59,809 nt of DNA from a virus (taxonomy: Duplodnaviria > Caudoviricetes): positions 1-59,809 of the IMG/VR virus record IMGVR_UViG_3300039307_000389; one strand, 5' to 3'. The notes beneath the pieces are model-generated. The model was not told the origin of the DNA and did not search any database. It was given only the letters and a program-made list of their open reading frames with translations. Shown here piece by piece: positions 1-59,809 of the stretch. Position numbers and translations under genes: made by a program. Within the stretch, counting starts at the first letter, position 1; every line of letters starts with the position of its first letter.

Positions 1-1233
1 TTATTGCACCTGTCCCTTGTGTTGCGGTTCGATGGCGGCCGTTGCCCGGCTCTGCCTCTGGTATTCTTCCCACTTCCGCACCGCTTCATCGTCTTGGCCG
101 TGTATCGCATGGGCGTAAACGTCCGCGGTCACACGCACCGAAGAATGGCCCAACCGTGCGGATACCGCCGGCAGGGGAACCCCTTGTGCGAGCATGTGCG
201 ATCCGTGGCTGTGGCGGAGAAGGTGTAGCGCGGCGCCCTTCGGCTTGGCGATCTTCAAGCGCTTGAACAGGGCGGAAACCGTTGCGGAAACGGAATCCGG
301 TCGCAAGGGCGTTCCGTCCGTGTTCGCAAAGATAAGGTCCAGATCGGCCCGGTAGTCGCTGCCGAACTTTGCCCTGAACTCGCCCTGCGCCTTCCGGTGA
401 ACTTCGAGCGCCGCCAGGGCCTCCTCTGGCAATCCAAGCACCCGGATTTCTTCCGTCTTCGTGCTCTTGAACTCCAGGCCGCCCTTCGTTTGGCAGAGAG
501 AACGCCCGATCACGGCCCGGCCGTCTTCCACATCCGACCATCGCAACGCCAGCACCTCGCCGCGGCGCGCCCCGAGCGCGGCATCCATCGCCAAGAACGT
601 CGAGAGACACCATGGACCGCTCGCCGCCTCGATTAGAAGATCCTGCTGGGCAGTCGTCAGGGCGATTCCCCGCCGCTTCTTCGGAATCGGCGGCTCGCTC
701 GCGGTTACCGGATTCACAAGCACCAATCCCCACTTAACCGCGCGGCCGAAAGCGGAGGAAACCACACCCGCGATATTCCGCACCGTCTTAGCACTCATCG
801 GCCGTGGAGCCTTTTTACGTGAGTGTCCGCCCGAGGTAAGGAGCCGCTTCCATTCTCGGTTAAGGTGTAACGGCGTGATTTGGTCCAGCCGCATCGCCAC
901 CAGCTCGGGAGCCAGGTACGTCGCGCACTCCCTATAGCGCTCGATGGTCTTTGGCGCAAGGTTCTCTTCGGCGTGTTGCTTGAAGAACTCCACAAGTAGC
1001 GTAGCCAGCGTCTTGGGAATTTCCTCCGCAACCTTCACCCCGCCGGCCAGTTCCAGTTCGTACTTCTTTTGCTCATCGGTACGGCGCGCGGCTTCGGCGT
1101 CCTGCGCAGCTTTCTTTGTGGCGAATCCAGACGCCGTGCATTGCCTCCGGTCCTCTCGGGTAGCTCCGGGGCCTGAGAAAAGGTAAGACCATACCTCCTC
1201 TCCCGACTTGTACACGCGCTTATAGACCGGCAT
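1..1233 (-). CDS. int: Tyrosine recombinase / phage integrase
   Basis: Catalytic motifs GARRGE (R), HLLRH (HxxR), RLGH and DVYAH (Y). N-terminal arm-binding-like region (GFATKKAAQDAE). Start taken at ATG 1233 (MPVYKR). Confidence 0.95.
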   Translation of the reverse strand: MPVYKRVYKSGEEVWSYLFSGPGATREDRRQCTASGFATKKAAQDAEAARRTDEQKKYELELAGGVKVAEEIPKTLATLLVEFFKQHAEENLAPKTIERYRECATYLAPELVAMRLDQITPLHLNREWKRLLTSGGHSRKKAPRPMSAKTVRNIAGVVSSAFGRAVKWGLVLVNPVTASEPPIPKKRRGIALTTAQQDLLIEAASGPWCLSTFLAMDAALGARRGEVLALRWSDVEDGRAVIGRSLCQTKGGLEFKSTKTEEIRVLGLPEEALAALEVHRKAQGEFRAKFGSDYRADLDLIFANTDGTPLRPDSVSATVSALFKRLKIAKPKGAALHLLRHSHGSHMLAQGVPLPAVSARLGHSSVRVTADVYAHAIHGQDDEAVRKWEEYQRQSRATAAIEPQHKGQVQ

Positions 1234-1414
1234 CTTTCGTCTCTGTCTTACACGAGGTCCCATCCGCATGGATAGCCAGCCGGGCCAGCGATAGCGAGGC
1301 GCACGGGGCGCCACATCGCCGGCAGGGCGTAGGCTTCGCGGTTCGTCCGCCGCGTTTATGCTTGCGAGCGTCGGCCATCCGCGCCGCCTCCTCGGGTGTT
1401 AGGGTCCGTGTCAC
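1220..1414 (-). CDS. Small basic CxxC protein, paralog of 44574..44834
   Basis: GTG start 8 nt after a TTGACG-17-TATGGT promoter. Contains GGRTAKPTPCRRCGAP. Its end overlaps the integrase start. Confidence 0.6.
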   Translation of the reverse strand: MTRTLTPEEAARMADARKHKRGGRTAKPTPCRRCGAPCASLSLARLAIHADGTSCKTETKDAGL

Positions 1415-1422
1415 TAAACCTA

Positions 1423-1452
1423 ACCATAGCAGTTTACGCAAACAGCGTCAAG
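1423..1452 (-). promoter_or_regulatory. Sigma70-type promoter for the small CxxC gene and int (probably leaderless)
   Basis: Minus strand reads TTGACG-ctgtttgcgtaaactgc(17)-TATGGT, with TG just before the -10. Confidence 0.65.
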
Positions 1453-1479
1453 CACTTTATTTCCAGCGTTTGCAGAGGT

Positions 1480-1692
1480 TTATTGGGTGGTTGTCGGTAG
1501 GGGGACGCACGTAACGCGCGGGGCGCCCGCTCCGCAGGTTCGCTCCCAGGCTTCGTACGCCTGGCGGGTAACGAGCCAGCGCTTCCCTACCCGGATTCCA
1601 GGGAGAACGCCCTGCTCCAGCATTGCGTACACGGACATCTTCCCAACGGAGAGCCGCTTCGCAATTTCCGCCACTGAAAGACGGTTACCCAT
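1480..1692 (-). CDS. xis: Excisionase-like HTH_17 DNA-binding protein
   Basis: LSVAEIAKRLSVGKMSVYAML...GIRVGKRWLV, next to the integrase. Confidence 0.85.
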   Translation of the reverse strand: MGNRLSVAEIAKRLSVGKMSVYAMLEQGVLPGIRVGKRWLVTRQAYEAWERTCGAGAPRVTCVPLPTTTQ

Positions 1693-1978
1693 TCGGCCCT
1701 CCCTTCGCTCCCGTCACGTGCCGGCGGAGATCATCGATGCTGCACATTCCCGACGCGAATAGCACGCCCTGAATAAACCCCAGCCAGCGGTTCACCTTGG
1801 GAACGTCTTCCATGCGCTCCATCTCGTCAAACATCCAGCGCAAGTGCCGGAGTCTTTCCGTGCAGTTCAGAAGATCGCCCGGTTCCCCTCCGTCCGCTTT
1901 CTCCGCAATTCCCGGAGGGATAGCGCGCCTGTAGAACTCGATCAACCTTCTCGCCGCTTCCAATTCGCCTCCCGTCAT
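1685..1978 (-). CDS. Hypothetical phage protein
   Basis: Overlap-coupled to both neighbours; contains KVNRWLGFIQGVL. Confidence 0.65.
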   Translation of the reverse strand: MTGGELEAARRLIEFYRRAIPPGIAEKADGGEPGDLLNCTERLRHLRWMFDEMERMEDVPKVNRWLGFIQGVLFASGMCSIDDLRRHVTGAKGGPNG

Positions 1979-2808
1979 CTCCGATCCCCCCTGAAGTCTG
2001 CCCCTACGATCATCGGGCGCGCCCAGCGCCTCTGGAATGTGCTCCAAGCTCGGCTCGCCTTCCCTGCGTTGTCACGCCAGAGCATAGCCATTGGCATAAC
2101 GCCAATCGAAAGCACGCGCCGCATTCGCCCCTCCGCGTCCTCCATCGTGTCCTTTGGATAGCCGCACAGCACGTAGCACCTGGCCACATGGGAGGTCTTC
2201 GTGAACCCGGCCCTCCAACACAACTCCGCCGCCTCTTCCAGTGGCTCCCAATCATCCGGCGTATCGAACGCGAAAAAGAACTGCTTGGGTGTCACTGAAC
2301 GCAACGCCTCGGCGGTCCACTTCTCAAACCTCGCCGCCTCCAGACCGCCCGTGAACTCCGGCCGGCGTTTCTGTTCTCGGAGCATGGCGAGCACATCGCA
2401 GATATGCTTCTGCGAACACGCCAATAGGTTGTCGTCAAGAACGTTCCAGCCCTCCGCAATTGGAAGCTCGCGCACGGAACCGCCCTCGCGTTTCCATACA
2501 GAGCAGAACCAGCAACGGTTTGGACATCCGCGAGACGTAATCACGTAGCCGCGCCTGAGGAACATTCCCGGCGTGAAAGCATCCCCTGCAGTTCCAGTAG
2601 CCGGCCCTCCGAGAGTCACCGGAGCAACCCGTTCCCACTGCATCTCCAGGTCCCTCGCGGCCGGAAGATCCCACGAGAACGTCACGCTGATTTGGACCGC
2701 CTCCACATCTGGCGGAAAGAGCCCCGGAGGTCCAGTGAAGGCCAGCGCATCATCGGGGGTAGCGCGGGTACGCCGCGGGAACACGCGAGCTATCGCCACG
2801 TCTTCCAC
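1975..2808 (-). CDS. Radical SAM protein
   Basis: CxxxCxxC motif in TSRGCPNRCWFC, plus LDDNLL and RCYVLCGY. Confidence 0.85.
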   Translation of the reverse strand: MEDVAIARVFPRRTRATPDDALAFTGPPGLFPPDVEAVQISVTFSWDLPAARDLEMQWERVAPVTLGGPATGTAGDAFTPGMFLRRGYVITSRGCPNRCWFCSVWKREGGSVRELPIAEGWNVLDDNLLACSQKHICDVLAMLREQKRRPEFTGGLEAARFEKWTAEALRSVTPKQFFFAFDTPDDWEPLEEAAELCWRAGFTKTSHVARCYVLCGYPKDTMEDAEGRMRRVLSIGVMPMAMLWRDNAGKASRAWSTFQRRWARPMIVGADFRGDRR

Positions 2809-3134
2809 TCATCGAGCAGGCGTGCGTAACTCTTGCCGGGTCCGTATGGGACGTTTCGCGCGACTACGACTTTCTTTGCCATCGCGAACGCCATTCCCAT
2901 ATCAAAATGGGTTCCCTGGCTGTCGGGGCTGTAGAACACGTGTACTTCATCGGAGTTCTTCATTGCCCAGTAGTTCTGGCAAGTGATCTCAGCCGCCCCG
3001 GCCGTCTGATCGGTGTCCCGTGGGGGATAGTGAACCACATTACCGGCGCACTCCAGGAATGTGACGTAATCGGCTTGCGCACGCAGCAGTTCGGCATCCG
3101 CTCCGCGAACGGAGCAAATCAGGAAGATCCGCAT
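2790..3134 (-). CDS. Nucleoside 2-deoxyribosyltransferase-like (NDT superfamily) protein
   Basis: IFLICSV...VHYP...SDEVHVFY...SQGTHFDMGMAFAMAKKV follows the NDT pattern, with D in place of the usual catalytic E. Confidence 0.7.
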   Translation of the reverse strand: MRIFLICSVRGADAELLRAQADYVTFLECAGNVVHYPPRDTDQTAGAAEITCQNYWAMKNSDEVHVFYSPDSQGTHFDMGMAFAMAKKVVVARNVPYGPGKSYARLLDEWKTWR

Positions 3135-3141
3135 TCTCTCC

Positions 3142-3390
3142 TCACTCAAACAGGTTCGTTTGCTCCACCGCCACGCCAAGACCGAAGCGGAGCGTCATTC
3201 CCCTGCGGGCTTCGTACTCCCGCGCCCACTGCTCCGCATGTTCGGCCGTGTTGGCGATAGCCGCCCGCTCGCCCTTCGCGTGGTTCCTTCCACCGCAGAC
3301 GCAATCGCAGAGTGGATGCTTGGCGTCGTAGCAGCGCGCGTCACAACTCCCCACGCACCCCTCGGAGTCGTAAACGCTTATCAGAGTCAC
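3142..3390 (-). CDS. Small Cys-rich hypothetical protein
   Basis: CDARCYDA...CDCVCGGRNH; C-terminal QTNLF. Confidence 0.65.
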   Translation of the reverse strand: MTLISVYDSEGCVGSCDARCYDAKHPLCDCVCGGRNHAKGERAAIANTAEHAEQWAREYEARRGMTLRFGLGVAVEQTNLFE

Positions 3391-3391
3391 G

Positions 3392-4735
3392 TCAACCCTC
3401 CGGTTCGCTGCCCATCGCGCGCTCTTCAAAGCGCACAATCTCATTGATCCAAACGAGCGGGATAACGCCCTCCGGACCCGCGCGCTGCTTGGCGACTATG
3501 AGATCGGCCAGGCCGCGCAAATCCTCACGGTCCCGCTTGTAGACCTCCTCGCGAAACAGGAACGCGACCAAATCTGCGTCTTGCTCCAAACTTCCGCTTT
3601 CACGAAGGTCGGACAGTTGCGGCCGTGGATCGGGTCGCTTGTCGCACTCGCGCGAGAGCTGAGCGAGAGCCCACACCGGGACCTTGCAGTCCTTCGCGAT
3701 GAGCTTCATGTCCCGAGATATCTTGGACGCCTCGGCCACGCGATGCTCAACTCGCCCGTCGATCAGCAATTGCAGGTAGTCGATGATTACTAGACCTACC
3801 GGGCGCTTCACTTGCTGCTGGCGAATCTTCGCGTGGATCTCATGCAGGTTGGTGGTTGCCTTGTCATCGATCAGTATCCGGTCGCTTTCGAGGATGGCCG
3901 TCGCCGCGGTAGCAATCCGCCCCCGCTCCTCCTTGTCAAGAAACCCTCCGTCGAAGCGCTTGGTATTCACGCGCGCCCGCGAACAAATCAGACGGTCGAG
4001 CAACGAGGCGCGGTCCATCTCAAGGGAGAAGATCAGCGTCAGCGCATCCCCGTCTACAGAGACTTTCTCCGCAACGTTCAAGGCGAATGCCGTCTTCCCC
4101 ATTCGCGGTCTTGCCCCGAGAATATAGAAGGCTCCCGGCTTGAATCCGCCCATCATCACGTCCAGGGCGCCGAACTTACTCAGTAGTCCCTTGGTTCGAT
4201 TGCGCCGGTCAAGATAGGCCGATATTCCGCCGGCCTGCTCAACGATCTCAGCAGCCCCGAGAAGCGTAGACTCCTGGCCGCGCTCGGCGAGTCGTAACCA
4301 CGTCTCGCCGGCCCCCGCGAGAACTTCCGCCGCAAGCTCCTCGCCTGAGATACATCGGTTCTGGAGGTGTTGGCAGGCAAAGATGATCCTGCGAAGCGTG
4401 GACTTATCGAGTACGATCCGAATGTAGCTGTCGATGTTGGCGATGCGCGGCAGGCCTTCGTCCAATGAAACCAGGTAGCTGAGCCCGTCACAGGACTCCA
4501 GTTCCCCGCACTTCATCAACTCATTGGCGACGGTCACCCGGTCAATGTTTTCGCCGCGGCTCTGGAGATCCCCCATCCGCTTGAAGATGCGGCGGTGTTT
4601 CTCCAGGCTGAAATCTTCGGCAGCGAGCGCGCCGGCGGCCTGAACGTAGAAGCTTCCGTCCAGCACGATGGAGCCAAGTATGAATCGCTCCGCGTCTACG
4701 TTACTCGGCAGCCCCTTATCGAGATTTGCACTCAC
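3392..4735 (-). CDS. dnaB: Replicative DNA helicase
   Basis: Walker A GARPRMGKT, FSLEM, IIDYLQL, LAQLSR, SDLRESGSLEQDAD, KQRAG. Confidence 0.97.
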   Translation of the reverse strand: MSANLDKGLPSNVDAERFILGSIVLDGSFYVQAAGALAAEDFSLEKHRRIFKRMGDLQSRGENIDRVTVANELMKCGELESCDGLSYLVSLDEGLPRIANIDSYIRIVLDKSTLRRIIFACQHLQNRCISGEELAAEVLAGAGETWLRLAERGQESTLLGAAEIVEQAGGISAYLDRRNRTKGLLSKFGALDVMMGGFKPGAFYILGARPRMGKTAFALNVAEKVSVDGDALTLIFSLEMDRASLLDRLICSRARVNTKRFDGGFLDKEERGRIATAATAILESDRILIDDKATTNLHEIHAKIRQQQVKRPVGLVIIDYLQLLIDGRVEHRVAEASKISRDMKLIAKDCKVPVWALAQLSRECDKRPDPRPQLSDLRESGSLEQDADLVAFLFREEVYKRDREDLRGLADLIVAKQRAGPEGVIPLVWINEIVRFEERAMGSEPEG

Positions 4736-5460
4736 CCCTTGCCCCCGGTGATGGACTTCGGATCAAAGTAGACGGTCTTTTTCTTGGCGGCCGGAGCGGT
4801 GCGCAAGTGGTCCTTGTACGTCCCGGCGCTGATGAAGTTCGACGCCTTGGGAACAAACCGGCCTTCATCCTTTACCCAGTCCGCACACACTACCGCCGCC
4901 CTGAGTCCGGCGACAATATCTGCGGCTTCCTCCTCGCGCGAGATGAACGCCCGGCAGGCGTTCTCTTCATCCAGCCGGTGAGTAGGGTACAGACCCTTGA
5001 ACTCTTCCCAGAGCGGCATTATGTCTACGCGCTCACGCGCAGGTTGAGTAGCGGTCAACTCGGAAGTCGGGCTTAACTCGACTGGCAAGTCTCCCTGCTT
5101 CCGTGCGTTTCGGCGCGCGGCTGATGTCGTTCCCCCCTTGCTGTTTCCTTTGATCCTGGCCAGCGCCTTTACTCGCTCGCTTTCCACCCGCGACTGGATC
5201 AACTCGCCGGGCTTGTCGGGATGCTCCACGTAGCAGGGCGACAGGGCCTTCCAAATTCGTTCCATCGTCTTCCGGCTGCGCACGTGCAGCAGGCGCGCGA
5301 GTACCCGCAGATCCGATGGAACGCTCCCGTTCATCCACTGGACGCCTATGAGCCTCCAATACGCGCCCAGTTCATCCAACTCCATCGCCTGGACGTTCAG
5401 GTCGGCAAAGAACTCGTAGACGTACAGCGACATCCATTCCGGAACATCTTGCTGACTCAC
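4732..5460 (-). CDS. DUF1376/YdaU-like replication initiator
   Basis: N-terminal WMSLYVYEFFAD...ELGAYWRLIGVQW; C-terminal WEEFKGLYP...FVPKASNFI; directly upstream of dnaB. Confidence 0.75.
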   Translation of the reverse strand: MSQQDVPEWMSLYVYEFFADLNVQAMELDELGAYWRLIGVQWMNGSVPSDLRVLARLLHVRSRKTMERIWKALSPCYVEHPDKPGELIQSRVESERVKALARIKGNSKGGTTSAARRNARKQGDLPVELSPTSELTATQPARERVDIMPLWEEFKGLYPTHRLDEENACRAFISREEEAADIVAGLRAAVVCADWVKDEGRFVPKASNFISAGTYKDHLRTAPAAKKKTVYFDPKSITGGKG

Positions 5461-6347
5461 CGCGCCCCCCATTTCGGAATGCCCGTATTCCGCAACCCGT
5501 CCAATATCGGTAACGGGACCATCCGGCCGCCTACGTTGTCCTGTTTGTCGAAGAACGGGACTTGCGCTGCCCGACAGTCGTCGCGCAACCTTCGTACCCA
5601 TTCCCTGTCGCGGCGGCGCGCTCCGGGGCCTGATTCCGCGCCAGTAACTACCCCGGCGAGCTTCGGCACGTTGTCTCCGAGAGCTGCGCTGGATACCGCA
5701 TCCAGGCTGTTACTGTTCAGAATCTCGTGTACGCCTTTGAGTACGTCCCATGAACACTCGCAGTCCTCGTCTTGATAGCGCACGTCGGTCAGATCAACCG
5801 GACCCAGTAGAGGCTCCAGGCTTGCCCACTGCACAGAGGCTCCGGGGATTCGTAGCAGGTACACGATCCGCCTGAGCGTCTCAGGCCCGGTCACGGTCAC
5901 ACCCGGCCACACATTCAGAGGGATCGGGTGTCGCTCGAAGTATTCCAGCATCCTGCGCCCGCGCTTCGTCAGCAGCAGGTAGATGTGCGGCGATTCCGCC
6001 ATCACAGGCAGCGCCGGCGTGAGCCACGCCTCCGGGTCGATAGACTCAGTGAACGGGTCCGACAGGTCGCACGTAAAGATGACGCGCGGATACCCGTCAA
6101 GCCACGGCTTATCCGGTCGCTTCGTCCCGGTTAGGTCCGGCCACTTGATAGCCTTCGCTAAGCGCCCCCGGATGATCGTAGGGGTATCGAACGACGGCGG
6201 CCAACCCGGCAACCCCGCGTAGCGCCCCACAAGGCCGGCGGCATAGCAATGGTTCGGCTCTCCCTTCCGATGTAGCTCGCAGCCATCGCACCCCACGACC
6301 TCATTGACCGTCGAGTCACAGTACGGTATCTCCGTTTTGATCCCCAC
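5457..6347 (-). CDS. Phage Gp37/Gp68 (DUF5131) family protein
   Basis: TEIPYCDSTVN..VGC...CYA, IFTCDLSDPF, LLTKR, SLEPLL, GAESG. Confidence 0.9.
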   Translation of the reverse strand: MGIKTEIPYCDSTVNEVVGCDGCELHRKGEPNHCYAAGLVGRYAGLPGWPPSFDTPTIIRGRLAKAIKWPDLTGTKRPDKPWLDGYPRVIFTCDLSDPFTESIDPEAWLTPALPVMAESPHIYLLLTKRGRRMLEYFERHPIPLNVWPGVTVTGPETLRRIVYLLRIPGASVQWASLEPLLGPVDLTDVRYQDEDCECSWDVLKGVHEILNSNSLDAVSSAALGDNVPKLAGVVTGAESGPGARRRDREWVRRLRDDCRAAQVPFFDKQDNVGGRMVPLPILDGLRNTGIPKWGAR

Positions 6348-6657
6348 TCACAGCCTCCCAGATCGTAGCCGCGCGCCCGCTCGTGGTTTGTCGCGTCCGC
6401 CCCGAGTCGCGTACCTTCCCCGCCTTTACCAACTCCACCCGCCGAGCCCGCGCCGTCCCTGGCGGTTTGATCTTCAACACCGCCTGGATCTCTTCGTCGG
6501 TCATCCCAGCGACCTTACGCGAGAGAAGCGCCAATACCTGGGATCGGTGCGTGACCGCCCGCGGAGCCGCGGCTTCGGCCGCGCTCTTGGATGTTGCCGA
6601 GTGCGGCTGATAGGGCAGCGAGTCCGGAACATCGAACATGGAGAGTTGTCCGTCCAT
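6316..6657 (-). CDS. Winged-HTH hypothetical protein
   Basis: GMTDEEIQ...TARARRVELVKAG...SGRAATIW; N-terminal QLSMF. Confidence 0.75.
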   Translation of the reverse strand: MDGQLSMFDVPDSLPYQPHSATSKSAAEAAAPRAVTHRSQVLALLSRKVAGMTDEEIQAVLKIKPPGTARARRVELVKAGKVRDSGRTRQTTSGRAATIWEAVSGDQNGDTVL

Positions 6658-6662
6658 CGCGT

Positions 6663-7049
6663 TTACCTCGTGATTGTGACCTTGCCCTTGACCAGATACT
6701 CTGTCGCCGCCTTAGTGAGCCAGAATCCCCGCGTGGAAAGATCGCGCAACTTTCCCCTGATCTTGTCCGACAGCCTATCGAGGCCATCGGCGTCTCGCGC
6801 TTTCACGAGTGCGGGAACCTGTTTCCAGCAGGCCCGGATCTCGGCTTCGATGGCCCGCTTTTCCGCCGGCGTGTTCAGATCCCGCTCCTCTACCAGACCC
6901 AGCGCCAGGAACTCCGCCTTGAGCTTGTAGTCGAGGTGCCGATCCCGGCCGCCGTTGTTCGACATCGCCAGTAAGGTGAACCTCTGGTTAGAGGTCAACT
7001 TGACTTGCTTCACGATTTCGACCTTCCCTGTCCGAACTTCCGTCTTCAT
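6663..7049 (-). CDS. Hypothetical protein
   Basis: 128 aa ORF with a GGAGG-like RBS, within the operon. Confidence 0.65.
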   Translation of the reverse strand: MKTEVRTGKVEIVKQVKLTSNQRFTLLAMSNNGGRDRHLDYKLKAEFLALGLVEERDLNTPAEKRAIEAEIRACWKQVPALVKARDADGLDRLSDKIRGKLRDLSTRGFWLTKAATEYLVKGKVTITR

Positions 7050-7061
7050 GCAATCCCTCCG

Positions 7062-7382
7062 TTATCCCTGCGCTCCGCCACATACCGGGCAAGTAGTTCC
7101 CGGAAAGTAATCATTGTGGTTTTCGCGCGGACATGCGCACCGTTTGTCCGCCGCATTCGGACTGATATCCACCAGGAACCGGATCGCCATGGCCGCCACC
7201 TGGACCGCCTCTTTCCGCATGAGGTCCGCATCGTGATGGCGCTTCCACACTTCCGCCTTCAGTTCGTCCATCTCTTCGAGGATCACCGCGTAACCCTCGT
7301 GAGCCGAGTTGAACTTCGGGTGCAATACCCGTGCGCGGGTAACCTCGCGCACAACCTCATCCACAACCCCTTGCAGCGTCAT
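7062..7382 (-). CDS. MazG-like nucleotide pyrophosphohydrolase-fold protein
   Basis: HEGYAVILEEMDEL...RKEAVQVAAMAIRF (EExxE...E pattern). Confidence 0.65.
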   Translation of the reverse strand: MTLQGVVDEVVREVTRARVLHPKFNSAHEGYAVILEEMDELKAEVWKRHHDADLMRKEAVQVAAMAIRFLVDISPNAADKRCACPRENHNDYFPGTTCPVCGGAQG

Positions 7383-7618
7383 AGTCCCCGTGCCCTCCTG
7401 TTTTGCACCTCGCGCATCAGCTCCTCCGCAAGCCAGTACTCCGGGCGCGGGCCGTGTTGCGCCCAATACGGCGTGCAGGACTCTCGCAGCGCGTCAGCGC
7501 GCGCCGCCAGGAGCGCGGTAACCACGCGCTCGCTTTTCACGATGGGATCTCCGCACACACCCAGGTAGAGTCCGTGCGCCGTATCCCTGCACTTCGCCAA
7601 CTCGCCGGCCACGTCCAT
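7379..7618 (-). CDS. Hypothetical protein
   Basis: 79 aa ORF with RBS, overlapping the next gene. Confidence 0.5.
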   Translation of the reverse strand: MDVAGELAKCRDTAHGLYLGVCGDPIVKSERVVTALLAARADALRESCTPYWAQHGPRPEYWLAEELMREVQNRRARGL

Positions 7619-7630
7619 GCCAGTCCCCCT

Positions 7631-7747
7631 TCAGTTCCAACTCACGCGGACACCCGCAAAGACATCCGGCGCTATCTCATAACAGAAGCGCCAAAGCGAT
7701 GGGATCTCCGCGCATTTCTGGCTCTTGATGTAGCGCCAATAGAACAT
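7631..7747 (-). CDS. Small hypothetical protein (38 aa, MFYWRYIK...)
   Basis: Read by hand; GAGG RBS; fills the gap after dnaN. Confidence 0.4.
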   Translation of the reverse strand: MFYWRYIKSQKCAEIPSLWRFCYEIAPDVFAGVRVSWN

Positions 7748-7753
7748 CGCGCC

Positions 7754-8842
7754 TCAGATCCTCATTGGCATTACGACGTAGCGGTACTGCTCGCTGGCCG
7801 CCGGCCGAAACTCCGCCGCCGACTTGCCGTCGTTCAGGTGGAGCGATATCGCCTCCGTATCGACCACCGAGAGGAACTCGGCGAGGTACGCAGCGTTCAG
7901 GCCCATCTCCAGGACCGCCCCCACGTAGTCGCACTGCACCGTCTCCACGCTCTCGCCGGATTCCACGGACGATGCGGAAATCTCCAGGCCGCCGGCGTTG
8001 AGCGCGAGCTTGACCGAATGGGACCGCTCATCGGCGAACTGGGCCACGCGCGACAGCGCCGCGGCGAGATCCGCGCGATTGATAGAGACAACGATCTTCG
8101 CGTCCTTCGGAAGCACGCGCTCATAGTCGGGGAAGTTCCCCGTCAGTTTGCGCGTGGTCAGGAGAGCCTCGCCGGATCGGAAGAACAGGTGATTGTCATC
8201 CTGCCCGATGGCGAACGCCTCAGCGCCCGTTGTCAGTTGGGACAGGTTGCGGATCGCCGAAGACGGCAGTAGAAATCGCGTGTTCTCTTGCCCGGCGAGT
8301 TCCGCGAACACGAACGCCAGGCGGTGGCCATCCGTCGCTACCAAGTGGAGACGGCCGTCGCGGTGGTTGAACAGTGCCCCGTTCAAGGTGAACCGAGACT
8401 CCACCGTCGTGATGGCGAACTTCGCACGGTTTACCAGCGTCATAAACATCGCCGCCGGAACGGTGATCGTGGCTTCCGGTACGGCCGGAGGCTCGGGGAA
8501 CGATTCGGCGGACATGCCCGCGATTCGCGTCCTGGACCGTCCCGAGGTAATCGAGGTCCAGAAACTATCGCCCACCTTGAAGTTGACATCCCCCTCGGGA
8601 AGCAACCGGCAGTAGGATTCCAGCTTCTTAGCGGGAATGGTGGTCACTCCCGGAGCCGCAACCTTTGCCGGAATGCGGACAGTGAGCGCCGCCTCCAGAT
8701 CCGTGGCCGTGATCGTGAGGAAGTCCCCCTCGGCCTGCAACTTGACGTTCGACAAGATCGGAATCGTAGTGCGCTTCTCCACTACGCGAGAGGCCAGAGC
8801 CAAGGCTTGGCACAACGCGGACTTCGTAACCGAGAACTGCAT
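7754..8842 (-). CDS. dnaN: DNA polymerase III beta sliding clamp
   Basis: TTIPILSN, ATDLE, LVATDGHRLA, FPDYERVLP, C-terminal VVMPMRI; 362 aa from ATG 8842 with GGAGG RBS. Confidence 0.97.
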   Translation of the reverse strand: MQFSVTKSALCQALALASRVVEKRTTIPILSNVKLQAEGDFLTITATDLEAALTVRIPAKVAAPGVTTIPAKKLESYCRLLPEGDVNFKVGDSFWTSITSGRSRTRIAGMSAESFPEPPAVPEATITVPAAMFMTLVNRAKFAITTVESRFTLNGALFNHRDGRLHLVATDGHRLAFVFAELAGQENTRFLLPSSAIRNLSQLTTGAEAFAIGQDDNHLFFRSGEALLTTRKLTGNFPDYERVLPKDAKIVVSINRADLAAALSRVAQFADERSHSVKLALNAGGLEISASSVESGESVETVQCDYVGAVLEMGLNAAYLAEFLSVVDTEAISLHLNDGKSAAEFRPAASEQYRYVVMPMRI

Positions 8843-8928
8843 AAATCCTCCGTGGACAGGGGCCGGATGGACTCCGGTCCTCAGATTATTGACTGCCGTT
8901 ATGGGTTTGGCCGCGGGGCGGCCGAAAG

Positions 8929-9285
8929 TTACTGCGGAATCACTAGCGCCGCACCGGACGGAGCCGACAAGACAACCCAGTAATGCACCTGGATAATCGG
9001 GCGTTCCCCGATCTCCTGCCCGGTGAATGTGAGAGCCGAACCGCAGAGGGTGTAGTCCGTGCCCTTCAGCATCAGGAGCCCGTTCACAAACACCATTGGG
9101 TCTGTGTTCGCCGCAGGAGAATGGGTCAATGTGTACTGCTGGCCCTGCTCCTGGAAGACATCCAGTTGCGGAGTCAACGTGACGGCCTGCGTAAGCACGA
9201 CCGGGAACTGCCCGTGGGCAGGAACGAAGCATAGGAACACGCACAGCAGCGCAAGCCCTAGAACGTACTTTGCAGCCGATCTCAT
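8929..9285 (-). CDS. Secreted small beta-rich protein
   Basis: Signal peptide (KYVLGLALLCVFLCFVPAHG-Q); VFVNGLLMLKGTDYT motif of a kind seen in virion or surface proteins. Confidence 0.7.
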   Translation of the reverse strand: MRSAAKYVLGLALLCVFLCFVPAHGQFPVVLTQAVTLTPQLDVFQEQGQQYTLTHSPAANTDPMVFVNGLLMLKGTDYTLCGSALTFTGQEIGERPIIQVHYWVVLSAPSGAALVIPQ

Positions 9286-9704
9286 TGAACGGGTCCTTTC
9301 TCCTTACACGCGCCATCCTGGGCGGCCAGCAGCGCCTCCGTGATGTGCCTCACGGCGCGCTCCTCTTCGCGGTCTATCGATTCGTCGCCCCGCAACGTAT
9401 CGAGCGTCGGAGTGAGGCTCAAGTGAACAAGTTCATGCACTATCACCGATTCAACCATCGCCTCGGTAGACGGCCAGAGTACGCGGATGACAGCAGTCCG
9501 GGAGGGATACTCGATCTCGGCCCTACCTACCGTCTTGGGACGAAGGTCCCTTGCCGGTATGAACGTCACGGAAACCTTCCAGTTCCCGAGGTTCATCCTG
9601 CCCTGCCAAACCTTCAGGCGAGAATCCGCGAAGTCCTGCGCCGTTTGCGGTCGTTCCTGTGCCCCAGCGAACACCGCGAGTAGAAGTAGCGCCGCGATTC
9701 GCAT
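9282..9704 (-). CDS. Secreted HExxH metallopeptidase-like protein
   Basis: MRIAALLLLAVFAGA signal peptide; VIVHELVH and a downstream EE. Confidence 0.7.
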   Translation of the reverse strand: MRIAALLLLAVFAGAQERPQTAQDFADSRLKVWQGRMNLGNWKVSVTFIPARDLRPKTVGRAEIEYPSRTAVIRVLWPSTEAMVESVIVHELVHLSLTPTLDTLRGDESIDREEERAVRHITEALLAAQDGACKEKGPVQ

Positions 9705-9706
9705 GG

Positions 9707-10213
9707 CTACCGCACGAGAATACAAGCGCCGCTTGTCGCGTGATACCAGAGAACCTCGACATCCTCGTTCGAGTAGATCACTACGTTCGCCGGCATGAGC
9801 CGCTGCGTAGTGGCCCCGGTGCTGAAGCACTGGACCATGATCGCCGTCGTCCCGAGGTTATGCTGCGTTCCTGGCACGTAGGTCGATTGCGTCAGGTTGT
9901 AGCGCCGCCTGCCCGAAGACGAATCACACTGATACGGCCGGTCCAACGTCGCCGAGGTCGCCGAGACGTAGGTGAAACGGTAGATATTCCCACAGGGAAG
10001 CGTGTACAGCAGCCTGCCCGTCATGTCGGAAGTCCAGGCCGTATCTTCCCCGGTGATCTCGTCCGAATCCTTGACCGTGTAAATGAACCCGTCGGTGTAC
10101 TCCGCCGTGTTCACCGGAGCCGTGTAGCTGACGCTCGCCTGCGGCCGTACCGACGTTTGCGCCAACACGAGGCAGGCGGCCACAATCAAAAAGAGAACTG
10201 CGAATCGTTTCAT
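9707..10213 (-). CDS. Secreted protein, paralog of the C-terminal domain of 10228..11280
   Basis: Signal peptide MKRFAVLFLIVAACLVLA-Q; shares WTS.MTGR, FTYVSATS.TL and H.LGT...QCF with its neighbour. Confidence 0.75.
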   Translation of the reverse strand: MKRFAVLFLIVAACLVLAQTSVRPQASVSYTAPVNTAEYTDGFIYTVKDSDEITGEDTAWTSDMTGRLLYTLPCGNIYRFTYVSATSATLDRPYQCDSSSGRRRYNLTQSTYVPGTQHNLGTTAIMVQCFSTGATTQRLMPANVVIYSNEDVEVLWYHATSGACILVR

Positions 10214-10227
10214 TAGATCCTCCAGAA

Positions 10228-11280
10228 CTATCGATGCATCACACACCGGCCAGCCTGCGTTGCCCAGAAAACCAAGTCCACCGCGTAGGTCGTCGAATCG
10301 ACAGACGGACCCAGAGCGTACGAGAAATCATCCAACTTGACCCGCGGGGTTCCGTTGTCGAAACACTGAATCGTCATGTCGGCCGTTCCGAGTTGGTGAG
10401 TGGCGGCCGTAACTGAGATGTCGTCGTTTAGGAAGTACTCCATCGTGGCGTTGGTTGCGCAGTTGTATGCGCTATTCAAGGTCCCGCTCGTCGCCGAGAC
10501 GTAGGTGAACTTGTACATGTAGTTACAGCCGCTCTCGCGGGGAATAAACCACCTCCCCGTCATGGCGGATGTCCACGTCGTACCCGTTCCGGTAACCGCA
10601 GTCGATCCGTTTGTCACGCTCGCCGTTCCGTCCCGGTAGCTACTGACAGAGAAGTTGAAGGAGTAGCTGAGCGCCGGCAACTGAGCGTAGGCGGCCGTCC
10701 CGCCGATCTGAGGGAAGGTGTAATCTCCGGTCTGTGCTGTTACCGCCCCCGTGCGCCCGAACACGGAAGGCACAGGAGCCGATCCCACCGTGAACCCTGG
10801 AACCCAACTGGTACCGCTCCAGATGGGGGACTGCCCCAGCGTGGCTCCGTTCTGGGCCAACTGCTGCCATTGGATCAGCCAGGTAGGAGTTGGGGGACTA
10901 CACGAAGCACAGAGGATCACCGAATCCACGCTAACCGACGTTAGGCTGGTGGGAACGATCCACGTCTCAGTCCAGGCCCGGCCGCCCGTCAACGTCCAAG
11001 AGACGCTGTAGCTGGTCCCAGCGCATCCGCTGGCATCGTTCGGGATCAAGGCAACCGAGAAGTTGTTCGCCTGCCCAGCCGGAGTAGCCGCCGTGAATTT
11101 CACCGGAATAGTCCGGTCCCCCACGTGGGCGGCGCCTGCCTGGCACGGGACCGAAATCCGAATCAGAGCCTGGCCGGCGGAGGGCTGGCCGTCCGGACCC
11201 ACCACGGATTGAGTCACGGTCGTAGTGGCCGCCAGCAACGGGACGGCCGCTGTCAACAGGAGCAGTAGCGTATTCTTCAT
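10228..11280 (-). CDS. Signal-peptide-bearing tail-fibre/adhesin-like protein
   Basis: MKNTLLLLLTAAVPLLA signal; SVFGRTGAVTAQTGDY fibre repeat; GTASVTNGSTAVTGTGTTW motif. Confidence 0.7.
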   Translation of the reverse strand: MKNTLLLLLTAAVPLLAATTTVTQSVVGPDGQPSAGQALIRISVPCQAGAAHVGDRTIPVKFTAATPAGQANNFSVALIPNDASGCAGTSYSVSWTLTGGRAWTETWIVPTSLTSVSVDSVILCASCSPPTPTWLIQWQQLAQNGATLGQSPIWSGTSWVPGFTVGSAPVPSVFGRTGAVTAQTGDYTFPQIGGTAAYAQLPALSYSFNFSVSSYRDGTASVTNGSTAVTGTGTTWTSAMTGRWFIPRESGCNYMYKFTYVSATSGTLNSAYNCATNATMEYFLNDDISVTAATHQLGTADMTIQCFDNGTPRVKLDDFSYALGPSVDSTTYAVDLVFWATQAGRCVMHR

Positions 11281-11291
11281 GGACCTCTCCA

Positions 11292-12032
11292 TCACATCCC
11301 TCCGGCCGCTGCATGAAACCGCTGCGGACCTTCATTCGCTGGTAGCATCTCGGTCACAACCCGCCGCATGTGGCTCGTGTTGGGCGGAATGCGATAAAGG
11401 GCTTCCGGCGATTGTACGATTCCCTCGAAATACTCCCGCAACGGATACAGGCAGTACGGCTTCACCTCGCGGTAGACCCGTCCTAACTTCTGCTCGATGC
11501 GATACACCGCATGAAAGAAGCTGCCTCGATCCATCTGGAGGTTCCGCACACAAAACTTCCAGTCCCAGCCCTGGAGGAAATGCAACCCGAACACTTCCCA
11601 CAGTTGGCTATCGAGTTCTCGCTTGGCGATCAACTCGAAGTCGGCCAGGTACTCTTCGCGCTTGCGGGAATAGGTCCGCTTTGTGTCGCGTCCCTTTGGA
11701 GAGTACGTAAGATGCACGTGGCCGGCGTGCGCCTGCGTTATCCGTAGCTCCCGGTATCTGTTGAAGCACGCCCGAAAGACTGACCGGAAGACGCAATTAC
11801 AGGGCGCATCCTTACCGAACTTCAGTTCCCGCCATCCGAGGCCGTGACAGAAGTGGCAACTTTGCTTGGCGAGCCCGATCATCAGCGCGCGGCCCCAGAA
11901 CTCCGCGACACCGGGGGAGAGGTTGGGCTCGAAGGGCCACTCAGCGAGCGGGCGCCTGTGATCGAGCGGGCGCTTGTGGCGGAGCCCGAAGCCCTTCCCC
12001 CCGTCAAGGATCTCACGAACAGCTTGTTTCAT
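11292..12032 (-). CDS. Zn-finger plus HTH hypothetical protein, possible transcription regulator
   Basis: CHFCHGLG...PCNC and a C-terminal HTH-like segment (WKFCVRNLQMDRGSFFHAVYRIEQKLG). Confidence 0.65.
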   Translation of the reverse strand: MKQAVREILDGGKGFGLRHKRPLDHRRPLAEWPFEPNLSPGVAEFWGRALMIGLAKQSCHFCHGLGWRELKFGKDAPCNCVFRSVFRACFNRYRELRITQAHAGHVHLTYSPKGRDTKRTYSRKREEYLADFELIAKRELDSQLWEVFGLHFLQGWDWKFCVRNLQMDRGSFFHAVYRIEQKLGRVYREVKPYCLYPLREYFEGIVQSPEALYRIPPNTSHMRRVVTEMLPANEGPQRFHAAAGGM

Positions 12033-12045
12033 CGACCCCTCCGTG

Positions 12046-12714
12046 TTAGTTACCGGCCTGGATTTCCGCGCAGATGGCGTCGTATTTCTCGCGCGTGATC
12101 TGTTCCGTTCGCTCGAAGCCGTGCTTGGCGATGATCGCCTTGACGCCTGCCTGCGACCTACCGGCGCCGTGCATCAGCGCGAAGATCCGCTTTTGCTGGG
12201 CTTCGTTGATGCATCCTGGAAGAGTCTCGGCCGGCGGGTGCGTGGCGCGCGGTCCCCTCCGCGCAGGGGGTTTGTCGCTTTGTCCCGGCTCGCGCCCCTC
12301 AGCCCCCTCGCCGTCGTCATCCTCCGCGGCGACACCCACCATAGATTCGAGTGCGTACCGGCGCGCATATTTGACGGTCGATCCGATTGCCTGGGGGTTG
12401 TCGATGGTTTCCCAGCCTCCGCCGTCCTTCAGTTGGCGCTTGGAGGTCATGGTGAGGTCGCTCGATATCCACTGGCCGCTGGAATGAACCAGGATCGTGG
12501 TTACCGTGACCTTCGCGCCTTCAACCGCCACCGGCTGAATCACCGCGAGCCCGTTCGCGCTGAGAGGTTTCCGGATGGCCGCCCAAACGGAAGCCAGGTC
12601 CGCATAGTTCGAATGGAAGTAGGGGTTTTCGCTATCCTTCGCGGCTGCCTCCATTTCCCCTTGCGCCTTCGCAAGCGCCGCGGAAAGCGCGTCGATCTGT
12701 TCGCTTCTGTTCAT
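12046..12714 (-). CDS. erf: ERF family ssDNA-annealing protein
   Basis: ALAKAQ...NPYFHSNYADL...ILVHSSGQW...GSTVKYARRYAL...DDDG. Confidence 0.92.
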   Translation of the reverse strand: MNRSEQIDALSAALAKAQGEMEAAAKDSENPYFHSNYADLASVWAAIRKPLSANGLAVIQPVAVEGAKVTVTTILVHSSGQWISSDLTMTSKRQLKDGGGWETIDNPQAIGSTVKYARRYALESMVGVAAEDDDGEGAEGREPGQSDKPPARRGPRATHPPAETLPGCINEAQQKRIFALMHGAGRSQAGVKAIIAKHGFERTEQITREKYDAICAEIQAGN

Positions 12715-12717
12715 CGG

Positions 12718-13356
12718 CTATACCCTTTTCTTGAGCCGCGCATCCAGCTCGTATGCTTTCCGCAAGAGCAGGAACTCGGTCAGTTCGTCTTTGAGAGACA
12801 CAAACGAGTAGTGAGCGAAGTCGCCCTCCAGTTTGGAGAACCGTACCAGGTCATATCCCCTGACCGGGTTGTCCGGGAAGTTCTCATTCCATAGCGCGCC
12901 GTAGGCGGCCAACTGCATTAGGTAGTCGCTGTACACGCTGTTGGAAGTCTTCCAATCCAACAGGTGCAGATCGTCGCCAAGCGTCACCGCGTCGAGGGTT
13001 CCACCGAATCGGAACCGCTTCGACATGAGGCCGATTTCGGTTTTCGCCGGCTTGAGGTGGCTCTGTTCCGCCCACCTCCGGAATGCTCCGAATGAGTTCT
13101 CGGCGACAGTCAGAATCTCCAGCGGATAGGGCTCGGGGTTGAACTCCCGGCCGCGGATGAAACACTCCACCATGTCGTGTGCGCAAGTGCCGGCATCGGC
13201 CGCCGCCTGCTTCACGTCGCGGTAGTCTTTCCCTTCCGTGCCCAGAGTCCAAGCCCAATGGATCAGGCCGCCCGACTCCTTGAAGCGCGATAGGACCGTT
13301 GTCACGGACGGTAGCCGCTTGCCATCGAGCCAGTAACCCTTGCGTGGAGTCGGCAT
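12718..13356 (-). CDS. PD-(D/E)XK nuclease (recombination exonuclease)
   Basis: LPSVTTVL, GTCAH, GGTLD, LLDWKTS, QLAAY. Confidence 0.85.
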   Translation of the reverse strand: MPTPRKGYWLDGKRLPSVTTVLSRFKESGGLIHWAWTLGTEGKDYRDVKQAAADAGTCAHDMVECFIRGREFNPEPYPLEILTVAENSFGAFRRWAEQSHLKPAKTEIGLMSKRFRFGGTLDAVTLGDDLHLLDWKTSNSVYSDYLMQLAAYGALWNENFPDNPVRGYDLVRFSKLEGDFAHYSFVSLKDELTEFLLLRKAYELDARLKKRV

Positions 13357-13536
13357 CTAGGCCGCCACCTTTCGCGCCATGCCGTCCTTGATGCGCTCCC
13401 AGTTAATTTCCTGTTCGAGGATGGCCGCCGCGCGCCTTGTCGAACACGGAGCGGAGGAACGTCCCAGCATGGACGGGATCTGCGGTTTCGGCTGTGTCAC
13501 CACGGCCGGTTCGGACTTCTTTGTCGGCTTCAACAT
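13357..13536 (-). CDS. Small hypothetical protein (59 aa)
   Basis: Read by hand: MLKPTKK...ARKVAA with AGGAGG RBS; stop abuts the next start. Confidence 0.55.
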   Translation of the reverse strand: MLKPTKKSEPAVVTQPKPQIPSMLGRSSAPCSTRRAAAILEQEINWERIKDGMARKVAA

Positions 13537-13571
13537 CGAGACATCCTCCTTTGGTGGGCTTGTGGCCCCGC

Positions 13572-13775
13572 CTATTTACTGCTGGCGGTGGTCCTGAACA
13601 ACAGCCCGGTTAACAGGTTCATGGCGAGCGCCTGGCCAAAGGTGATCGTTTTGAGGCCAAACAACGTTGGCATCAGATAATCCCAAAGCCACATCGTCGG
13701 CAGAGCCAGCACTAACGCCAGCACGGCCACTATGACGAGCGCGAAAAACAACACACCGAGAGCTTTCATTCGCAC
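13572..13775 (-). CDS. Small membrane protein
   Basis: Two hydrophobic segments; GGAGG RBS. Confidence 0.7.
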   Translation of the reverse strand: MRMKALGVLFFALVIVAVLALVLALPTMWLWDYLMPTLFGLKTITFGQALAMNLLTGLLFRTTASSK

Positions 13776-13789
13776 AATCCTCCGTAAGT

Positions 13790-14220
13790 TGCCGCGCTTG
13801 ATTTACCGAGCGCGCGGCATACTCGGGTCACTGACTAGGCAGCCAGCGGCAAAGCGTTCTCGTAAGAGTTGGCTTTTATGGTTTGCGCCTTCAGGGTCGG
13901 TCGCCTGCCCATCGCCTCCCGCGCACTCGCTACATCCCGTCGAAACCAGTCACCCCCGTATGGAGCCGGACCCGCCGCATCACTGCCAAGTGATCGACGG
14001 GCTACCCGGCATAAGTTGGTGGAGGTGGGGAGAATCGAACTCCCGTCCGCAATGTGTCTGCGCGCGATCAACAGCAATCTCTTTGTCGCCTTCGGTTGAT
14101 CCGCGTGGCTCCGGTGGGAGCTTGGCGCATCCCGGTTATCCGAGATGCGTTTGGCGGGTACGATAGCGCCGGTCTTGGGGCACAACGGAGCAGTGCTCAG
14201 AAGAAACGGAGCCACGCGGG
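13790..14220 (-). ncRNA. ssrA: tmRNA, circularly permuted (two-piece) form
   Basis: Acceptor piece ends GGGAG-TTCGATT-CTCCC-CACCTCC-ACCA at 14017. Coding piece starts GGGGGTGACTGGTTTCGAC at 13957. 7 bp acceptor stem with G3:U70 and A73. Tag ANSYENALPLAA* at 13873-13835. Pseudoknot at 13826-13791. Outer ends approximate. Confidence 0.9.
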
Positions 14221-14250
14221 CAACCTTGCCGGCGTATCCAGAACCTTGTT

Positions 14251-14532
14251 TCATTCGCAAATGCCCTCGAAAAGAGGGGCGGATGGCACGCTGGCCACCC
14301 GCCCGCAAGGAGAAGGGAACGGACCCTCAACCGCAACGAGCGCATCCCATACCGTGCCCGCGACTCCCTCACGCCAGCGGCGGGCTACACACACTCGCCA
14401 GCGGATGCCGCACGCGCGGTCAATCTTGATCTCTACGCGATATCCCCCAACGGAGCCGGACCACTTACCATCCGGGTCCGCATGGACCGCTCGGATGATT
14501 CGGCTGCGCTTTGCGGGGGACACTTCAGGCAC
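14251..14532 (-). CDS. Hypothetical protein
   Basis: 93 aa ORF overlapping the upstream stop. Confidence 0.45.
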   Translation of the reverse strand: MPEVSPAKRSRIIRAVHADPDGKWSGSVGGYRVEIKIDRACGIRWRVCVARRWREGVAGTVWDALVAVEGPFPSPCGRVASVPSAPLFEGICE

Positions 14533-14839
14533 GGCTTTCGCGCTCCAGAATGCCCATGTTTCCGCCGCATACGGAGATCGGGAGCAATCGCCATCCCCGC
14601 TCTCCCCAGGCGTTCAGCTTCTGCTCCACGGCCGCGTGCCCGTCCGTCGAGTTGAGAGAGATGAAGTGATACGAATAGCGCGGTTCCAACCGGACCACGT
14701 GTCCAGGCTCCGGGTCCGGCGGTATCGCCGCGGCGACACTCGCGCAGGACGCGCACAGAATCCGCTTCGGCTTCCCGAGCGGCTGGAAGGCCTTCGCCGT
14801 CATCGGCGAGAGGGGTACCGCGCATTTCTCGCACTTCAT
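14525..14839 (-). CDS. Zn-ribbon plus DUF4177-like hypothetical protein
   Basis: CEKC...CASC; EQKLNAWGERGWRL. Confidence 0.6.
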   Translation of the reverse strand: MKCEKCAVPLSPMTAKAFQPLGKPKRILCASCASVAAAIPPDPEPGHVVRLEPRYSYHFISLNSTDGHAAVEQKLNAWGERGWRLLPISVCGGNMGILERESRA

Positions 14840-14843
14840 GTCG

Positions 14844-15194
14844 CTAAAGAGAGGCACGGCAGAGCACCTCCATCTGTGCGGCAAAGGCGCCGAACGAAGA
14901 CTGAACGGTAGGAGTCCGTGGGGCGTAATAGTCCGGGTCCACGAACCGCTGAAAGACCCGCTCCCACTTTGCGTCTTCGGCGAGCGCTACCTCGCGCGAC
15001 GGCCGTCCGGCTCGGGATGTATCGTGGTGGGTGTGCTGGCAATCCGAAGAGCAGAACTTGGGAGCGTTTTCTCCCTTGCTCAATGCCTTCTGGAACTGCG
15101 CTCCGCATCCCTGACACAAGAACGTCCGGTCTTCACCGCATTCCTGTGTACCTTTAGTACTCGTATCCACGCAGCCCTCCTGTTGGAGTTGCAC
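14844..15194 (-). CDS. Hypothetical Zn-finger early protein
   Basis: CQGC...FCSSDC; AEDAKWERVFQRFVDPDYY; first gene after the leftward promoter; start uncertain. Confidence 0.65.
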   Translation of the reverse strand: MQLQQEGCVDTSTKGTQECGEDRTFLCQGCGAQFQKALSKGENAPKFCSSDCQHTHHDTSRAGRPSREVALAEDAKWERVFQRFVDPDYYAPRTPTVQSSFGAFAAQMEVLCRASL

Positions 15195-15202
15195 GAAAAA
15201 CG

Positions 15203-15231
15203 TTGACTTGGTTTTCAGGTGGGTTTAGGAT
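15203..15231 (+). promoter_or_regulatory. Rightward sigma70-type promoter, antisense to the leftward leader
   Basis: TTGACT-17 nt-TAGGAT. Confidence 0.6.
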
Positions 15232-15279
15232 GGAAGTGTTAACCGGCCATCCGGCCCCCACAAAGGGCTAGGGGCTTTC

Positions 15280-15312
15280 AACCGAGGGGCGGTTCCAACG
15301 CCGCCCCCGGTT
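15280..15312. terminator. Strong hairpin (terminator or attenuator)
   Basis: AACCGAGGGGCGG-ttccaacg-CCGCCCCCGGTT. Confidence 0.5.
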
Positions 15313-15393
15313 CCCACCTTCCACTGGGCATCTCCGGCCCAGGTCCCGCGAAATCCTTTTCGGATCTCTTGGTACTTTTCCGTACCAAACGTT

Positions 15394-15422
15394 ATAGTAC
15401 ATCCACGCCATAGTTCTTTCAA
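15394..15422 (-). promoter_or_regulatory. Leftward early promoter
   Basis: TTGAAA-17 nt-TACTAT with an A/T-rich UP-like tract upstream; inverted repeat TTGGTAC-N6-GTACCAA at 15369-15388. Confidence 0.65.
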
Positions 15423-15523
15423 TTTATTTTTAAGTTTTCCGTAAATTCTTTTTGGCTTCCCGGAATTCTGGAATGTGGAAAGCCGGAAACCCGGAAAGGA
15501 AGCGCCATGCAACCCTGAGGGAG

Positions 15524-15853
15524 ATGCAGAAGAAGATGACGGCCGAAATACCGGCAGAGCTGCACTTGCGCGTTGCCACACGCGCCAAAGAGCGCGGCGT
15601 CCGTATCGATGCCATCGTTGAAGAGGCTCTGCTGTTGTATTTCCGAACACCGGCCAAGGATATTGCCAAGCTCTCCGGGCCGATGGCCGGCCTTCCAAGC
15701 GCAGACAGGAAGCGGGTAGAGGCGTATATCGAGTTACTGAAATCCAAAGATCCGGATCTCAAGCTCGCCGCCTCGCGGCGCATCGGACGCCTACTGGTAA
15801 TGGCCCGCGAGAGTATCGAGATCGACTACCGCCGTCCCAGGAATTCCAAGTAG
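15524..15853 (+). CDS. Ribbon-helix-helix repressor candidate
   Basis: KKMTAEIPAELHLRVATRAKERGVRIDAIVEEALLLYF; divergent from the early operon; GAGG RBS. Confidence 0.75.
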   Translation: MQKKMTAEIPAELHLRVATRAKERGVRIDAIVEEALLLYFRTPAKDIAKLSGPMAGLPSADRKRVEAYIELLKSKDPDLKLAASRRIGRLLVMARESIEIDYRRPRNSK

Positions 15854-15870
15854 GCCGGTACGCATGGGAA

Positions 15871-16110
15871 GTGTGGGAAGTGCTAACTATCTCACAACAA
15901 GAGCTTCGGATGCTATTCCGGGGCCTCTTGACGGCCGGCGGGGGCCGACTTAAACCACGGGCGTTCAGAGCGCTGGCCAAGGTCCTCTGCGGGGCCACCG
16001 TAGAGCCCGGCCGCTTCGAGGCAATCGTTACGCGCGGCCGTCCGGCGATCACGATTAAGAAGCGCTATGGAAGGAGCGCGATTCTTGCGCGCTGGAGCCT
16101 GGCCAGGTAA
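15871..16110 (+). CDS. Hypothetical protein
   Basis: 79 aa ORF following the repressor candidate. Confidence 0.4.
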   Translation: MWEVLTISQQELRMLFRGLLTAGGGRLKPRAFRALAKVLCGATVEPGRFEAIVTRGRPAITIKKRYGRSAILARWSLAR

Positions 16111-16268
16111 ACCGGGCAGCGGGAGGCGGAGGCTTTTCGCCTCCATTCTCCCGCCAAAATAAACATGAGAATAATTCCGCACGGTCGCCACTTTATTCTA
16201 ATGGCCCTACAAATAGGGATTGTCCTAGGACGTACCGGAACTACGCCGTCGCGTGTTAGCGTGTAGCC

Positions 16269-16754
16269 ATGCGCGAACCGAAAGCCGCCCTCGGGTTGCT
16301 CGCCGTCCTCCTTTCCGCTTGTAACGGCGTTCCCCCGGCCGTCCATTCCAACGAACAGGCCAATTCCTCCGCTTCGCCCGAGGCCCCGGTTCCACCGAAG
16401 ACGCCGTGCCCGGTCAATCTCATCCACCCGAGGATGGTTCACAACCTGGAGATGGACGTTTACGCAACGATAGTCAACGTCTCCACCGTGGACATTACGG
16501 CTATCGCTTTCGGGGCCGCCCACACCGATAAGTTCGGCGATATGTGGGAGCCCTACAAAACGGATCTGACGAGCGAGGATACGATCAAGAAGGGGCGCTC
16601 ACTGGCAATGCACTGGGAAGTCCTGATGGAAACCCCCACGGGCATCAAGAACTCCACGCCCGGCAGTTCCGAGTTGTTCGTTAATAAGGTGGCGCTGTCC
16701 GATGGGCGCGTGCTGCACATCGGCGACCTGGACGGTTGCAGCTTCAAGTTCTAG
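16269..16754 (+). CDS. Lipoprotein (possible superinfection exclusion or lysogenic conversion)
   Basis: Lipobox LSA-C after a hydrophobic stretch; located in the plus-strand immunity region. Confidence 0.8.
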   Translation: MREPKAALGLLAVLLSACNGVPPAVHSNEQANSSASPEAPVPPKTPCPVNLIHPRMVHNLEMDVYATIVNVSTVDITAIAFGAAHTDKFGDMWEPYKTDLTSEDTIKKGRSLAMHWEVLMETPTGIKNSTPGSSELFVNKVALSDGRVLHIGDLDGCSFKF

Positions 16755-16758
16755 GACC

Positions 16759-17223
16759 TCACGGAAGCAAGATCGCGTGAATGAGGTCCACCGCTTCATC
16801 GAGTGACTCCACGATGAACGGCACAGTAGCCCGAACGATGGCGTGATCGTGGAGGTTCCCAGGCTCCATTACGGCCACCATCGGCCGGCGCGCGGAGTCC
16901 GCCCAGCCGATCTCGATGCACGTCCCAACACTCACCCGCCCGGCTCCGAGGAAGTTGAATAGGACCACATCCGCCCGCTGGCAGTCGAAGCGATCGCGCG
17001 AAGTGATTCCTTGCGGAGTGCTGAGGGGATGCCCGTGGTATCCCAGCGATTCGAGCTTGCTTTGGACGGCCGCCAGGTAGTGCTTGCACCGCAACGGAGA
17101 GAGCCCCACGACGGGAGGCTTCAGGCGTTCCTGCACGTACGCGCGCCAGTCGTTAGCGCCGTCGAAGGTCAGGCCCGTGATTGGCCCGGCCAGATAAACC
17201 GTTCGTTCTGCCGGCGAGTTCAT
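16759..17223 (-). CDS. Nucleoside 2-deoxyribosyltransferase family protein
   Basis: VYLAGPI...DRFDCQRADVVL...SVGTCIEIGWA. Confidence 0.85.
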   Translation of the reverse strand: MNSPAERTVYLAGPITGLTFDGANDWRAYVQERLKPPVVGLSPLRCKHYLAAVQSKLESLGYHGHPLSTPQGITSRDRFDCQRADVVLFNFLGAGRVSVGTCIEIGWADSARRPMVAVMEPGNLHDHAIVRATVPFIVESLDEAVDLIHAILLP

Positions 17224-17633
17224 GGATTCTCCTTCGGGGCCTTCGTGGACATATCGTCCAACTCCGGGTGCAGATCCTCGTGATGCATGATGCAGCAGAG
17301 GTTCCAGACCGCCTGCGCCAGGTGATCTTCGTTCGGGTTGACATCGGCGGGCAAGCGATCCAAAGGAATGCCCTCGCGCTTGAACAATGAGATCATCTGA
17401 AAGTCATTCAGATGGCGCTGCGCTGAGTCCGCGAACCGCGATAGCGGCGAGCCCTTCTCCCAGTTCCGCGCCTGATACTTGACGGCGCCTTTCTCGTACA
17501 CCAGGGCGAGTCGGCGGAGCGCCACAGGCGTGATAAGCTCGAACCGCCCCTTTCCTTCTCTGGTGTCTCGCACCATGCCGGACCCGAAGGATTCACGCTT
17601 CCCGCTGTCCGCTACGATGAAATCTTCCTTCAA
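17220..17633 (-). CDS. dATP/dGTP diphosphohydrolase (DUF5664) family protein
   Basis: GKGRFELI...YEKGAVKYQARNWEKG...RHL...DHLAQAVWN; TTG start with GGAGG RBS overlapping the upstream stop. Confidence 0.85.
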   Translation of the reverse strand: MKEDFIVADSGKRESFGSGMVRDTREGKGRFELITPVALRRLALVYEKGAVKYQARNWEKGSPLSRFADSAQRHLNDFQMISLFKREGIPLDRLPADVNPNEDHLAQAVWNLCCIMHHEDLHPELDDMSTKAPKENP

Positions 17634-17902
17634 GGCTTCCTCCGTTTCCGTGCGACCGGGAAGGCCTTCTCGACCGCCATGTCCCGCCGCTCGATGATTG
17701 ATACCTTCGGAATATTCAGCCGCCATCTTCCAGGCCGCGTGTCATCCGCCTGATGCTCCATGCCGATCAAGACCGCTTCATCGTTCTCGGCGAGCAGGAA
17801 TCCCACCTCGCAGAGTTCCGACAGCTCGGGTACGGCGGGCCGCAGGGCATCCACGGCCTCCACCGAACACGCATCACGCCAGCGCACGAACGTGAGCGTC
17901 AT
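17630..17902 (-). CDS. Hypothetical protein
   Basis: VRWRDA...EVGFLLAEN...NIPKVSII; TGATG coupling to the upstream gene. Confidence 0.7.
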   Translation of the reverse strand: MTLTFVRWRDACSVEAVDALRPAVPELSELCEVGFLLAENDEAVLIGMEHQADDTRPGRWRLNIPKVSIIERRDMAVEKAFPVARKRRKP

Positions 17903-19041
17903 CAGAACCTCCGCGCCTTTCCCGCGTAGAATCCGCGGTCGTAGAACGGCAGCCACTCCACCTTGAATCGGTTGACCGTTCCATCCGGAGCCTGATTGAA
18001 CTCCATAATGGAGCCGCCCACGTGCGCCTGGATTTTGTTCTTGCGCATGAAGATAGACTGATCGCACGTGCATCCGGTCTGCACCGTGAAGACTTCGCGG
18101 TAGTAATTGAAGTCGAACTTGTGGTAGTGCCCGGCCGCGATGATGCACGGCTTCTCGCCCCCCTGGAAGCTCTCGACCATCTTCTGCATCGAGTAGCTGA
18201 GTGCGTAAGCCGAACCCCCGCCGGGGTGCATCACGCGCATGATTCGCGATCCGCCCTCCGCCTTCAGTTCGATATCCGCCTCAACGTAGCCGAGGTAAAC
18301 CAGATCCTCCCGGCCGGCGGCGCGCGCCCGAAGTTCGGCGTACTTCCCGATCTCGACTTGCTCGCGCTGCTGATACCAGCCCTCGTGATCGTCACCGGCC
18401 ACGTAGCGGGTAACGATGCCCTTGCGCTGGGGGTAGTTCTTGATCCAGTAGTCGAGTTGCCGGTCCATCCCGTAGACGTTGATGTCGTACTTGTTGAACC
18501 GCGCTTCCCCCTCGATCCAGTTCCCGGCGTTGTAGACCTCGGTGATGCCCTCCGCCTCGTAGAGATCGTAAAGGGCGTGAAGCACGTCCAAGCGCTCGTG
18601 CTTGCTGCCGAGGTGGTTGTCCGAGGTCACACCGAAGCGCCTCAGCCTGGACCGATATTCCGAGATGTCGTGAACGATCCTGACCGCGTTCCCCGGCTTC
18701 ACGTCTCCGCTGATATCGCATACGCCATCGGTTCGGACGCTCACGTTATGCCCGGCATCCCGAAGCGCCTCGATGGCATCCTGGATAGCCCGCTCGCTCT
18801 TGTTGAGCGCTTCGGAAATCATGCGAACCGTGGCGCGCCCCCGCGACTTCTTCAACGCCGCCAGCAGTTCCTCACCGAGGTTTTCATCCGCGATTTCCAC
18901 CGGGGCCGGCTGTCTTCGCTTGGCCTCCAGCTTCCGGCCGCACTCAAACGAGCACGTTTCGTTACGGGCCGGGTAGGTCTTCTCTTTCTTACAACCGGGA
19001 CACTTCCGCGTCTCCAGTCGGTGCTGACTGCTGTGCGCCAT
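17902..19041 (-). CDS. HTH plus calcineurin-like metallophosphoesterase
   Basis: SDNHLG, AGNWIEG, AGDDHE, MHPG, GHYH; N-terminal CxxC and wHTH. Confidence 0.85.
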   Translation of the reverse strand: MAHSSQHRLETRKCPGCKKEKTYPARNETCSFECGRKLEAKRRQPAPVEIADENLGEELLAALKKSRGRATVRMISEALNKSERAIQDAIEALRDAGHNVSVRTDGVCDISGDVKPGNAVRIVHDISEYRSRLRRFGVTSDNHLGSKHERLDVLHALYDLYEAEGITEVYNAGNWIEGEARFNKYDINVYGMDRQLDYWIKNYPQRKGIVTRYVAGDDHEGWYQQREQVEIGKYAELRARAAGREDLVYLGYVEADIELKAEGGSRIMRVMHPGGGSAYALSYSMQKMVESFQGGEKPCIIAAGHYHKFDFNYYREVFTVQTGCTCDQSIFMRKNKIQAHVGGSIMEFNQAPDGTVNRFKVEWLPFYDRGFYAGKARRF

Positions 19042-19371
19042 TTATCCCATCCCCTCTACCGATTGTTCGATCTTGATGAGGCGGTCTTCCGTCGCCGTGT
19101 GTACCGCCCGGCATACGTCCTTCTTGACGTAGGCTCCGTTCACGCGCACGAAGAATGCGTTGGCGCCTTCCGCGATGGACGCGCGCACTTCCGCGCGCAG
19201 TGTTGCCATGTCGGAACGGAAGAGCGCCACGTCCCCCCTTACTTCGGTTCGCAGGGTTTCATTCTCAGCGCGGAGCGTGGAGACTTCTCCCTTGAGGCCC
19301 CATGCGATAAGCCCCGCGATCCCGCTGGCCAGGATGGAAATCCCGGCTGCTACCAACGGTGCGATGTCCAT
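19042..19371 (-). CDS. Membrane-anchored coiled-coil protein (lysis module)
   Basis: N-terminal TM segment followed by heptad repeats. Confidence 0.65.
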   Translation of the reverse strand: MDIAPLVAAGISILASGIAGLIAWGLKGEVSTLRAENETLRTEVRGDVALFRSDMATLRAEVRASIAEGANAFFVRVNGAYVKKDVCRAVHTATEDRLIKIEQSVEGMG

Positions 19372-19462
19372 ATTTGTCCTGAAGTCTGATACGGTGAGTT
19401 TCGGGCGGCGCCCGCGTATCAGTGAGTGATGCGCGGAGGGGCGTTTCAGCGCCCCTGCCGCC

Positions 19463-19945
19463 CTACGTCGCTTCTACTGCCAACTCGGCTGCGTCGAGCG
19501 GCCCCGTTGGGTCCATCAGATCCGCGCGCCGCATGAACGGTGTCCGGGTCCTGTCCGTGAGGGGGCCGCCGGACTCGCCGGCCGTCAATCCATGGAACAT
19601 CTCGAAGTGGAGCATCGACTGGGCTACCGACTTCATCTTGCCGACATACGCGATCACCTGGCCGGCCTTTACCGGAGATCCCACTTTGATCCCTTCGGCC
19701 GCACGCGATATTTCGCCGTAGCGGACGATGCCACTGAGGTGTTGCACCTCCAGGGCGTACACAACGTCATAAAAAAGGTACGGCCCGCGAATGACGGTGC
19801 CATCCTCCACCGCGAGAACTTCCGTCTCAGCCGGCGCGTACAGATCGCATCCGGCGTGCTTGCGGGTGTCGCCCCGCGGAGAACCGAACGAGCGGGGCCG
19901 CTCGTGGTAGCTCGCGGCGGGACGTTTCCGAAGAGGGAAGAGCAT
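19463..19945 (-). CDS. M23-family peptidase, putative endolysin
   Basis: RKHAGCDLY (HxxxD), VKAGQVIAYVG, MLHFEM. Confidence 0.85.
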   Translation of the reverse strand: MLFPLRKRPAASYHERPRSFGSPRGDTRKHAGCDLYAPAETEVLAVEDGTVIRGPYLFYDVVYALEVQHLSGIVRYGEISRAAEGIKVGSPVKAGQVIAYVGKMKSVAQSMLHFEMFHGLTAGESGGPLTDRTRTPFMRRADLMDPTGPLDAAELAVEAT

Positions 19946-19948
19946 GGG

Positions 19949-20122
19949 CTATTCCTTCGGCGCGGGCGAGCCGCGATACATCAGATAGCCCACCACCGCG
20001 AGCAGCAGAGCCACGCCGATCTTGACGCACTCTCCGTGCGGAACGCTTTCCCATCGAACCTGATTGAGCAGCATCAGTCCGGCGGCCCCGCCGGCGATGC
20101 TTGTAGTAACGTCTTTATTCAT
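19949..20122 (-). CDS. Putative holin (57 aa, two TM segments)
   Basis: Read by hand: MNKDVTTSIAGGAAGLMLL...IGVALLLAVVGYLMYR; directly upstream of the endolysin. Confidence 0.6.
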   Translation of the reverse strand: MNKDVTTSIAGGAAGLMLLNQVRWESVPHGECVKIGVALLLAVVGYLMYRGSPAPKE

Positions 20123-20169
20123 GGTTGCCTCGCGGGGCGGGAGTTCCCGCCCCTCTCGTTGCGGCTTGA

Positions 20170-20526
20170 CTAGGCCGCCTTCGTGGTAGGGACCGGAGCC
20201 ACCGCCGCCTTCACCGACGGAAGAACCGCCTTGATGTCCGCGACCAGCGCCGCATCGAGCGTTACACTCAGCCCGCCGGCATTGGCCGCCGTCCCCGCGT
20301 CTTCGATCACCTTGATAACGGTCCCCAGAACGGCGAACGCCGCCCGCTCCACGTTGACCGCGTTCGGGTCCACCAGCCCGGTAATCGCCTCGACGGTCGA
20401 TTCATCGGCCGCCGCTTTCTTCAGGATCGGCAGAACGCTGGTGGTAACGAACTTCGCCGCGGCAACGATATCCTGTGCCGCTTTCGCGAAGGCGTGCTCC
20501 GCCGTCGTAATCAGATTCAAACTCAT
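20170..20526 (-). CDS. Ala-rich hypothetical protein
   Basis: 118 aa ORF followed by a GGGGCGGGA/TCCCGCCCC hairpin at about 20134-20154. Confidence 0.7.
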   Translation of the reverse strand: MSLNLITTAEHAFAKAAQDIVAAAKFVTTSVLPILKKAAADESTVEAITGLVDPNAVNVERAAFAVLGTVIKVIEDAGTAANAGGLSVTLDAALVADIKAVLPSVKAAVAPVPTTKAA

Positions 20527-20569
20527 ATCGTTTTTGCTCTTTCTGCCTGGAAGCGCCAGGCGCGGTTAC

Positions 20570-21358
20570 TTACTTCCCAACTTTCCCGGTGACGGCGAGC
20601 GTGGTCGCTATACTCACTCCGAGCTGAGCGACCGGAGGCGCGACCGCCAACCCGATCCTTGCCCACGTCGGCAGAGGCTTTGTAGCCTTCGCGAAGTTTG
20701 CCATCACCTGAGCCGTACTCTCGGACGCCCGCGCGCTCCCATCGGAGGCTCGCTTCACGTCCGCGATCACGCTCGGAATCGCCCCCCGGAAGTCGTGTGT
20801 CGTCGCCGATACGTCAACCGCCGCGTTCTCGAAGGCCCTTGACATTCCCTGGAACCGATTGAAGACGCAATCCGGGTTTCCGCCTATCGGAGTGCCGTCC
20901 GCATCGACGTAGGCGCAATCCGTGAACTGCGGTAGCGCGTCATCGACGTGCGCCGTGATGCTATTCACATGCCCGGCAGCCGCCGCCGCGCTTGTCAGCA
21001 CGGGTTGAAGGTCCGCCCGCAGTTGATCTACCGTCCCGAGCGCCGCATCCACGCGCGTCAGGGAATCGCCCACGCGCCGGTCAACCGCCGCCCGCGTCTG
21101 ATCCACCTGTGCGAACACGTTGGACTGAAGCGCCGTCAGTTGGCTCGAAGCATCCTTCCGAGCCGCATCCACCTGTCCCATGAGGTCCCGGCGCGTTGCC
21201 TGAACTTCCTGAATGAGCGCCGATTGCGCGGCCTGTACCTGTCCCGGTACGGCGGAAATGACGGCCGTCGCCGCGCGGATACAGAGCATTCCGTACACTA
21301 CCGACGCGATCAGCACCGCCAGGAGTGCGCAGACAAGGATATTGCGTAGGTGTTTCAT
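20570..21358 (-). CDS. Membrane-anchored helical protein (spanin- or MlaD-like architecture)
   Basis: N-terminal TM, long Ala/Gln helical region, hydrophobic C-terminus. Confidence 0.65.
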   Translation of the reverse strand: MKHLRNILVCALLAVLIASVVYGMLCIRAATAVISAVPGQVQAAQSALIQEVQATRRDLMGQVDAARKDASSQLTALQSNVFAQVDQTRAAVDRRVGDSLTRVDAALGTVDQLRADLQPVLTSAAAAAGHVNSITAHVDDALPQFTDCAYVDADGTPIGGNPDCVFNRFQGMSRAFENAAVDVSATTHDFRGAIPSVIADVKRASDGSARASESTAQVMANFAKATKPLPTWARIGLAVAPPVAQLGVSIATTLAVTGKVGK

Positions 21359-21373
21359 TGCGTTTTCTTTTCC

Positions 21374-24300
21374 TTAGTAGATGAAGGATCTGTCGTCGGT
21401 TACCGGCAACGGAACCGGCCATCCGAACAGACAAAGGTGGTCATACGCCCAGAGCTTTATCAGGGGCAATCCGAGCCGGTTGGCGTTCACGAACTCGCGG
21501 AGCCAGGGCCACGTTCCGTAGTACAACCCCATGAGGTAGCGGCAATGGGACTTATCCCACGTCAGTTCCGACCAAGGATACTTCGCGCAGCGGAGCGCCT
21601 GATCCAGGTTGTGATTGATCCCCGGATATTGGTATCCCTCGATCAGAAACGTATCGAAGCCCGATCCCGAGCGGGCCGTCCATTGCGACGGCAGGTTGAT
21701 GTACCGCAGCAATTGAGCCGTGTCCGGGTCGTTAACGTCCATCGGCCAGAGCACCTCGAATACCGCCGAGGGAAACTGTGACAGCACGTAAGCCTGAATC
21801 GCCGCCACGTAGTTATAGAGCCGAGTCCGCAGGAAGTCCGCGTCCGCCTGGTGCGCTATTGGATCATCGTTCGGCGTCATGAACGTGTACAACGTCGGCC
21901 GCGCCGCCAATGTGTCCGCGTCCCGAAAGGCCATACCCGAAGAGTTGGCCTGAAACCACCAGCCGACCTCTCCGAATTGCAGTCTGGGAGTAAGGCCCGC
22001 CGCGGCCATCAGCGCCGCAACCCCGGCGTAAGCCTGACCCATATAGGTCTGTGGACCCGCGCTGAATGCCACCTGAGAGCTGTTGAGCGAACTGAACCCT
22101 GTCGCGGTCTGAACCGGAGTTCCATCGGGAAACCGCTGAACCCACACGGCGCCGCCGCCCGGATTGTCAGGAGGCAGCACTAACTCTTGAGAGAAGGACG
22201 AAACCGCGCTCATTCCGTTCGCGTGTAGCAATCCAAAGAAGTCTGCGTTCCAGTCGCGAAACGCGCGGTTGAGCACGGGCGTTTGCGTCGGGTCGATGTT
22301 CCAAGTAACCCCGTAGGAACCGCCCTGCATGTCACCCGCTACCGTCGCCGCGCCGCTTCCGGTGTTCGATCCGGGAAGCGCGGTGTACACATGAAACTGC
22401 CACACCGAACCCCAGGAGTGAGACTTGATCGTGAGTACCGGGCCGGAGGCCGAAGCCCACACGCCATCGAAAATCGCGTTGATGAAGTTGGCGAAGTGCT
22501 GGGCGATGGAGGTATTGCTATCCTGCCCCGCGAACACCGTCTTTCCGACTGCCGACGCGCCGATATGGAGCCAGCACACGTCGTTGTTGTTCCACGTCCC
22601 GGAGAACGTCACCGTGCATTGCGGGTAGGATGCATTCGAGGCGACAGACTGCTTCCACCAGAACACCCCGCAGTAATGATCGATCTCCCCGAGCAGCCCG
22701 AGCTTCTGAATGTTCCAGAGCAACCTCTCGGGTGACAGCTTGTATGTGTTATCGGTATCGTAGTCCGTCGCGACCCCTACGGCCGTCGTCGTGGCGGCCG
22801 GACTCGGAACCTCGGACTTGACCGCGCACTCCAAGAAATCGAAGTAGAAATACCAGCCCGCGCTCGAAGCGTTCTTACTCCCCGAGAGAGTAATCACAAC
22901 CGTGTGTTGCCCTGGCGCAACGCCCGAGAACAGCAAGCGCCGCGTCTGTGACGTGCTGGCCTGCGGATAGTAGGCGTCAAGCGTTACCGGGGAACCGCCG
23001 TCCAGCGTGGCTGTAACGATTCCGCAGTTGGTGTCGAGCCGCGTCCCGACATAGATATCATGCGTGGATTGGCAGTGCGTCTGAATAGTGACGCTCGCGC
23101 CGGCCGATGCCGCCCGGATCGCTTGCCCCATACTCCAGAAGGCGAAAGCCCCGTTCACTGGATCGTTTCCCGGAGCCGGCTCCCAATACCCGGAGGTTGT
23201 CACCCAGGTGCTATCCTCCTCGATGCGAACCGATCCGGGCCCGGCCACTTTCAGCGCGCGTGCGCTCGCGGGGCTGCTGGTAACTGCCCAATTCGTGACG
23301 GTGAGTTGCCACTCCGTAGGCGCATACACCAGGCCCGCCGGAAGGGCCGGCGCAATGGTCCACCAGACCTTATCGACATTGCTCCAGCCGAGCGCCCCGA
23401 AGTCGATGCGCACGTGCCAGGACACGTTATCCGAAGAGCCGCCCGCCAGTTTCCAGTTGGACGCCGTGAAATGCAGACGCGCCCCGCCGTTGTTGTCTGT
23501 CTGATAGAAGGCGACAGAGTTCCCATCCGCGCCGGGCGCGGCGGTGACCACGAGATTATTGCCGGATACTGAAGCGCTCAGGGAAACTGGCCCATTTGCT
23601 CCCCAGTTAACGCCGTTGATCTGCCCCGCGATGCTATTTAGAATCGTCGCGGCGCTTGTTCCGCCCGTCAGCGAGTCTGCTCCCGAACCGTCCGAACTGG
23701 ACACAGAGATCGGCCCGGCTATTCCGGCCTTCAGGGTTATGAAGATTTCGTTTCCGTATGTCCCGCCCGTGCTCGCCGTGCAATTCGGATCTGAGGCGTT
23801 AATCTGCCCCGCGATATCGTTCGCGATATCCCCGCTCCCGAGCGCCGCCTCGATGCAAGAATACGTGGCCGATCCGATGGTGACCGAATGGACGTAGGCC
23901 GCGTTACCCTGCCACCACATCGCCTGATCCGTGGTGGTATGCCCTGCGCTGATCGCCGGGCTAGAGAAGGATAGGTTCTGATACCAGAGCGTCACCTTAT
24001 CGGTAGTGGTTGGACTGCTCAGGTTCAGAGCGTAAGTGGCCGATGCTCCCGTGCGCCCGGTCGTGTTGCACGTCACCGTGATACCGGAAGTTCCGAACCA
24101 CTTTGCGTCGTGGTAGTCGAGCCCGGCGATGCGATACGCGAGGACGTTCCAATCCGTCCACGCGCTCTTGATGGACTCCCAGGACTGAATACCCTGCCAG
24201 GTGACATCGAAATCAAGCACAAGCCCAGAGAGGTCCCCGTCCGGCAGGTAGGAGAACGACGGATGGCCGAATGGATCGTCTTTTTGAAACAGAACCAGCA

Positions 24301-24445
24301 CGGCAAAATCAGCCATATCGCGGAACACCCCGGACACCGTAAATCCGGTGTCCGAGGCTCCCCACAATGCCGCCGCAGCTCCGTAGTCATCGAAGCCTTG
24401 CAGGTGCATCGTGCGATGCGGCTGAAGTTTGTAGATTGGTTCCAT
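21374..24445 (-). CDS. Large tail-associated protein with beta-sandwich domains and a C-terminal TIM-barrel-like domain
   Basis: 1023 aa; follows the tail tip gene; LQFGEVGWWF recalls the non-contractile tail sheath family. Confidence 0.65.
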   Translation of the reverse strand: MEPIYKLQPHRTMHLQGFDDYGAAAALWGASDTGFTVSGVFRDMADFAVLVLFQKDDPFGHPSFSYLPDGDLSGLVLDFDVTWQGIQSWESIKSAWTDWNVLAYRIAGLDYHDAKWFGTSGITVTCNTTGRTGASATYALNLSSPTTTDKVTLWYQNLSFSSPAISAGHTTTDQAMWWQGNAAYVHSVTIGSATYSCIEAALGSGDIANDIAGQINASDPNCTASTGGTYGNEIFITLKAGIAGPISVSSSDGSGADSLTGGTSAATILNSIAGQINGVNWGANGPVSLSASVSGNNLVVTAAPGADGNSVAFYQTDNNGGARLHFTASNWKLAGGSSDNVSWHVRIDFGALGWSNVDKVWWTIAPALPAGLVYAPTEWQLTVTNWAVTSSPASARALKVAGPGSVRIEEDSTWVTTSGYWEPAPGNDPVNGAFAFWSMGQAIRAASAGASVTIQTHCQSTHDIYVGTRLDTNCGIVTATLDGGSPVTLDAYYPQASTSQTRRLLFSGVAPGQHTVVITLSGSKNASSAGWYFYFDFLECAVKSEVPSPAATTTAVGVATDYDTDNTYKLSPERLLWNIQKLGLLGEIDHYCGVFWWKQSVASNASYPQCTVTFSGTWNNNDVCWLHIGASAVGKTVFAGQDSNTSIAQHFANFINAIFDGVWASASGPVLTIKSHSWGSVWQFHVYTALPGSNTGSGAATVAGDMQGGSYGVTWNIDPTQTPVLNRAFRDWNADFFGLLHANGMSAVSSFSQELVLPPDNPGGGAVWVQRFPDGTPVQTATGFSSLNSSQVAFSAGPQTYMGQAYAGVAALMAAAGLTPRLQFGEVGWWFQANSSGMAFRDADTLAARPTLYTFMTPNDDPIAHQADADFLRTRLYNYVAAIQAYVLSQFPSAVFEVLWPMDVNDPDTAQLLRYINLPSQWTARSGSGFDTFLIEGYQYPGINHNLDQALRCAKYPWSELTWDKSHCRYLMGLYYGTWPWLREFVNANRLGLPLIKLWAYDHLCLFGWPVPLPVTDDRSFIY

Positions 24446-27400
24446 TTAGGAGTAGATGAAGATCGACAGGTTTGAACCGGGGAACGTCGTCCCTACCCCA
24501 GTGATCCCAACCGACACGGCGGTATTGGCTGGAATCTGCGTTAGTGCGCTGATTTGATCCGGAGTCGCCACAACCGACGTATGCCCGGCCGGTATGGTCA
24601 AGGTCAACCACGCCACTCCGCCAACGTAGATTGTGAAAGTGACCCCCGCTCCGGTAGGCGCCGCGGTGACGTAGCCCTTCACGTCTCCCACCGTCACCGG
24701 GCCATTCAGGTACAGCGGTTGCGCCGCATTGGACTCGATGCCCAACGTCCCCTGAAGCTGGAACACCAGCCCGGCCACCTTGGAGAGCCCGTCGGCTCCG
24801 AAGATCCAATCCTCTCGGATCGGAGCGTCTCCATCCGGCGACTCGTTGCCGTTCAGGTCGATAGTGAACCCCGCGATCACGAGCGCTTCATCCACGAAGT
24901 TATTCGTGGGCATGTTGATGGTCATGACAGCCAATGGATTCCCGTTGTCAAGCGAGGTCGTGTCAACGGAGTACGGCCATGTCGGCTCCTCGATGATCCA
25001 CACGTCGCCGGGGTTGATTACCATCGGCAGATCCCACGTCACGGCAGTAGCCGTGTTCGACGTGATCTTTCGAGGAGGAATCCCGCGCGATGCGCCCTTA
25101 ATCACTCGAATAAGGTTGCCCACCTCCGCCCCCGGAGTCATGCCGTTGGGGTATACGTTGTTCTTGCATCCCGTGTCGGTAACCGAAGTCGGGTTAGCCG
25201 AATTGGACGCATCGGCGAGGAATCGAACGCAGTAGCAGTCTCCCGCCTCAACGATCCCGTTCGGATCGGGAGTGACCGTAACAGCCCCGGTACTCTGGTT
25301 CCAAGCCGTGATCGTCCCACTGAAATATGGGGTAGCGCCCTCCGGCCTTCCGATAATCGAGATGACGCGACCTACCGGCGTCCAGCCTGGATTCGTGGAC
25401 GGCGGAGGCGCTGCGAAGTACCCGCTCACCAGCGTATTCGCGGAAACGCTTTCGACTGTCCCGCCGATTACGCCCCCGTGGATTTCATGCTTGGCTTTCA
25501 GCCGAATCTTACTGACATACGGGGATGGAAGCGCCCAGGTGGACCGCACAATCGGACCACCGAAAGTGATCGATCCGGGGGTGTAGGTGTTGTTTGCCCC
25601 GGCCGTCAGAACTCCCGTCGCCTGCGCGCACACGAGGTCATCCTGAGTAGAGACGAACAGAACGTAGGATGCAAGCCCCGCGACCGCCGGCCAGGTGATG
25701 TTGTTCAGGGTGAAGGTGTCCGTCCCTGAACCCGATGTGCCGATGATGGCGATGCTCGACGGCGCCGAGGGAACCCCGTGCGAATCGATGGCGCACAGCG
25801 CTACCCGCAACGTCGCGTTCGCCGGCAGCGATCCGCCCGTAGCGGATTGCGAGATAGACCCGATCTTCGGGCCGCCCGCGCCCGTCGCGCTGAACTCATT
25901 GACGGGCAGCTTCCCGGTGGCCAGCAGGTTCGCCAGCATGGAGCCGTCCGCCATCTGCGCGTAGGACTGATTTGTATCGAAGGTCCACTCCCCTGGAAAC
26001 AGGGCATCGTTCGCCGCGGCCTGGATCTGGTACGGAGCCCACGCGGGCGAAAGAGGAATCTGATAGAACAGCGTAGGCATTGGCGCGGGGATTACATCCA
26101 CGGGCTTCGGGCCGACATCGAGGTCGTACATCGATGCCGTGACCGTCTGCGCCTGGACCTCCACGGACCAATCCTTTTTCAGCGTCCACTTCAGAATCCG
26201 AAAACAGCCGGTGATAATCTGAAACGAAAGCCCGGTCCCCGCCGGCGGGGCCGGAGAGGTCGTGATTGTCGAGCCGTCGCTTGCTACCGCGGTAATGGTT
26301 ACCTGAGTGCCGTTTATCAGGATCGCTTTGTTGATGAGTTCAGTGTCTCCCTGAGCGGTTCCAGCATAGGTCCAGGCGTCTCCACTGACCCTTGTAGCCG
26401 TGTTTCCCGACACGTTGCACGTTCCACGCGGGCCGGGCACCTCGGGGTGAGTCAAGGAAACGACCTGGCCGACCTCATTCGACAGGCCGAGTAGCGTGGT
26501 ATTCCATGCAGCCGCGCGAGCATTCCGCCATTCCATCGGCGTAACGCCGCCCACCTCCTCGCGGGTTCTTGTGGCCGCCCACCGCAGGCCTTGGCTAAGC
26601 GAGGAACAGCCAACCAAATGGAACTGGGATGTGAGCGGAGATCCGGCGCGCCCATAATAGGCGGCGTGGCTCTTGTCACAGTACTCCGCCGTGTTCGCCT
26701 GATATTGATAGGCAACGTCGGCGTAGGATACCACCGCATGTTCAAAGGCCGACTCGATGGGGGTGAGGCGGAGGCTTTGGAACAGGATGTTCCCGGTCGT
26801 GTAGGAGTCCACTGCGCTGGCGTTGATGCGGCAGCCGAGCTTCAATTTGCCGAACTCCCAGGCGTAGAAGCCCAGGCCGCAGTTGAGTACCTCGGTCAAC
26901 CAATCACGGAAAGGCTTCTGGCTCGCGATGCATCCCTGAAACTGGAACTGCGTTTCGGTCAGCGTCGAGGTCGTAGCCGTCACATACCCCGAACTTACGG
27001 CATCGCCGATGGATAGAAGGTTAAGGTTCCCATCCCCGTCGTAATACTGGAATGAGTAGCTTCCATCGGGATTGTAGTTGACTTGCGCGCCAGAGAGAGC
27101 CGATCCGGACGTGGTTAGCGAATACGAGGTGACGGTGGTTCCCCCAAGCACCGGAGGGACTTGCGCGGCGGCGATTTCCGCCGTCCCGCTCCCATCGCCC
27201 ACTACGAGGGACGATAAGACAAAGGCGGCGAGTTGTTGCGCCGAGGTCGGCCCCGTGCCCGTGGACGGATCGCCATACAATCCGAGCGCCCGGAGGAGCA
27301 TGTTCACGGAAACCCAGAAGGGGTTAATGAGGCCCTTGACGGCCGTCCGGTTGCCGCTCTGATCCCAAGTCCAGCCCCATAGCCCAAAGTCCACCGGGAC

Positions 27401-29026
27401 GGTCATCTTGTGCTGATCGGGAGTGCTGGGCTGAATGTTGCTCGGCTTGACGATGCGCATCTCGCACAGCGCCACGCCCGCCGCGTAATTGTTCGGCGCC
27501 CACACCTGTGGCGAGCCGGCCCCTAGCGAGAAGTAATCGTACGACGGGTTCGCCGGATCGTTGCCTATGGCCAACCGCAGGCCCATTCCCGGTTGAAACT
27601 TCGTGATGTTCAGGTTTCCGTTTACCTGGAATCCCTGCCACGTGAAGCCATCCACCATGGGAGCCACCACGTAGCGGTAGCCGTCCGCATTCTGGACGAT
27701 CATCGACGCCGTGAAGCCGCCCAACGGGCCAGCGCCCACAATTCCGAGCGAGTCCGCAAACGTCGATTCGTCGCGGTACGCGACCATCAGCGGGGTTGCC
27801 ATGAAGGCGTACAGCGGATTACCGCCGCTGTTGCACCAGATCTCCTGGAGAGTCATTCCCCAGATCGTTTCCGATATGATCGAGGTCGAGGTTACCGAGT
27901 TGCGTCCGAACCCCAGGAAACCCGTGGAGTCATCCTTGATGTAGACGCCCTGCGGGTCCGACTGCTGCCCTCCGAACCATCGCGACATCCCGTGAACCTG
28001 GCAACCGTTCGCGGATTCCAGGTAGTAATCGCAGGACGCCGGATCTCCGCCGGCGGCCGTGACCGCGGCTGCGCTCCGTCCCGACGTGGCCCACGGACAC
28101 CTAACTCCGTCGTTGTAGGTCTTCCAGCATTGCCGGCTAACCCGCCGTTCCGGGTACTGGTTCATTATCTGGAAGAAGCCGTCCGAGCAAGTTACCGGGA
28201 ACAGGGCCGTCCCGTCGCTCACGTAATTCTGAATGACGCCCTTCCATAGTTGAATAAGGATGCCGGAGTTGACGTGAAACAGACACAGGTCGATTTCCGC
28301 GTACTTCAGATCCGTGTCATTGGCGAGCTTCGCCATCACGCGATCCGCGTTGCCGAAAGTGAAGCGGACATTATCCGAAGATCCCTTGATGTCCTGAGAG
28401 ATCAGCACGTCCGAGCCCTGCTCGCCGATGCCGATTAGCCGCGGAACGTACAGTTGGCCGCCGACCGTGACTCGGCGATCCGACAGGTAGATATCCGGCA
28501 CCGCAGACTCACGCACGCGGATATGAATCAGCGGAATAACCTGCTGGACCTCGGAGGCTAGAGCTGAGGAGAGCGCGGTCGATGGGAACCGGACGCAAGT
28601 CGAGGTAATCGCATAGGTCGGCCCTGAAGCGGGAACCTCGATAAAGTTGAACCCCGTCTGACAGGCATTCACGAAGTACTGAACCGAGATCGGCGCGTAC
28701 TCCCACGTTACCGTCACGGGAGTTGTGGTTCCGTTTGGGTTAGGGGCATTGTAGGTGAACGATTTCCAGGCCCCTTGTATTCCCTCCCAGAACGCCATCA
28801 GGGAGTTTCGATCCGCCCTGCTGAGATGCTGCCGGCGGAAAGCGAACTTGCGCGGCCCTGTGCCCGCCAAGAACCGCTGCTCCTGCTTCGCGTCCAAACT
28901 TCCGAAGCGATGGATGATAACCGGGCGATCCTGGCTGAAGCCGTAGTTCTGATCGCCCGTGAGCGGAAATGTGAGTCCCGAACTGACCAAATCCGGAACT
29001 GGTATGCGGCCAATCGTATCGGACAT
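24446..29026 (-). CDS. Tail tip / hub-central fibre fusion protein
   Basis: 1526 aa; N-terminal Dit-like segment; Cys cluster (QCWK..CPW..CDY..C) as in lambda gpL/DUF2163; then a host-specificity-like region. Confidence 0.8.
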   Translation of the reverse strand: MSDTIGRIPVPDLVSSGLTFPLTGDQNYGFSQDRPVIIHRFGSLDAKQEQRFLAGTGPRKFAFRRQHLSRADRNSLMAFWEGIQGAWKSFTYNAPNPNGTTTPVTVTWEYAPISVQYFVNACQTGFNFIEVPASGPTYAITSTCVRFPSTALSSALASEVQQVIPLIHIRVRESAVPDIYLSDRRVTVGGQLYVPRLIGIGEQGSDVLISQDIKGSSDNVRFTFGNADRVMAKLANDTDLKYAEIDLCLFHVNSGILIQLWKGVIQNYVSDGTALFPVTCSDGFFQIMNQYPERRVSRQCWKTYNDGVRCPWATSGRSAAAVTAAGGDPASCDYYLESANGCQVHGMSRWFGGQQSDPQGVYIKDDSTGFLGFGRNSVTSTSIISETIWGMTLQEIWCNSGGNPLYAFMATPLMVAYRDESTFADSLGIVGAGPLGGFTASMIVQNADGYRYVVAPMVDGFTWQGFQVNGNLNITKFQPGMGLRLAIGNDPANPSYDYFSLGAGSPQVWAPNNYAAGVALCEMRIVKPSNIQPSTPDQHKMTVPVDFGLWGWTWDQSGNRTAVKGLINPFWVSVNMLLRALGLYGDPSTGTGPTSAQQLAAFVLSSLVVGDGSGTAEIAAAQVPPVLGGTTVTSYSLTTSGSALSGAQVNYNPDGSYSFQYYDGDGNLNLLSIGDAVSSGYVTATTSTLTETQFQFQGCIASQKPFRDWLTEVLNCGLGFYAWEFGKLKLGCRINASAVDSYTTGNILFQSLRLTPIESAFEHAVVSYADVAYQYQANTAEYCDKSHAAYYGRAGSPLTSQFHLVGCSSLSQGLRWAATRTREEVGGVTPMEWRNARAAAWNTTLLGLSNEVGQVVSLTHPEVPGPRGTCNVSGNTATRVSGDAWTYAGTAQGDTELINKAILINGTQVTITAVASDGSTITTSPAPPAGTGLSFQIITGCFRILKWTLKKDWSVEVQAQTVTASMYDLDVGPKPVDVIPAPMPTLFYQIPLSPAWAPYQIQAAANDALFPGEWTFDTNQSYAQMADGSMLANLLATGKLPVNEFSATGAGGPKIGSISQSATGGSLPANATLRVALCAIDSHGVPSAPSSIAIIGTSGSGTDTFTLNNITWPAVAGLASYVLFVSTQDDLVCAQATGVLTAGANNTYTPGSITFGGPIVRSTWALPSPYVSKIRLKAKHEIHGGVIGGTVESVSANTLVSGYFAAPPPSTNPGWTPVGRVISIIGRPEGATPYFSGTITAWNQSTGAVTVTPDPNGIVEAGDCYCVRFLADASNSANPTSVTDTGCKNNVYPNGMTPGAEVGNLIRVIKGASRGIPPRKITSNTATAVTWDLPMVINPGDVWIIEEPTWPYSVDTTSLDNGNPLAVMTINMPTNNFVDEALVIAGFTIDLNGNESPDGDAPIREDWIFGADGLSKVAGLVFQLQGTLGIESNAAQPLYLNGPVTVGDVKGYVTAAPTGAGVTFTIYVGGVAWLTLTIPAGHTSVVATPDQISALTQIPANTAVSVGITGVGTTFPGSNLSIFIYS

Positions 29027-29035
29027 AGGAGTGAG

Positions 29036-29428
29036 TTATGCGGCTTCGAGTAACTGCACCTGGGGAACGTCCGTCCTGGACAGTCCGGTATTCTGCGACC
29101 AACCGCCCTGAAATCGCACGGTGTACCTGCCCTGCGTAGCGTTTCCCGTAGGGTCGTAGGTTCCTTCGATCAGGTTGTAGAACAGAAATGGGACGGTCCC
29201 TCCCTGCTGACCGTCCCAGAACGTCTTGAGCGCCGCTACCAACGTTGCGTTCAAGCGTTGCGATAAGGTGAACGTCCGGCGCGATGTTTGCGCGAGTTGC
29301 GAGCGCTGGACCGCGCCGTCCTTGTATTCGTTCTGAAGCTGCGCAAACTCACGCGACTCGGAGAACGCCGTGCATAGGGCATACGGCATCACGCCGCTCG
29401 GAACGGCGCTTGCGATGTTAGCTGGCAT
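29036..29428 (-). CDS. Distal tail protein (gpM/DUF2460-like)
   Basis: Follows the tape measure gene; DGAVQRS...RRTFTL...FWDGQQGGTVPFLFY. Confidence 0.75.
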   Translation of the reverse strand: MPANIASAVPSGVMPYALCTAFSESREFAQLQNEYKDGAVQRSQLAQTSRRTFTLSQRLNATLVAALKTFWDGQQGGTVPFLFYNLIEGTYDPTGNATQGRYTVRFQGGWSQNTGLSRTDVPQVQLLEAA

Positions 29429-32400
29429 TTACGACACCATCAATCCGGGAACCTGCATGTTGGCCGACTGCTGCGTGCGGTAGTAGCTCGAACCCTGCGC
29501 GGCCATCGACTGATCCGTAACGAACTCGGGAGTAATCGGCTGCCCGTTGATATTGAGCGCAAATGTCATCCCGGAACCGCCCGCGGTATTCGGACCGCCC
29601 GGCGTGGGATAATTCCCTCCGGAGAGGCCCCCCAACACCGGCAGGTTGCTTTGGAAGGTGTACGGAGTTCCGTTCACGTAGCTCGCCTGCTGATAGAGCC
29701 GTCCGCCCTGCTCCGCCAGGCTGCCCCCCACTGGAGTAGCTGCCGACAGGGGCATCTTCTGTCCGGTCCCTTGCGCGTAGAGTTCAAGCATCTTCCGCAC
29801 GTCGGGATCGCGGACAGCTACGCTTACGGTGTTCGCGTACTTCTGTTGAGCGATGCCTACTATCTGCTTCGCCATCGCCGTGTCGATATTCACCCCGTAG
29901 AGTTGCTTAACGAGGCGTTTGGCCTCATTCTCGGGAGACTCCACGCCGGCGAGCTTCTCCCCGATTCCGATCAGAGCGCCAATCCCTCCGCCGATGGCCG
30001 CTCCGAGCCAGCCGCCCTGCTGGAAGCCGATAGCGGCCCCTCCAGCGGTCCCCATGGCAATCCCGCCCCAAGTACCGCGGCTGGACCCAAGTAGGCCCTG
30101 CTGGGCAAGCATCGAGCCGCCGGCGAACAGCGCCGCCCCGGCCATGCCATTTACTCCGGTGATCTTGCCGTTTCCGGTCTGGACATCGCTTCCGTCTTCG
30201 TCCGTTCCGTAGGTGGGCGCGCCGTGCGTCAGACCTCCCCACTTGATGCTCTTGAAGTTCTTGAGCATCCCCGCCAGGCCGCCACCGCCGGACCCACTGG
30301 CGCCTCCGTTAGAGTTGCTCGGCAGGAACGGCGGAGTCGCCGCGCTGCCCTGTCCGCCACCGCCAAGGATCATGGAAAGCGGAGAGCCACCACCGGCCGA
30401 CGCCCCGCGAGAACTACCTCCGCCGAAGATCGCTGGAAGCGAGAAACCGCCCGCCCCTCCGCCCGCGATTGCCGGAGCGGAAATGGACGGAACCGAAAGG
30501 CCGCCGATCCCGGCCGGAGCCGCCACCGCCGGCGCACCCATACCTAGGCCGCCGGCGATGATCGCCGTCAGCGTAGCCAGCGCCATGGAGTTTTGAGCCG
30601 TCACGGTAGTATTCAAGTCGGTAGCGACCTTCATCGGGTCCTGCTTGCCACCGAACGCGCCCTTGAATAGCCCGGCGATACCCCCCTGCCCGTCCGCGCC
30701 AAAGATCACCGGCTTCAACACATTCGCTGTTATGTTGGACAAACCTTCCGTGATGGGCTTCAAGATCGCCGCATGAAGCGTGGAACTGAGTTGCTTCCCG
30801 AACTCCTGGGGTTTCGTCAGCAGCGTGTTCCACAGCCCGGCAGATTCCTTGGCAATTTCGTCAAACTGTTGCTTCTGGATTTCCACGGCCTTTAATACTC
30901 GGTCTTCGTGCGCATCGTCTATCTGGCGCTGTAATTCCCCCTCCGCCTTCAATGCGTCGATCTTGAGATTGTTAAGCACGGAATCCCGCTGGCGCCGTTC
31001 CTCCGGGGTGTTGCCCGGAAGAGTTCCGGCGTCCATGATCTGCCGATTGATCCGCGCGACGGCTTGATCGTGCTGTATCTGTGCCGCGGATACCCGTAGC
31101 TGCTCCACCGTAGCCGCTGTTCCCAACTGACCTCCAGGGGTCCTTAGTCCCGACGCCTCGGTAATTTTGATTTGCCGCTGGATCGCATCGCGATCATGGC
31201 GTTCTTGCTCGCCCGCCCTTGCATCATCCAGCTTCCGGGAGTTCTCGTAGTTCGCCTTCGCGGTCCTGTCCTCCTCATCGCGCTGCTGCTTCGCTAGATC
31301 AATCAACTCCACGCGGCGCTTGGTTTCCGCGTCGAGGGCGGCCAGGGCAAAGTTCTTAGTGGCTTCTATTCGGGCGCGCTCAATCTCACCCTGGGTAGCG
31401 TTCGCATCTCGAAGATCCTGAATGTGATGCTCCGCCAAGTCGGCTTGTGCTTGGGCGAGTTGCATGGCCGAGCGGTACTCGGCATCTATATCCTCCGCAC
31501 CGAACTGCGCTCCGGAGGCGCGCCGTTCAGCCTGAAAGACCGTCTGGCCGCCGCGAATCCTCGCCTCCGCCAGGGAATTATCAGCGCTGAACTGCGCATT
31601 CGCTGTTTGGCGATGTTCCTCCTTTTGGAAGCGCTCTACTTCCGCGTCTCGAATTTGCTTTGCGAGCGCGGCATTCACGGCGTTTAGTTGCAATTCCTCC
31701 CGCAGATGACGAAGGCGCTCATCGTACGCGGCGTTAATTTTGTCTAACCCGTTCAGTTCACCTTCCTGCGCTCTCGCCAATTCGCGGCGCAATTCCTCTG
31801 TGGTGTTCGCAGAAGCGCTTCCCAGCGCGTCGTGTTTCCCTGTAAGGGCCTGGTGTTCGGTACGCAGGCTCGCTAGGTCGGCCTGATCGTTGAGTTGGGT
31901 AGCAACGCCCTTCAGCATCGCCAGGCGCGCGGCGCGCTCCTGCGGGTTATCATCCTGCTGGAAGATCGTTCCCTTGCCGGCGGGTTGCGGGGTTTGGGCT
32001 TGCTTGATCCAGGCGTTAACCTGCTTCAGCGCGTTATCGCGCTCCTGCGCTATCGCCGCGCCCCAATCGTCCTGCGCTTTCTTTGCGGCATCTTTGGTCG
32101 TAGCCGCGTGAACGTTAGAGCTTCCCGTGTAGTTGATGTCGTTGAGCTTGGCCTGATACTTCTTGGCCCAGTCTTCTATGTCTCCCGTGCCCTGCACGCC
32201 CATGAACCAGTTAATGACGCCGCCGACGTGGTTTTCCTTTATGAGTTTCGCCAGGCTGTCGGCGTCTTTGTTGAGAGACTGCGCCAGTTCATCGGCGTTG
32301 ATCCGGGCATCGTTGAGCGCCTCCGCCAATAGGTTCTGGGGCTTATGCTCCAACTTGGCGATGCTGTTCTCCAAGTTGGTGTTCTCCCGGCTGAGTTCAT

Positions 32401-33079
32401 CGTTGACCTTCTGAGTCTCGATGTTCAGCGAGTTGAAGGCCATCTCGATCTTGTGCGGCTGTTCCCCGATCTGCTTGAACTGGTTGACAAGTTCGACCAC
32501 CTTTTTGACGGCCTGATCGATGATCTCCACCAGCCCTATGAGGGCGAATGCCCCAAAGGCCGCGCTCATCACAGGCCCGACACCGCTCAATTCCGCGAGG
32601 AAGCCGCGCAACGCACGCGGAACGTGGACACCGATCTCCTGGCCCATCAGGGCCAAGGAACCGCGAGCCATCTGGGAATCATCCGAGATTTTCTTCAGGC
32701 CGTCCGCGCCGCCCTTCAAAGACTCAGCGGCGATCAGCTTCTCGTACGATCTCGTAATCGCATCGACGGCGGACTGCTCCTTTTGCCACCGAGCTATCAA
32801 CTGATCGCGCTCGGCCACCAGGCGCTCCACGCCGGTCTTTCCCGCTATCTGCGCTTGGCGCTCCATGGACTGGAGAAGTCGGTCCAGGGACGTTTTGCTC
32901 CGGTCGCTGACTCGCACGACCGTTCCTCCCAGAACCTCCCATTCCTTGCCCGTGCGGTCCAGGACCGTCTTCACCTTCTGCTCGTGTCCATCGAGCGCGG
33001 TGTTCGCGCGATCTACCGCCGCGACTGCGGGCCGTTCATCGAGGTTTATTACCCCGTCGGCCATCATGTTGTTTCCCAT
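29429..33079 (-). CDS. Tail tape measure protein
   Basis: 1216 aa, Ala/Gln helical, hydrophobic Gly-rich segments, canonical position. Confidence 0.9.
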   Translation of the reverse strand: MGNNMMADGVINLDERPAVAAVDRANTALDGHEQKVKTVLDRTGKEWEVLGGTVVRVSDRSKTSLDRLLQSMERQAQIAGKTGVERLVAERDQLIARWQKEQSAVDAITRSYEKLIAAESLKGGADGLKKISDDSQMARGSLALMGQEIGVHVPRALRGFLAELSGVGPVMSAAFGAFALIGLVEIIDQAVKKVVELVNQFKQIGEQPHKIEMAFNSLNIETQKVNDELSRENTNLENSIAKLEHKPQNLLAEALNDARINADELAQSLNKDADSLAKLIKENHVGGVINWFMGVQGTGDIEDWAKKYQAKLNDINYTGSSNVHAATTKDAAKKAQDDWGAAIAQERDNALKQVNAWIKQAQTPQPAGKGTIFQQDDNPQERAARLAMLKGVATQLNDQADLASLRTEHQALTGKHDALGSASANTTEELRRELARAQEGELNGLDKINAAYDERLRHLREELQLNAVNAALAKQIRDAEVERFQKEEHRQTANAQFSADNSLAEARIRGGQTVFQAERRASGAQFGAEDIDAEYRSAMQLAQAQADLAEHHIQDLRDANATQGEIERARIEATKNFALAALDAETKRRVELIDLAKQQRDEEDRTAKANYENSRKLDDARAGEQERHDRDAIQRQIKITEASGLRTPGGQLGTAATVEQLRVSAAQIQHDQAVARINRQIMDAGTLPGNTPEERRQRDSVLNNLKIDALKAEGELQRQIDDAHEDRVLKAVEIQKQQFDEIAKESAGLWNTLLTKPQEFGKQLSSTLHAAILKPITEGLSNITANVLKPVIFGADGQGGIAGLFKGAFGGKQDPMKVATDLNTTVTAQNSMALATLTAIIAGGLGMGAPAVAAPAGIGGLSVPSISAPAIAGGGAGGFSLPAIFGGGSSRGASAGGGSPLSMILGGGGQGSAATPPFLPSNSNGGASGSGGGGLAGMLKNFKSIKWGGLTHGAPTYGTDEDGSDVQTGNGKITGVNGMAGAALFAGGSMLAQQGLLGSSRGTWGGIAMGTAGGAAIGFQQGGWLGAAIGGGIGALIGIGEKLAGVESPENEAKRLVKQLYGVNIDTAMAKQIVGIAQQKYANTVSVAVRDPDVRKMLELYAQGTGQKMPLSAATPVGGSLAEQGGRLYQQASYVNGTPYTFQSNLPVLGGLSGGNYPTPGGPNTAGGSGMTFALNINGQPITPEFVTDQSMAAQGSSYYRTQQSANMQVPGLMVS

Positions 33080-33550
33080 TTACGCCGCGCTCCTGGAAAT
33101 TACAATTCGTTGCCCTGCGCTCGATTCCATGACGGTCGCGAGCTTTTTCCCCGCCACTATCTCTTCACCGACTATCCGGCCGATCTTCACCTGATCCTCC
33201 GGCGAGAACCAAAAAGCGGGATCTCGCGACTGGTTCATAGCTGCGATACGAGACGCCCGGGGATTGTCGAACCCGATGCGTACCCGGCTGGCCCTGGCAC
33301 TCACTACCCGCATCGCCCGCAGGGTGTTTCCGGTGAGATCGAGGTCGCGCACCGGAGGACGGCCCTTGGCTTTCTTGATGTAGAAATAGCGCTGGTAGCG
33401 CTTTCCCTTGGTGCTGAGAGCCTTGGCCGGAGCGTCGTTAACATTGACCGCCCGAGCGATGCGCGGTTTCACAACCTCGACAATTACGCGATTGCCGATC
33501 TTGGTCATTTGTTCAGCCGAGAAAGGACGGTACACAAAGCGAGCGCTCAT
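33080..33550 (-). CDS. Basic virion morphogenesis / tail completion-like protein
   Basis: RDLDLTGNTLRAM...VRIGF...FWFS pattern. Confidence 0.6.
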   Translation of the reverse strand: MSARFVYRPFSAEQMTKIGNRVIVEVVKPRIARAVNVNDAPAKALSTKGKRYQRYFYIKKAKGRPPVRDLDLTGNTLRAMRVVSARASRVRIGFDNPRASRIAAMNQSRDPAFWFSPEDQVKIGRIVGEEIVAGKKLATVMESSAGQRIVISRSAA

Positions 33551-33552
33551 AG

Positions 33553-34050
33553 TTATCCTCCCCGCCGCATTTTTTCCAGTAGCCGAAGTTGGCGAGCCTC
33601 CTCGGGGGTGACACGATCCGAGTCCGCTTGCTCGCGCTTGAAACGGTCGCGTTCTTCTTTGATTACCTGGAGTCCCCTGACTTCCTCCGCTGTGATCTCG
33701 CCCCATGACACGGCGAAGTGCTCTACGTCGAACTCCAACTCCAGGACTCGCTCAAACAAACGGCCCGCATTGGAGTGGGAGCGCACCCACTCCAATTCGC
33801 TCATCGGGCAGTGATCGCAACGGTTGATGGTGCAGTTACGGTCGCCGCACTCTGGGCAGCTTCCGGGGGCCGTGGTGTCGTCTACCTCACGGACCTTCCC
33901 GCACTTCTGGCACGTCACTTCGTTGGCGTCGGGGCATCCGCGAGGGCCGTCCTCGCCGCCGTCGCACAGTTCATGCGCGCGGAGCGAGCGGTAAACCAGC
34001 AACCGGAGAGGGACCGGGCTAGGCCACCCGTCCGGCGCTAGGAGTTTGGG
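33553..34050 (-). CDS. Tail assembly chaperone, frameshifted (gpGT-like) C-terminal part
   Basis: The -1 frame is open from the slippery site C CCA AAC (34050-34044) into LLVYRS...; Cys-rich. Confidence 0.75.
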   Translation of the reverse strand, partial: PKLLAPDGWPSPVPLRLLVYRSLRAHELCDGGEDGPRGCPDANEVTCQKCGKVREVDDTTAPGSCPECGDRNCTINRCDHCPMSELEWVRSHSNAGRLFERVLELEFDVEHFAVSWGEITAEEVRGLQVIKEERDRFKREQADSDRVTPEEARQLRLLEKMRRGG

Positions 34051-34679
34051 TCAAGCGCCGGGTCCAGGTCATCGATAGCCTGAACGAGTTCCACAACGAC
34101 GGCGGACTTGTGGTTTGGCGGAACGTCCTGAGGCTTGAACGTCGGGGCGTAGCCTTCGATCTTCGATACAACCGAATCGTAGATCGACACGGCCGGCTCG
34201 ACACGGTAGCGCAACTCTTCTTGGCCGTGCGGAAGGTCCGTTGCGGACACCACCGTGCGGCGGTAAACCGTGATGTCGCGCTGCATCGGGATGCGGAGCG
34301 TGTGGACCGTCTCTCCGAAGGGCGTCTTCACTTTGATCTGGTACTCGTCTCCGACGCGCTGGCAGTCCGTGACCTCGCAGTACGTGAGCTTCGAGATGGC
34401 GTTGGCCGCCTCATACTCATCGAACTCGGGACCGCCCTTGTCCTGGCGGATCTTGTTGAACAGGTCCAGTTCGGCTTTCAGGTTCGGAACGAACTCAGTC
34501 TGCGACTTCCGGCGCCCGATAGTGCGGCGGATCGACTTCTGCTGGTCCAGGCGCTCCAGCATTTGCGCGTTCGTGGGAAGTCCCAGGACGGCCGTCTTGG
34601 GGGGATTGGCGACTTTGACAGTGACGCCTTTCAATTCCACGTCTTCAATCTTGACTACTGGCAATTCTCCGTACAGCAT
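34038..34679 (-). CDS. Tail assembly chaperone (gpG-like)
   Basis: Lies between the major tail and tape measure genes; ends DPNS* over the slippery heptamer. Confidence 0.8.
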   Translation of the reverse strand: MLYGELPVVKIEDVELKGVTVKVANPPKTAVLGLPTNAQMLERLDQQKSIRRTIGRRKSQTEFVPNLKAELDLFNKIRQDKGGPEFDEYEAANAISKLTYCEVTDCQRVGDEYQIKVKTPFGETVHTLRIPMQRDITVYRRTVVSATDLPHGQEELRYRVEPAVSIYDSVVSKIEGYAPTFKPQDVPPNHKSAVVVELVQAIDDLDPALDPNS

Positions 34680-34707
34680 TTTCGTATCCTCTTTTTGGTT
34701 TTGGTTT

Positions 34708-34764
34708 GGAAAGACAAAGGCGCCGGACCCTCATTTGCACGGAGGAGTGCATCAGGTCCGGCGC
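34708..34764 (-). terminator. Intrinsic terminator after the major tail gene
   Basis: GCGCCGGACC...GGTCCGGCGC stem followed by TTTGTCTTT. Confidence 0.55.
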
Positions 34765-34794
34765 GGGCTTTATGGGCCTATCGTTAGGCAGCAA

Positions 34795-35805
34795 CTACTG
34801 GGCGATACCGCCGATTCCGCACTGCGTGGTGACAGTCAGCACGCCGAGCGTGGCATCGTACTGAGGAGCGCCCGTGACCGTCACGGCGACAATGCCATCA
34901 CCCTCGCCGTTCTCTGCCACCTGGAACGCCATCTTCTGGAACGTGAACGTCACCTGGTTTCCGGAATCGTGCTGCACGTTGAGCACGGCAGTTCCGGTGG
35001 TTTGCGCCACGAGCGTGTTGTACTCGGTCGATCCGTGGAGCAGGCGGGCCATGAACTGGAAGCTCGGAACGCGCGCCCCGATCTCCATACGGCCGCGAAC
35101 TTGGAGGCCATTCTGAAGACCGGAGCCAGGGAAGAATCCGGCATTCAGTAGGAGGTTGTTCTTCCAGCCCACCGATCCGGACAGAATGCGCTTCGTTGCG
35201 ACGTAATCCACGCCGTTGACCGTCAGGGCCATCGACGCCGCGAGCATGTTGTTCTCGGTCGTCAGCGCCGGCACGGTAATTCCGGACGGGGTTGTGAGCA
35301 GTCCGGACCCCACCCAATTGACCGTCATCTTGGACGACGTGCGCCCCGGCCCGTAGCTGAACTGATAGAGGAAATCCTCCACCGCGCAGCCGACGAGCAT
35401 GTTGTCCACCGCGCTCGCGCCGCCCTCCGCTACCTGCTCCACGACGGAGAAGTAGGGCAGTTCCAGGGTTGTTCCCGGATCGATGGGAGTGATGGTGTAG
35501 GAGTAAGGCGCGGACGAACCGACCACGGCTACGTTGCCGAGCCCATACGCCGCGGCCCACGTGACAAACTCCGCCGAGGCGTACTTTTCGAGCTTGTTCG
35601 CCACCTCGTAATGCGAGGGGAAAGTCTGAGTGATGAACTCATGGCCCTTACCGATTTCCGCCGCATCGTTCTCGAAGATCGGCCGCGGAGTCGTCAGATC
35701 CGCGTTGATCTTTTTGAAGCGCAGAAACGTGGACCCGGCGGCGGAGATACTGGCTTGCTTCCCCTTGCCGAGCCCGAGAATCAACTGTTGAACTCTCGCT
35801 GCCAT
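34795..35805 (-). CDS. Major tail tube protein
   Basis: 336 aa, beta-rich, canonical position. Confidence 0.8.
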   Translation of the reverse strand: MAARVQQLILGLGKGKQASISAAGSTFLRFKKINADLTTPRPIFENDAAEIGKGHEFITQTFPSHYEVANKLEKYASAEFVTWAAAYGLGNVAVVGSSAPYSYTITPIDPGTTLELPYFSVVEQVAEGGASAVDNMLVGCAVEDFLYQFSYGPGRTSSKMTVNWVGSGLLTTPSGITVPALTTENNMLAASMALTVNGVDYVATKRILSGSVGWKNNLLLNAGFFPGSGLQNGLQVRGRMEIGARVPSFQFMARLLHGSTEYNTLVAQTTGTAVLNVQHDSGNQVTFTFQKMAFQVAENGEGDGIVAVTVTGAPQYDATLGVLTVTTQCGIGGIAQ

Positions 35806-35808
35806 CGT

Positions 35809-35940
35809 CTACTCCTTATCCGGGTCCGCCGGCTTGATCTGTTGATAGCCCTGCACCATGTAGGGCACGAGGGCAGCGGGAGTCGCTTCGACCTCTACCG
35901 TGTCCTTTGTATGCGGGTGTTGAAGTGTAACCTTTTCCAT
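35809..35940 (-). CDS. Small hypothetical protein (43 aa)
   Basis: Read by hand: MEKVTLQHP...DPDKE with AGGGG RBS. Confidence 0.6.
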   Translation of the reverse strand: MEKVTLQHPHTKDTVEVEATPAALVPYMVQGYQQIKPADPDKE

Positions 35941-35958
35941 TGATCCCCTTTCAGGGCG

Positions 35959-36450
35959 TTAGTTGTCGCCCACCTCGGGGATTACAAACTCCCCGCGGAA
36001 AATGTCCATTCGGTCTTCATCGAGCAGATGGGCAACGCTCGGAGTGTCCATGATGTCTAATTCAGGGAGAATGTTGAGGTATCGGATATTTACGCCCTTC
36101 CCGTTCGGAGGCCGGTTACACACCGTCCACCACAGGTCCTCGTATCCCACCGGATCATTACTTCCCGCCATGTTGCCCATCCGAAAATACACGGCGATGC
36201 GATGCTTGAAAATCGTGGAGGCGTCGAAATTACCGCCCTCTGTTCCTTCCCAGGTCACCAGGATCGACGGGGCGGGCATCTTGAACACCACCTCCATCAG
36301 GCGGCTATCAGAGCCGAGACGGTAATGGAACGCCGCGATCCGAACAGTTGCGTTACCCCCTGCATCCGTCACCGTCATCGCCGTGGCGAGTTCCGGTATG
36401 TTCTGCAATACGGCCGTCACCGCGTCCGTGATGAGCTTGGGATTCAGCAT
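35959..36450 (-). CDS. Tail terminator / completion protein
   Basis: Position upstream of the major tail gene; size 163 aa. Confidence 0.6.
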   Translation of the reverse strand: MLNPKLITDAVTAVLQNIPELATAMTVTDAGGNATVRIAAFHYRLGSDSRLMEVVFKMPAPSILVTWEGTEGGNFDASTIFKHRIAVYFRMGNMAGSNDPVGYEDLWWTVCNRPPNGKGVNIRYLNILPELDIMDTPSVAHLLDEDRMDIFRGEFVIPEVGDN

Positions 36451-36761
36451 TAAGTGATCCTCAGTTTCAGCGTTACGCCAGTTCCCGTACTGCCTGCCAG
36501 CAGATCCGCCACAACGTATGCGGTTCCGTTGTAAGTCACCTGATCGCCGCGGCGCGGAGTCGGAGAAATGGATGCCGAGTCAACCCACAGATACATCACC
36601 GCCGGGTCCGGCCCGAAGTTGGCGGGTAGAGTCGGAACTCCGGTAATACTTTGAGCGGGCAACCATCCCCCCGATCCGTCCTGGGGGATAAACGTGGCCG
36701 GTTCCCCGAACGCAGCGATCATCGCCGCATTCCCGGTAGCTTCGAGCGAGTTCCAGTCCAT
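36450..36761 (-). CDS. Head-tail joining protein (gpFII-like)
   Basis: AFGEPATF...PRRGDQVTYNGTAYVV. Confidence 0.7.
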   Translation of the reverse strand: MDWNSLEATGNAAMIAAFGEPATFIPQDGSGGWLPAQSITGVPTLPANFGPDPAVMYLWVDSASISPTPRRGDQVTYNGTAYVVADLLAGSTGTGVTLKLRIT

Positions 36762-36806
36762 GTGAGTAGGTTGAGTGGGGGCAGCCGTAGCCGCCCCCAA
36801 GTTCAG

Positions 36807-37532
36807 CTAGTCGTAGCTCGCCAGGGCGTACAGCACCCAGACTTCGACCTTGCCCGACGTGATTGCTTCGCCCGACGGCGTATAGTTGATCTGCCCCGCC
36901 GCGGACATCTTGAACGGCGTTGCCGTGCACGTGGGCACAACCACCGCATCGATGGAGAGAGTGGCCTGCGCCGTCACCGTCTTGATCGAATTGGCCGCCG
37001 AACCAGCGGAGGTCCCGATAACGAGACTGGCGCCGTGAGCGGCCGAATCGACGGCCGTAGGGACGTTGATGACGCCGCCGAAGACAACCGCATCCTTGGG
37101 AATGCTGTCGCTATTCGCCGGAGTATGCGCCGCCACCGTGCCGGAGTCGCTGGAAAAGTCGATCACCGCATGGGCGACCTTCACGCCGTTGACCTGTCCG
37201 GAGAATCCCGGAACTCCGGTCAGCTTCACGGCCACGGTAGTATCGCCCGTCAGCGCCGCCACCTCGACCAGCCCGATGAGCAGATTCGAGCCGACGGTGG
37301 AAGTGACCTGTTTGGCCGTGTCATTCCAGTACGCCAGGTCGCCTTGCGCGAACACGCTGGCATCCTTGGCCAGACTGAATACGCCGTTGGGGGCGATCTC
37401 CAGACTGTCGTTCTGAACGGCGTCGTAAGACGCCACGCCGAACACGTTCCCGACCTTCACTCCGCCCCCCGAACTGACGGCGTAGGGGGCGGTAACCGTA
37501 AGCCGTTCGCCTTTGTGTAGATAGTTATTCAT
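36807..37532 (-). CDS. DUF2190 capsid decoration protein with a C-terminal extension
   Basis: MNNYLHKGERLTVTAPYAVSSG...GVFSLAK...GDLAYWND. Confidence 0.85.
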   Translation of the reverse strand: MNNYLHKGERLTVTAPYAVSSGGGVKVGNVFGVASYDAVQNDSLEIAPNGVFSLAKDASVFAQGDLAYWNDTAKQVTSTVGSNLLIGLVEVAALTGDTTVAVKLTGVPGFSGQVNGVKVAHAVIDFSSDSGTVAAHTPANSDSIPKDAVVFGGVINVPTAVDSAAHGASLVIGTSAGSAANSIKTVTAQATLSIDAVVVPTCTATPFKMSAAGQINYTPSGEAITSGKVEVWVLYALASYD

Positions 37533-37607
37533 GACGATTTCTTGATCTCCTGTTTGTTGTGCGGCCCGAATTGCTCCGGGCCGCTGCTCTTGGTTGTTTC
37601 GCCCCTA

Positions 37608-39203
37608 CTAGGCGGTGTTCTTTTGCAGGCCGCGGAACTCGACCGGAGCTGCGCCGAAGTCCATGCGGGCCTTGATTTCCACGCCATCCACGTCGAAGCC
37701 CTGGCGGGTTTCGATGAACACGCCCTGCTGGCCGGCGAGATAGGCGTATTCGATGGTGCTGATGCTGGCGGGATCGGCCACCAGATACCACGAGGTAGTG
37801 CCATTCGCGGCGCCGTCGAGACGCGGCTCCACGATGGGAACCATGGTCCGCAGGAACGCCGGAACGTCCTTCGTGGTGTCCGTTGCCGCGAGGTTCTGCG
37901 GGTTGACGATGGGCGCCACCACGCCCTCTTGGGCAGCCGAGACGATCACGTACTTGGGAACCAGGTTCAAAATGGTTCCCTTCGGCCCCTTCTGGAGCCG
38001 CATTTTGGCGCGCGCCGCGATCATGCCGGCGACGGCCAGCGCATTGGTCGTAACGAGGTTGTTGTGGGCGGCGGAGAACAGCGCGTTCCCATCGGCCATG
38101 TTGCCGTTGGCGATGATGAGATTCCAGACGGTATCGCTCTCCAACCGTGCGGCGGCCGTGCCGAGCAGGGAAGGAACGCGAGTGAAGGCCTGGAGGTCGT
38201 CATTGATGATGACCTTGCGCGTCAAGGCAACGATTTCGCCGAAGGTTGCCAGCGAATACGTCTCCTTGTTGTCGCTCAACCCGGTTCGGTGGAACTCGCC
38301 GTTCTCGTTGATCGGCATGAGCGCCGCGAGGTCGCTCAACTGAATGCTGTTCAACGGCTTGAAATCCTGCGCCGTGACTTGCACACAGAACTCCGCGAAG
38401 GTGCGCGGGGCCGCTTCGTACGCCTGGCGCAACTTCTTGTTCGCGACGTTCGCCACGATGGCGGGGAAGTCGGACACTCCGGCCATGCCGCCCTCGAACG
38501 CCTCGAAGCCGAAGTTCTCGGCCGCGGTGAACGTTCCGGAGGGGCCGCGCAGGGCCAAGCGGGCGATGGTATCCGGGGACATGCCGCGAGTCTTCACGCC
38601 GGCATTCTGAAGGCACTCCTCGGCGATTCGCAGCAGCGACATGTTGGCGTAGACCCGGCCCTTTTCGGCCAACTCCGCCGGGAGTCTGGGATCGGCGCGC
38701 AACAGCAGGCCGGCCACCATGCACTCGCGCCGCTTGTCGGCCTCATCGGCTCCGGCCAGTGCGCCGATATGCCCGTGGGTTGCGACGTGCGCGAAAGCGT
38801 CGGCCGCCTTGTCCAGGATCTTCTTGTTCGATTCCTCGACAGACAAGCCTTCGGCGATGAGCGCCTCGGTGAACTTGCTATCCAAGCTGAACTTTGCGGC
38901 GGTAAGCCGGATTCCGCCTGCGCGCAACCGTTCCGCCGCGGCGCCCTGTTTCCGCAGCGCTTCGGCATCCGGCGTGGCGGCCGGCGCGGGCGGCGCAGCC
39001 GGAGCGGGTTGCCGACTGGCCAACTCCGCTTCGAGTTCCGTGATGCTCGCCGTCAGTTCCTCGGCCTCGGCCTTTTTCGCTTCGTACTCCAGCTTTTCGG
39101 CCTCGGTCAAATCGCGATTGTCTTTCTTCGCGAGCGCGTTCAGCGCTTCCATGCGTTCGACAGCCTTCCCCTTCATTTGGCGAAGGCGTTCCAATAGCTT
39201 CAT
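37608..39203 (-). CDS. Major capsid protein (HK97 fold, Mu gpT-like) with N-terminal scaffold region
   Basis: SDFPAIVANVANK, TRKVIINDDL, GFDVDGVEIKARMDFG. Confidence 0.92.
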   Translation of the reverse strand: MKLLERLRQMKGKAVERMEALNALAKKDNRDLTEAEKLEYEAKKAEAEELTASITELEAELASRQPAPAAPPAPAATPDAEALRKQGAAAERLRAGGIRLTAAKFSLDSKFTEALIAEGLSVEESNKKILDKAADAFAHVATHGHIGALAGADEADKRRECMVAGLLLRADPRLPAELAEKGRVYANMSLLRIAEECLQNAGVKTRGMSPDTIARLALRGPSGTFTAAENFGFEAFEGGMAGVSDFPAIVANVANKKLRQAYEAAPRTFAEFCVQVTAQDFKPLNSIQLSDLAALMPINENGEFHRTGLSDNKETYSLATFGEIVALTRKVIINDDLQAFTRVPSLLGTAAARLESDTVWNLIIANGNMADGNALFSAAHNNLVTTNALAVAGMIAARAKMRLQKGPKGTILNLVPKYVIVSAAQEGVVAPIVNPQNLAATDTTKDVPAFLRTMVPIVEPRLDGAANGTTSWYLVADPASISTIEYAYLAGQQGVFIETRQGFDVDGVEIKARMDFGAAPVEFRGLQKNTA

Positions 39204-39265
39204 GAATCGTGTCCTCTCTTGATTTGTGATTGTTTCCCCGGCCGCCTTCGCGGTGGGGTTGGTGC

Positions 39266-39919
39266 TTATCGGAGGCGCAGGATCTCCGCCTCGCGAACTC
39301 TAACCTCGGAAGCGAACTGATTCTCAGCCGGAGGCGGATCTTTCAGTTCGTGGGGAACGGGCGGTTCTTTGTGCCCCAGCGTGGTAGTTCCAAAGTCCGC
39401 CGGCAGCGGGGCGCACGAAATCTCGAACGGGCGCCACTTGTCAGCCAGCCTCACCGTGGGCTGTCCATCGACCTTGATTTCATGCTCGGCCAGAATCTCG
39501 ACGCCCATCGAGAACTTCTGGACGATCTTGTCTTTGATGTCGCCCCACAGGGCGTCCACGGCGGTGCGTTTCGAGAATCGCAGGGTAGCTTTGTAGAGTT
39601 TGCCGTCTACCCACGCCTTGTCGATAACTCCCTTCTGTGCCTCCGTTCCGTCGTAGGTGTTGTGATTGTCGAAGACCGGCGCGCCGCTGTTGAGCAGCGA
39701 CAGGTCCACTCCCTTGGGATCGAAGCGCCTGATGTACGGGCCGTCCCAGGAAACGCGCGGCACGTCGATGCCGGTAAACCACACCACGTCTACCGTGCGC
39801 TGCTCGTCATTGATCGTGCTGGGCGTGACCGCCGCGGCGAAGAACTCCAGCCCCTCACCCGTTTTATCCGGAGGCGGCGCCGCAAGGGCCTCCTCGGGCT
39901 TGTGATTCCGTAGGAACAT
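39266..39919 (-). CDS. Prohead protease (HK97 type)
   Basis: GAPVFDNH, FSMG, WRPFEISCAPLPAD. Confidence 0.85.
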   Translation of the reverse strand: MFLRNHKPEEALAAPPPDKTGEGLEFFAAAVTPSTINDEQRTVDVVWFTGIDVPRVSWDGPYIRRFDPKGVDLSLLNSGAPVFDNHNTYDGTEAQKGVIDKAWVDGKLYKATLRFSKRTAVDALWGDIKDKIVQKFSMGVEILAEHEIKVDGQPTVRLADKWRPFEISCAPLPADFGTTTLGHKEPPVPHELKDPPPAENQFASEVRVREAEILRLR

Positions 39920-39932
39920 GACTCTCGTCTCC

Positions 39933-41630
39933 TTAACAGATGTAAGTACGCTTCGTGAGTGAATCGTTGCGGTCCATGCTTCGGTCCACCGCACACGCCG
40001 CCAGGAAGTTGACCTTCTCGGCAAGTTGATCCATCGAAGCGCGGAATGCAGACTGGCTGGATACTACCGGCTTGGAACTTGGCGTTCGCTCCGCTGTGGC
40101 GGCAGGCTGTTCCTGCCCGCGAAGCGTCACATTGCGAGGATCGCAGTCCAGGATGATTTCCAACTCATCCAGGACCTTATTAATGCGCGCGATCTCCGCC
40201 AGTTGCCGTTCCGGATCGTAGCCGTTTTGAATGATAGCCTCGGAGAGCGTCAGCGTGCCCATGCGGACTTGCTTCAGAACGGCTTCCGCGTCCTTCACCG
40301 GATCGACGCTTTCAAACTTCGGAGCCGTCCACTCCGTCGCGTACAGATTGATGCTCGAATCGGTAACCGCGCTCATCGGGATTCTTCCGACCGCAATCAG
40401 CGTGTCGATGAACCGCCTACGCGCCGGCATACAACTCTGCGAAATCAGCATGAGCCAGCGGTACGCCTCGATGGTGTTCCGGAAGCCCAACATTCCGCCG
40501 CGCCACGACGAGAAGTTGACTTGGGACATATCCCCGGAGCCCAACTCGTACGGAACGCAAACGCCCGCCATGATCCGCTGTACTTCGGTCATGGTGTACT
40601 CGCGATACCCGCCGGCAGGATGCGGCGTGTTGAAGGTGGCAGTCTGCCCCGGCTTCAGGTACTTAATCATGCCGGGCTCGAAGTTCTCCACCGGGGCACC
40701 GGTGTTGCTATTCGGGTCCGTGGTCGAGTTCAGTCCGAGAGGGCCGCCGGCCGCTCCATCGCCCTGAGTCACGAAGGCCACCATGCAGGCTTCGATCTTC
40801 TTTCGGACTCCCTCGGCGTCTCGGTAGTCGTCTTGATCTCGAAGGGCCGTCATGACCGGAGCCATCCACGGAACGCCGCGTACCTGGCCGGGCCTCAAGA
40901 TGCGGTAGTTGTGCAGTACCTCCTCTGCCGGTACGGGCTTCGAGATGATTCCCCCGCGAGGATTGAACAAGATCGCCGCTCCCGGATGATTCGCAAAGAG
41001 CCAGTATTGCCGGCGGCGGCCAATGGGATCGAACTCCACGCCCTGCACGATATGTCCCCCGTCCGGGGTTCCCATCGTGCGAGAGGCGTCCAGGTGATCG
41101 GATTCGAGGATCTGAAGTTGCAGCGGGACTCGCAGGTTGTCTGACGGGCGCCGCTGGCGATAGCGGACGATACCCTCTCCGCTCTCCGCCGTCGTGCGCA
41201 TAATCAGCGCTTGAAGCCCGTAGAAATCCAACTGCCCGGCGGGATCGCAGTTCGCCGCGAAGTACGGCCACTCTGCGTCGATGAGTTTGTTGAGGTCCGC
41301 GTTTCCCGTCTTCGCCTGAGGGACGATGCCCGTTCCCACTGTGTTTCCCACCAACTCTTCAACCATCCGAGTGGCGTACGGGTTATTGCGAACCAGTTCA
41401 CGCGAGCGGTTCCGCAGATAGATCAGGGAACCCAGTAGCTCGACGTTCGCATCGGTCGAGGCTGCGTACCATCCGTGCATCCTACGGCCGCCGGTCGCGC
41501 CGTCATACGAATAGCGTTCGCCGTGCCGTTTGATGTAGCCTTCCGTGAGTGCGAGCGCATATCTGGCGCGAGCGCGCTCAAGCCCCAGGTTGGGAGACAC
41601 CAGACTTATAGCTTTGTCAAAGAGGTTCAT
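39933..41630 (-). CDS. Portal protein, lambda family
   Basis: LRNRSRELVRNNPYA, RPGQVRGVP, GDMSQVNFSS, VDPVKD. Confidence 0.95.
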   Translation of the reverse strand: MNLFDKAISLVSPNLGLERARARYALALTEGYIKRHGERYSYDGATGGRRMHGWYAASTDANVELLGSLIYLRNRSRELVRNNPYATRMVEELVGNTVGTGIVPQAKTGNADLNKLIDAEWPYFAANCDPAGQLDFYGLQALIMRTTAESGEGIVRYRQRRPSDNLRVPLQLQILESDHLDASRTMGTPDGGHIVQGVEFDPIGRRRQYWLFANHPGAAILFNPRGGIISKPVPAEEVLHNYRILRPGQVRGVPWMAPVMTALRDQDDYRDAEGVRKKIEACMVAFVTQGDGAAGGPLGLNSTTDPNSNTGAPVENFEPGMIKYLKPGQTATFNTPHPAGGYREYTMTEVQRIMAGVCVPYELGSGDMSQVNFSSWRGGMLGFRNTIEAYRWLMLISQSCMPARRRFIDTLIAVGRIPMSAVTDSSINLYATEWTAPKFESVDPVKDAEAVLKQVRMGTLTLSEAIIQNGYDPERQLAEIARINKVLDELEIILDCDPRNVTLRGQEQPAATAERTPSSKPVVSSQSAFRASMDQLAEKVNFLAACAVDRSMDRNDSLTKRTYIC

Positions 41631-41776
41631 GTGCTTGATAGGCGCGCCAGGAACTCCGCGTTTTCCCTCTCCGCCGTCTGCCTCGGCTTTTCGATAGCCT
41701 CGCGAATCCCGCGAAGTTCAGCCAGGATCAGTTCAAGTGTCTGATCGCTGCTTTCTTTGGTGGTTGGTTTCGCCAT
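41627..41776 (-). CDS. Small hypothetical protein (49 aa)
   Basis: Read by hand; TAATG and ATGA overlaps with both neighbours. Confidence 0.55.
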   Translation of the reverse strand: MAKPTTKESSDQTLELILAELRGIREAIEKPRQTAERENAEFLARLSST

Positions 41777-42027
41777 TACCAGTACCACCGCGGCGGCCCG
41801 CTGGGTCCGTCTCCCCGGCTGTGTTGTGCCACGGAAGTGTTCCCGCCTTTGGCCCCGCTGGCTTCGCGGATGTCGTCTTCCAGGTCGGTGATCTTCTTCC
41901 GCATGTCGTCAGCGGAGGAATACTGAACCTCGCGACCGTCCGGAAAACGCACGCGCAGTTCGCCCTTGTAGTAAGCGCGCTGCAAATCATCGTGCATCTG
42001 CTGTAGTTCGGTTAGACTCAGTGCCAT
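41776..42027 (-). CDS. Head completion protein (gpW-like)
   Basis: GELRVRFPDGREVQYSSADDM. Confidence 0.8.
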   Translation of the reverse strand: MALSLTELQQMHDDLQRAYYKGELRVRFPDGREVQYSSADDMRKKITDLEDDIREASGAKGGNTSVAQHSRGDGPSGPPRWYW

Positions 42028-42029
42028 CG

Positions 42030-43988
42030 TTAGACCTCCTGCCCGAACCATTTACGGCGCGGTATCCAGGTTTCCTTTTCGCCGGCGGGGTTTGCGGCCG
42101 GGCGTCTCCCCTGCTCGCCCGTCCCGTCCGGCCGCCGACTCTCGTTCTTGACCGGCGCGGAGAGTCTTTCCTCCAGCGCTTTCCAGTGCGCCTCTTGCGC
42201 TTGATCGACTCCGAGATCCCAGGCCGCGGCGCGGGCATAGTTGCGGCAGTCGAGGGCCTCGTTACGACCGTCTTTCCTCCACTCCCACTTCGTACGGCCG
42301 TTCTTCAGCTTTCTTGTGACTAACTGCTCGGCGGTTAACTGCTTGAAATGCTCATCCCCGTAGTTCTTGCCTTCACAGAAATGGCAGTATCCAGGCGGGA
42401 ATCCCACGCCCTGTTCGCGCTCTTGCGGCGTGGGCGGACGTAACCTCAGTCGGGAGTAGAGTTCACCCTTAAAGAACGAAACCGCTACGCGCTTGATTTT
42501 CAGGCCGAACTTCTTACCGGCAATTACTCCGTCAACCGGAGACGGCTGACTGACCGGGACTCCGCTCATTCCCGCCCTGTCATCTCCCTTGATCGCAGTT
42601 ACCCGCTCCTCTGGCTGCGTACGCACCCAGGCGTACACGTCGTTTGTCATGGTTCCGTCGCCGGAATCCACGAACATCCGGGATATCGGCAACTGCGCTC
42701 CGGACTCATGCGGAAAGGTTTCGTTGACGATATCCGCCAACTTCGCCCACACCGCGGGCTCCGAAGTGCGGCCCTCCAGAATCCGGTACTCTATCGACCA
42801 GCTCTCGCGGTTCCGTCCCCATGCGACGATCTCAACCTCGATGCGGTCGCGCTGCACGTCCACGCCTGCCGTCAGGATCAACCCGCCTGCGGGGACCGTT
42901 CCCAACGGGTACTTCTCGCGCCGCTCGATAAGCGTCCGATATTCTGGAGCCTCGCCCGGCTCTTCCCACAGTTCGGCCAGTTGCTCGTTAACGAACGTCT
43001 TCAGGGCCTCGTTGTTGTCTTTTGACTTCAAGAACTCGTCAACGAGCGCGCTGAGCTTGGTTCCGATCCGGGCCAATCCAGAAACCCTGAATCCAGCCAC
43101 GCCATTGAACGGACCCGTTGCGCGATAGCGGCCATTCACGCTGGCCGCCGTGCGGTCAACGTCAGTCCATTCGGCCTTGCACTCCTTGTTCGCGCAGACG
43201 TAGCGAGCCGACGCGCACTGCTTCTTCCGCGATGCCGCCGAAGAGTCCCATTTCACTTGCGACCACTTGGGGATCTGAAACTCCCCGCATTTCGGGCAGC
43301 GCAATTCGTACTCGCGCTTATCACTCTCCTCGTATGCCTGTTCTATCCGCGAGTACCCCTTTGCGGTTGGCGTGCAGGCGAGCATCGTCTTCCGATTCCA
43401 GAACTCCTCCTGGCGCCCTTGCGCCATCGAGATCGGATCGCCAGCGCCGCCGGCGGATGCCGGGTACTTGTCGATCTCGTCGCAGAAGAGATACCGGATC
43501 GGAAGGGCGGCCAAGTTCCCCGGCGATGCCGAAGCCACTACCGACAGATGGCCGCCAGGAAACGCTTTGTACTCGAAAGTGTTCTCACCGCTGCGAGATT
43601 TCTCTGTCGAGACTTTCCCGCGTAGACACGGCGTATCGCGCAGCATCGGCGCGAGTCGGATCTTAGACCACTTCTTGCAGTCCGTATCGCGGAACTGAAC
43701 CACCAGCATCGGCCCAGGATCTTGGTCGATGGCATAACCGAGACAGTTCAGTTCTATCTCCGTCTTTAAGGTTTGCCGTGCGACCATCATCACGATGGTG
43801 TGAATTGTCGGATCAGTGAAGGCGTCCATCGGCTCGCGCTGGTACGGCCGCGTCTTCCATTGACCTACGCGAGCGCTCGACTCGGGAGACAACTTACGCT
43901 TGGAGTCCGCCCATTGAGTGACAGTCAGTTTCGGGGGCGGCGCCCATAATTGCGCGATTTCCCGAACGGTCTCTGTTAGCGCGTTCAT
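42030..43988 (-). CDS. Terminase large subunit, GpA family
   Basis: PYQREPMD, ARQTLKTE, FCDEID, CTPT, TAGVDVQ, NEALDC. Confidence 0.95.
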   Translation of the reverse strand: MNALTETVREIAQLWAPPPKLTVTQWADSKRKLSPESSARVGQWKTRPYQREPMDAFTDPTIHTIVMMVARQTLKTEIELNCLGYAIDQDPGPMLVVQFRDTDCKKWSKIRLAPMLRDTPCLRGKVSTEKSRSGENTFEYKAFPGGHLSVVASASPGNLAALPIRYLFCDEIDKYPASAGGAGDPISMAQGRQEEFWNRKTMLACTPTAKGYSRIEQAYEESDKREYELRCPKCGEFQIPKWSQVKWDSSAASRKKQCASARYVCANKECKAEWTDVDRTAASVNGRYRATGPFNGVAGFRVSGLARIGTKLSALVDEFLKSKDNNEALKTFVNEQLAELWEEPGEAPEYRTLIERREKYPLGTVPAGGLILTAGVDVQRDRIEVEIVAWGRNRESWSIEYRILEGRTSEPAVWAKLADIVNETFPHESGAQLPISRMFVDSGDGTMTNDVYAWVRTQPEERVTAIKGDDRAGMSGVPVSQPSPVDGVIAGKKFGLKIKRVAVSFFKGELYSRLRLRPPTPQEREQGVGFPPGYCHFCEGKNYGDEHFKQLTAEQLVTRKLKNGRTKWEWRKDGRNEALDCRNYARAAAWDLGVDQAQEAHWKALEERLSAPVKNESRRPDGTGEQGRRPAANPAGEKETWIPRRKWFGQEV

Positions 43989-44530
43989 GCGGCCGTCTCC
44001 GGTTCCCAGCGGGCGAGTTCCGAGAGCGCCTCGTCTATCTCCGCCTCGATCTTGGCCTGAATCGCCGCCGGGTTAGTCTCGACGGCCAAATCCGGAGCCA
44101 GCCCATTACCTATCGCGCGCAGGCGCATCTTGGCCGCGGCCACCAGGCTACCCACCGCGCGCCGCACCGCTGCCAGTTCCGCGTACTTCCCCTCCAGGCG
44201 TAGCGCCTCCAACGAAGCCTTCTTGGCCTTCGCCGTCTCGTGAACTAACTGTGCGTGCGCCAGAGTTCCCGGCGTCGGAGATTCTCCGCGAGGTCGCGAT
44301 TCCGGCTGATATTCCTCCGGTTCCTGTGCCCGCGCCTTCGCTTTCGGACTCGGCTTTTGATGCTCGTTTACATTGGCCCGCGTGTTGCGAGCCCAGGCAG
44401 CATCCGCAAGGTCGGAGTCAAGCAACTTACCGTCGGTGAGCGCAATCCGTCCGGCCTTCACCGCCTTACTCACGGCCATTGCCGATACGCCCCTGTGTTT
44501 GGCGTACTGCCGCATCGACATGAGTGGCAT
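43985..44530 (-). CDS. Terminase small subunit (Nu1-like)
   Basis: MSMRQYAKHRGVSAMAVSKAVKAGRI wHTH followed by a coiled coil. Confidence 0.9.
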   Translation of the reverse strand: MPLMSMRQYAKHRGVSAMAVSKAVKAGRIALTDGKLLDSDLADAAWARNTRANVNEHQKPSPKAKARAQEPEEYQPESRPRGESPTPGTLAHAQLVHETAKAKKASLEALRLEGKYAELAAVRRAVGSLVAAAKMRLRAIGNGLAPDLAVETNPAAIQAKIEAEIDEALSELARWEPETAA

Positions 44531-44537
44531 TTATTTA

Positions 44538-44566
44538 TTGACTCCACAAACTGCTGCTGTTATGCT
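44538..44566 (+). promoter_or_regulatory. Sigma70-type promoter (probably leaderless transcript)
   Basis: TTGACT-17 nt-TATGCT with an extended TG; ATG 7 nt downstream. Confidence 0.65.
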
Positions 44567-44573
44567 CTGGTTT

Positions 44574-44834
44574 ATGGAGCGGCCGAAGAGCCAGAAGCTA
44601 CACTGCCCGAATTGCGGCAAGGTGATTCCGGATAGCGAGGTCCGCAGTAGAGCTGCTTCGCTGGCGAGCCGTGCCCGCGTAAACCCCGCCGGCGGACGCC
44701 CCGCGAAAGTCGAACCGTGCCCAGGCTGCCAGGCTCCCCTCACCGCCCGGCAGCGCCGCGTCCACCACTGCCCCGGCCTACCCCCCAGGAAGCGCGGACG
44801 GCCACGTAAACCGTTGCAAACGCAGGAAATATAG
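44574..44834 (+). CDS. Small Zn-finger / AT-hook DNA-binding protein
   Basis: CPNC...GGRPAKVEPCPGCQAP...HHC...KRGRPRK. Confidence 0.7.
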   Translation: MERPKSQKLHCPNCGKVIPDSEVRSRAASLASRARVNPAGGRPAKVEPCPGCQAPLTARQRRVHHCPGLPPRKRGRPRKPLQTQEI

Positions 44835-44947
44835 TTTCACCCCCGCAAGACCTCTGCAAACATTGGCGAGTCCGAGAGCGGCTCCGCTAAAGCACTGCAA
44901 ACGCTCCAAATAAAAACCTTCACAAACAGCGGCTATAGTGCGATAAT
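44815..44947 (+). promoter_or_regulatory. Repeated TGCAAAC boxes and a promoter for the plus-strand island
   Basis: TGCAAACGCAGGAAATA (44815), CCTCTGCAAAC (44851), TGCAAACGCTCCAAATA (44896); TTCACA-17-GATAAT at 44919-44947. Confidence 0.55.
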
Positions 44948-44994
44948 TCGATTTCGGGTTGGTTAAACCGGCCCGAGGAAAGGAAAACGGCCCG

Positions 44995-45297
44995 ATGGCG
45001 ACTCGACACCTACTGCTTACCCGTGGAACCGAATGGCGCCGCCTATGGAATTGGCGCGTTCGGGAATTACGGGGCGAGCCTAAAGACTGGAACCTGCTCA
45101 CCACTAGCGAGCCGCTGGCCGAATACCCTTCCCGTCTATCACCCATGGAAGCGGCCCGGTTAGCCTTCGCGGAATTTCCGGACTGCCGCCTCTACCTGCG
45201 GGTAGACGATCCCGACGCGGCTCCCCTGCGTTGCGAGAATTTCACCGTGGCGCGGGTTATGCCCACGGTTGCGGAGGCCCCTAATGACGCCAGATAG
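44995..45297 (+). CDS. Hypothetical protein
   Basis: First gene of the plus-strand island; AGGA RBS. Confidence 0.55.
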   Translation: MATRHLLLTRGTEWRRLWNWRVRELRGEPKDWNLLTTSEPLAEYPSRLSPMEAARLAFAEFPDCRLYLRVDDPDAAPLRCENFTVARVMPTVAEAPNDAR

Positions 45298-45751
45298 TCC
45301 CGTTTCCTGGGAAGACTTCGACCGTATGATAGCCGAGGATTCCAAGACCGACGCTTCGCCTTTCGGCGATGCCGTCTACAGTTACAGCCGAGCGCAAGCC
45401 ATCGAAGATGGCGAGTTGGTAGACGTTTCCGGTCCCGCTAAAGAGGCCGGCATCTCGTTCCCCGTGGCCATGACGCGCGGGGTTTATGCCCAGTGCGTCG
45501 AACTCCCCGAGGGGTATCACGGTTGCCAAGACGTGAACGGCCGCCTTTGGGACGTGGTATGGATGCTCCGTTGCGCGATTCGCCGCTCCCGTGGGGGTGA
45601 CCGGATAGACTACGGCGTACTGGTACGCCGGATAACGAAGCAACTCTCGGACGACCGCCGGCCGCCAGTACTCCACAAACTGTACGCCCTCTGCGGGCCT
45701 GGCGACACTCCGGCGCCGGTCATTACGATCATGCTCCCGGAGGAGGATTGA
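45284..45751 (+). CDS. DUF6573-like protein
   Basis: YSYSRAQAIEDGELVDV...FPVAMT...RLWDV...GPGD..PVITIMLPEED. Confidence 0.75.
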   Translation: MTPDSPVSWEDFDRMIAEDSKTDASPFGDAVYSYSRAQAIEDGELVDVSGPAKEAGISFPVAMTRGVYAQCVELPEGYHGCQDVNGRLWDVVWMLRCAIRRSRGGDRIDYGVLVRRITKQLSDDRRPPVLHKLYALCGPGDTPAPVITIMLPEED

Positions 45752-45754
45752 TCC

Positions 45755-45958
45755 ATGACCTTCGACGGCCTGGACGATTACGAACTGGAACGCCCGCCCC
45801 TCGCGGGCGTTTCCGATCCCGAGTGGGGAACCCGCCTGGATGCCGAGCGCGTGACGGCGGAGTTTCGCACGCGATCCGCGCGCCGCCTGGACTCCGGCCG
45901 CCGGCCGATAACCGACTCCCCGCTCTTCGGCGGCCCCGCGCAACGGGAGCTTTTCTAA
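45755..45958 (+). CDS. Small hypothetical protein ending QRELF
   Basis: GGAGG RBS; coupled to its neighbours. Confidence 0.6.
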   Translation: MTFDGLDDYELERPPLAGVSDPEWGTRLDAERVTAEFRTRSARRLDSGRRPITDSPLFGGPAQRELF

Positions 45959-46164
45959 TGGACACGAATTGCAGCCCGCTAGATACGCGCCGTAGTTGCG
46001 CGTTCACGTTAATCTGCGAGCGGTGTCACCGCTGCCTGCTGCACTGCACTTGCCCTCCCTCCGAGCAACGCGCTTCGGAGCCGGGTGTAATCGAATACCG
46101 CCTCCGGCAGGAGTTCTTCACCCGCCGGGTTCCGAATGGGAGATTAAATGCAACCACTCGTTGA
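45958..46164 (+). CDS. Small Cys-rich hypothetical protein
   Basis: TAATG overlap; CERCHRCLLHCTC. Confidence 0.5.
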   Translation: MDTNCSPLDTRRSCAFTLICERCHRCLLHCTCPPSEQRASEPGVIEYRLRQEFFTRRVPNGRLNATTR

Positions 46165-46975
46165 AAAGTACCGCCCCAAGCACCTCGCGGACTTCGCCGG
46201 TTTATCCGGCCCGCGCGCCGTGCTTAGCAAGTTCGCCGCCGGCCCGTATAGCGCCGCCTGGCTGCTCGTCGGCGCCGCCGGAACGGGGAAGACTACGATG
46301 GCTTTCGCGCTCGCGGAAGAGATCGGAGGCGAGATCCACCACATACCCTCGCGCAATTGCGACCTCGAAACCGTGGAGCGTACCTGCGCCTCGTGTCACT
46401 ACCACCCCTGGGCGGGAAACTGGCACACCGTTATCGTGGACGAAGCGGACCAAATGAGCCGCCCCGCGCAACTCGCGTTCCTCTCGAAGTTGGACAGCGC
46501 GGCGCCTCCGCCCGATACGGTGTTCCTCTTCACGGCGAACGATACCGCGCTCCTGGAGAAGCGGTTCATTAGCCGTACGCGCGTGCTTCGCTTTAGCCTG
46601 GAATCCGAAACCGCCTCCGCTATCGCCTACCTGGAGCGCATCTGGAGCGCGGAAACCGCGGCCCCGGCCCCCGACTTCGCCGCGCTGCTACGCGACAGCG
46701 AATACAATCTAAGGGACGCCCTTATGCGGATCGAAATCGAACTGGTAGCGCCTGGCTCGTACCGCCCGAACGCCGAAACGTCTCCGGCGTGCGCTCCCGT
46801 TCTAGCGCGTCCGAGTCACCGCCGCCCGGCCACTCCGCCGGCCCCCGGTCGTTTCGCCTGCCCGAATTGCGCCGCCCCGAGCGCTAACCGCCAAGGGATC
46901 GTAGCGCACATGCGGATGGTGCATAAATTCAGCAAGCCCCAGTGGGTCGCGGCGATGGCTGCCGCGGGGATGTAG
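46148..46975 (+). CDS. Clamp-loader-clade AAA+ ATPase with a C-terminal C2H2 zinc finger
   Basis: LVEKYRPKHLADFAG, Walker A GAAGTGKTT, Walker B IVDEAD, SRT (SRC-like), CPNC...HMRMVH. Confidence 0.85.
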   Translation: MQPLVEKYRPKHLADFAGLSGPRAVLSKFAAGPYSAAWLLVGAAGTGKTTMAFALAEEIGGEIHHIPSRNCDLETVERTCASCHYHPWAGNWHTVIVDEADQMSRPAQLAFLSKLDSAAPPPDTVFLFTANDTALLEKRFISRTRVLRFSLESETASAIAYLERIWSAETAAPAPDFAALLRDSEYNLRDALMRIEIELVAPGSYRPNAETSPACAPVLARPSHRRPATPPAPGRFACPNCAAPSANRQGIVAHMRMVHKFSKPQWVAAMAAAGM

Positions 46976-46984
46976 GGGGAGTCT

Positions 46985-47416
46985 ATGCTTCCCCTCTTCG
47001 ACCCTCCCTGCCAGTCCCCCACGCGCACCGTGGTTGCCTCCGCCTGCCGTTGCGGGGAGCGCTGCCTTTGGAACGGCGAGCGCCGCGCGAAGTCTACTGT
47101 TATCCGCAGGCTCGAAGCGGACGGCGTGCGGGTAGTCCCGGTGTGCCCGGAAATGCTCGGCGGGTTGCCCTGCCCGCGCCCTCCGGTGAAGTCGAAGCGC
47201 GGGCGGGTATTCGAGACGGACCCGGAAACGCGGAAGACCTTCGGCGCCGAGCGCACGGAAGAATTTACGCGCGGGGCGGAGACGGCCGTCTCTATCGCCC
47301 TCGGAATGGGCGCCACCGAGGCGTACCTACAGCGGTTCTCGCCCTCCTGCTCGCCTACGGGGATCGCCGGCCGCGCGTTCGCCGCGGCTGGAATAAAGGT
47401 GGTCCCTATCTGGTAG
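46985..47416 (+). CDS. DUF523 / TudS thiouracil desulfidase-like protein
   Basis: SACRCGERC, PVCPEMLGGLPCPRPP, FTRGAE, SPSC. Confidence 0.85.
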   Translation: MLPLFDPPCQSPTRTVVASACRCGERCLWNGERRAKSTVIRRLEADGVRVVPVCPEMLGGLPCPRPPVKSKRGRVFETDPETRKTFGAERTEEFTRGAETAVSIALGMGATEAYLQRFSPSCSPTGIAGRAFAAAGIKVVPIW

Positions 47417-47420
47417 GACG

Positions 47421-48698
47421 TTAGCTCTCGTAATCGCCCGCCTCGAACTTTTCCTGCCCTTTATCGGCGGCTGCCAAGAATCCGAAGTGGCCGCCCTCCG
47501 GGTTAATCATCTGCCACGCACCCGGCCCGAACCGCTCTTCAAGTTCCCGTAGTTCTCTCCACACATCCGGGAAGGTCGCCCGAATCGCGGCGTAGGCCTG
47601 CGGCTTTTGGCCCGGACAAATCCTACAGGCGGTACGGCACAGCCCGCGCGAATACCCGTCCCACGCTGGAAGGCCCGCTTCTTCGAGGAGCTTACCGCTC
47701 GTTTCCTTATCGCTGAAGTAGAGCGGCTGGAAGTACTTGTATTTCTCCATCCGCTCGACTACCAGAAACCGGCTCTCGTTTCGCTTTCCGGAAGCCGCGC
47801 GCTCCGAGAGTCTGCCACCGCGCAGGATCGCGATTTCATCCGCGCCGTGCGTGAGCATGTAATCGTCCAACGGCTGGTGCAGATTGTCGTGGCAGTACGG
47901 ATGTCCGAAGTGCGGCCATTGGCCCTTTTCGAGCATCGTGTCCAGAACGGTGCGCTTCGAGCGCAAGACCACCAGCGGTACGCCGAGGAACCGCGCCGCA
48001 TCGTGCAGGTACAGGTGGAATCCGACGTAATCGGCGCCGAGGTCCACGAACAATAGCTCGGTCGGGTTGTCGGGGAAATAGTGCCGCGCCCAGACGGCCG
48101 CCGCGCTCGAATCCTTGCCGCCGGAATACTCTACCAGTAGTTTGCGGCCCGCCAAGATCGCGCGCTCTTCTTCGGTGGGTTCTAGGTCACCCACGCAACC
48201 GCCCTTGATGGTGTCGGGCTTGAACGTCTCGCCTGCGGGTTCTTCCGCGCCGCCGGACCCGTCCGTGAGATCGGCCAGCAGGGAATCGAGGGACGGCCCG
48301 AGGTCTTGCCCGATTTCGCTGGTTCGCAATTCGGCCAGCAGGGAGTTCAACTTCTTTTCGTCTTTCTCCGCCTGGGCCGATATCGGGTCCATCGTCGCTA
48401 GGACCAGCGCCTCTTCCTCTTCGGTGAGGTCAACGTACAGAACCGGAACCGACTCGCCGGCCGCCTTCGCCATCTCCACGCGAAGATGCCCGTCTACCAG
48501 AAACCCCGTCCGCTGGTTCACTACGACGTTTTGGACCCATCCCACCTTATCGAGCACGCCGCCGAGCGCTTCGCGCTGCGCCGGCGGGTGCAGCCGCCAG
48601 TTCTTCGGGTTGGCGAGGAGCGTAGCGGCATCCTCGACGCCAGAGCCGACGATTCGGCTGCGCCAAGCTACCGAGCTGGTTTTGCGACCTTTTGGCAT
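47421..48698 (-). CDS. ParB-like domain fused to a PAPS-reductase-family (PP-loop) domain
   Basis: NPKNWRLHP...LVDGHLRV (ParB/Srx); YSGGKDSSA, PYCH, GGRLSER, RTACRICP. Confidence 0.85.
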   Translation of the reverse strand: MPKGRKTSSVAWRSRIVGSGVEDAATLLANPKNWRLHPPAQREALGGVLDKVGWVQNVVVNQRTGFLVDGHLRVEMAKAAGESVPVLYVDLTEEEEALVLATMDPISAQAEKDEKKLNSLLAELRTSEIGQDLGPSLDSLLADLTDGSGGAEEPAGETFKPDTIKGGCVGDLEPTEEERAILAGRKLLVEYSGGKDSSAAAVWARHYFPDNPTELLFVDLGADYVGFHLYLHDAARFLGVPLVVLRSKRTVLDTMLEKGQWPHFGHPYCHDNLHQPLDDYMLTHGADEIAILRGGRLSERAASGKRNESRFLVVERMEKYKYFQPLYFSDKETSGKLLEEAGLPAWDGYSRGLCRTACRICPGQKPQAYAAIRATFPDVWRELRELEERFGPGAWQMINPEGGHFGFLAAADKGQEKFEAGDYES

Positions 48699-48699
48699 G

Positions 48700-48805
48700 G
48701 TTTACGCCCCTGTAAACCGGCTATGTAAACCGGGTTTACGCTATACGTCTACGCACAACGCGCGATATATTAACCCGCCCGCCTTAGGAGGGTAGACAGG
48801 ACCCG
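48700..48805 (-). promoter_or_regulatory. Putative cos / packaging site
   Basis: GGGTCCT (identical to lambda cosQ) at 48804-48798, then GCGGGCGGGT, then four GTTTAC/GTAAAC boxes at 48700-48739. Confidence 0.55.
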
Positions 48806-48942
48806 TAATTCAGTGTTTGCAACAACTTCGACGCGCATAGTCACTACGCCTTTCGAGCCCTTCGCAACTCCAGATCCCAGAGCAGGGAGTCGAGCCAATC
48901 CAGGAGCGCTCCCCATGTCCACGCCTCTAACCGCCACATCGT

Positions 48943-49296
48943 TTACACCCCTCGGAGAGTCGGCAGGATTGCCCCCCACCAGCGCCGTATCACCGTCCGG
49001 TCGGGAGAGTCGTTCATCAGTCCAATGGCCCCTGATATTCGTTGCAGGATAGCTTCCCCATCGACGGCGGGAGGAGCGGCCCTTTCAGGCTGGGGAGCAG
49101 GCGGAGGGAACGGAGGCGGAGGACACCGCTTTGGCATCGGAGGCCAAGCCTTATGCAGGACCGTGACCGCATACGGCGCCCTCGCCGGAACTCCGGAGCC
49201 GCCCGTAGGCGGAGTCGGGTTTAGCGGGGAGTGGGTCACATCGGGTTGATACCCCGAGCCCGTGTACCTCCGAAGCGCGTCATCAGCACGTTCCAT
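48943..49296 (-). CDS. Pro-rich hypothetical protein
   Basis: AAGG RBS; within the operon. Confidence 0.4.
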   Translation of the reverse strand: MERADDALRRYTGSGYQPDVTHSPLNPTPPTGGSGVPARAPYAVTVLHKAWPPMPKRCPPPPFPPPAPQPERAAPPAVDGEAILQRISGAIGLMNDSPDRTVIRRWWGAILPTLRGV

Positions 49297-49313
49297 TCGC
49301 CTTATCCTTCCCG

Positions 49314-49592
49314 TCAGTACAGATCGTCCGAGTAGTGTGGGCAGCCCCGGCGACAGTGCTCCCCCTGCTGGGGTGGATGCCTCTTGACGCTCTCTGCTAC
49401 GCGCATGATCGCCGCTTCCAGCGTTGCGCCGTCCACCGCAAACGATCCGTGGCTCCCGATGCCGTGGTGTACGTGCCAGTCGTAGAACCAGATGCGCCAG
49501 GTGCTGGATGATGGGAAGTAGTCGATGTGCGGGTTACCGTACCGGGACGCCAGCAGGTTCAGGTTGCTATTGACGTTCCTACCCGTGCTCAC
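49314..49592 (-). CDS. Hypothetical protein
   Basis: GTGA overlap with the upstream gene. Confidence 0.55.
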   Translation of the reverse strand: MSTGRNVNSNLNLLASRYGNPHIDYFPSSSTWRIWFYDWHVHHGIGSHGSFAVDGATLEAAIMRVAESVKRHPPQQGEHCRRGCPHYSDDLY

Positions 49593-49954
49593 TTGCCCGT
49601 CTCCCTGTCGTAGCGCGCGTTATAGCGCTTGATCGAAGCCTCTATGTCCACGCCGTACCGATCCTCGAACTTCGCCTTGCCCAGCGCTTCTATCGAGGAC
49701 TCAGGGCCAGCCTGTATCTGGTGGAACTCGGGAGCCAAGGGCAACGTGCGCCTGTCGTCTTTCGGCTCTCCGAACCGTCGAACGTGGTGTACCGTGGCGC
49801 GCCGGCCGGATATCATGCACGGTTGCTTCGCTATCCACGCCAGGTACGCCTTATCGACGCCACGCCCGCGCCGCGGCTTGCTGCGCCGAGCCTTTACGCG
49901 CTTCATTCCAAAGATGGCCATTAACGCATCCGCCGCGCCGTACTCATTCGCCAT
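49589..49954 (-). CDS. Ref/DUF968-like HNH-type nuclease
   Basis: YLAWIAKQPCMISG...HHVR...TLPLAPEFHQ...FEDRYG. Confidence 0.75.
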   Translation of the reverse strand: MANEYGAADALMAIFGMKRVKARRSKPRRGRGVDKAYLAWIAKQPCMISGRRATVHHVRRFGEPKDDRRTLPLAPEFHQIQAGPESSIEALGKAKFEDRYGVDIEASIKRYNARYDRETGK

Positions 49955-50414
49955 CGGGACCATCCGAGGTTGGGGGGACAATCGTAACGAACTCGCGTGT
50001 TTGAATGCGCCTCAGTACGGACACCAAAAGGCGGATCTCATCGCGTACAGCGTCGATCTCCCTGTTTCGGTAGGCGGCTTTTACGATCACGCGCGTGTGG
50101 TTCTCGCCGATCTCCACTAGGCCCCATCCGTCCGTCAACTCTTCGGGCTTGATCGTTCCCTTGGGGGCCATGTAATATCGGTAGTCCCCAAGCCCTACAC
50201 CGGGAATGCGCCGACTGATCTTCTCCCGATCCGCTAAGAAGTCGGGGCGGGATGCCTTGCATTCGACCAGCACAGAGTGGCCGTTCTTCCATCCGATGGC
50301 GTCCGCAATCTCGTTACTGGAAACGCACGCGACCACCTCAACGGCAACGGCTCCGCAGTGCTCCCTCCCTCTAAGCCAAGAGGAGGCCTTGCGGACAACA
50401 TCCCGATGCGTCAT
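49944..50414 (-). CDS. PD-(D/E)XK-type (MmcB-like) nuclease
   Basis: EIADAIGW...VLVECKASRPDFLAD...YRYY...WGLV. Confidence 0.7.
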   Translation of the reverse strand: MTHRDVVRKASSWLRGREHCGAVAVEVVACVSSNEIADAIGWKNGHSVLVECKASRPDFLADREKISRRIPGVGLGDYRYYMAPKGTIKPEELTDGWGLVEIGENHTRVIVKAAYRNREIDAVRDEIRLLVSVLRRIQTREFVTIVPPTSDGPDGE

Positions 50415-50803
50415 ACCGCCTCGCCCGCACCGCCACGAAAGCGCTCCGTTCGGGACAAGTGGCTCAAGTAGAGCTTTTTGTCTTTCAGGATCATGTCGGC
50501 GAGTTTGCGGCGCGCCGGCCAGGGCAGGGAGTCAATAAAGAGTTCAAGTTGCGCTGTGGAGCACTTCGGGCAGAGGTCCACGCGCTTATGGATCGTGTCC
50601 CTATCGCCGGCTCCGTCCATTTCGGTGTCCACGGCAAAGGAAAATCCGTGCGCATCCGGCTTCCCGCACAGATCGCAGTACGTTACCGTCTTCTCCATCA
50701 CCGCTCCCCTTCTCGGCCACAACGCAAGCAACTCAGCGAACACCCTCCGGTCCCTTCGCAAGCGCGCCGCACGCGCCACTCCTGCCAGGTCGTAGGGGTT
50801 CAC
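50411..50803 (-). CDS. Zn-ribbon hypothetical protein
   Basis: YCDLCG...DLCPKC; start uncertain (50803 or 50698). Confidence 0.55.
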   Translation of the reverse strand: MNPYDLAGVARAARLRRDRRVFAELLALWPRRGAVMEKTVTYCDLCGKPDAHGFSFAVDTEMDGAGDRDTIHKRVDLCPKCSTAQLELFIDSLPWPARRKLADMILKDKKLYLSHLSRTERFRGGAGEAV

Positions 50804-50933
50804 CCGCGGAACCGTTCCGCTATCGCGAACTCGATCTTTGCTATCTGGTCTGTCAGCCACTGCCGTCTACGCTCCAGCGCCGCCAGTTCAGCCATCACCG
50901 GATCGACATACGGTCGGCATTTGTGCCAGGTTT

Positions 50934-51335
50934 TCATGGGGCCATCTCGCGGGGCGGCGGAATCGCGCAACTGCACTCAGCCGCAAGCTGCACAATTCGT
51001 TCGATGAACTCGCCGTACTGCGCATCGTCGAGGTCTTCAGTTGACGGGATTACCGGCAGGCCTGCTTTATCGACCGTCTCGCCATCCCAGAGCAACTTCA
51101 GCTTCAGAATGACTTTCATCTCCGCCGGCGCATGACCGCAGTACTCAGCGAAGATCGGTATTACGACGCCATGCAGATACCGGCGCTTATTGCCGCTTAA
51201 GTGCCTGCGTTCCTTGCGGATCGTAAGCTCGAAGCGTTTCCCCTCCAGCGTGGCAGCGTAAACGTCGAATTGGCGGCGCTGCTCGAAGTGCAGGCGCCCG
51301 TCACTGACAAAACCGTGCCATATCGGAGTAGGCAT
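50934..51335 (-). CDS. NinB/YbcN-like protein
   Basis: KRRYLHGVVI...STEDLD...EFIERI. Confidence 0.65.
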   Translation of the reverse strand: MPTPIWHGFVSDGRLHFEQRRQFDVYAATLEGKRFELTIRKERRHLSGNKRRYLHGVVIPIFAEYCGHAPAEMKVILKLKLLWDGETVDKAGLPVIPSTEDLDDAQYGEFIERIVQLAAECSCAIPPPREMAP

Positions 51336-51348
51336 TCAAAAGACCGGC

Positions 51349-52220
51349 GCGGGGAGGATTGGATCTCAGATCCGTATACCTCCCCGCTATTGTGCGAACG
51401 GGATTTAACGCTCTTGGATGGCCCGGCATCTGGCCCGGTGTTTCTGATGGATTTCCGGTCCACTTCGTAACTGCTCCGGATGTTTAACGCTGCGATGCCG
51501 GGTCCCGAAACGCTCTCGCTGTGGTTTATAGAATTTCAAGGTGTTCAGCGCCGGTCTCTCCCGGCTTGTCACGTCTGGATAACGGTCCCCGCTGCTTGCC
51601 TGATCGACGTTCCCGTGGCGACTCTACCCCGTGCGGGTTTGGGGGGCTTCGGCATCGGCATCCCTAAGCCATTCACTTGACTGGCATCCGTTCTCACCAG
51701 TGCGCGGCCGACGAATAGATCAAATCAGCGGGGCTGGAATCGGTCGATACTTCAGCCTATCCAGCCCCTTTCGTGTTTATTCTTGGGTGGGGTGCGATCC
51801 AGTAACGCCTTTCTGTGACCGCCGGCCCAAAGGCGATGATGCGCCGCTCTACCCCACCGCATCCGGTTAGAGACTCTCCGGAACTGGCCGATAGTCCATC
51901 AGGACACCGGAGGCCAACCCGTTCAGGTGAGGGTTGCTATCCACCCTCGAAGTCTTGGCTATCCAGGCCGCCCATTACGCCTTTGCGCTCATCGCGCGAT
52001 GTCGTATAACCGCTACGACCAAACGGTGCGGTTGCAGATTTACGTCGTCTGGGCTACCGCCAATCGCTGACGCTGCGGAACGGGTTTCCCCGTCCCCGAG
52101 GATGGCAGTGCAGATTTGAACTGCCGCCCCACTCTTCCCGCCAAAGAAGAGCCAGGCTGATCCGCTACGCGCCCCTGCGTCTCGGATCGCGCTGAGCCAC
52201 CCAGCGCATCCCTGCCATCC
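51349..52220 (-). ncRNA. Candidate large structured non-coding RNA including a tRNA-like element
   Basis: No convincing ORF over 51340-52040; more than 12 consecutive hairpins; T-arm GCAG-TTCAAAT-CTGC inside a 9 bp closing stem at 52100-52220. Boundaries approximate. Confidence 0.5.
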
Positions 52221-52389
52221 AAACCCCTACCAGCCGTCCGAATTAAAGACCGCAGATTCGGCGGTGGGTAGTAATCCCTGAGATCCTCGCCCGCGTCAAT
52301 CAGTTTGATGAGCCTGTTTTCAATCGACTGCGCGCGAGCGTAAGCGTGAGGATCGACAGACTCCAGCGTTACCGCGCCCGATGGTTGGC

Positions 52390-52707
52390 TCACTTCTGCA
52401 ACCCCCGGAGCATTTCTTCCTCCGCCTCGTGATCGTGTGCGATTCGGTTTCGATTCCGCTCCGCGCTCGCGTTGTATCCGCCGCGGTCCAGCAGTTGCAG
52501 GAACGGCGCCGAGCAAGCCTCTTCGATATCGGACCAAAACGCATCGAGAACGCCGCGCGTGATCCGGCGCGCTTCCCGCTCCGTGCTCACAGCATCGAGC
52601 GCAGTTGGGATGTCCGCCGTCTCGCGATCCACCAGCACGGCCGGGTAAGTGTTCCCCGATGGGGAGGTAGATGGGGGGATTTTGCGCTCTGGGAATTGGA
52701 AGCTCAT
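52390..52707 (-). CDS. Hypothetical protein
   Basis: 105 aa ORF after the sigma-like gene. Confidence 0.55.
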   Translation of the reverse strand: MSFQFPERKIPPSTSPSGNTYPAVLVDRETADIPTALDAVSTEREARRITRGVLDAFWSDIEEACSAPFLQLLDRGGYNASAERNRNRIAHDHEAEEEMLRGLQK

Positions 52708-52716
52708 GGTATAGGA

Positions 52717-53280
52717 CTACTCCGCTTCGTGCGGCCCGAAAGAGCCGTCCGCTTGAGTGTCAGTCCCCCGCATAGTAGTAATAGCTTGAGGGTCGGAAAT
52801 AATAACCCCCGCCCGAATATTTGTTTGAGCTTTTTTCAGGAGGTAGTGAACCGCTGGCTGAGAGATACCCATCTCGACCGCTACGGCCGCCTCGCTAAGG
52901 CCTCCCCAGTACGTGAGCATCACGGCCCGGTACTGGCGCGCCGGCAGGGCCTTCATCGCCTCCCAGAGGTCCAGGTGCGCTCGCTCGGGGCATATCCTGT
53001 GCCCGCCCGACGACATCAGGAGTTCCAGCGGATCATCCACCCGGCCGCGGTTGCGCCGTTCGTTCTTCCGAATCGCGCCGATCATGGCCCGGCGCGCCAC
53101 AATCACCGCCAGCGCCTCTTCCGGTACGATGGCCAGCGCCGCCAACGCCAGGTAGCCCACGGACATCAGTTCGTCGCGCTCTATCCAGCGAAATACCCCG
53201 GTCCTTCCAAGCGGCCCGACCGCGCGCTTGCAGATCGCTACGAAGTCCACACACACCTGTTCCGTTAGAGGTTTTCCCAT
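52717..53280 (-). CDS. Sigma70 region-4 (ECF-like) regulator, probable late activator
   Basis: DELMSVGYLAL; LWEAMKALPARQYRAVML...LSEAAVAVEMGISQPAVHYLLKKA. Confidence 0.8.
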   Translation of the reverse strand: MGKPLTEQVCVDFVAICKRAVGPLGRTGVFRWIERDELMSVGYLALAALAIVPEEALAVIVARRAMIGAIRKNERRNRGRVDDPLELLMSSGGHRICPERAHLDLWEAMKALPARQYRAVMLTYWGGLSEAAVAVEMGISQPAVHYLLKKAQTNIRAGVIISDPQAITTMRGTDTQADGSFGPHEAE

Positions 53281-53345
53281 TGGTTTTCTCAGTAAGAAAC
53301 AAGAACACTTACACTACATAGGGGTTAAGTGCTGGTTAACTTGAG

Positions 53346-54281
53346 TCAACCTGTCAGTTGACTTGGACTCAACTCGCAAGTCGAAAGCAAGTCCAACTCC
53401 GGCTGTTCCTGTGGAGCATCCAGGTACTTGGCCGCATTTCGCTGGGCCTGAGCGAAGTAGCTCTCCTTTAGCTCGAACCCCACCGAGTCTCTTCCCAGTT
53501 CGATGGCCACCACCGCCGTACTCCCGATCCCCATGAACGGATCGCACACCAGCTCTCCGGGGTTCGTGTACAACCTGATGCACCTCCGGATCACTTCCAA
53601 TTGCAGCGGGCAGACGTGCTTCTCTTCGCCGCTTTCGCGCGCCGACTTCCAGCCATCGAGAACATCCGTCTCCCGGATATCGTTCCAAACGCCCCTCGCC
53701 CAGGCGATCCACTCCTCCTGGCTGACCCAGCCTCCTGGGTTCTTTTCCGAGTCGTACAGGCAGCGCACGCGCACCGCGGAGTCTCCCGGCTTCTGGAAGA
53801 TCATCACGTAATCGTTGACGGCCGGAGCGAGCTTCGTTCCGTTCGTGCGGCCCGTCTCGAACATCAGGCAGTGCAGGTTTAGCCGCTTGGCGATGATCTG
53901 GGGGTTCTTGGGTATGCTCACCTCTCCGATCCACTCGAACCCGCCGGCCTCGAACAGATCCACCACGGCGCCGCGAAAGTCGCGCCGGCCCATGTAGCCG
54001 TGCTGATTCTTGTACCGTAGGAGCTGCTGGATGTGGATGCAGACGTTCCGGCCGGGCTTCATCACCCTGAGCAACTGCTCAATGAAGAATCGCATGTGCA
54101 GGCCGAACTGAGACGCGCGCATATCAACGCCGTCCGGGTTATTTCCGATGTCTTCGTTCTTCCCGCTGTACATGAACAGCGCCCCGAACGGGACCGAGGT
54201 CACCGTCAGGTCAACGGACTCCGGCTCCAGGCGCCCGGCCATCCCCGGTATCGTGTCTTCGTTCCAGATTTGAGCCGTCAC
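53346..54281 (-). CDS. N4-C/N6-A DNA methyltransferase (beta class)
   Basis: LTVTSVPF, KHVCPLQ, CDPFMGIGST, GFELKESYF; GTG start overlapping the upstream stop. Confidence 0.9.
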   Translation of the reverse strand: MTAQIWNEDTIPGMAGRLEPESVDLTVTSVPFGALFMYSGKNEDIGNNPDGVDMRASQFGLHMRFFIEQLLRVMKPGRNVCIHIQQLLRYKNQHGYMGRRDFRGAVVDLFEAGGFEWIGEVSIPKNPQIIAKRLNLHCLMFETGRTNGTKLAPAVNDYVMIFQKPGDSAVRVRCLYDSEKNPGGWVSQEEWIAWARGVWNDIRETDVLDGWKSARESGEEKHVCPLQLEVIRRCIRLYTNPGELVCDPFMGIGSTAVVAIELGRDSVGFELKESYFAQAQRNAAKYLDAPQEQPELDLLSTCELSPSQLTG

Positions 54282-54535
54282 TTGCGCCACCGCTTTCTTG
54301 CCATCGCCCGGCGCGCCCTGATAAAGCAATGCCTGTCGATAAGCATCTTCACCGTCTGATTGAAATTCCCGAAGAGCGCCGGCAGCGTCTCCAGGCAGCC
54401 GAGGTTCAGATCATCGCAGTTCGGGCAGGTAGGGAACGCCGTCACCGCCTTACGGATCGACACCGTAGCCCCGCAAATTGCGATCATCTTCGATGCTCGC
54501 TTCGGGGTCTTGTCGCAGTCTGGGCAGTGCGTCAT
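54278..54535 (-). CDS. Cys-rich hypothetical protein
   Basis: CPDC...CPNC; ATGA overlap. Confidence 0.55.
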   Translation of the reverse strand: MTHCPDCDKTPKRASKMIAICGATVSIRKAVTAFPTCPNCDDLNLGCLETLPALFGNFNQTVKMLIDRHCFIRARRAMARKRWRK

Positions 54536-54978
54536 GCTTCCACCTCCCATCGGATCTTGTCTTGCGTCGGATGATGATCGACGCGCGGCCGACTCGGGCA
54601 ATGCCACGAGCGGCCCTTCACCCTTCCCACCTCACGCCAGCCGGAAGCCACGAGAGAAGTGCCCGGTTCGCTGGCCAGCGTATACGTGATGAGCTTGCGG
54701 TACCCCAGGGCCCGGCAGGCACGCCAGCAGGCCGCGTAGAGCGCGGAGCAGGCGTTCTTCGTGCCATCTGTGGCTAGGCGCGTCACCTCGGCCGTGAATC
54801 CGTCCTGATTCAGCCGCGCCACCGGACGCCCCACGATAGCGACACCGCAGACCCGCTCGCCCTCGGCGCACGCCACGGCGAATAGACCGGACAGTGGAGG
54901 AGCATGGTGCCTATGAACCTGGCGCACGTATTCTCGCGCGTCCTGGATCGAGCATGGAACTACGGCGAGAGACTTCAT
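54532..54978 (-). CDS. XF1762-family GNAT-fold (Mom-like) protein
   Basis: HRHH..P...GVAIVGRPVAR...EVTRLATDG..NACSALY...LITYTL...GTSLVASGW. Confidence 0.8.
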   Translation of the reverse strand: MKSLAVVPCSIQDAREYVRQVHRHHAPPLSGLFAVACAEGERVCGVAIVGRPVARLNQDGFTAEVTRLATDGTKNACSALYAACWRACRALGYRKLITYTLASEPGTSLVASGWREVGRVKGRSWHCPSRPRVDHHPTQDKIRWEVEA

Positions 54979-55193
54979 AGCGGATACTCCCAGTAGCCGT
55001 TGAAATCAAGCCTCCCGTATCCGCTCGTGATCTCCCCGCCTATCCCCGTGGAATACCAGGGACACGCTCCAGCCGCTTTCATAAAACAAGCGAGTTCATG
55101 TCGGACGGCTTCGGGAATCGGATTATCCGGTTCCGGAGCGAACAACTCCCGCTCTATTTCGTCAATCGGATCAGCGAACCAACCCGGAATCAC
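54975..55193 (-). CDS. Hypothetical protein
   Basis: Overlap-coupled on both sides. Confidence 0.55.
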   Translation of the reverse strand: MIPGWFADPIDEIERELFAPEPDNPIPEAVRHELACFMKAAGACPWYSTGIGGEITSGYGRLDFNGYWEYPL

Positions 55194-56758
55194 GCCGCCA
55201 TCCTTTCCAGCGCGAGCTTGTAATACCGCTCCTGTTCTTCGGCGTCCGCCTCGAAGTTGCCTTTCTTTCGGAGAACGTTCTCCAAGATCACGCCCTCCAA
55301 CTGCGGAATGAACGGCAGATGGACCCGTACGGACTTCAGTTGCCCGTAGCGGATCGCGCGTTTCACGGCCTGGTAGAAGCGCTCGTAACTGTCATCCCAG
55401 CCCGAGAAGATCATGGAGCCACAGCACTGGAAGTTCATCCCGAATCCGAGCATGGACGCCTTGGATATCAGGCCGTCCAACTCGCCCTTTCGGAACGCCT
55501 CCAGGATCGGCAGGCGCGCCTTCTCTTTGACTGAGCCATCCAGGACGCGCACGTTCAGTCCGGCCAACCGTTCGGCGATCAGCCGCCCCTCTTCGTCAAA
55601 CACGGTCCACACCAGGACCTGGCGGCCGTCGGCGATCTCGCTCCGAATCAGGTCCGCGATGAAACCCGGCTTCGGCGAGGGGAACCGCTGCGCCGTCTTG
55701 CCCGTGTAAATGAACCCCTTGGCGATCTGGGATAGCTTCGTGCGCTGTGTGATCCCGAGCGACTGATCCCCGAGCAGGCCTGCGCCGGACTCATGGAATA
55801 TCCCCGCGGCCATGGCCATCTGTTCGTCGGTCGGTTCGAGGCTGTGTTCCAGGAACTCAGGCGGCGGAATCTTGCTGAGGTTGTCCTCCCAGCCGTAATG
55901 CGCGGGGCTTCGCAGGTAGATCGACCAGCTCGCCATGAAGCGGTAGAATCCCTCGCGGGCGTGCGGCTTGATCTTCCAGTTCCCCTTTTTGTCGCGCGTG
56001 AAGAAGGTCCACAGGATCTCTCCCTCCGTGCGTAGCTTTTCCAGGAACGCCGCCTGGCTCGCGTACTCCATGATGTCGTTGGGCGCCGGAGTCGCAGTAC
56101 AGGAGAGCTTGTATTCGATCCCCTTCGAGGATTTGATGAGGTTCCATTTGATGGTTCCCCCACCGGACTTCAGGATGCTCGACTCGTCGCAGATCAGCCC
56201 CGCCAGGTAGCGCAACTCCGGCAGTAGCCCGTCGATCATCTTTTCGTAGTTCGTGATGGCAAGGCCCGGGCCCGGCCGCTTGAGCCACTCCACGAGCGCG
56301 GCGCGCGTCTCGATTCGCTCGATGGGCAGGCTCCCGCCGTAGAACCGCTCCGATTCATCGCGCGTCTGTTCGATCACCTGGAGCGGAGATAGAATCAGCA
56401 CACGGCCGCCCGTGGCCGCCATGACGTGGCGCGCCCATTCGAGGAACATCAGCGTCTTCCCGAGGCCGCAGTCCGCATAGATGGCGTACCGCTTGGCTTC
56501 GAGTGCCGTGCGCACGATGAACCGCTGGTAGTCCCACAGAAATCCGGAGATCTCCAGTGCTTCGCGCACGGCCGCCGATATATTGGCTCCGAGCATCGGG
56601 GCGAACCGCGCCGGCGTGGTGAGCTTGTAGGCGTCCCGTTCCCAGTCGTACGATAGTTGGCTCTCGGGGAGTTTCTTGCACTTCAGAAAGAGCCCGTAAG
56701 CCTCCAGGTCGAACCGCGAGAACTCCACCTCTGCCAGTGGGCCGTTGACCGATACCAT
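55190..56758 (-). CDS. SNF2-like superfamily 2 helicase
   Basis: DCGLGKT, CDESS, TATPAPND, FGMNFQ, QAVKRAIRYGQ. Confidence 0.9.
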   Translation of the reverse strand: MVSVNGPLAEVEFSRFDLEAYGLFLKCKKLPESQLSYDWERDAYKLTTPARFAPMLGANISAAVREALEISGFLWDYQRFIVRTALEAKRYAIYADCGLGKTLMFLEWARHVMAATGGRVLILSPLQVIEQTRDESERFYGGSLPIERIETRAALVEWLKRPGPGLAITNYEKMIDGLLPELRYLAGLICDESSILKSGGGTIKWNLIKSSKGIEYKLSCTATPAPNDIMEYASQAAFLEKLRTEGEILWTFFTRDKKGNWKIKPHAREGFYRFMASWSIYLRSPAHYGWEDNLSKIPPPEFLEHSLEPTDEQMAMAAGIFHESGAGLLGDQSLGITQRTKLSQIAKGFIYTGKTAQRFPSPKPGFIADLIRSEIADGRQVLVWTVFDEEGRLIAERLAGLNVRVLDGSVKEKARLPILEAFRKGELDGLISKASMLGFGMNFQCCGSMIFSGWDDSYERFYQAVKRAIRYGQLKSVRVHLPFIPQLEGVILENVLRKKGNFEADAEEQERYYKLALERMAA

Positions 56759-56762
56759 CCCG

Positions 56763-57107
56763 CTACGCCTCCGCCAGAAGCGAATCAGGGCATTCCCAGA
56801 CTTCCATCTCGACCATCTTCCGGACCTTCCGGCAAACCATCGACTTGCTGATGGCCACGTCGAGCTTGAGTCCCCCGAACGTACGAATGGCGTAATGCTC
56901 CTTCATGATCGATTTGTCGTCGTCGGTTCGCTTCTCGACCTTCCCGCCGCGGGCAAGCACCCGGACGGCGGAGACAAACTGATCCTTGCTGAAGGAGTTC
57001 ACTACCATCGACGTGTACGACGGCATGGGCATCTCGGGGTTTGCGGCGTAGAAATCCGCCAACTCCCGCAGGCCTTGAACGAATTGCTCGTTTGTGATTT
57101 CCTGCAT
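56763..57107 (-). CDS. Hypothetical protein
   Basis: MQEITNE...; TAATG overlap. Confidence 0.65.
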   Translation of the reverse strand: MQEITNEQFVQGLRELADFYAANPEMPMPSYTSMVVNSFSKDQFVSAVRVLARGGKVEKRTDDDKSIMKEHYAIRTFGGLKLDVAISKSMVCRKVRKMVEMEVWECPDSLLAEA

Positions 57108-57493
57108 TAGCAGCGCTCCCCTTTGGTTTCCACCGCAGTCGGCGAGAATGCCTTGCCGCACTGAACGCAGAATCCATCCTTCTGCTCGGTTGGCTGTAGG
57201 CAGTAGCAGAATCCGTTCAGTAGCGGCGGCTCCGGCGTGCGCTCCTGTTTGATGGCCGCGCGAAGGGTCGGATAAGGAACTACGGATTCCACGGCAGTGA
57301 CCCATTCGCCGTCGTACTGGCGTGTCTCCCGATACCAGACCTTGCCTCGCCTGTAAATGCGGTGCTTTTCGTCGGGACTCAGGTAGACGCCATCCGCCCG
57401 GCGAACCCATCCGGCCATGGAATAGACGTGCGACGGTCGCTCCGCTCCCCCGCGCATCCAATCCAGTAATCTCTTGAACCATCCACGTTTCAT
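57107..57493 (-). CDS. Hypothetical protein with a C-terminal Zn ribbon
   Basis: MKRGWF...FCYC...FCVQCG; GAGG RBS. Confidence 0.6.
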   Translation of the reverse strand: MKRGWFKRLLDWMRGGAERPSHVYSMAGWVRRADGVYLSPDEKHRIYRRGKVWYRETRQYDGEWVTAVESVVPYPTLRAAIKQERTPEPPLLNGFCYCLQPTEQKDGFCVQCGKAFSPTAVETKGERC

Positions 57494-57676
57494 CGTCTTG
57501 ACCTCAATTGCGGAGCCGGGTTCGCCGGCCCCGCGATGTGTGTGTGTCGTTTTCAGCGGGCTTTCACCGTCAACCACCGGAGGCTCGCTACACCTGTCCC
57601 GGATTCTCGGCAGGCTCCCGACCTGCTTGCTGCCGGTGTTTCTCCCCGCGCATAATGGCCTCCCTGTTCAGGTTTC

Positions 57677-59809
57677 TCAAGCTGCCACTCTCGCCTTCAC
57701 CCCTCCACCGAACTGCGCGCGTACCAGCGCTTCGGCCGGCGGCGGAGACACGGAGTTCCCGCACATGCGAACCTGCGCTGTCTTCGTGAGCTTCACTTCG
57801 GCGCCGGTCTGCGGATCGCGCCCGGTTTCGATGATGTATTCGTCGGGGAATCCCTGCGCGCGGAACAACTCGCGAGGGCACAGCATCCGCATCCCGATGT
57901 CTACGATTTGGTAGTCGATTCCGTGGACCGTCACGATGCCCAGGCGGTGCTTTGTTGTGAGCGTCGGGGCTGGTTCATTGAGGCGCGCGTCTTGATCGGT
58001 GCTGTAGTAGCTCAGAAGGAACGCGCGAACTTCGGCGATGTGCGTACCCCCCGCGCTCACGGTGGCCATCGGTTCATCGACCGGCTGGCCGTCCTGGCAC
58101 GTACCGCGCAACTTTACCAAAGAACTCGCCACCAAGGCAGACTTGCCACCGCCCCCGGCCGTCACAGTTCCGGCAGGTTCTTCCGCCTCGTTCCCCACCG
58201 ACTTGCCGAACTGCCGAGACACGAAAGCCGTCACGAGTGCGTTATGATCGCTCGCGGTCACCGTGGCCATCGGGTCATTGAGATCAGATCCAACCACCCC
58301 GGTATAGTGCTTCGCTAGAAACGCGGAACAAAGCCCGAATCGCGGAGCGCCCGCTATCGCGGTGTCGAGCGGCTCCTCCATCGCATGGCCGATTCCGTTC
58401 TGATTGAACCGCGTGATATGCGCTGCCACCAGCGCGTGCTTCACACTTCCGACCACCGTTCCAAGCGGCTTGTCGAGTCCCGGAACTCGCGGTTCTTGCC
58501 CGTCTCGTTCGCCGTACCCGGTCTGAATGAGCGTCGGTACCGCGAGCGCGAAGCTACCGCCCTTTGGATTCGCGGTTACCGTCCGCATCGGTTCGTCCGG
58601 CGGCTGAACGGTATCGCTCCCGTTGTAGTGCGCGATGGGTGCGATGAAGGGCGTAACAAGCGCCTTCTCGCCGCGGTGCGCTCCGGTGATCGTGCGGAAC
58701 GGTTCTTCCATCCCCTCGCTTCGATCTCCGCCCTGATGCGTGAGGCTCTGCAAGAAGGGAGTCACGAGCGCCGTATCCGCCTTCGCGGTGATCGTGTGAT
58801 AGGGATCTTCCACGGAGCGCTCGGGAGATTGGCCCATGCGCCCGCCCAGCCCGGCGAGAAGTGGTGATACCAGCGCCCTGCCTTCGTACCTGGTAGCCGT
58901 CGTGAGCGACTCGTCAATGCCGTACTCGCGCCGGCCTCCGCTGTCCCCGTGGTTGATCGAGACGATGAACGGCTCCGCCGAATCGAGCACATAGCGCTTC
59001 ACGCCGCGGCCGATGCGCCGCATGGTGGCATCCGCGAGCGGGCGGTTTACTCCGATGGCGCGAGCCTCTTCCTTCGTGAGGAAAATCGAAGGGCAGGGCA
59101 GCGACCAGTCGATGCAATCGGCGGCCGTCCGGTATGGTTCGAGAAACAGGTTCCCCTTGGGGCCGTGCGTTGCTTCCGGCCACGGGATCGTTTTCATGTC
59201 GCGCCTGGCGACGATAAACAGCCGCTTGCGGATTGTCGGCGCGCCGAACTCGCACGCGCGCATTTCGCGCCAATCGACAACGTACCCGAGGCCCTGGAGT
59301 TGCTTCACCCAGCGCTTGAACGTCTGCCCCTTGCGCTTCGGGCACGGCCTGTTGTGAACCAGCGGCCCCCACGTCTGGAACTCCTCGACGTTCTCCAGCA
59401 TGATGACGCGCGGCTTCACGATGCCCGCCCATTTCAGCGCTACCCAGGCGAGGCCCCGGATTTTCTTTTCGACGGGCTTCCCACCTTTGGCCTTCGAGAA
59501 GTGCTTGCAGTCCGGAGAGAACCAGGCGAGCCCAACCTTCCGGCCGGCGACTACCTGCGCGATATCCACTTCCCAGACGTTCTCGCAGAGGTGGAGCGTA
59601 CCCGGATGGTTGACGGCGTGCATCGCCAACGCTTCGGGATCGTGGTTGATCGCGATATCGACGGGCCGCCCCAACGCCAGCTCTATCCCGGTACTTGCCC
59701 CACCGCCGCCGGCGAAGTTGTCAACGATCAGTTCGTCGGCTTCGATGCCGGGTATCGCTGCCCTAAAGGGTGTAGGCACACCTCGGGCTTCGTGGTTTTC
59801 GGTGTTCAT
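57677..59809 (-). CDS. C5-cytosine DNA methyltransferase with an internal repeat region
   Basis: FAGGGG, SPDCKHFS, LENVEEF, RKRLF, RAQGFP, CGNSV; repeated EPxxTVT units. Confidence 0.95.
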   Translation of the reverse strand: MNTENHEARGVPTPFRAAIPGIEADELIVDNFAGGGGASTGIELALGRPVDIAINHDPEALAMHAVNHPGTLHLCENVWEVDIAQVVAGRKVGLAWFSPDCKHFSKAKGGKPVEKKIRGLAWVALKWAGIVKPRVIMLENVEEFQTWGPLVHNRPCPKRKGQTFKRWVKQLQGLGYVVDWREMRACEFGAPTIRKRLFIVARRDMKTIPWPEATHGPKGNLFLEPYRTAADCIDWSLPCPSIFLTKEEARAIGVNRPLADATMRRIGRGVKRYVLDSAEPFIVSINHGDSGGRREYGIDESLTTATRYEGRALVSPLLAGLGGRMGQSPERSVEDPYHTITAKADTALVTPFLQSLTHQGGDRSEGMEEPFRTITGAHRGEKALVTPFIAPIAHYNGSDTVQPPDEPMRTVTANPKGGSFALAVPTLIQTGYGERDGQEPRVPGLDKPLGTVVGSVKHALVAAHITRFNQNGIGHAMEEPLDTAIAGAPRFGLCSAFLAKHYTGVVGSDLNDPMATVTASDHNALVTAFVSRQFGKSVGNEAEEPAGTVTAGGGGKSALVASSLVKLRGTCQDGQPVDEPMATVSAGGTHIAEVRAFLLSYYSTDQDARLNEPAPTLTTKHRLGIVTVHGIDYQIVDIGMRMLCPRELFRAQGFPDEYIIETGRDPQTGAEVKLTKTAQVRMCGNSVSPPPAEALVRAQFGGGVKARVAA

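What the first reader, a model, noticed from the sequence alone, without database searches (positions are those of the whole stretch)
51349..52100. Candidate large, hairpin-dense non-coding RNA downstream of the sigma-like gene
Seen: about 700 nt with no credible ORF in an otherwise tightly packed genome, tiled with stems. Examples: GCGGGGAGG/CCTCCCCGC (51349-51387, inner GGATCT/AGATCC); CCCGGCATC/GATGCCGGG (51422-51502, multibranch); GCCGG/CCGGC (51550-51565, minus strand GACAAGCCGGGAGAGACCGGC); GGGGCTGGA/TCCAGCCCC (51730-51768); GGTGGGGT/ACCCCACC (51786-51858, inner CGCCTT/AAGGCG); GAGGGT/ACCCTC (51929-51948); GTCGTA/TACGAC (52001-52019). Established: giant phage ncRNAs such as GOLLD and ROOL occur in prophages, often beside tRNAs. 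Inference: a GOLLD-like or new RNA class expressed with the late operon. High GC inflates hairpin counts, so this needs testing.
Basis: partly seen in the sequence, partly recalled or inferred. Interest (0 to 1): 0.72.

Follow-up and report, generated by a model that had tools for sequence, protein, structure and literature searches.

The report
Modular structured RNA region in a prophage
A stretch of about 0.9 kb with no gene in a prophage carries a chain of RNA hairpin modules, one shaped like a tRNA, that related phages keep in the same place, so it is probably a new phage RNA element and not junk.

Summary
All seven stems are at the stated coordinates and the stretch has no coding signal. 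It is longer than reported, about 51336-52228, and lies on the minus strand, the strand of the genes.

It matches no Rfam family, so it is not GOLLD or ROOL, and it holds no tRNA. It is single-copy in its genome.

Related peat phage and prophage contigs keep the gene order methylase, sigma-like, p105, small ORF, gap, NinB. I found five distinct long versions of the gap and two compact ones. Conservation is by module, not as one global fold.

Two modules show strong covariation:
- A 121-nt tRNA-like cloverleaf at 52100-52220: 11 of 41 pairs compensatory, 21 G-U cells.
- A roughly 100-nt 3' hairpin at 51405-51512: 12 of 20 pairs compensatory. A model built from four sequences found three untrained ones.

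Three further hairpins have compensatory changes. Folding-energy support is modest.

The element always ends in a GC-rich hairpin, then GCCGGTATTT, then the ATG of whatever gene follows. My best reading (0.42) is a sense-strand RNA acting in cis on read-through or translation of the downstream genes. A stable trans-acting RNA is the main rival. No RNA data exist.

The parts
52229..52393 (-). Conserved part (about 55 aa) of a small ORF directly upstream of the element. Its GTG start overlaps the TGA stop of the p105 gene (GTGA).
   Evidence: phmmer against 1.84 billion representatives gave 12 hits at E<=0.001. Eleven are proteins of 53-81 aa that match only query residues 1-60; the twelfth, P0004 (755 aa), matches the tail, residues 56-96. 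Alignment A2. No Pfam or PHROG family.
52040..52228 (-). Open-frame tail of the small ORF in the window only. It overlaps the T module and half of hairpin P1. It is probably not conserved coding sequence.
   Evidence: The homologues end near residue 55-60. L040 has a stop after 52 aa, and the homologous DNA there is in another frame. Codon-phase periodicity is 0.03-0.08.
52100..52220 (-). T module: a 121-nt cloverleaf of four hairpins with a closing stem. The last arm has the loop UUCAAAU (T-loop-like) and the first arm has the loop UGG(C).
   Evidence: MFE -74.1 kcal/mol, z -5.16, 0 of 200 shuffles as stable. Window against L040: 41 pairs, 0 broken. Model R2, built from those two, finds the G139-type version L041 3412-3550 at E 6e-6. 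On A12, 99.1% of cells are paired and 11 of 41 pairs are compensatory; 0 of 500 shuffles reach this, and slid controls give 1-2. 21 of 113 cells are G-U.
52077..52096 (-). Hairpin GGGACGGG-GAAA-CCCGUUCC (GAAA tetraloop)
   Evidence: MFE only. Not evaluated by comparison with relatives.
52026..52073 (-). 5' core block a: hairpin P1 (GCGGU/ACCGC) with a conserved 23-nt loop that contains an invariant TAAA
   Evidence: Present in all 5 long versions. Two compensatory pairs: C-G to U-A in L041 and G-C to C-G in L045. Unique in the window.
52001..52019 (-). Hairpin GUCGUA/UACGAC
   Evidence: Read from the rows of A3 and A4: GCCGUA/UACGGC in L040 and GCCGUG/CACGGC in L043.
51952..51997 (-). GCGC-loop-GCGC hairpin and 5' core block b (AAAGGCG..GGGCGGCCUGGA.AGCCAAGAC)
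   Evidence: Present in all 5 long versions, with helices that do not vary. A remnant, AAAGGCGAUGG, is in the compact version L049.
51887..51951 (-). Module C1: hairpin GAGGGU-GGAUAGCA-ACCCUC plus GUCC-UGAU-GGAC
   Evidence: 86% identical to the G139 type. Diverged contigs in two metagenome runs change the loop and the flank but not the stem. L040, L043 and L045 carry another module (C2) here.
51786..51858 (-). Window-specific insert with the stem GGUGGGGU/ACCCCACC
   Evidence: Seen in the sequence and the MFE only. No relative carries it.
51725..51774 (-). Module D: hairpin GGGGCUGGA..UCCAGCCCC
   Evidence: 100% identical over 50 nt in L043 and nearly so in L040, although the flanks are about 70-77% identical. 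The same stem sequence forms the terminal hairpin of L049.
51577..51724 (-). Module E, shared with L040
   Evidence: Positions 51568-51665 also lie in a 20x-deep contig of run X2 whose flanks are unlike the window.
51550..51565 (-). Hairpin GCCGG-GAGAGA-CCGGC. The same hairpin with loop GAUAGA recurs in L040 (twice), L043 and L045.
   Evidence: The stems do not vary, so there is no covariation to read.
51405..51512 (-). Module F1: a long irregular hairpin (GGGACCCGGCAUC / GAUGCCGGGCC and inner helices) with a conserved internal loop AGCGUUAAAYAUCC. A second AGCGUUAAAUC follows it.
   Evidence: Model R1, built from 4 sequences, finds the untrained L044 (E 2e-10) and L049/L050 (E 0.002). On A10, 93% of cells are paired and 12 of 20 pairs are compensatory; 0 of 500 shuffles reach this, and slid controls give 0-3.
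51336..51387 (-). Terminal hairpin GCGGGGAGG..CCUCCCCGC (51349-51387), then GCCGGUCUUUUGA, directly before the NinB ATG at 51335
   Evidence: Stem variants: GCGGGCCGG/CCGGCCCGC in L040 and GCGGGGCG/CGCCCCGC in L045; GCGGGGCUGGA/UCCAGCCCCGC in L049. GCCGGTATTT plus 0-5 nt plus ATG is kept before three different downstream genes. The terminator scan does not call it.
50934..51335 (-). NinB-like gene directly downstream. It has no Shine-Dalgarno motif.
   Evidence: phrog_72, E 7e-9. Upstream sequences of 15 genes were compared.

Best explanation
The stretch from about 51336 to 52228 on the minus strand is a conserved, modular, structured RNA element of a group of temperate phages found in metagenome runs labelled peat or wetland.

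It is transcribed in the sense of the genes, as a continuation of the sigma-like / p105 / small-ORF transcript. The pieces, in order:
- A tRNA-shaped cloverleaf (T module).
- A conserved 5' core (hairpin P1 and block b).
- A variable set of inserted hairpin modules.
- A conserved 3' core: the long hairpin F1 with two AGCGUUAAAU motifs, then a GC-rich terminal hairpin, then GCCGGUAUUU.
- The SD-less start codon of whatever gene follows.

I think it acts in cis. The folded RNA would decide whether RNA polymerase and/or ribosomes proceed into the recombination and late genes (NinB, DUF968, terminase). That would be an attenuation or antitermination device, or a translation-start device, possibly working with one of the small conserved proteins encoded just upstream.

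Shown: non-coding status, conservation in synteny, RNA-type covariation, and the strand.

Inferred: co-transcription, and the cis-regulatory role and its mechanism.
For: Non-coding: see the observation check.

Synteny. The order MTase, sigma-like, p105, small ORF, gap, (small orfA/B), NinB, DUF968 holds, wholly or in large part, in 7 distinct related loci (L040, L041, L043, L044, L045, L049, L050) of the 11 compared by tblastn. The collections searched hold exactly 5 distinct long versions of the gap plus 2 compact ones.

Conservation. The gap is at least as conserved as the flanking genes at the DNA level. Against L040 it is 80% identical over the aligned columns, against 69-73% for the sigma, p105, small and NinB genes. 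No shuffle baseline was run for these figures.

Covariation:
- F1: 12 of 20 pairs compensatory, 0 of 500 shuffles reach this. Three untrained sequences were found by the model.
- T module: 11 of 41 pairs compensatory, 99% of cells paired.
- P1: 2 compensatory pairs.
- The terminal hairpin and GUCGUA/UACGAC vary with pairing kept.

Strand. In the T module 21 of 113 cells are G-U and 1 is unpaired. Those G-U cells would be A-C mismatches on the other strand. RNAalifold energies summed over 7 modules are -187.8 kcal/mol in sense and -160.5 in antisense.

Cis reading:
- The scan found no sigma-70-like promoter in 50800-53400.
- The element starts at the end of the small ORF.
- The terminal hairpin plus GCCGGTATTT lies 0-5 nt from the ATG of three different downstream genes: NinB, orfA/B, and a 94-aa Cys-rich ORF.
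- The compact versions L044 and L049 keep exactly this 3' core.
- L043, which lacks F1, ends instead in a canonical terminator, GGGCAGG..CCCUGCCCUUUUU.
- The NinB start has no SD motif, while at least 6 of the 15 gene starts inspected have one.

Precedent. The conAn system is a protein gene plus a large downstream RNA that makes polymerase read through terminators of a mobile element's long operon (PMC8191782; abstract and discussion read).
Against: - No RNA data. None of the 8 runs listed as holders is on record as RNA. A transcript, its ends and any termination are all unshown.
- The terminal hairpin is not a canonical terminator. The U run starts 5-7 nt after the stem, and the scan did not call it.
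- In the window, though not in L040, the small ORF's frame stays open through the T module to 52040. Ribosomes could therefore unfold the T module.
- A tRNA-like module and roughly 0.9 kb of ornament are more than a simple attenuator needs. They fit a stable RNA better.
- The T module sits at different places in the array in the window/L040 and in the G139 type.
- Folding-energy support is modest. One of 7 control windows reached z -3.10.
- There are only 5-7 lineages. The alignments used for the pair counts (A10, A12) were fitted to the model's structure, which biases them towards it.
- The small ORF also occurs without most of the element (L044, L049/L050), so the two are not an obligate pair.
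Confidence: 0.42

Rival explanations
1. It is a stand-alone, stable, trans-acting non-coding RNA, or several RNAs cut from the operon transcript. RNase P and RNase Z might cut at the tRNA-like module. Such an RNA could serve as a tRNA mimic or decoy, as a scaffold for a protein, or as a counter-defence RNA.
For: - The T module has a tRNA-like layout: a closing stem, a first arm with a GG-containing loop, a long third arm, and a last arm with the loop UUCRAAU. It is very stable (z -5.16) and covaries.
- tRNA-like domains are known in stable bacterial and phage RNAs and can be RNase P substrates (PMC4201824; passages read).
- Size, modular ornament and phage context recall GOLLD and ROOL (listing and abstract start only).
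- Module D is 100% identical over 50 nt between phages that otherwise differ by about 25-30%.
Against: - The scan found no promoter.
- The compact versions lack the T module and the middle modules but keep the 3' core next to the ATG.
- No Ro60 gene in the genome.
- No Rfam family.
- No RNA evidence.
Confidence: 0.27
2. The conserved hairpins work at the DNA level. They could be protein-binding inverted repeats, single-strand initiation or replication signals, or conserved 'boundary' sequences at which these mosaic phages recombine.
For: - The conservation pattern is mosaic. Modules are swapped, moved or missing between phages, and a module occurs in unlike flanks in a metagenome contig.
- The conserved GCCGGTATTT sits exactly at the junction with different downstream genes.
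- A helicase gene lies about 3 kb upstream.
Against: - The 21 G-U cells in the T module would be A-C mismatches in duplex or opposite-strand hairpins.
- The helices are irregular, with bulges and loops of up to about 60 nt.
- There are no iterons or tandem repeats, only short scattered repeats.
- GC content stays at 0.53-0.63, so there is no AT-rich unwinding region.
Confidence: 0.12
3. It is decayed or unrecognised coding sequence: a pseudogene remnant, or a few small ORFs.
For: - In the window, a 117-aa frame stays open across 52040-52393.
- L049/L050 carry a real-looking 94-aa ORF after a compact element.
- Relatives have small orfA/B genes that the window lacks.
Against: - No codon-phase periodicity.
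- No family hit for 10 ORF pieces.
- The frame is not conserved between the window and L040.
- The differences seen in metagenome contigs are not spaced by threes.
- The substitutions preserve base pairs, not codons.
Confidence: 0.07

Closest known systems
conAn bipartite antitermination system of Gram-positive conjugative plasmids (ConAn1 protein plus conAn2 RNA); PMC8191782
   Same: A small protein gene is followed directly by a large cis-acting RNA region near the start of a long operon of a mobile element. The published role is read-through of downstream terminators (abstract and discussion read).
   Different: No sequence relation was tested or seen; the small ORF has no Pfam family. The host phylum and the type of element differ. 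Here the small ORF also occurs without most of the RNA. Function here is inferred only.
HK022 put RNA, EAR, and lambda nut/boxB antitermination elements
   Same: These are RNA hairpins in the nascent early transcript of a temperate phage that act on the transcribing polymerase. The recurring hairpin GCCGG-GAKAGA-CCGGC has a 5-bp GC stem and a purine-rich loop, as boxB does (the boxB shape is recalled, not from a call).
   Different: put and EAR are much smaller than this element (size comparison from the conAn paper's discussion). No Rfam match of any kind. I did not look for a boxA-like partner. The position is mid-operon, not promoter-proximal.
GOLLD and ROOL large phage-associated RNAs
   Same: Several hundred nucleotides, many helices, prophage context.
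   Different: No match to their Rfam models, or to any other, at E<=10. No adjacent tRNA genes. No single conserved global fold. Very narrow distribution.
YrlA / bacterial Y RNAs with a tRNA-like domain (PMC4201824)
   Same: A non-tRNA RNA with T-arm-like and D-arm-like hairpins; also found in phages (passages read).
   Different: YrlA genes lie next to a Ro60 (TROVE) gene. This genome, 100% complete, has none. No Rfam match.
Terminators of the lambda nin region (tR2-tR4) and the PR'-6S-tR' late leader
   Same: A hairpin barrier lies directly upstream of NinB-type genes, downstream of a regulator gene (the lambda layout is recalled, not from a call).
   Different: The window's hairpin lacks an adjacent U run. 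It is preceded by 0.5-0.9 kb of conserved structure, which lambda lacks.

Membership tests
GOLLD / ROOL / HEARO / OLE and any other Rfam 15 family | Match to the family's covariance model | tested here: not met
   0 matches at E<=10 in 51100-52600. At the gathering score the whole window gives only the permuted tmRNA at 13835-14078. 0 matches at E<=0.5 in six related loci.
tRNA gene | Detected by ARAGORN or the Rfam tRNA model; 7-bp acceptor stem, 7-nt anticodon loop | tested here: not met
   ARAGORN found none, by default or with the lowered threshold -ps90. No Rfam tRNA hit. The second arm has a 6-nt loop on a 10-bp interrupted stem, and the module is 121 nt long.
tRNA-like structure (elbow mimic) | T-arm with the loop UUCRANY, a D-like loop with GG, and a closing stem next to the T-arm | tested here: met
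   The loop UUCAAAU/UUCGAAU and the first-arm loop (R)UGGC are kept in 3 of 3 versions. The closing stem is separated from the T-arm by 1 nt. The tertiary contact itself cannot be tested here.
YrlA / Y RNA | Encoded next to a Ro60 (TROVE) gene | tested here: not met
   No PF05731 match in the own genome, which is 100% complete. The control genomes gave hits in 2 of 14, as expected.
Intrinsic terminator (for the terminal hairpin) | GC-rich stem followed within 0-2 nt by a U run | tested here: not met
   Not called by the scan. The U run begins after GCCGG. The L043 version does end in GGGCAGG..CCCUGCCCUUUUU (read by eye).
Cis-acting processive antiterminator RNA (put, EAR, conAn2) | Makes polymerase read through downstream terminators in cis | not testable with these tools
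   Only position and precedent support this.
CsrB/RsmZ-type protein sponge | Many GGA motifs in hairpin loops, above expectation | tested here: not met
   GGA occurs 24 times against 21.5 +/- 3.9 expected in the window's gap, and is not enriched in any of the 5 versions.
Host repeat element (REP/MITE-like) | Many copies in the genome | tested here: not met
   One copy by BLAST. One significant match each for models R1 and R2 in the own genome.

The most novel reading that the evidence does not exclude
This is a new class of large, modular phage RNA of 0.5-0.9 kb. It is built from exchangeable hairpin modules around a conserved 5' and 3' core and includes a tRNA-elbow mimic. It would work as an RNA-based switch for the early-to-late transition, as a processive antiterminator in the manner of put or conAn2. 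Alternatively, after processing at the tRNA-like module, it would work as a stable tRNA decoy against host defences.
Probability: 0.3. Interest if true: 0.75.

Novelty: new variant of a known kind. Interest (0 to 1): 0.58.

Why it matters
Structured RNAs of phages that infect soil and peat Acidobacteriota are essentially uncharted. This element matches nothing in Rfam 15, yet two of its modules covary clearly. One is a tRNA-shaped cloverleaf inside an operon transcript.

If the element controls read-through or translation into the recombination and late genes, it would add an RNA-based timing switch to a phage group known only from metagenomes. RNA-based antitermination has few known examples: put, EAR and conAn2, as listed in the discussion of PMC8191782.

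If it is instead a stable tRNA mimic, it bears on how phages use tRNA-like RNAs.

The modular make-up is also a clean example of mosaic evolution at the level of RNA domains. The same modules are moved, swapped or dropped between relatives.

The caveat is breadth. I found it only in this phage group: 2 of about 1,400 genomes searched, plus a handful of viral and metagenome contigs.

Tried and rejected
Searches that found nothing beyond the known group:
- Phage GenBank records by blastn: no match.
- DNA search in 61 relatives: the own genome only. In 401 genomes of the order: only G139 is real; the other 14 hits are 26-61 nt at E 2e-4 to 0.01.
- Small-ORF profile in 401 genomes of the family: G000 and G139 only.
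- Block-a pattern in 401 genomes of the phylum: own genome plus one hit with 2 mismatches. The reversed control pattern gave 5 hits.
- Model R1 in 151 genomes of the family: own genome only; G139 was not in that sample.
- NinB protein patterns in genome contigs and viral contigs: no relatives.
- Exact DNA patterns in viral contigs and genome contigs. They gave only the versions already known. Of the 17 hits, only L024, and a 20-nt chance match in L029, resemble the gap.

RNA evidence: no RNA holder was listed. The four runs laid are DNA contigs, so nothing can be said on expression.

Ideas rejected:
- CsrA-sponge idea: GGA is not enriched.
- One global fold: not conserved against L040. The slide control in that script was badly designed and I do not use it.
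- Long-range helix AGACCGGCGC/GCGCCGGUCU (I11). Its upstream arm is found only in the window and L040. In L045 only a distant shorter ACCGGC is present. L041 has no upstream arm, and L043 lacks the downstream arm. I do not count it as part of the consensus.
- Promoter reading of block a: dropped because the block forms a covarying hairpin.

Dead ends:
- ESM Atlas for p105 and the small ORF: no informative hit.

Limits of what I read: paper supplements were not consulted. The YrlA supplementary tables might list phage examples that I did not see.
Full report
**Setting.** The genes around the finding are on the minus strand. In the order of transcription they are:
- a DNA methylase (57677-59809)
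- a helicase (55190-56758)
- a Mom-like protein (54532-54978)
- a second methylase (53346-54329)
- a sigma-70 region-4 / ECF-like protein (52717-53280)
- a 105-aa protein, 'p105' (52390-52707)
- a small ORF starting at 52393
- the gap
- NinB-like (50934-51335)
- DUF968 (49589-49981)
- a ParB/PAPS-reductase-like protein (47421-48698)
- small and large terminase (43985-44530 and 42030-43988)

A permuted tmRNA gene lies at 13744-14109. This is a temperate-phage genome in a bacterial contig. Three related contigs are in the IMG/VR viral collection.

**The observation.** The stretch has no coding signal:
- Minus-strand ORFs lying wholly within 51336-52039 are 36-55 aa.
- Codon-phase GC periodicity drops to 0.02-0.17 between about 51300 and 52260, against 0.2-0.4 in the flanking genes. 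The low-periodicity run is among the longest in the window.
- Ten stop-to-stop ORF pieces gave no Pfam hit at E<=1 and one PHROG hit at E 0.22.

**The true extent.** The small ORF at 52393 has a GTG that overlaps the p105 stop (GTGA), and it stays open for 117 codons. Of its 12 relatives among 1.84 billion representative proteins, 11 are 53-81 aa long and match only its first 55-60 residues; the twelfth, P0004 (755 aa), matches the tail, residues 56-96. In the closest relative, L040, the ORF stops after 52 codons, and the DNA homologous to the window's 'tail' lies in another frame. The non-coding element therefore spans about 51336-52228. That is roughly 890 nt, not 750.

**Known families.** Rfam 15 gave nothing at E<=10 on 51100-52600. 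It gave nothing but the tmRNA at the gathering score on the window, and nothing at E<=0.5 on six related loci. ARAGORN found no tRNA, even with a lowered threshold. The stretch is single-copy in its own genome.

**Folding energy.**
- z = -3.51 on the minus strand and -2.91 on the plus strand for 51336-52100, with 20 shuffles each.
- For 51336-52228, z = -3.96. Seven control windows of the same length and strand gave -3.10, -2.06, -0.99, -0.98, -0.50, +0.19 and +1.27. That script stopped at the time limit.
- In 150-nt windows, the 10 windows inside the gap averaged -0.78 against -0.02 for 171 others (one-sided Mann-Whitney p 0.03). The window 52100-52249 scored -4.86, the lowest of all 187.

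By itself this is modest support.

**Relatives.**
- Blastn against phage GenBank records found nothing.
- In 401 genomes of the same order, one genome (G139) had real matches, in two blocks.
- Laying contigs from four metagenome runs labelled peat showed near-identical copies. It also showed diverged partial copies whose flanks run on unlike the window.
- A profile of the small protein (A2) brought 9 loci from metagenome contigs and 9 from viral contigs.
- tblastn with the window's proteins showed that the order methylase, sigma-like, p105, small ORF, gap, (small orfA/orfB), NinB, DUF968 is kept, wholly or in large part, in L040, L041, L043, L044, L045, L049 and L050. In G139 an HNH gene, the terminases and the portal gene follow.
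- Over the 450 nt compared, the 25 copies fetched collapse to exactly five distinct long versions: the window, L040, the G139 type (L041 and 12 others), L043 (3 copies) and L045 (5 copies).
- Further searches added none: 401 genomes of the family with A2, 401 of the phylum with a block-a pattern, 151 of the family with model R1, and the remaining viral-contig scans.

**Anatomy from the five-way alignment (A3).** Conservation is modular.
- Two blocks are in all five versions:
  - Block a: GGCGUCNGNGAUUGGCGGUAGC...GACG..UAAA...GCAACCGC.
  - Block b: AAAGGCG..GGGCGGCCUGGA.AGCCAAGAC.
- After these, the window and the G139 type carry module C1, with the hairpin GAGGGU-GGAUAGCA-ACCCUC. L040, L043 and L045 carry another module that starts with the hairpin GCCGG-GAUAGA-CCGGC. 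The same hairpin recurs further down in the window (51550-51565) and in L040.
- Module D (51725-51774) is 100% identical over 50 nt in L043 and nearly so in L040.
- Module E is shared with L040.
- The 3' part, F1 plus the terminal hairpin, is in the window, L040, L041 and L045.
- L043 lacks the 3' part and ends in a canonical terminator, GGGCAGG..CCCUGCCCUUUUU.
- L044 and L049/L050 seemed at first to lack the element. In fact they hold a compact form of 140-190 nt that is just the 3' part, and in L049 a remnant of block b as well.
- Against L040 the gap is 80% identical over the aligned columns, against 69-73% for the four flanking genes (no shuffle baseline was run).

**Covariation in F1.** RNAalifold on four sequences predicted a long irregular hairpin. 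Covariance model R1, built from those four, found L044 (E 2e-10) and L049/L050 (E 0.002), none of which it was trained on. On the seven-sequence alignment A10:
- 93% of cells are paired.
- 12 of 20 pairs show changes on both sides.
- 0 of 500 shuffles reach this.
- Partners slid by 1-3 columns give 0-3 such pairs.

The caveats are that A10 is fitted to the model, that L049 and L050 are near-duplicates, and that the sequences are related.

**The T module.** The stretch 52100-52220 folds into a closing stem and four hairpins (-74.1 kcal/mol, z -5.16, 0 of 200 shuffles as stable).
- The last arm is GCAG-UUCAAAU-CUGC and sits 1 nt from the 3' strand of the closing stem.
- The first arm has the loop UGG(C).
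- Against L040 all 41 pairs are kept, with 4 compensatory and 6 one-sided changes.
- Model R2, built from these two, found the G139 type at L041 3412-3550 (E 6e-6). There the module lies between C1 and F1, not at the 5' end.
- On A12, 99.1% of cells are paired and 11 of 41 pairs are compensatory. 0 of 500 shuffles reach this, and slid controls give 1-2.

The layout and the loops UUCRAAU and (R)UGGC are those of a tRNA elbow. However, the module is 121 nt long, it has no 7-nt anticodon loop, and no tRNA tool calls it. The genome has no Ro60 gene, so it is not a YrlA-type RNA.

**Other helices.**
- P1 in block a has two compensatory pairs. The rest of the 5' core does not vary (97% paired; 25 of 500 shuffles reach the observed count).
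- GUCGUA/UACGAC becomes GCCGUA/UACGGC in L040 and GCCGUG/CACGGC in L043 (rows).
- The terminal hairpin GCGGGGAGG/CCUCCCCGC becomes GCGGGCCGG/CCGGCCCGC in L040, GCGGGGCG/CGCCCCGC in L045 and GCGGGGCUGGA/UCCAGCCCCGC in L049.
- The single global MFE is not conserved. Of its 271 pairs, 143 are unchanged in L040, 31 are changed but kept, 63 are broken and 34 are gapped. Among pairs changed on both sides, 11 are kept and 13 broken, and the kept ones lie mostly in the local modules.

**Strand.** In the T module 21 of 113 cells are G-U and one is unpaired. On the other strand those would be A-C mismatches. RNAalifold energies favour the sense strand in 6 of 7 modules, summing to -187.8 against -160.5 kcal/mol. 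The canonical terminator of L043 is also in the sense of the genes. The RNA is therefore the minus strand of the window.

**How it may work.** Four facts point to a cis role:
1. The scan found no sigma-70-like promoter in 50800-53400, and the element begins where the small ORF's conserved part ends. It is most simply part of the operon transcript.
2. The terminal hairpin is always followed by GCCGGUAUUU (GCCGGUCUUUU in the window). The ATG of the next gene comes 0-5 nt after that. The next gene is NinB in the window, orfA/orfB in L040, L041 and L045, and a 94-aa Cys-rich ORF in L049/L050. L044 is a looser variant: an outer stem encloses the module, ACCGGUUCUAA follows, then the NinB ATG.
3. 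The compact versions keep just this 3' core.
4. The NinB start has no Shine-Dalgarno motif, while at least 6 of the 15 starts inspected have one.

I therefore favour an RNA that governs whether polymerase and/or ribosomes go on into the downstream genes. A published precedent for 'gene plus large downstream RNA' in a mobile element is conAn. There the RNA antiterminates and the protein makes it processive (PMC8191782; abstract and discussion read).

Several points count against this reading:
- The terminal hairpin is not a canonical terminator.
- The window's small ORF frame runs through the T module.
- A tRNA-like module suggests a stable or processed RNA.
- No RNA data exist.

The rival readings are a trans-acting stable RNA, DNA-level signals, and decayed coding sequence. 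They are weighed in their own sections.

**Verdict.** The finding is real, and it extends beyond the stated coordinates. It is not GOLLD or ROOL. It is a previously undescribed, narrowly distributed, modular structured RNA region, with two modules well supported by covariation. I put the probability that it is a functional RNA structure on the sense strand at about 0.8. Its mechanism is inferred, not shown.

Noticed in passing
window 13744-14109 (-): Permuted (two-piece) tmRNA gene with tag peptide ANSYENALPLAA. Rfam tmRNA_permuted scores 104.5 bits. It may mark the end of the prophage, since tmRNA genes are common integration sites (that point is recalled). The attachment site was not looked for.
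   Followed up: no
window 44461-45180, 48841-49440, 1051-1710: Other long runs of low codon-phase periodicity. The first lies just upstream of the small terminase gene and could hold a packaging site or another non-coding element.
   Followed up: no
L019 (G139) 3307-3708 and 4097-4633; window 52390-52707: The C-terminal motif of p105, APFLQLMD.GGYNESAR.NRERI, which is Arg-rich, occurs twice in the G139 prophage. One copy is in the p105 homologue. The other is at the C-terminus of the second half of a split sigma-like gene (3732-4106 plus 4097-4633).
   Followed up: partly
L019 5380-5559 and 5549-5857; L040 4001-4366; L043 3678-3941; L045 3945-4220; L044 3718-3882: Small paralogous genes, orfA and orfB, with the motif DVADACRxLExxGYxF, sit between the RNA element and NinB in relatives. 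In L044 the copy sits after NinB. The window has none. The 3' part of orfB overlaps the NinB start in another frame.
   Followed up: partly
window 51568-51665, run X2: A metagenome contig at about 20x depth carries this roughly 100-nt piece of module E with 6 differences. Its flanks are unlike the window on both sides, so the module also exists in another context.
   Followed up: no
L049/L050 3381-3665: A 94-aa Cys-rich ORF (CxxC..CxxC-like) follows the compact RNA element in these two viral contigs, at the place where other relatives have orfA/orfB or NinB.
   Followed up: no
window 51757-51766, 51937-51946, 51959-51968 (+ strand coordinates): The motif GGAUAG (sense strand) recurs in or beside hairpin loops: 3 times in the gap against 0.3 expected. 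The recurring hairpin GCCGG-GAUAGA-CCGGC in relatives carries a related loop.
   Followed up: partly
window 53346-59809: The early region is rich in DNA-modification genes. Two methylases and a Mom-like protein lie within 6.5 kb.
   Followed up: no
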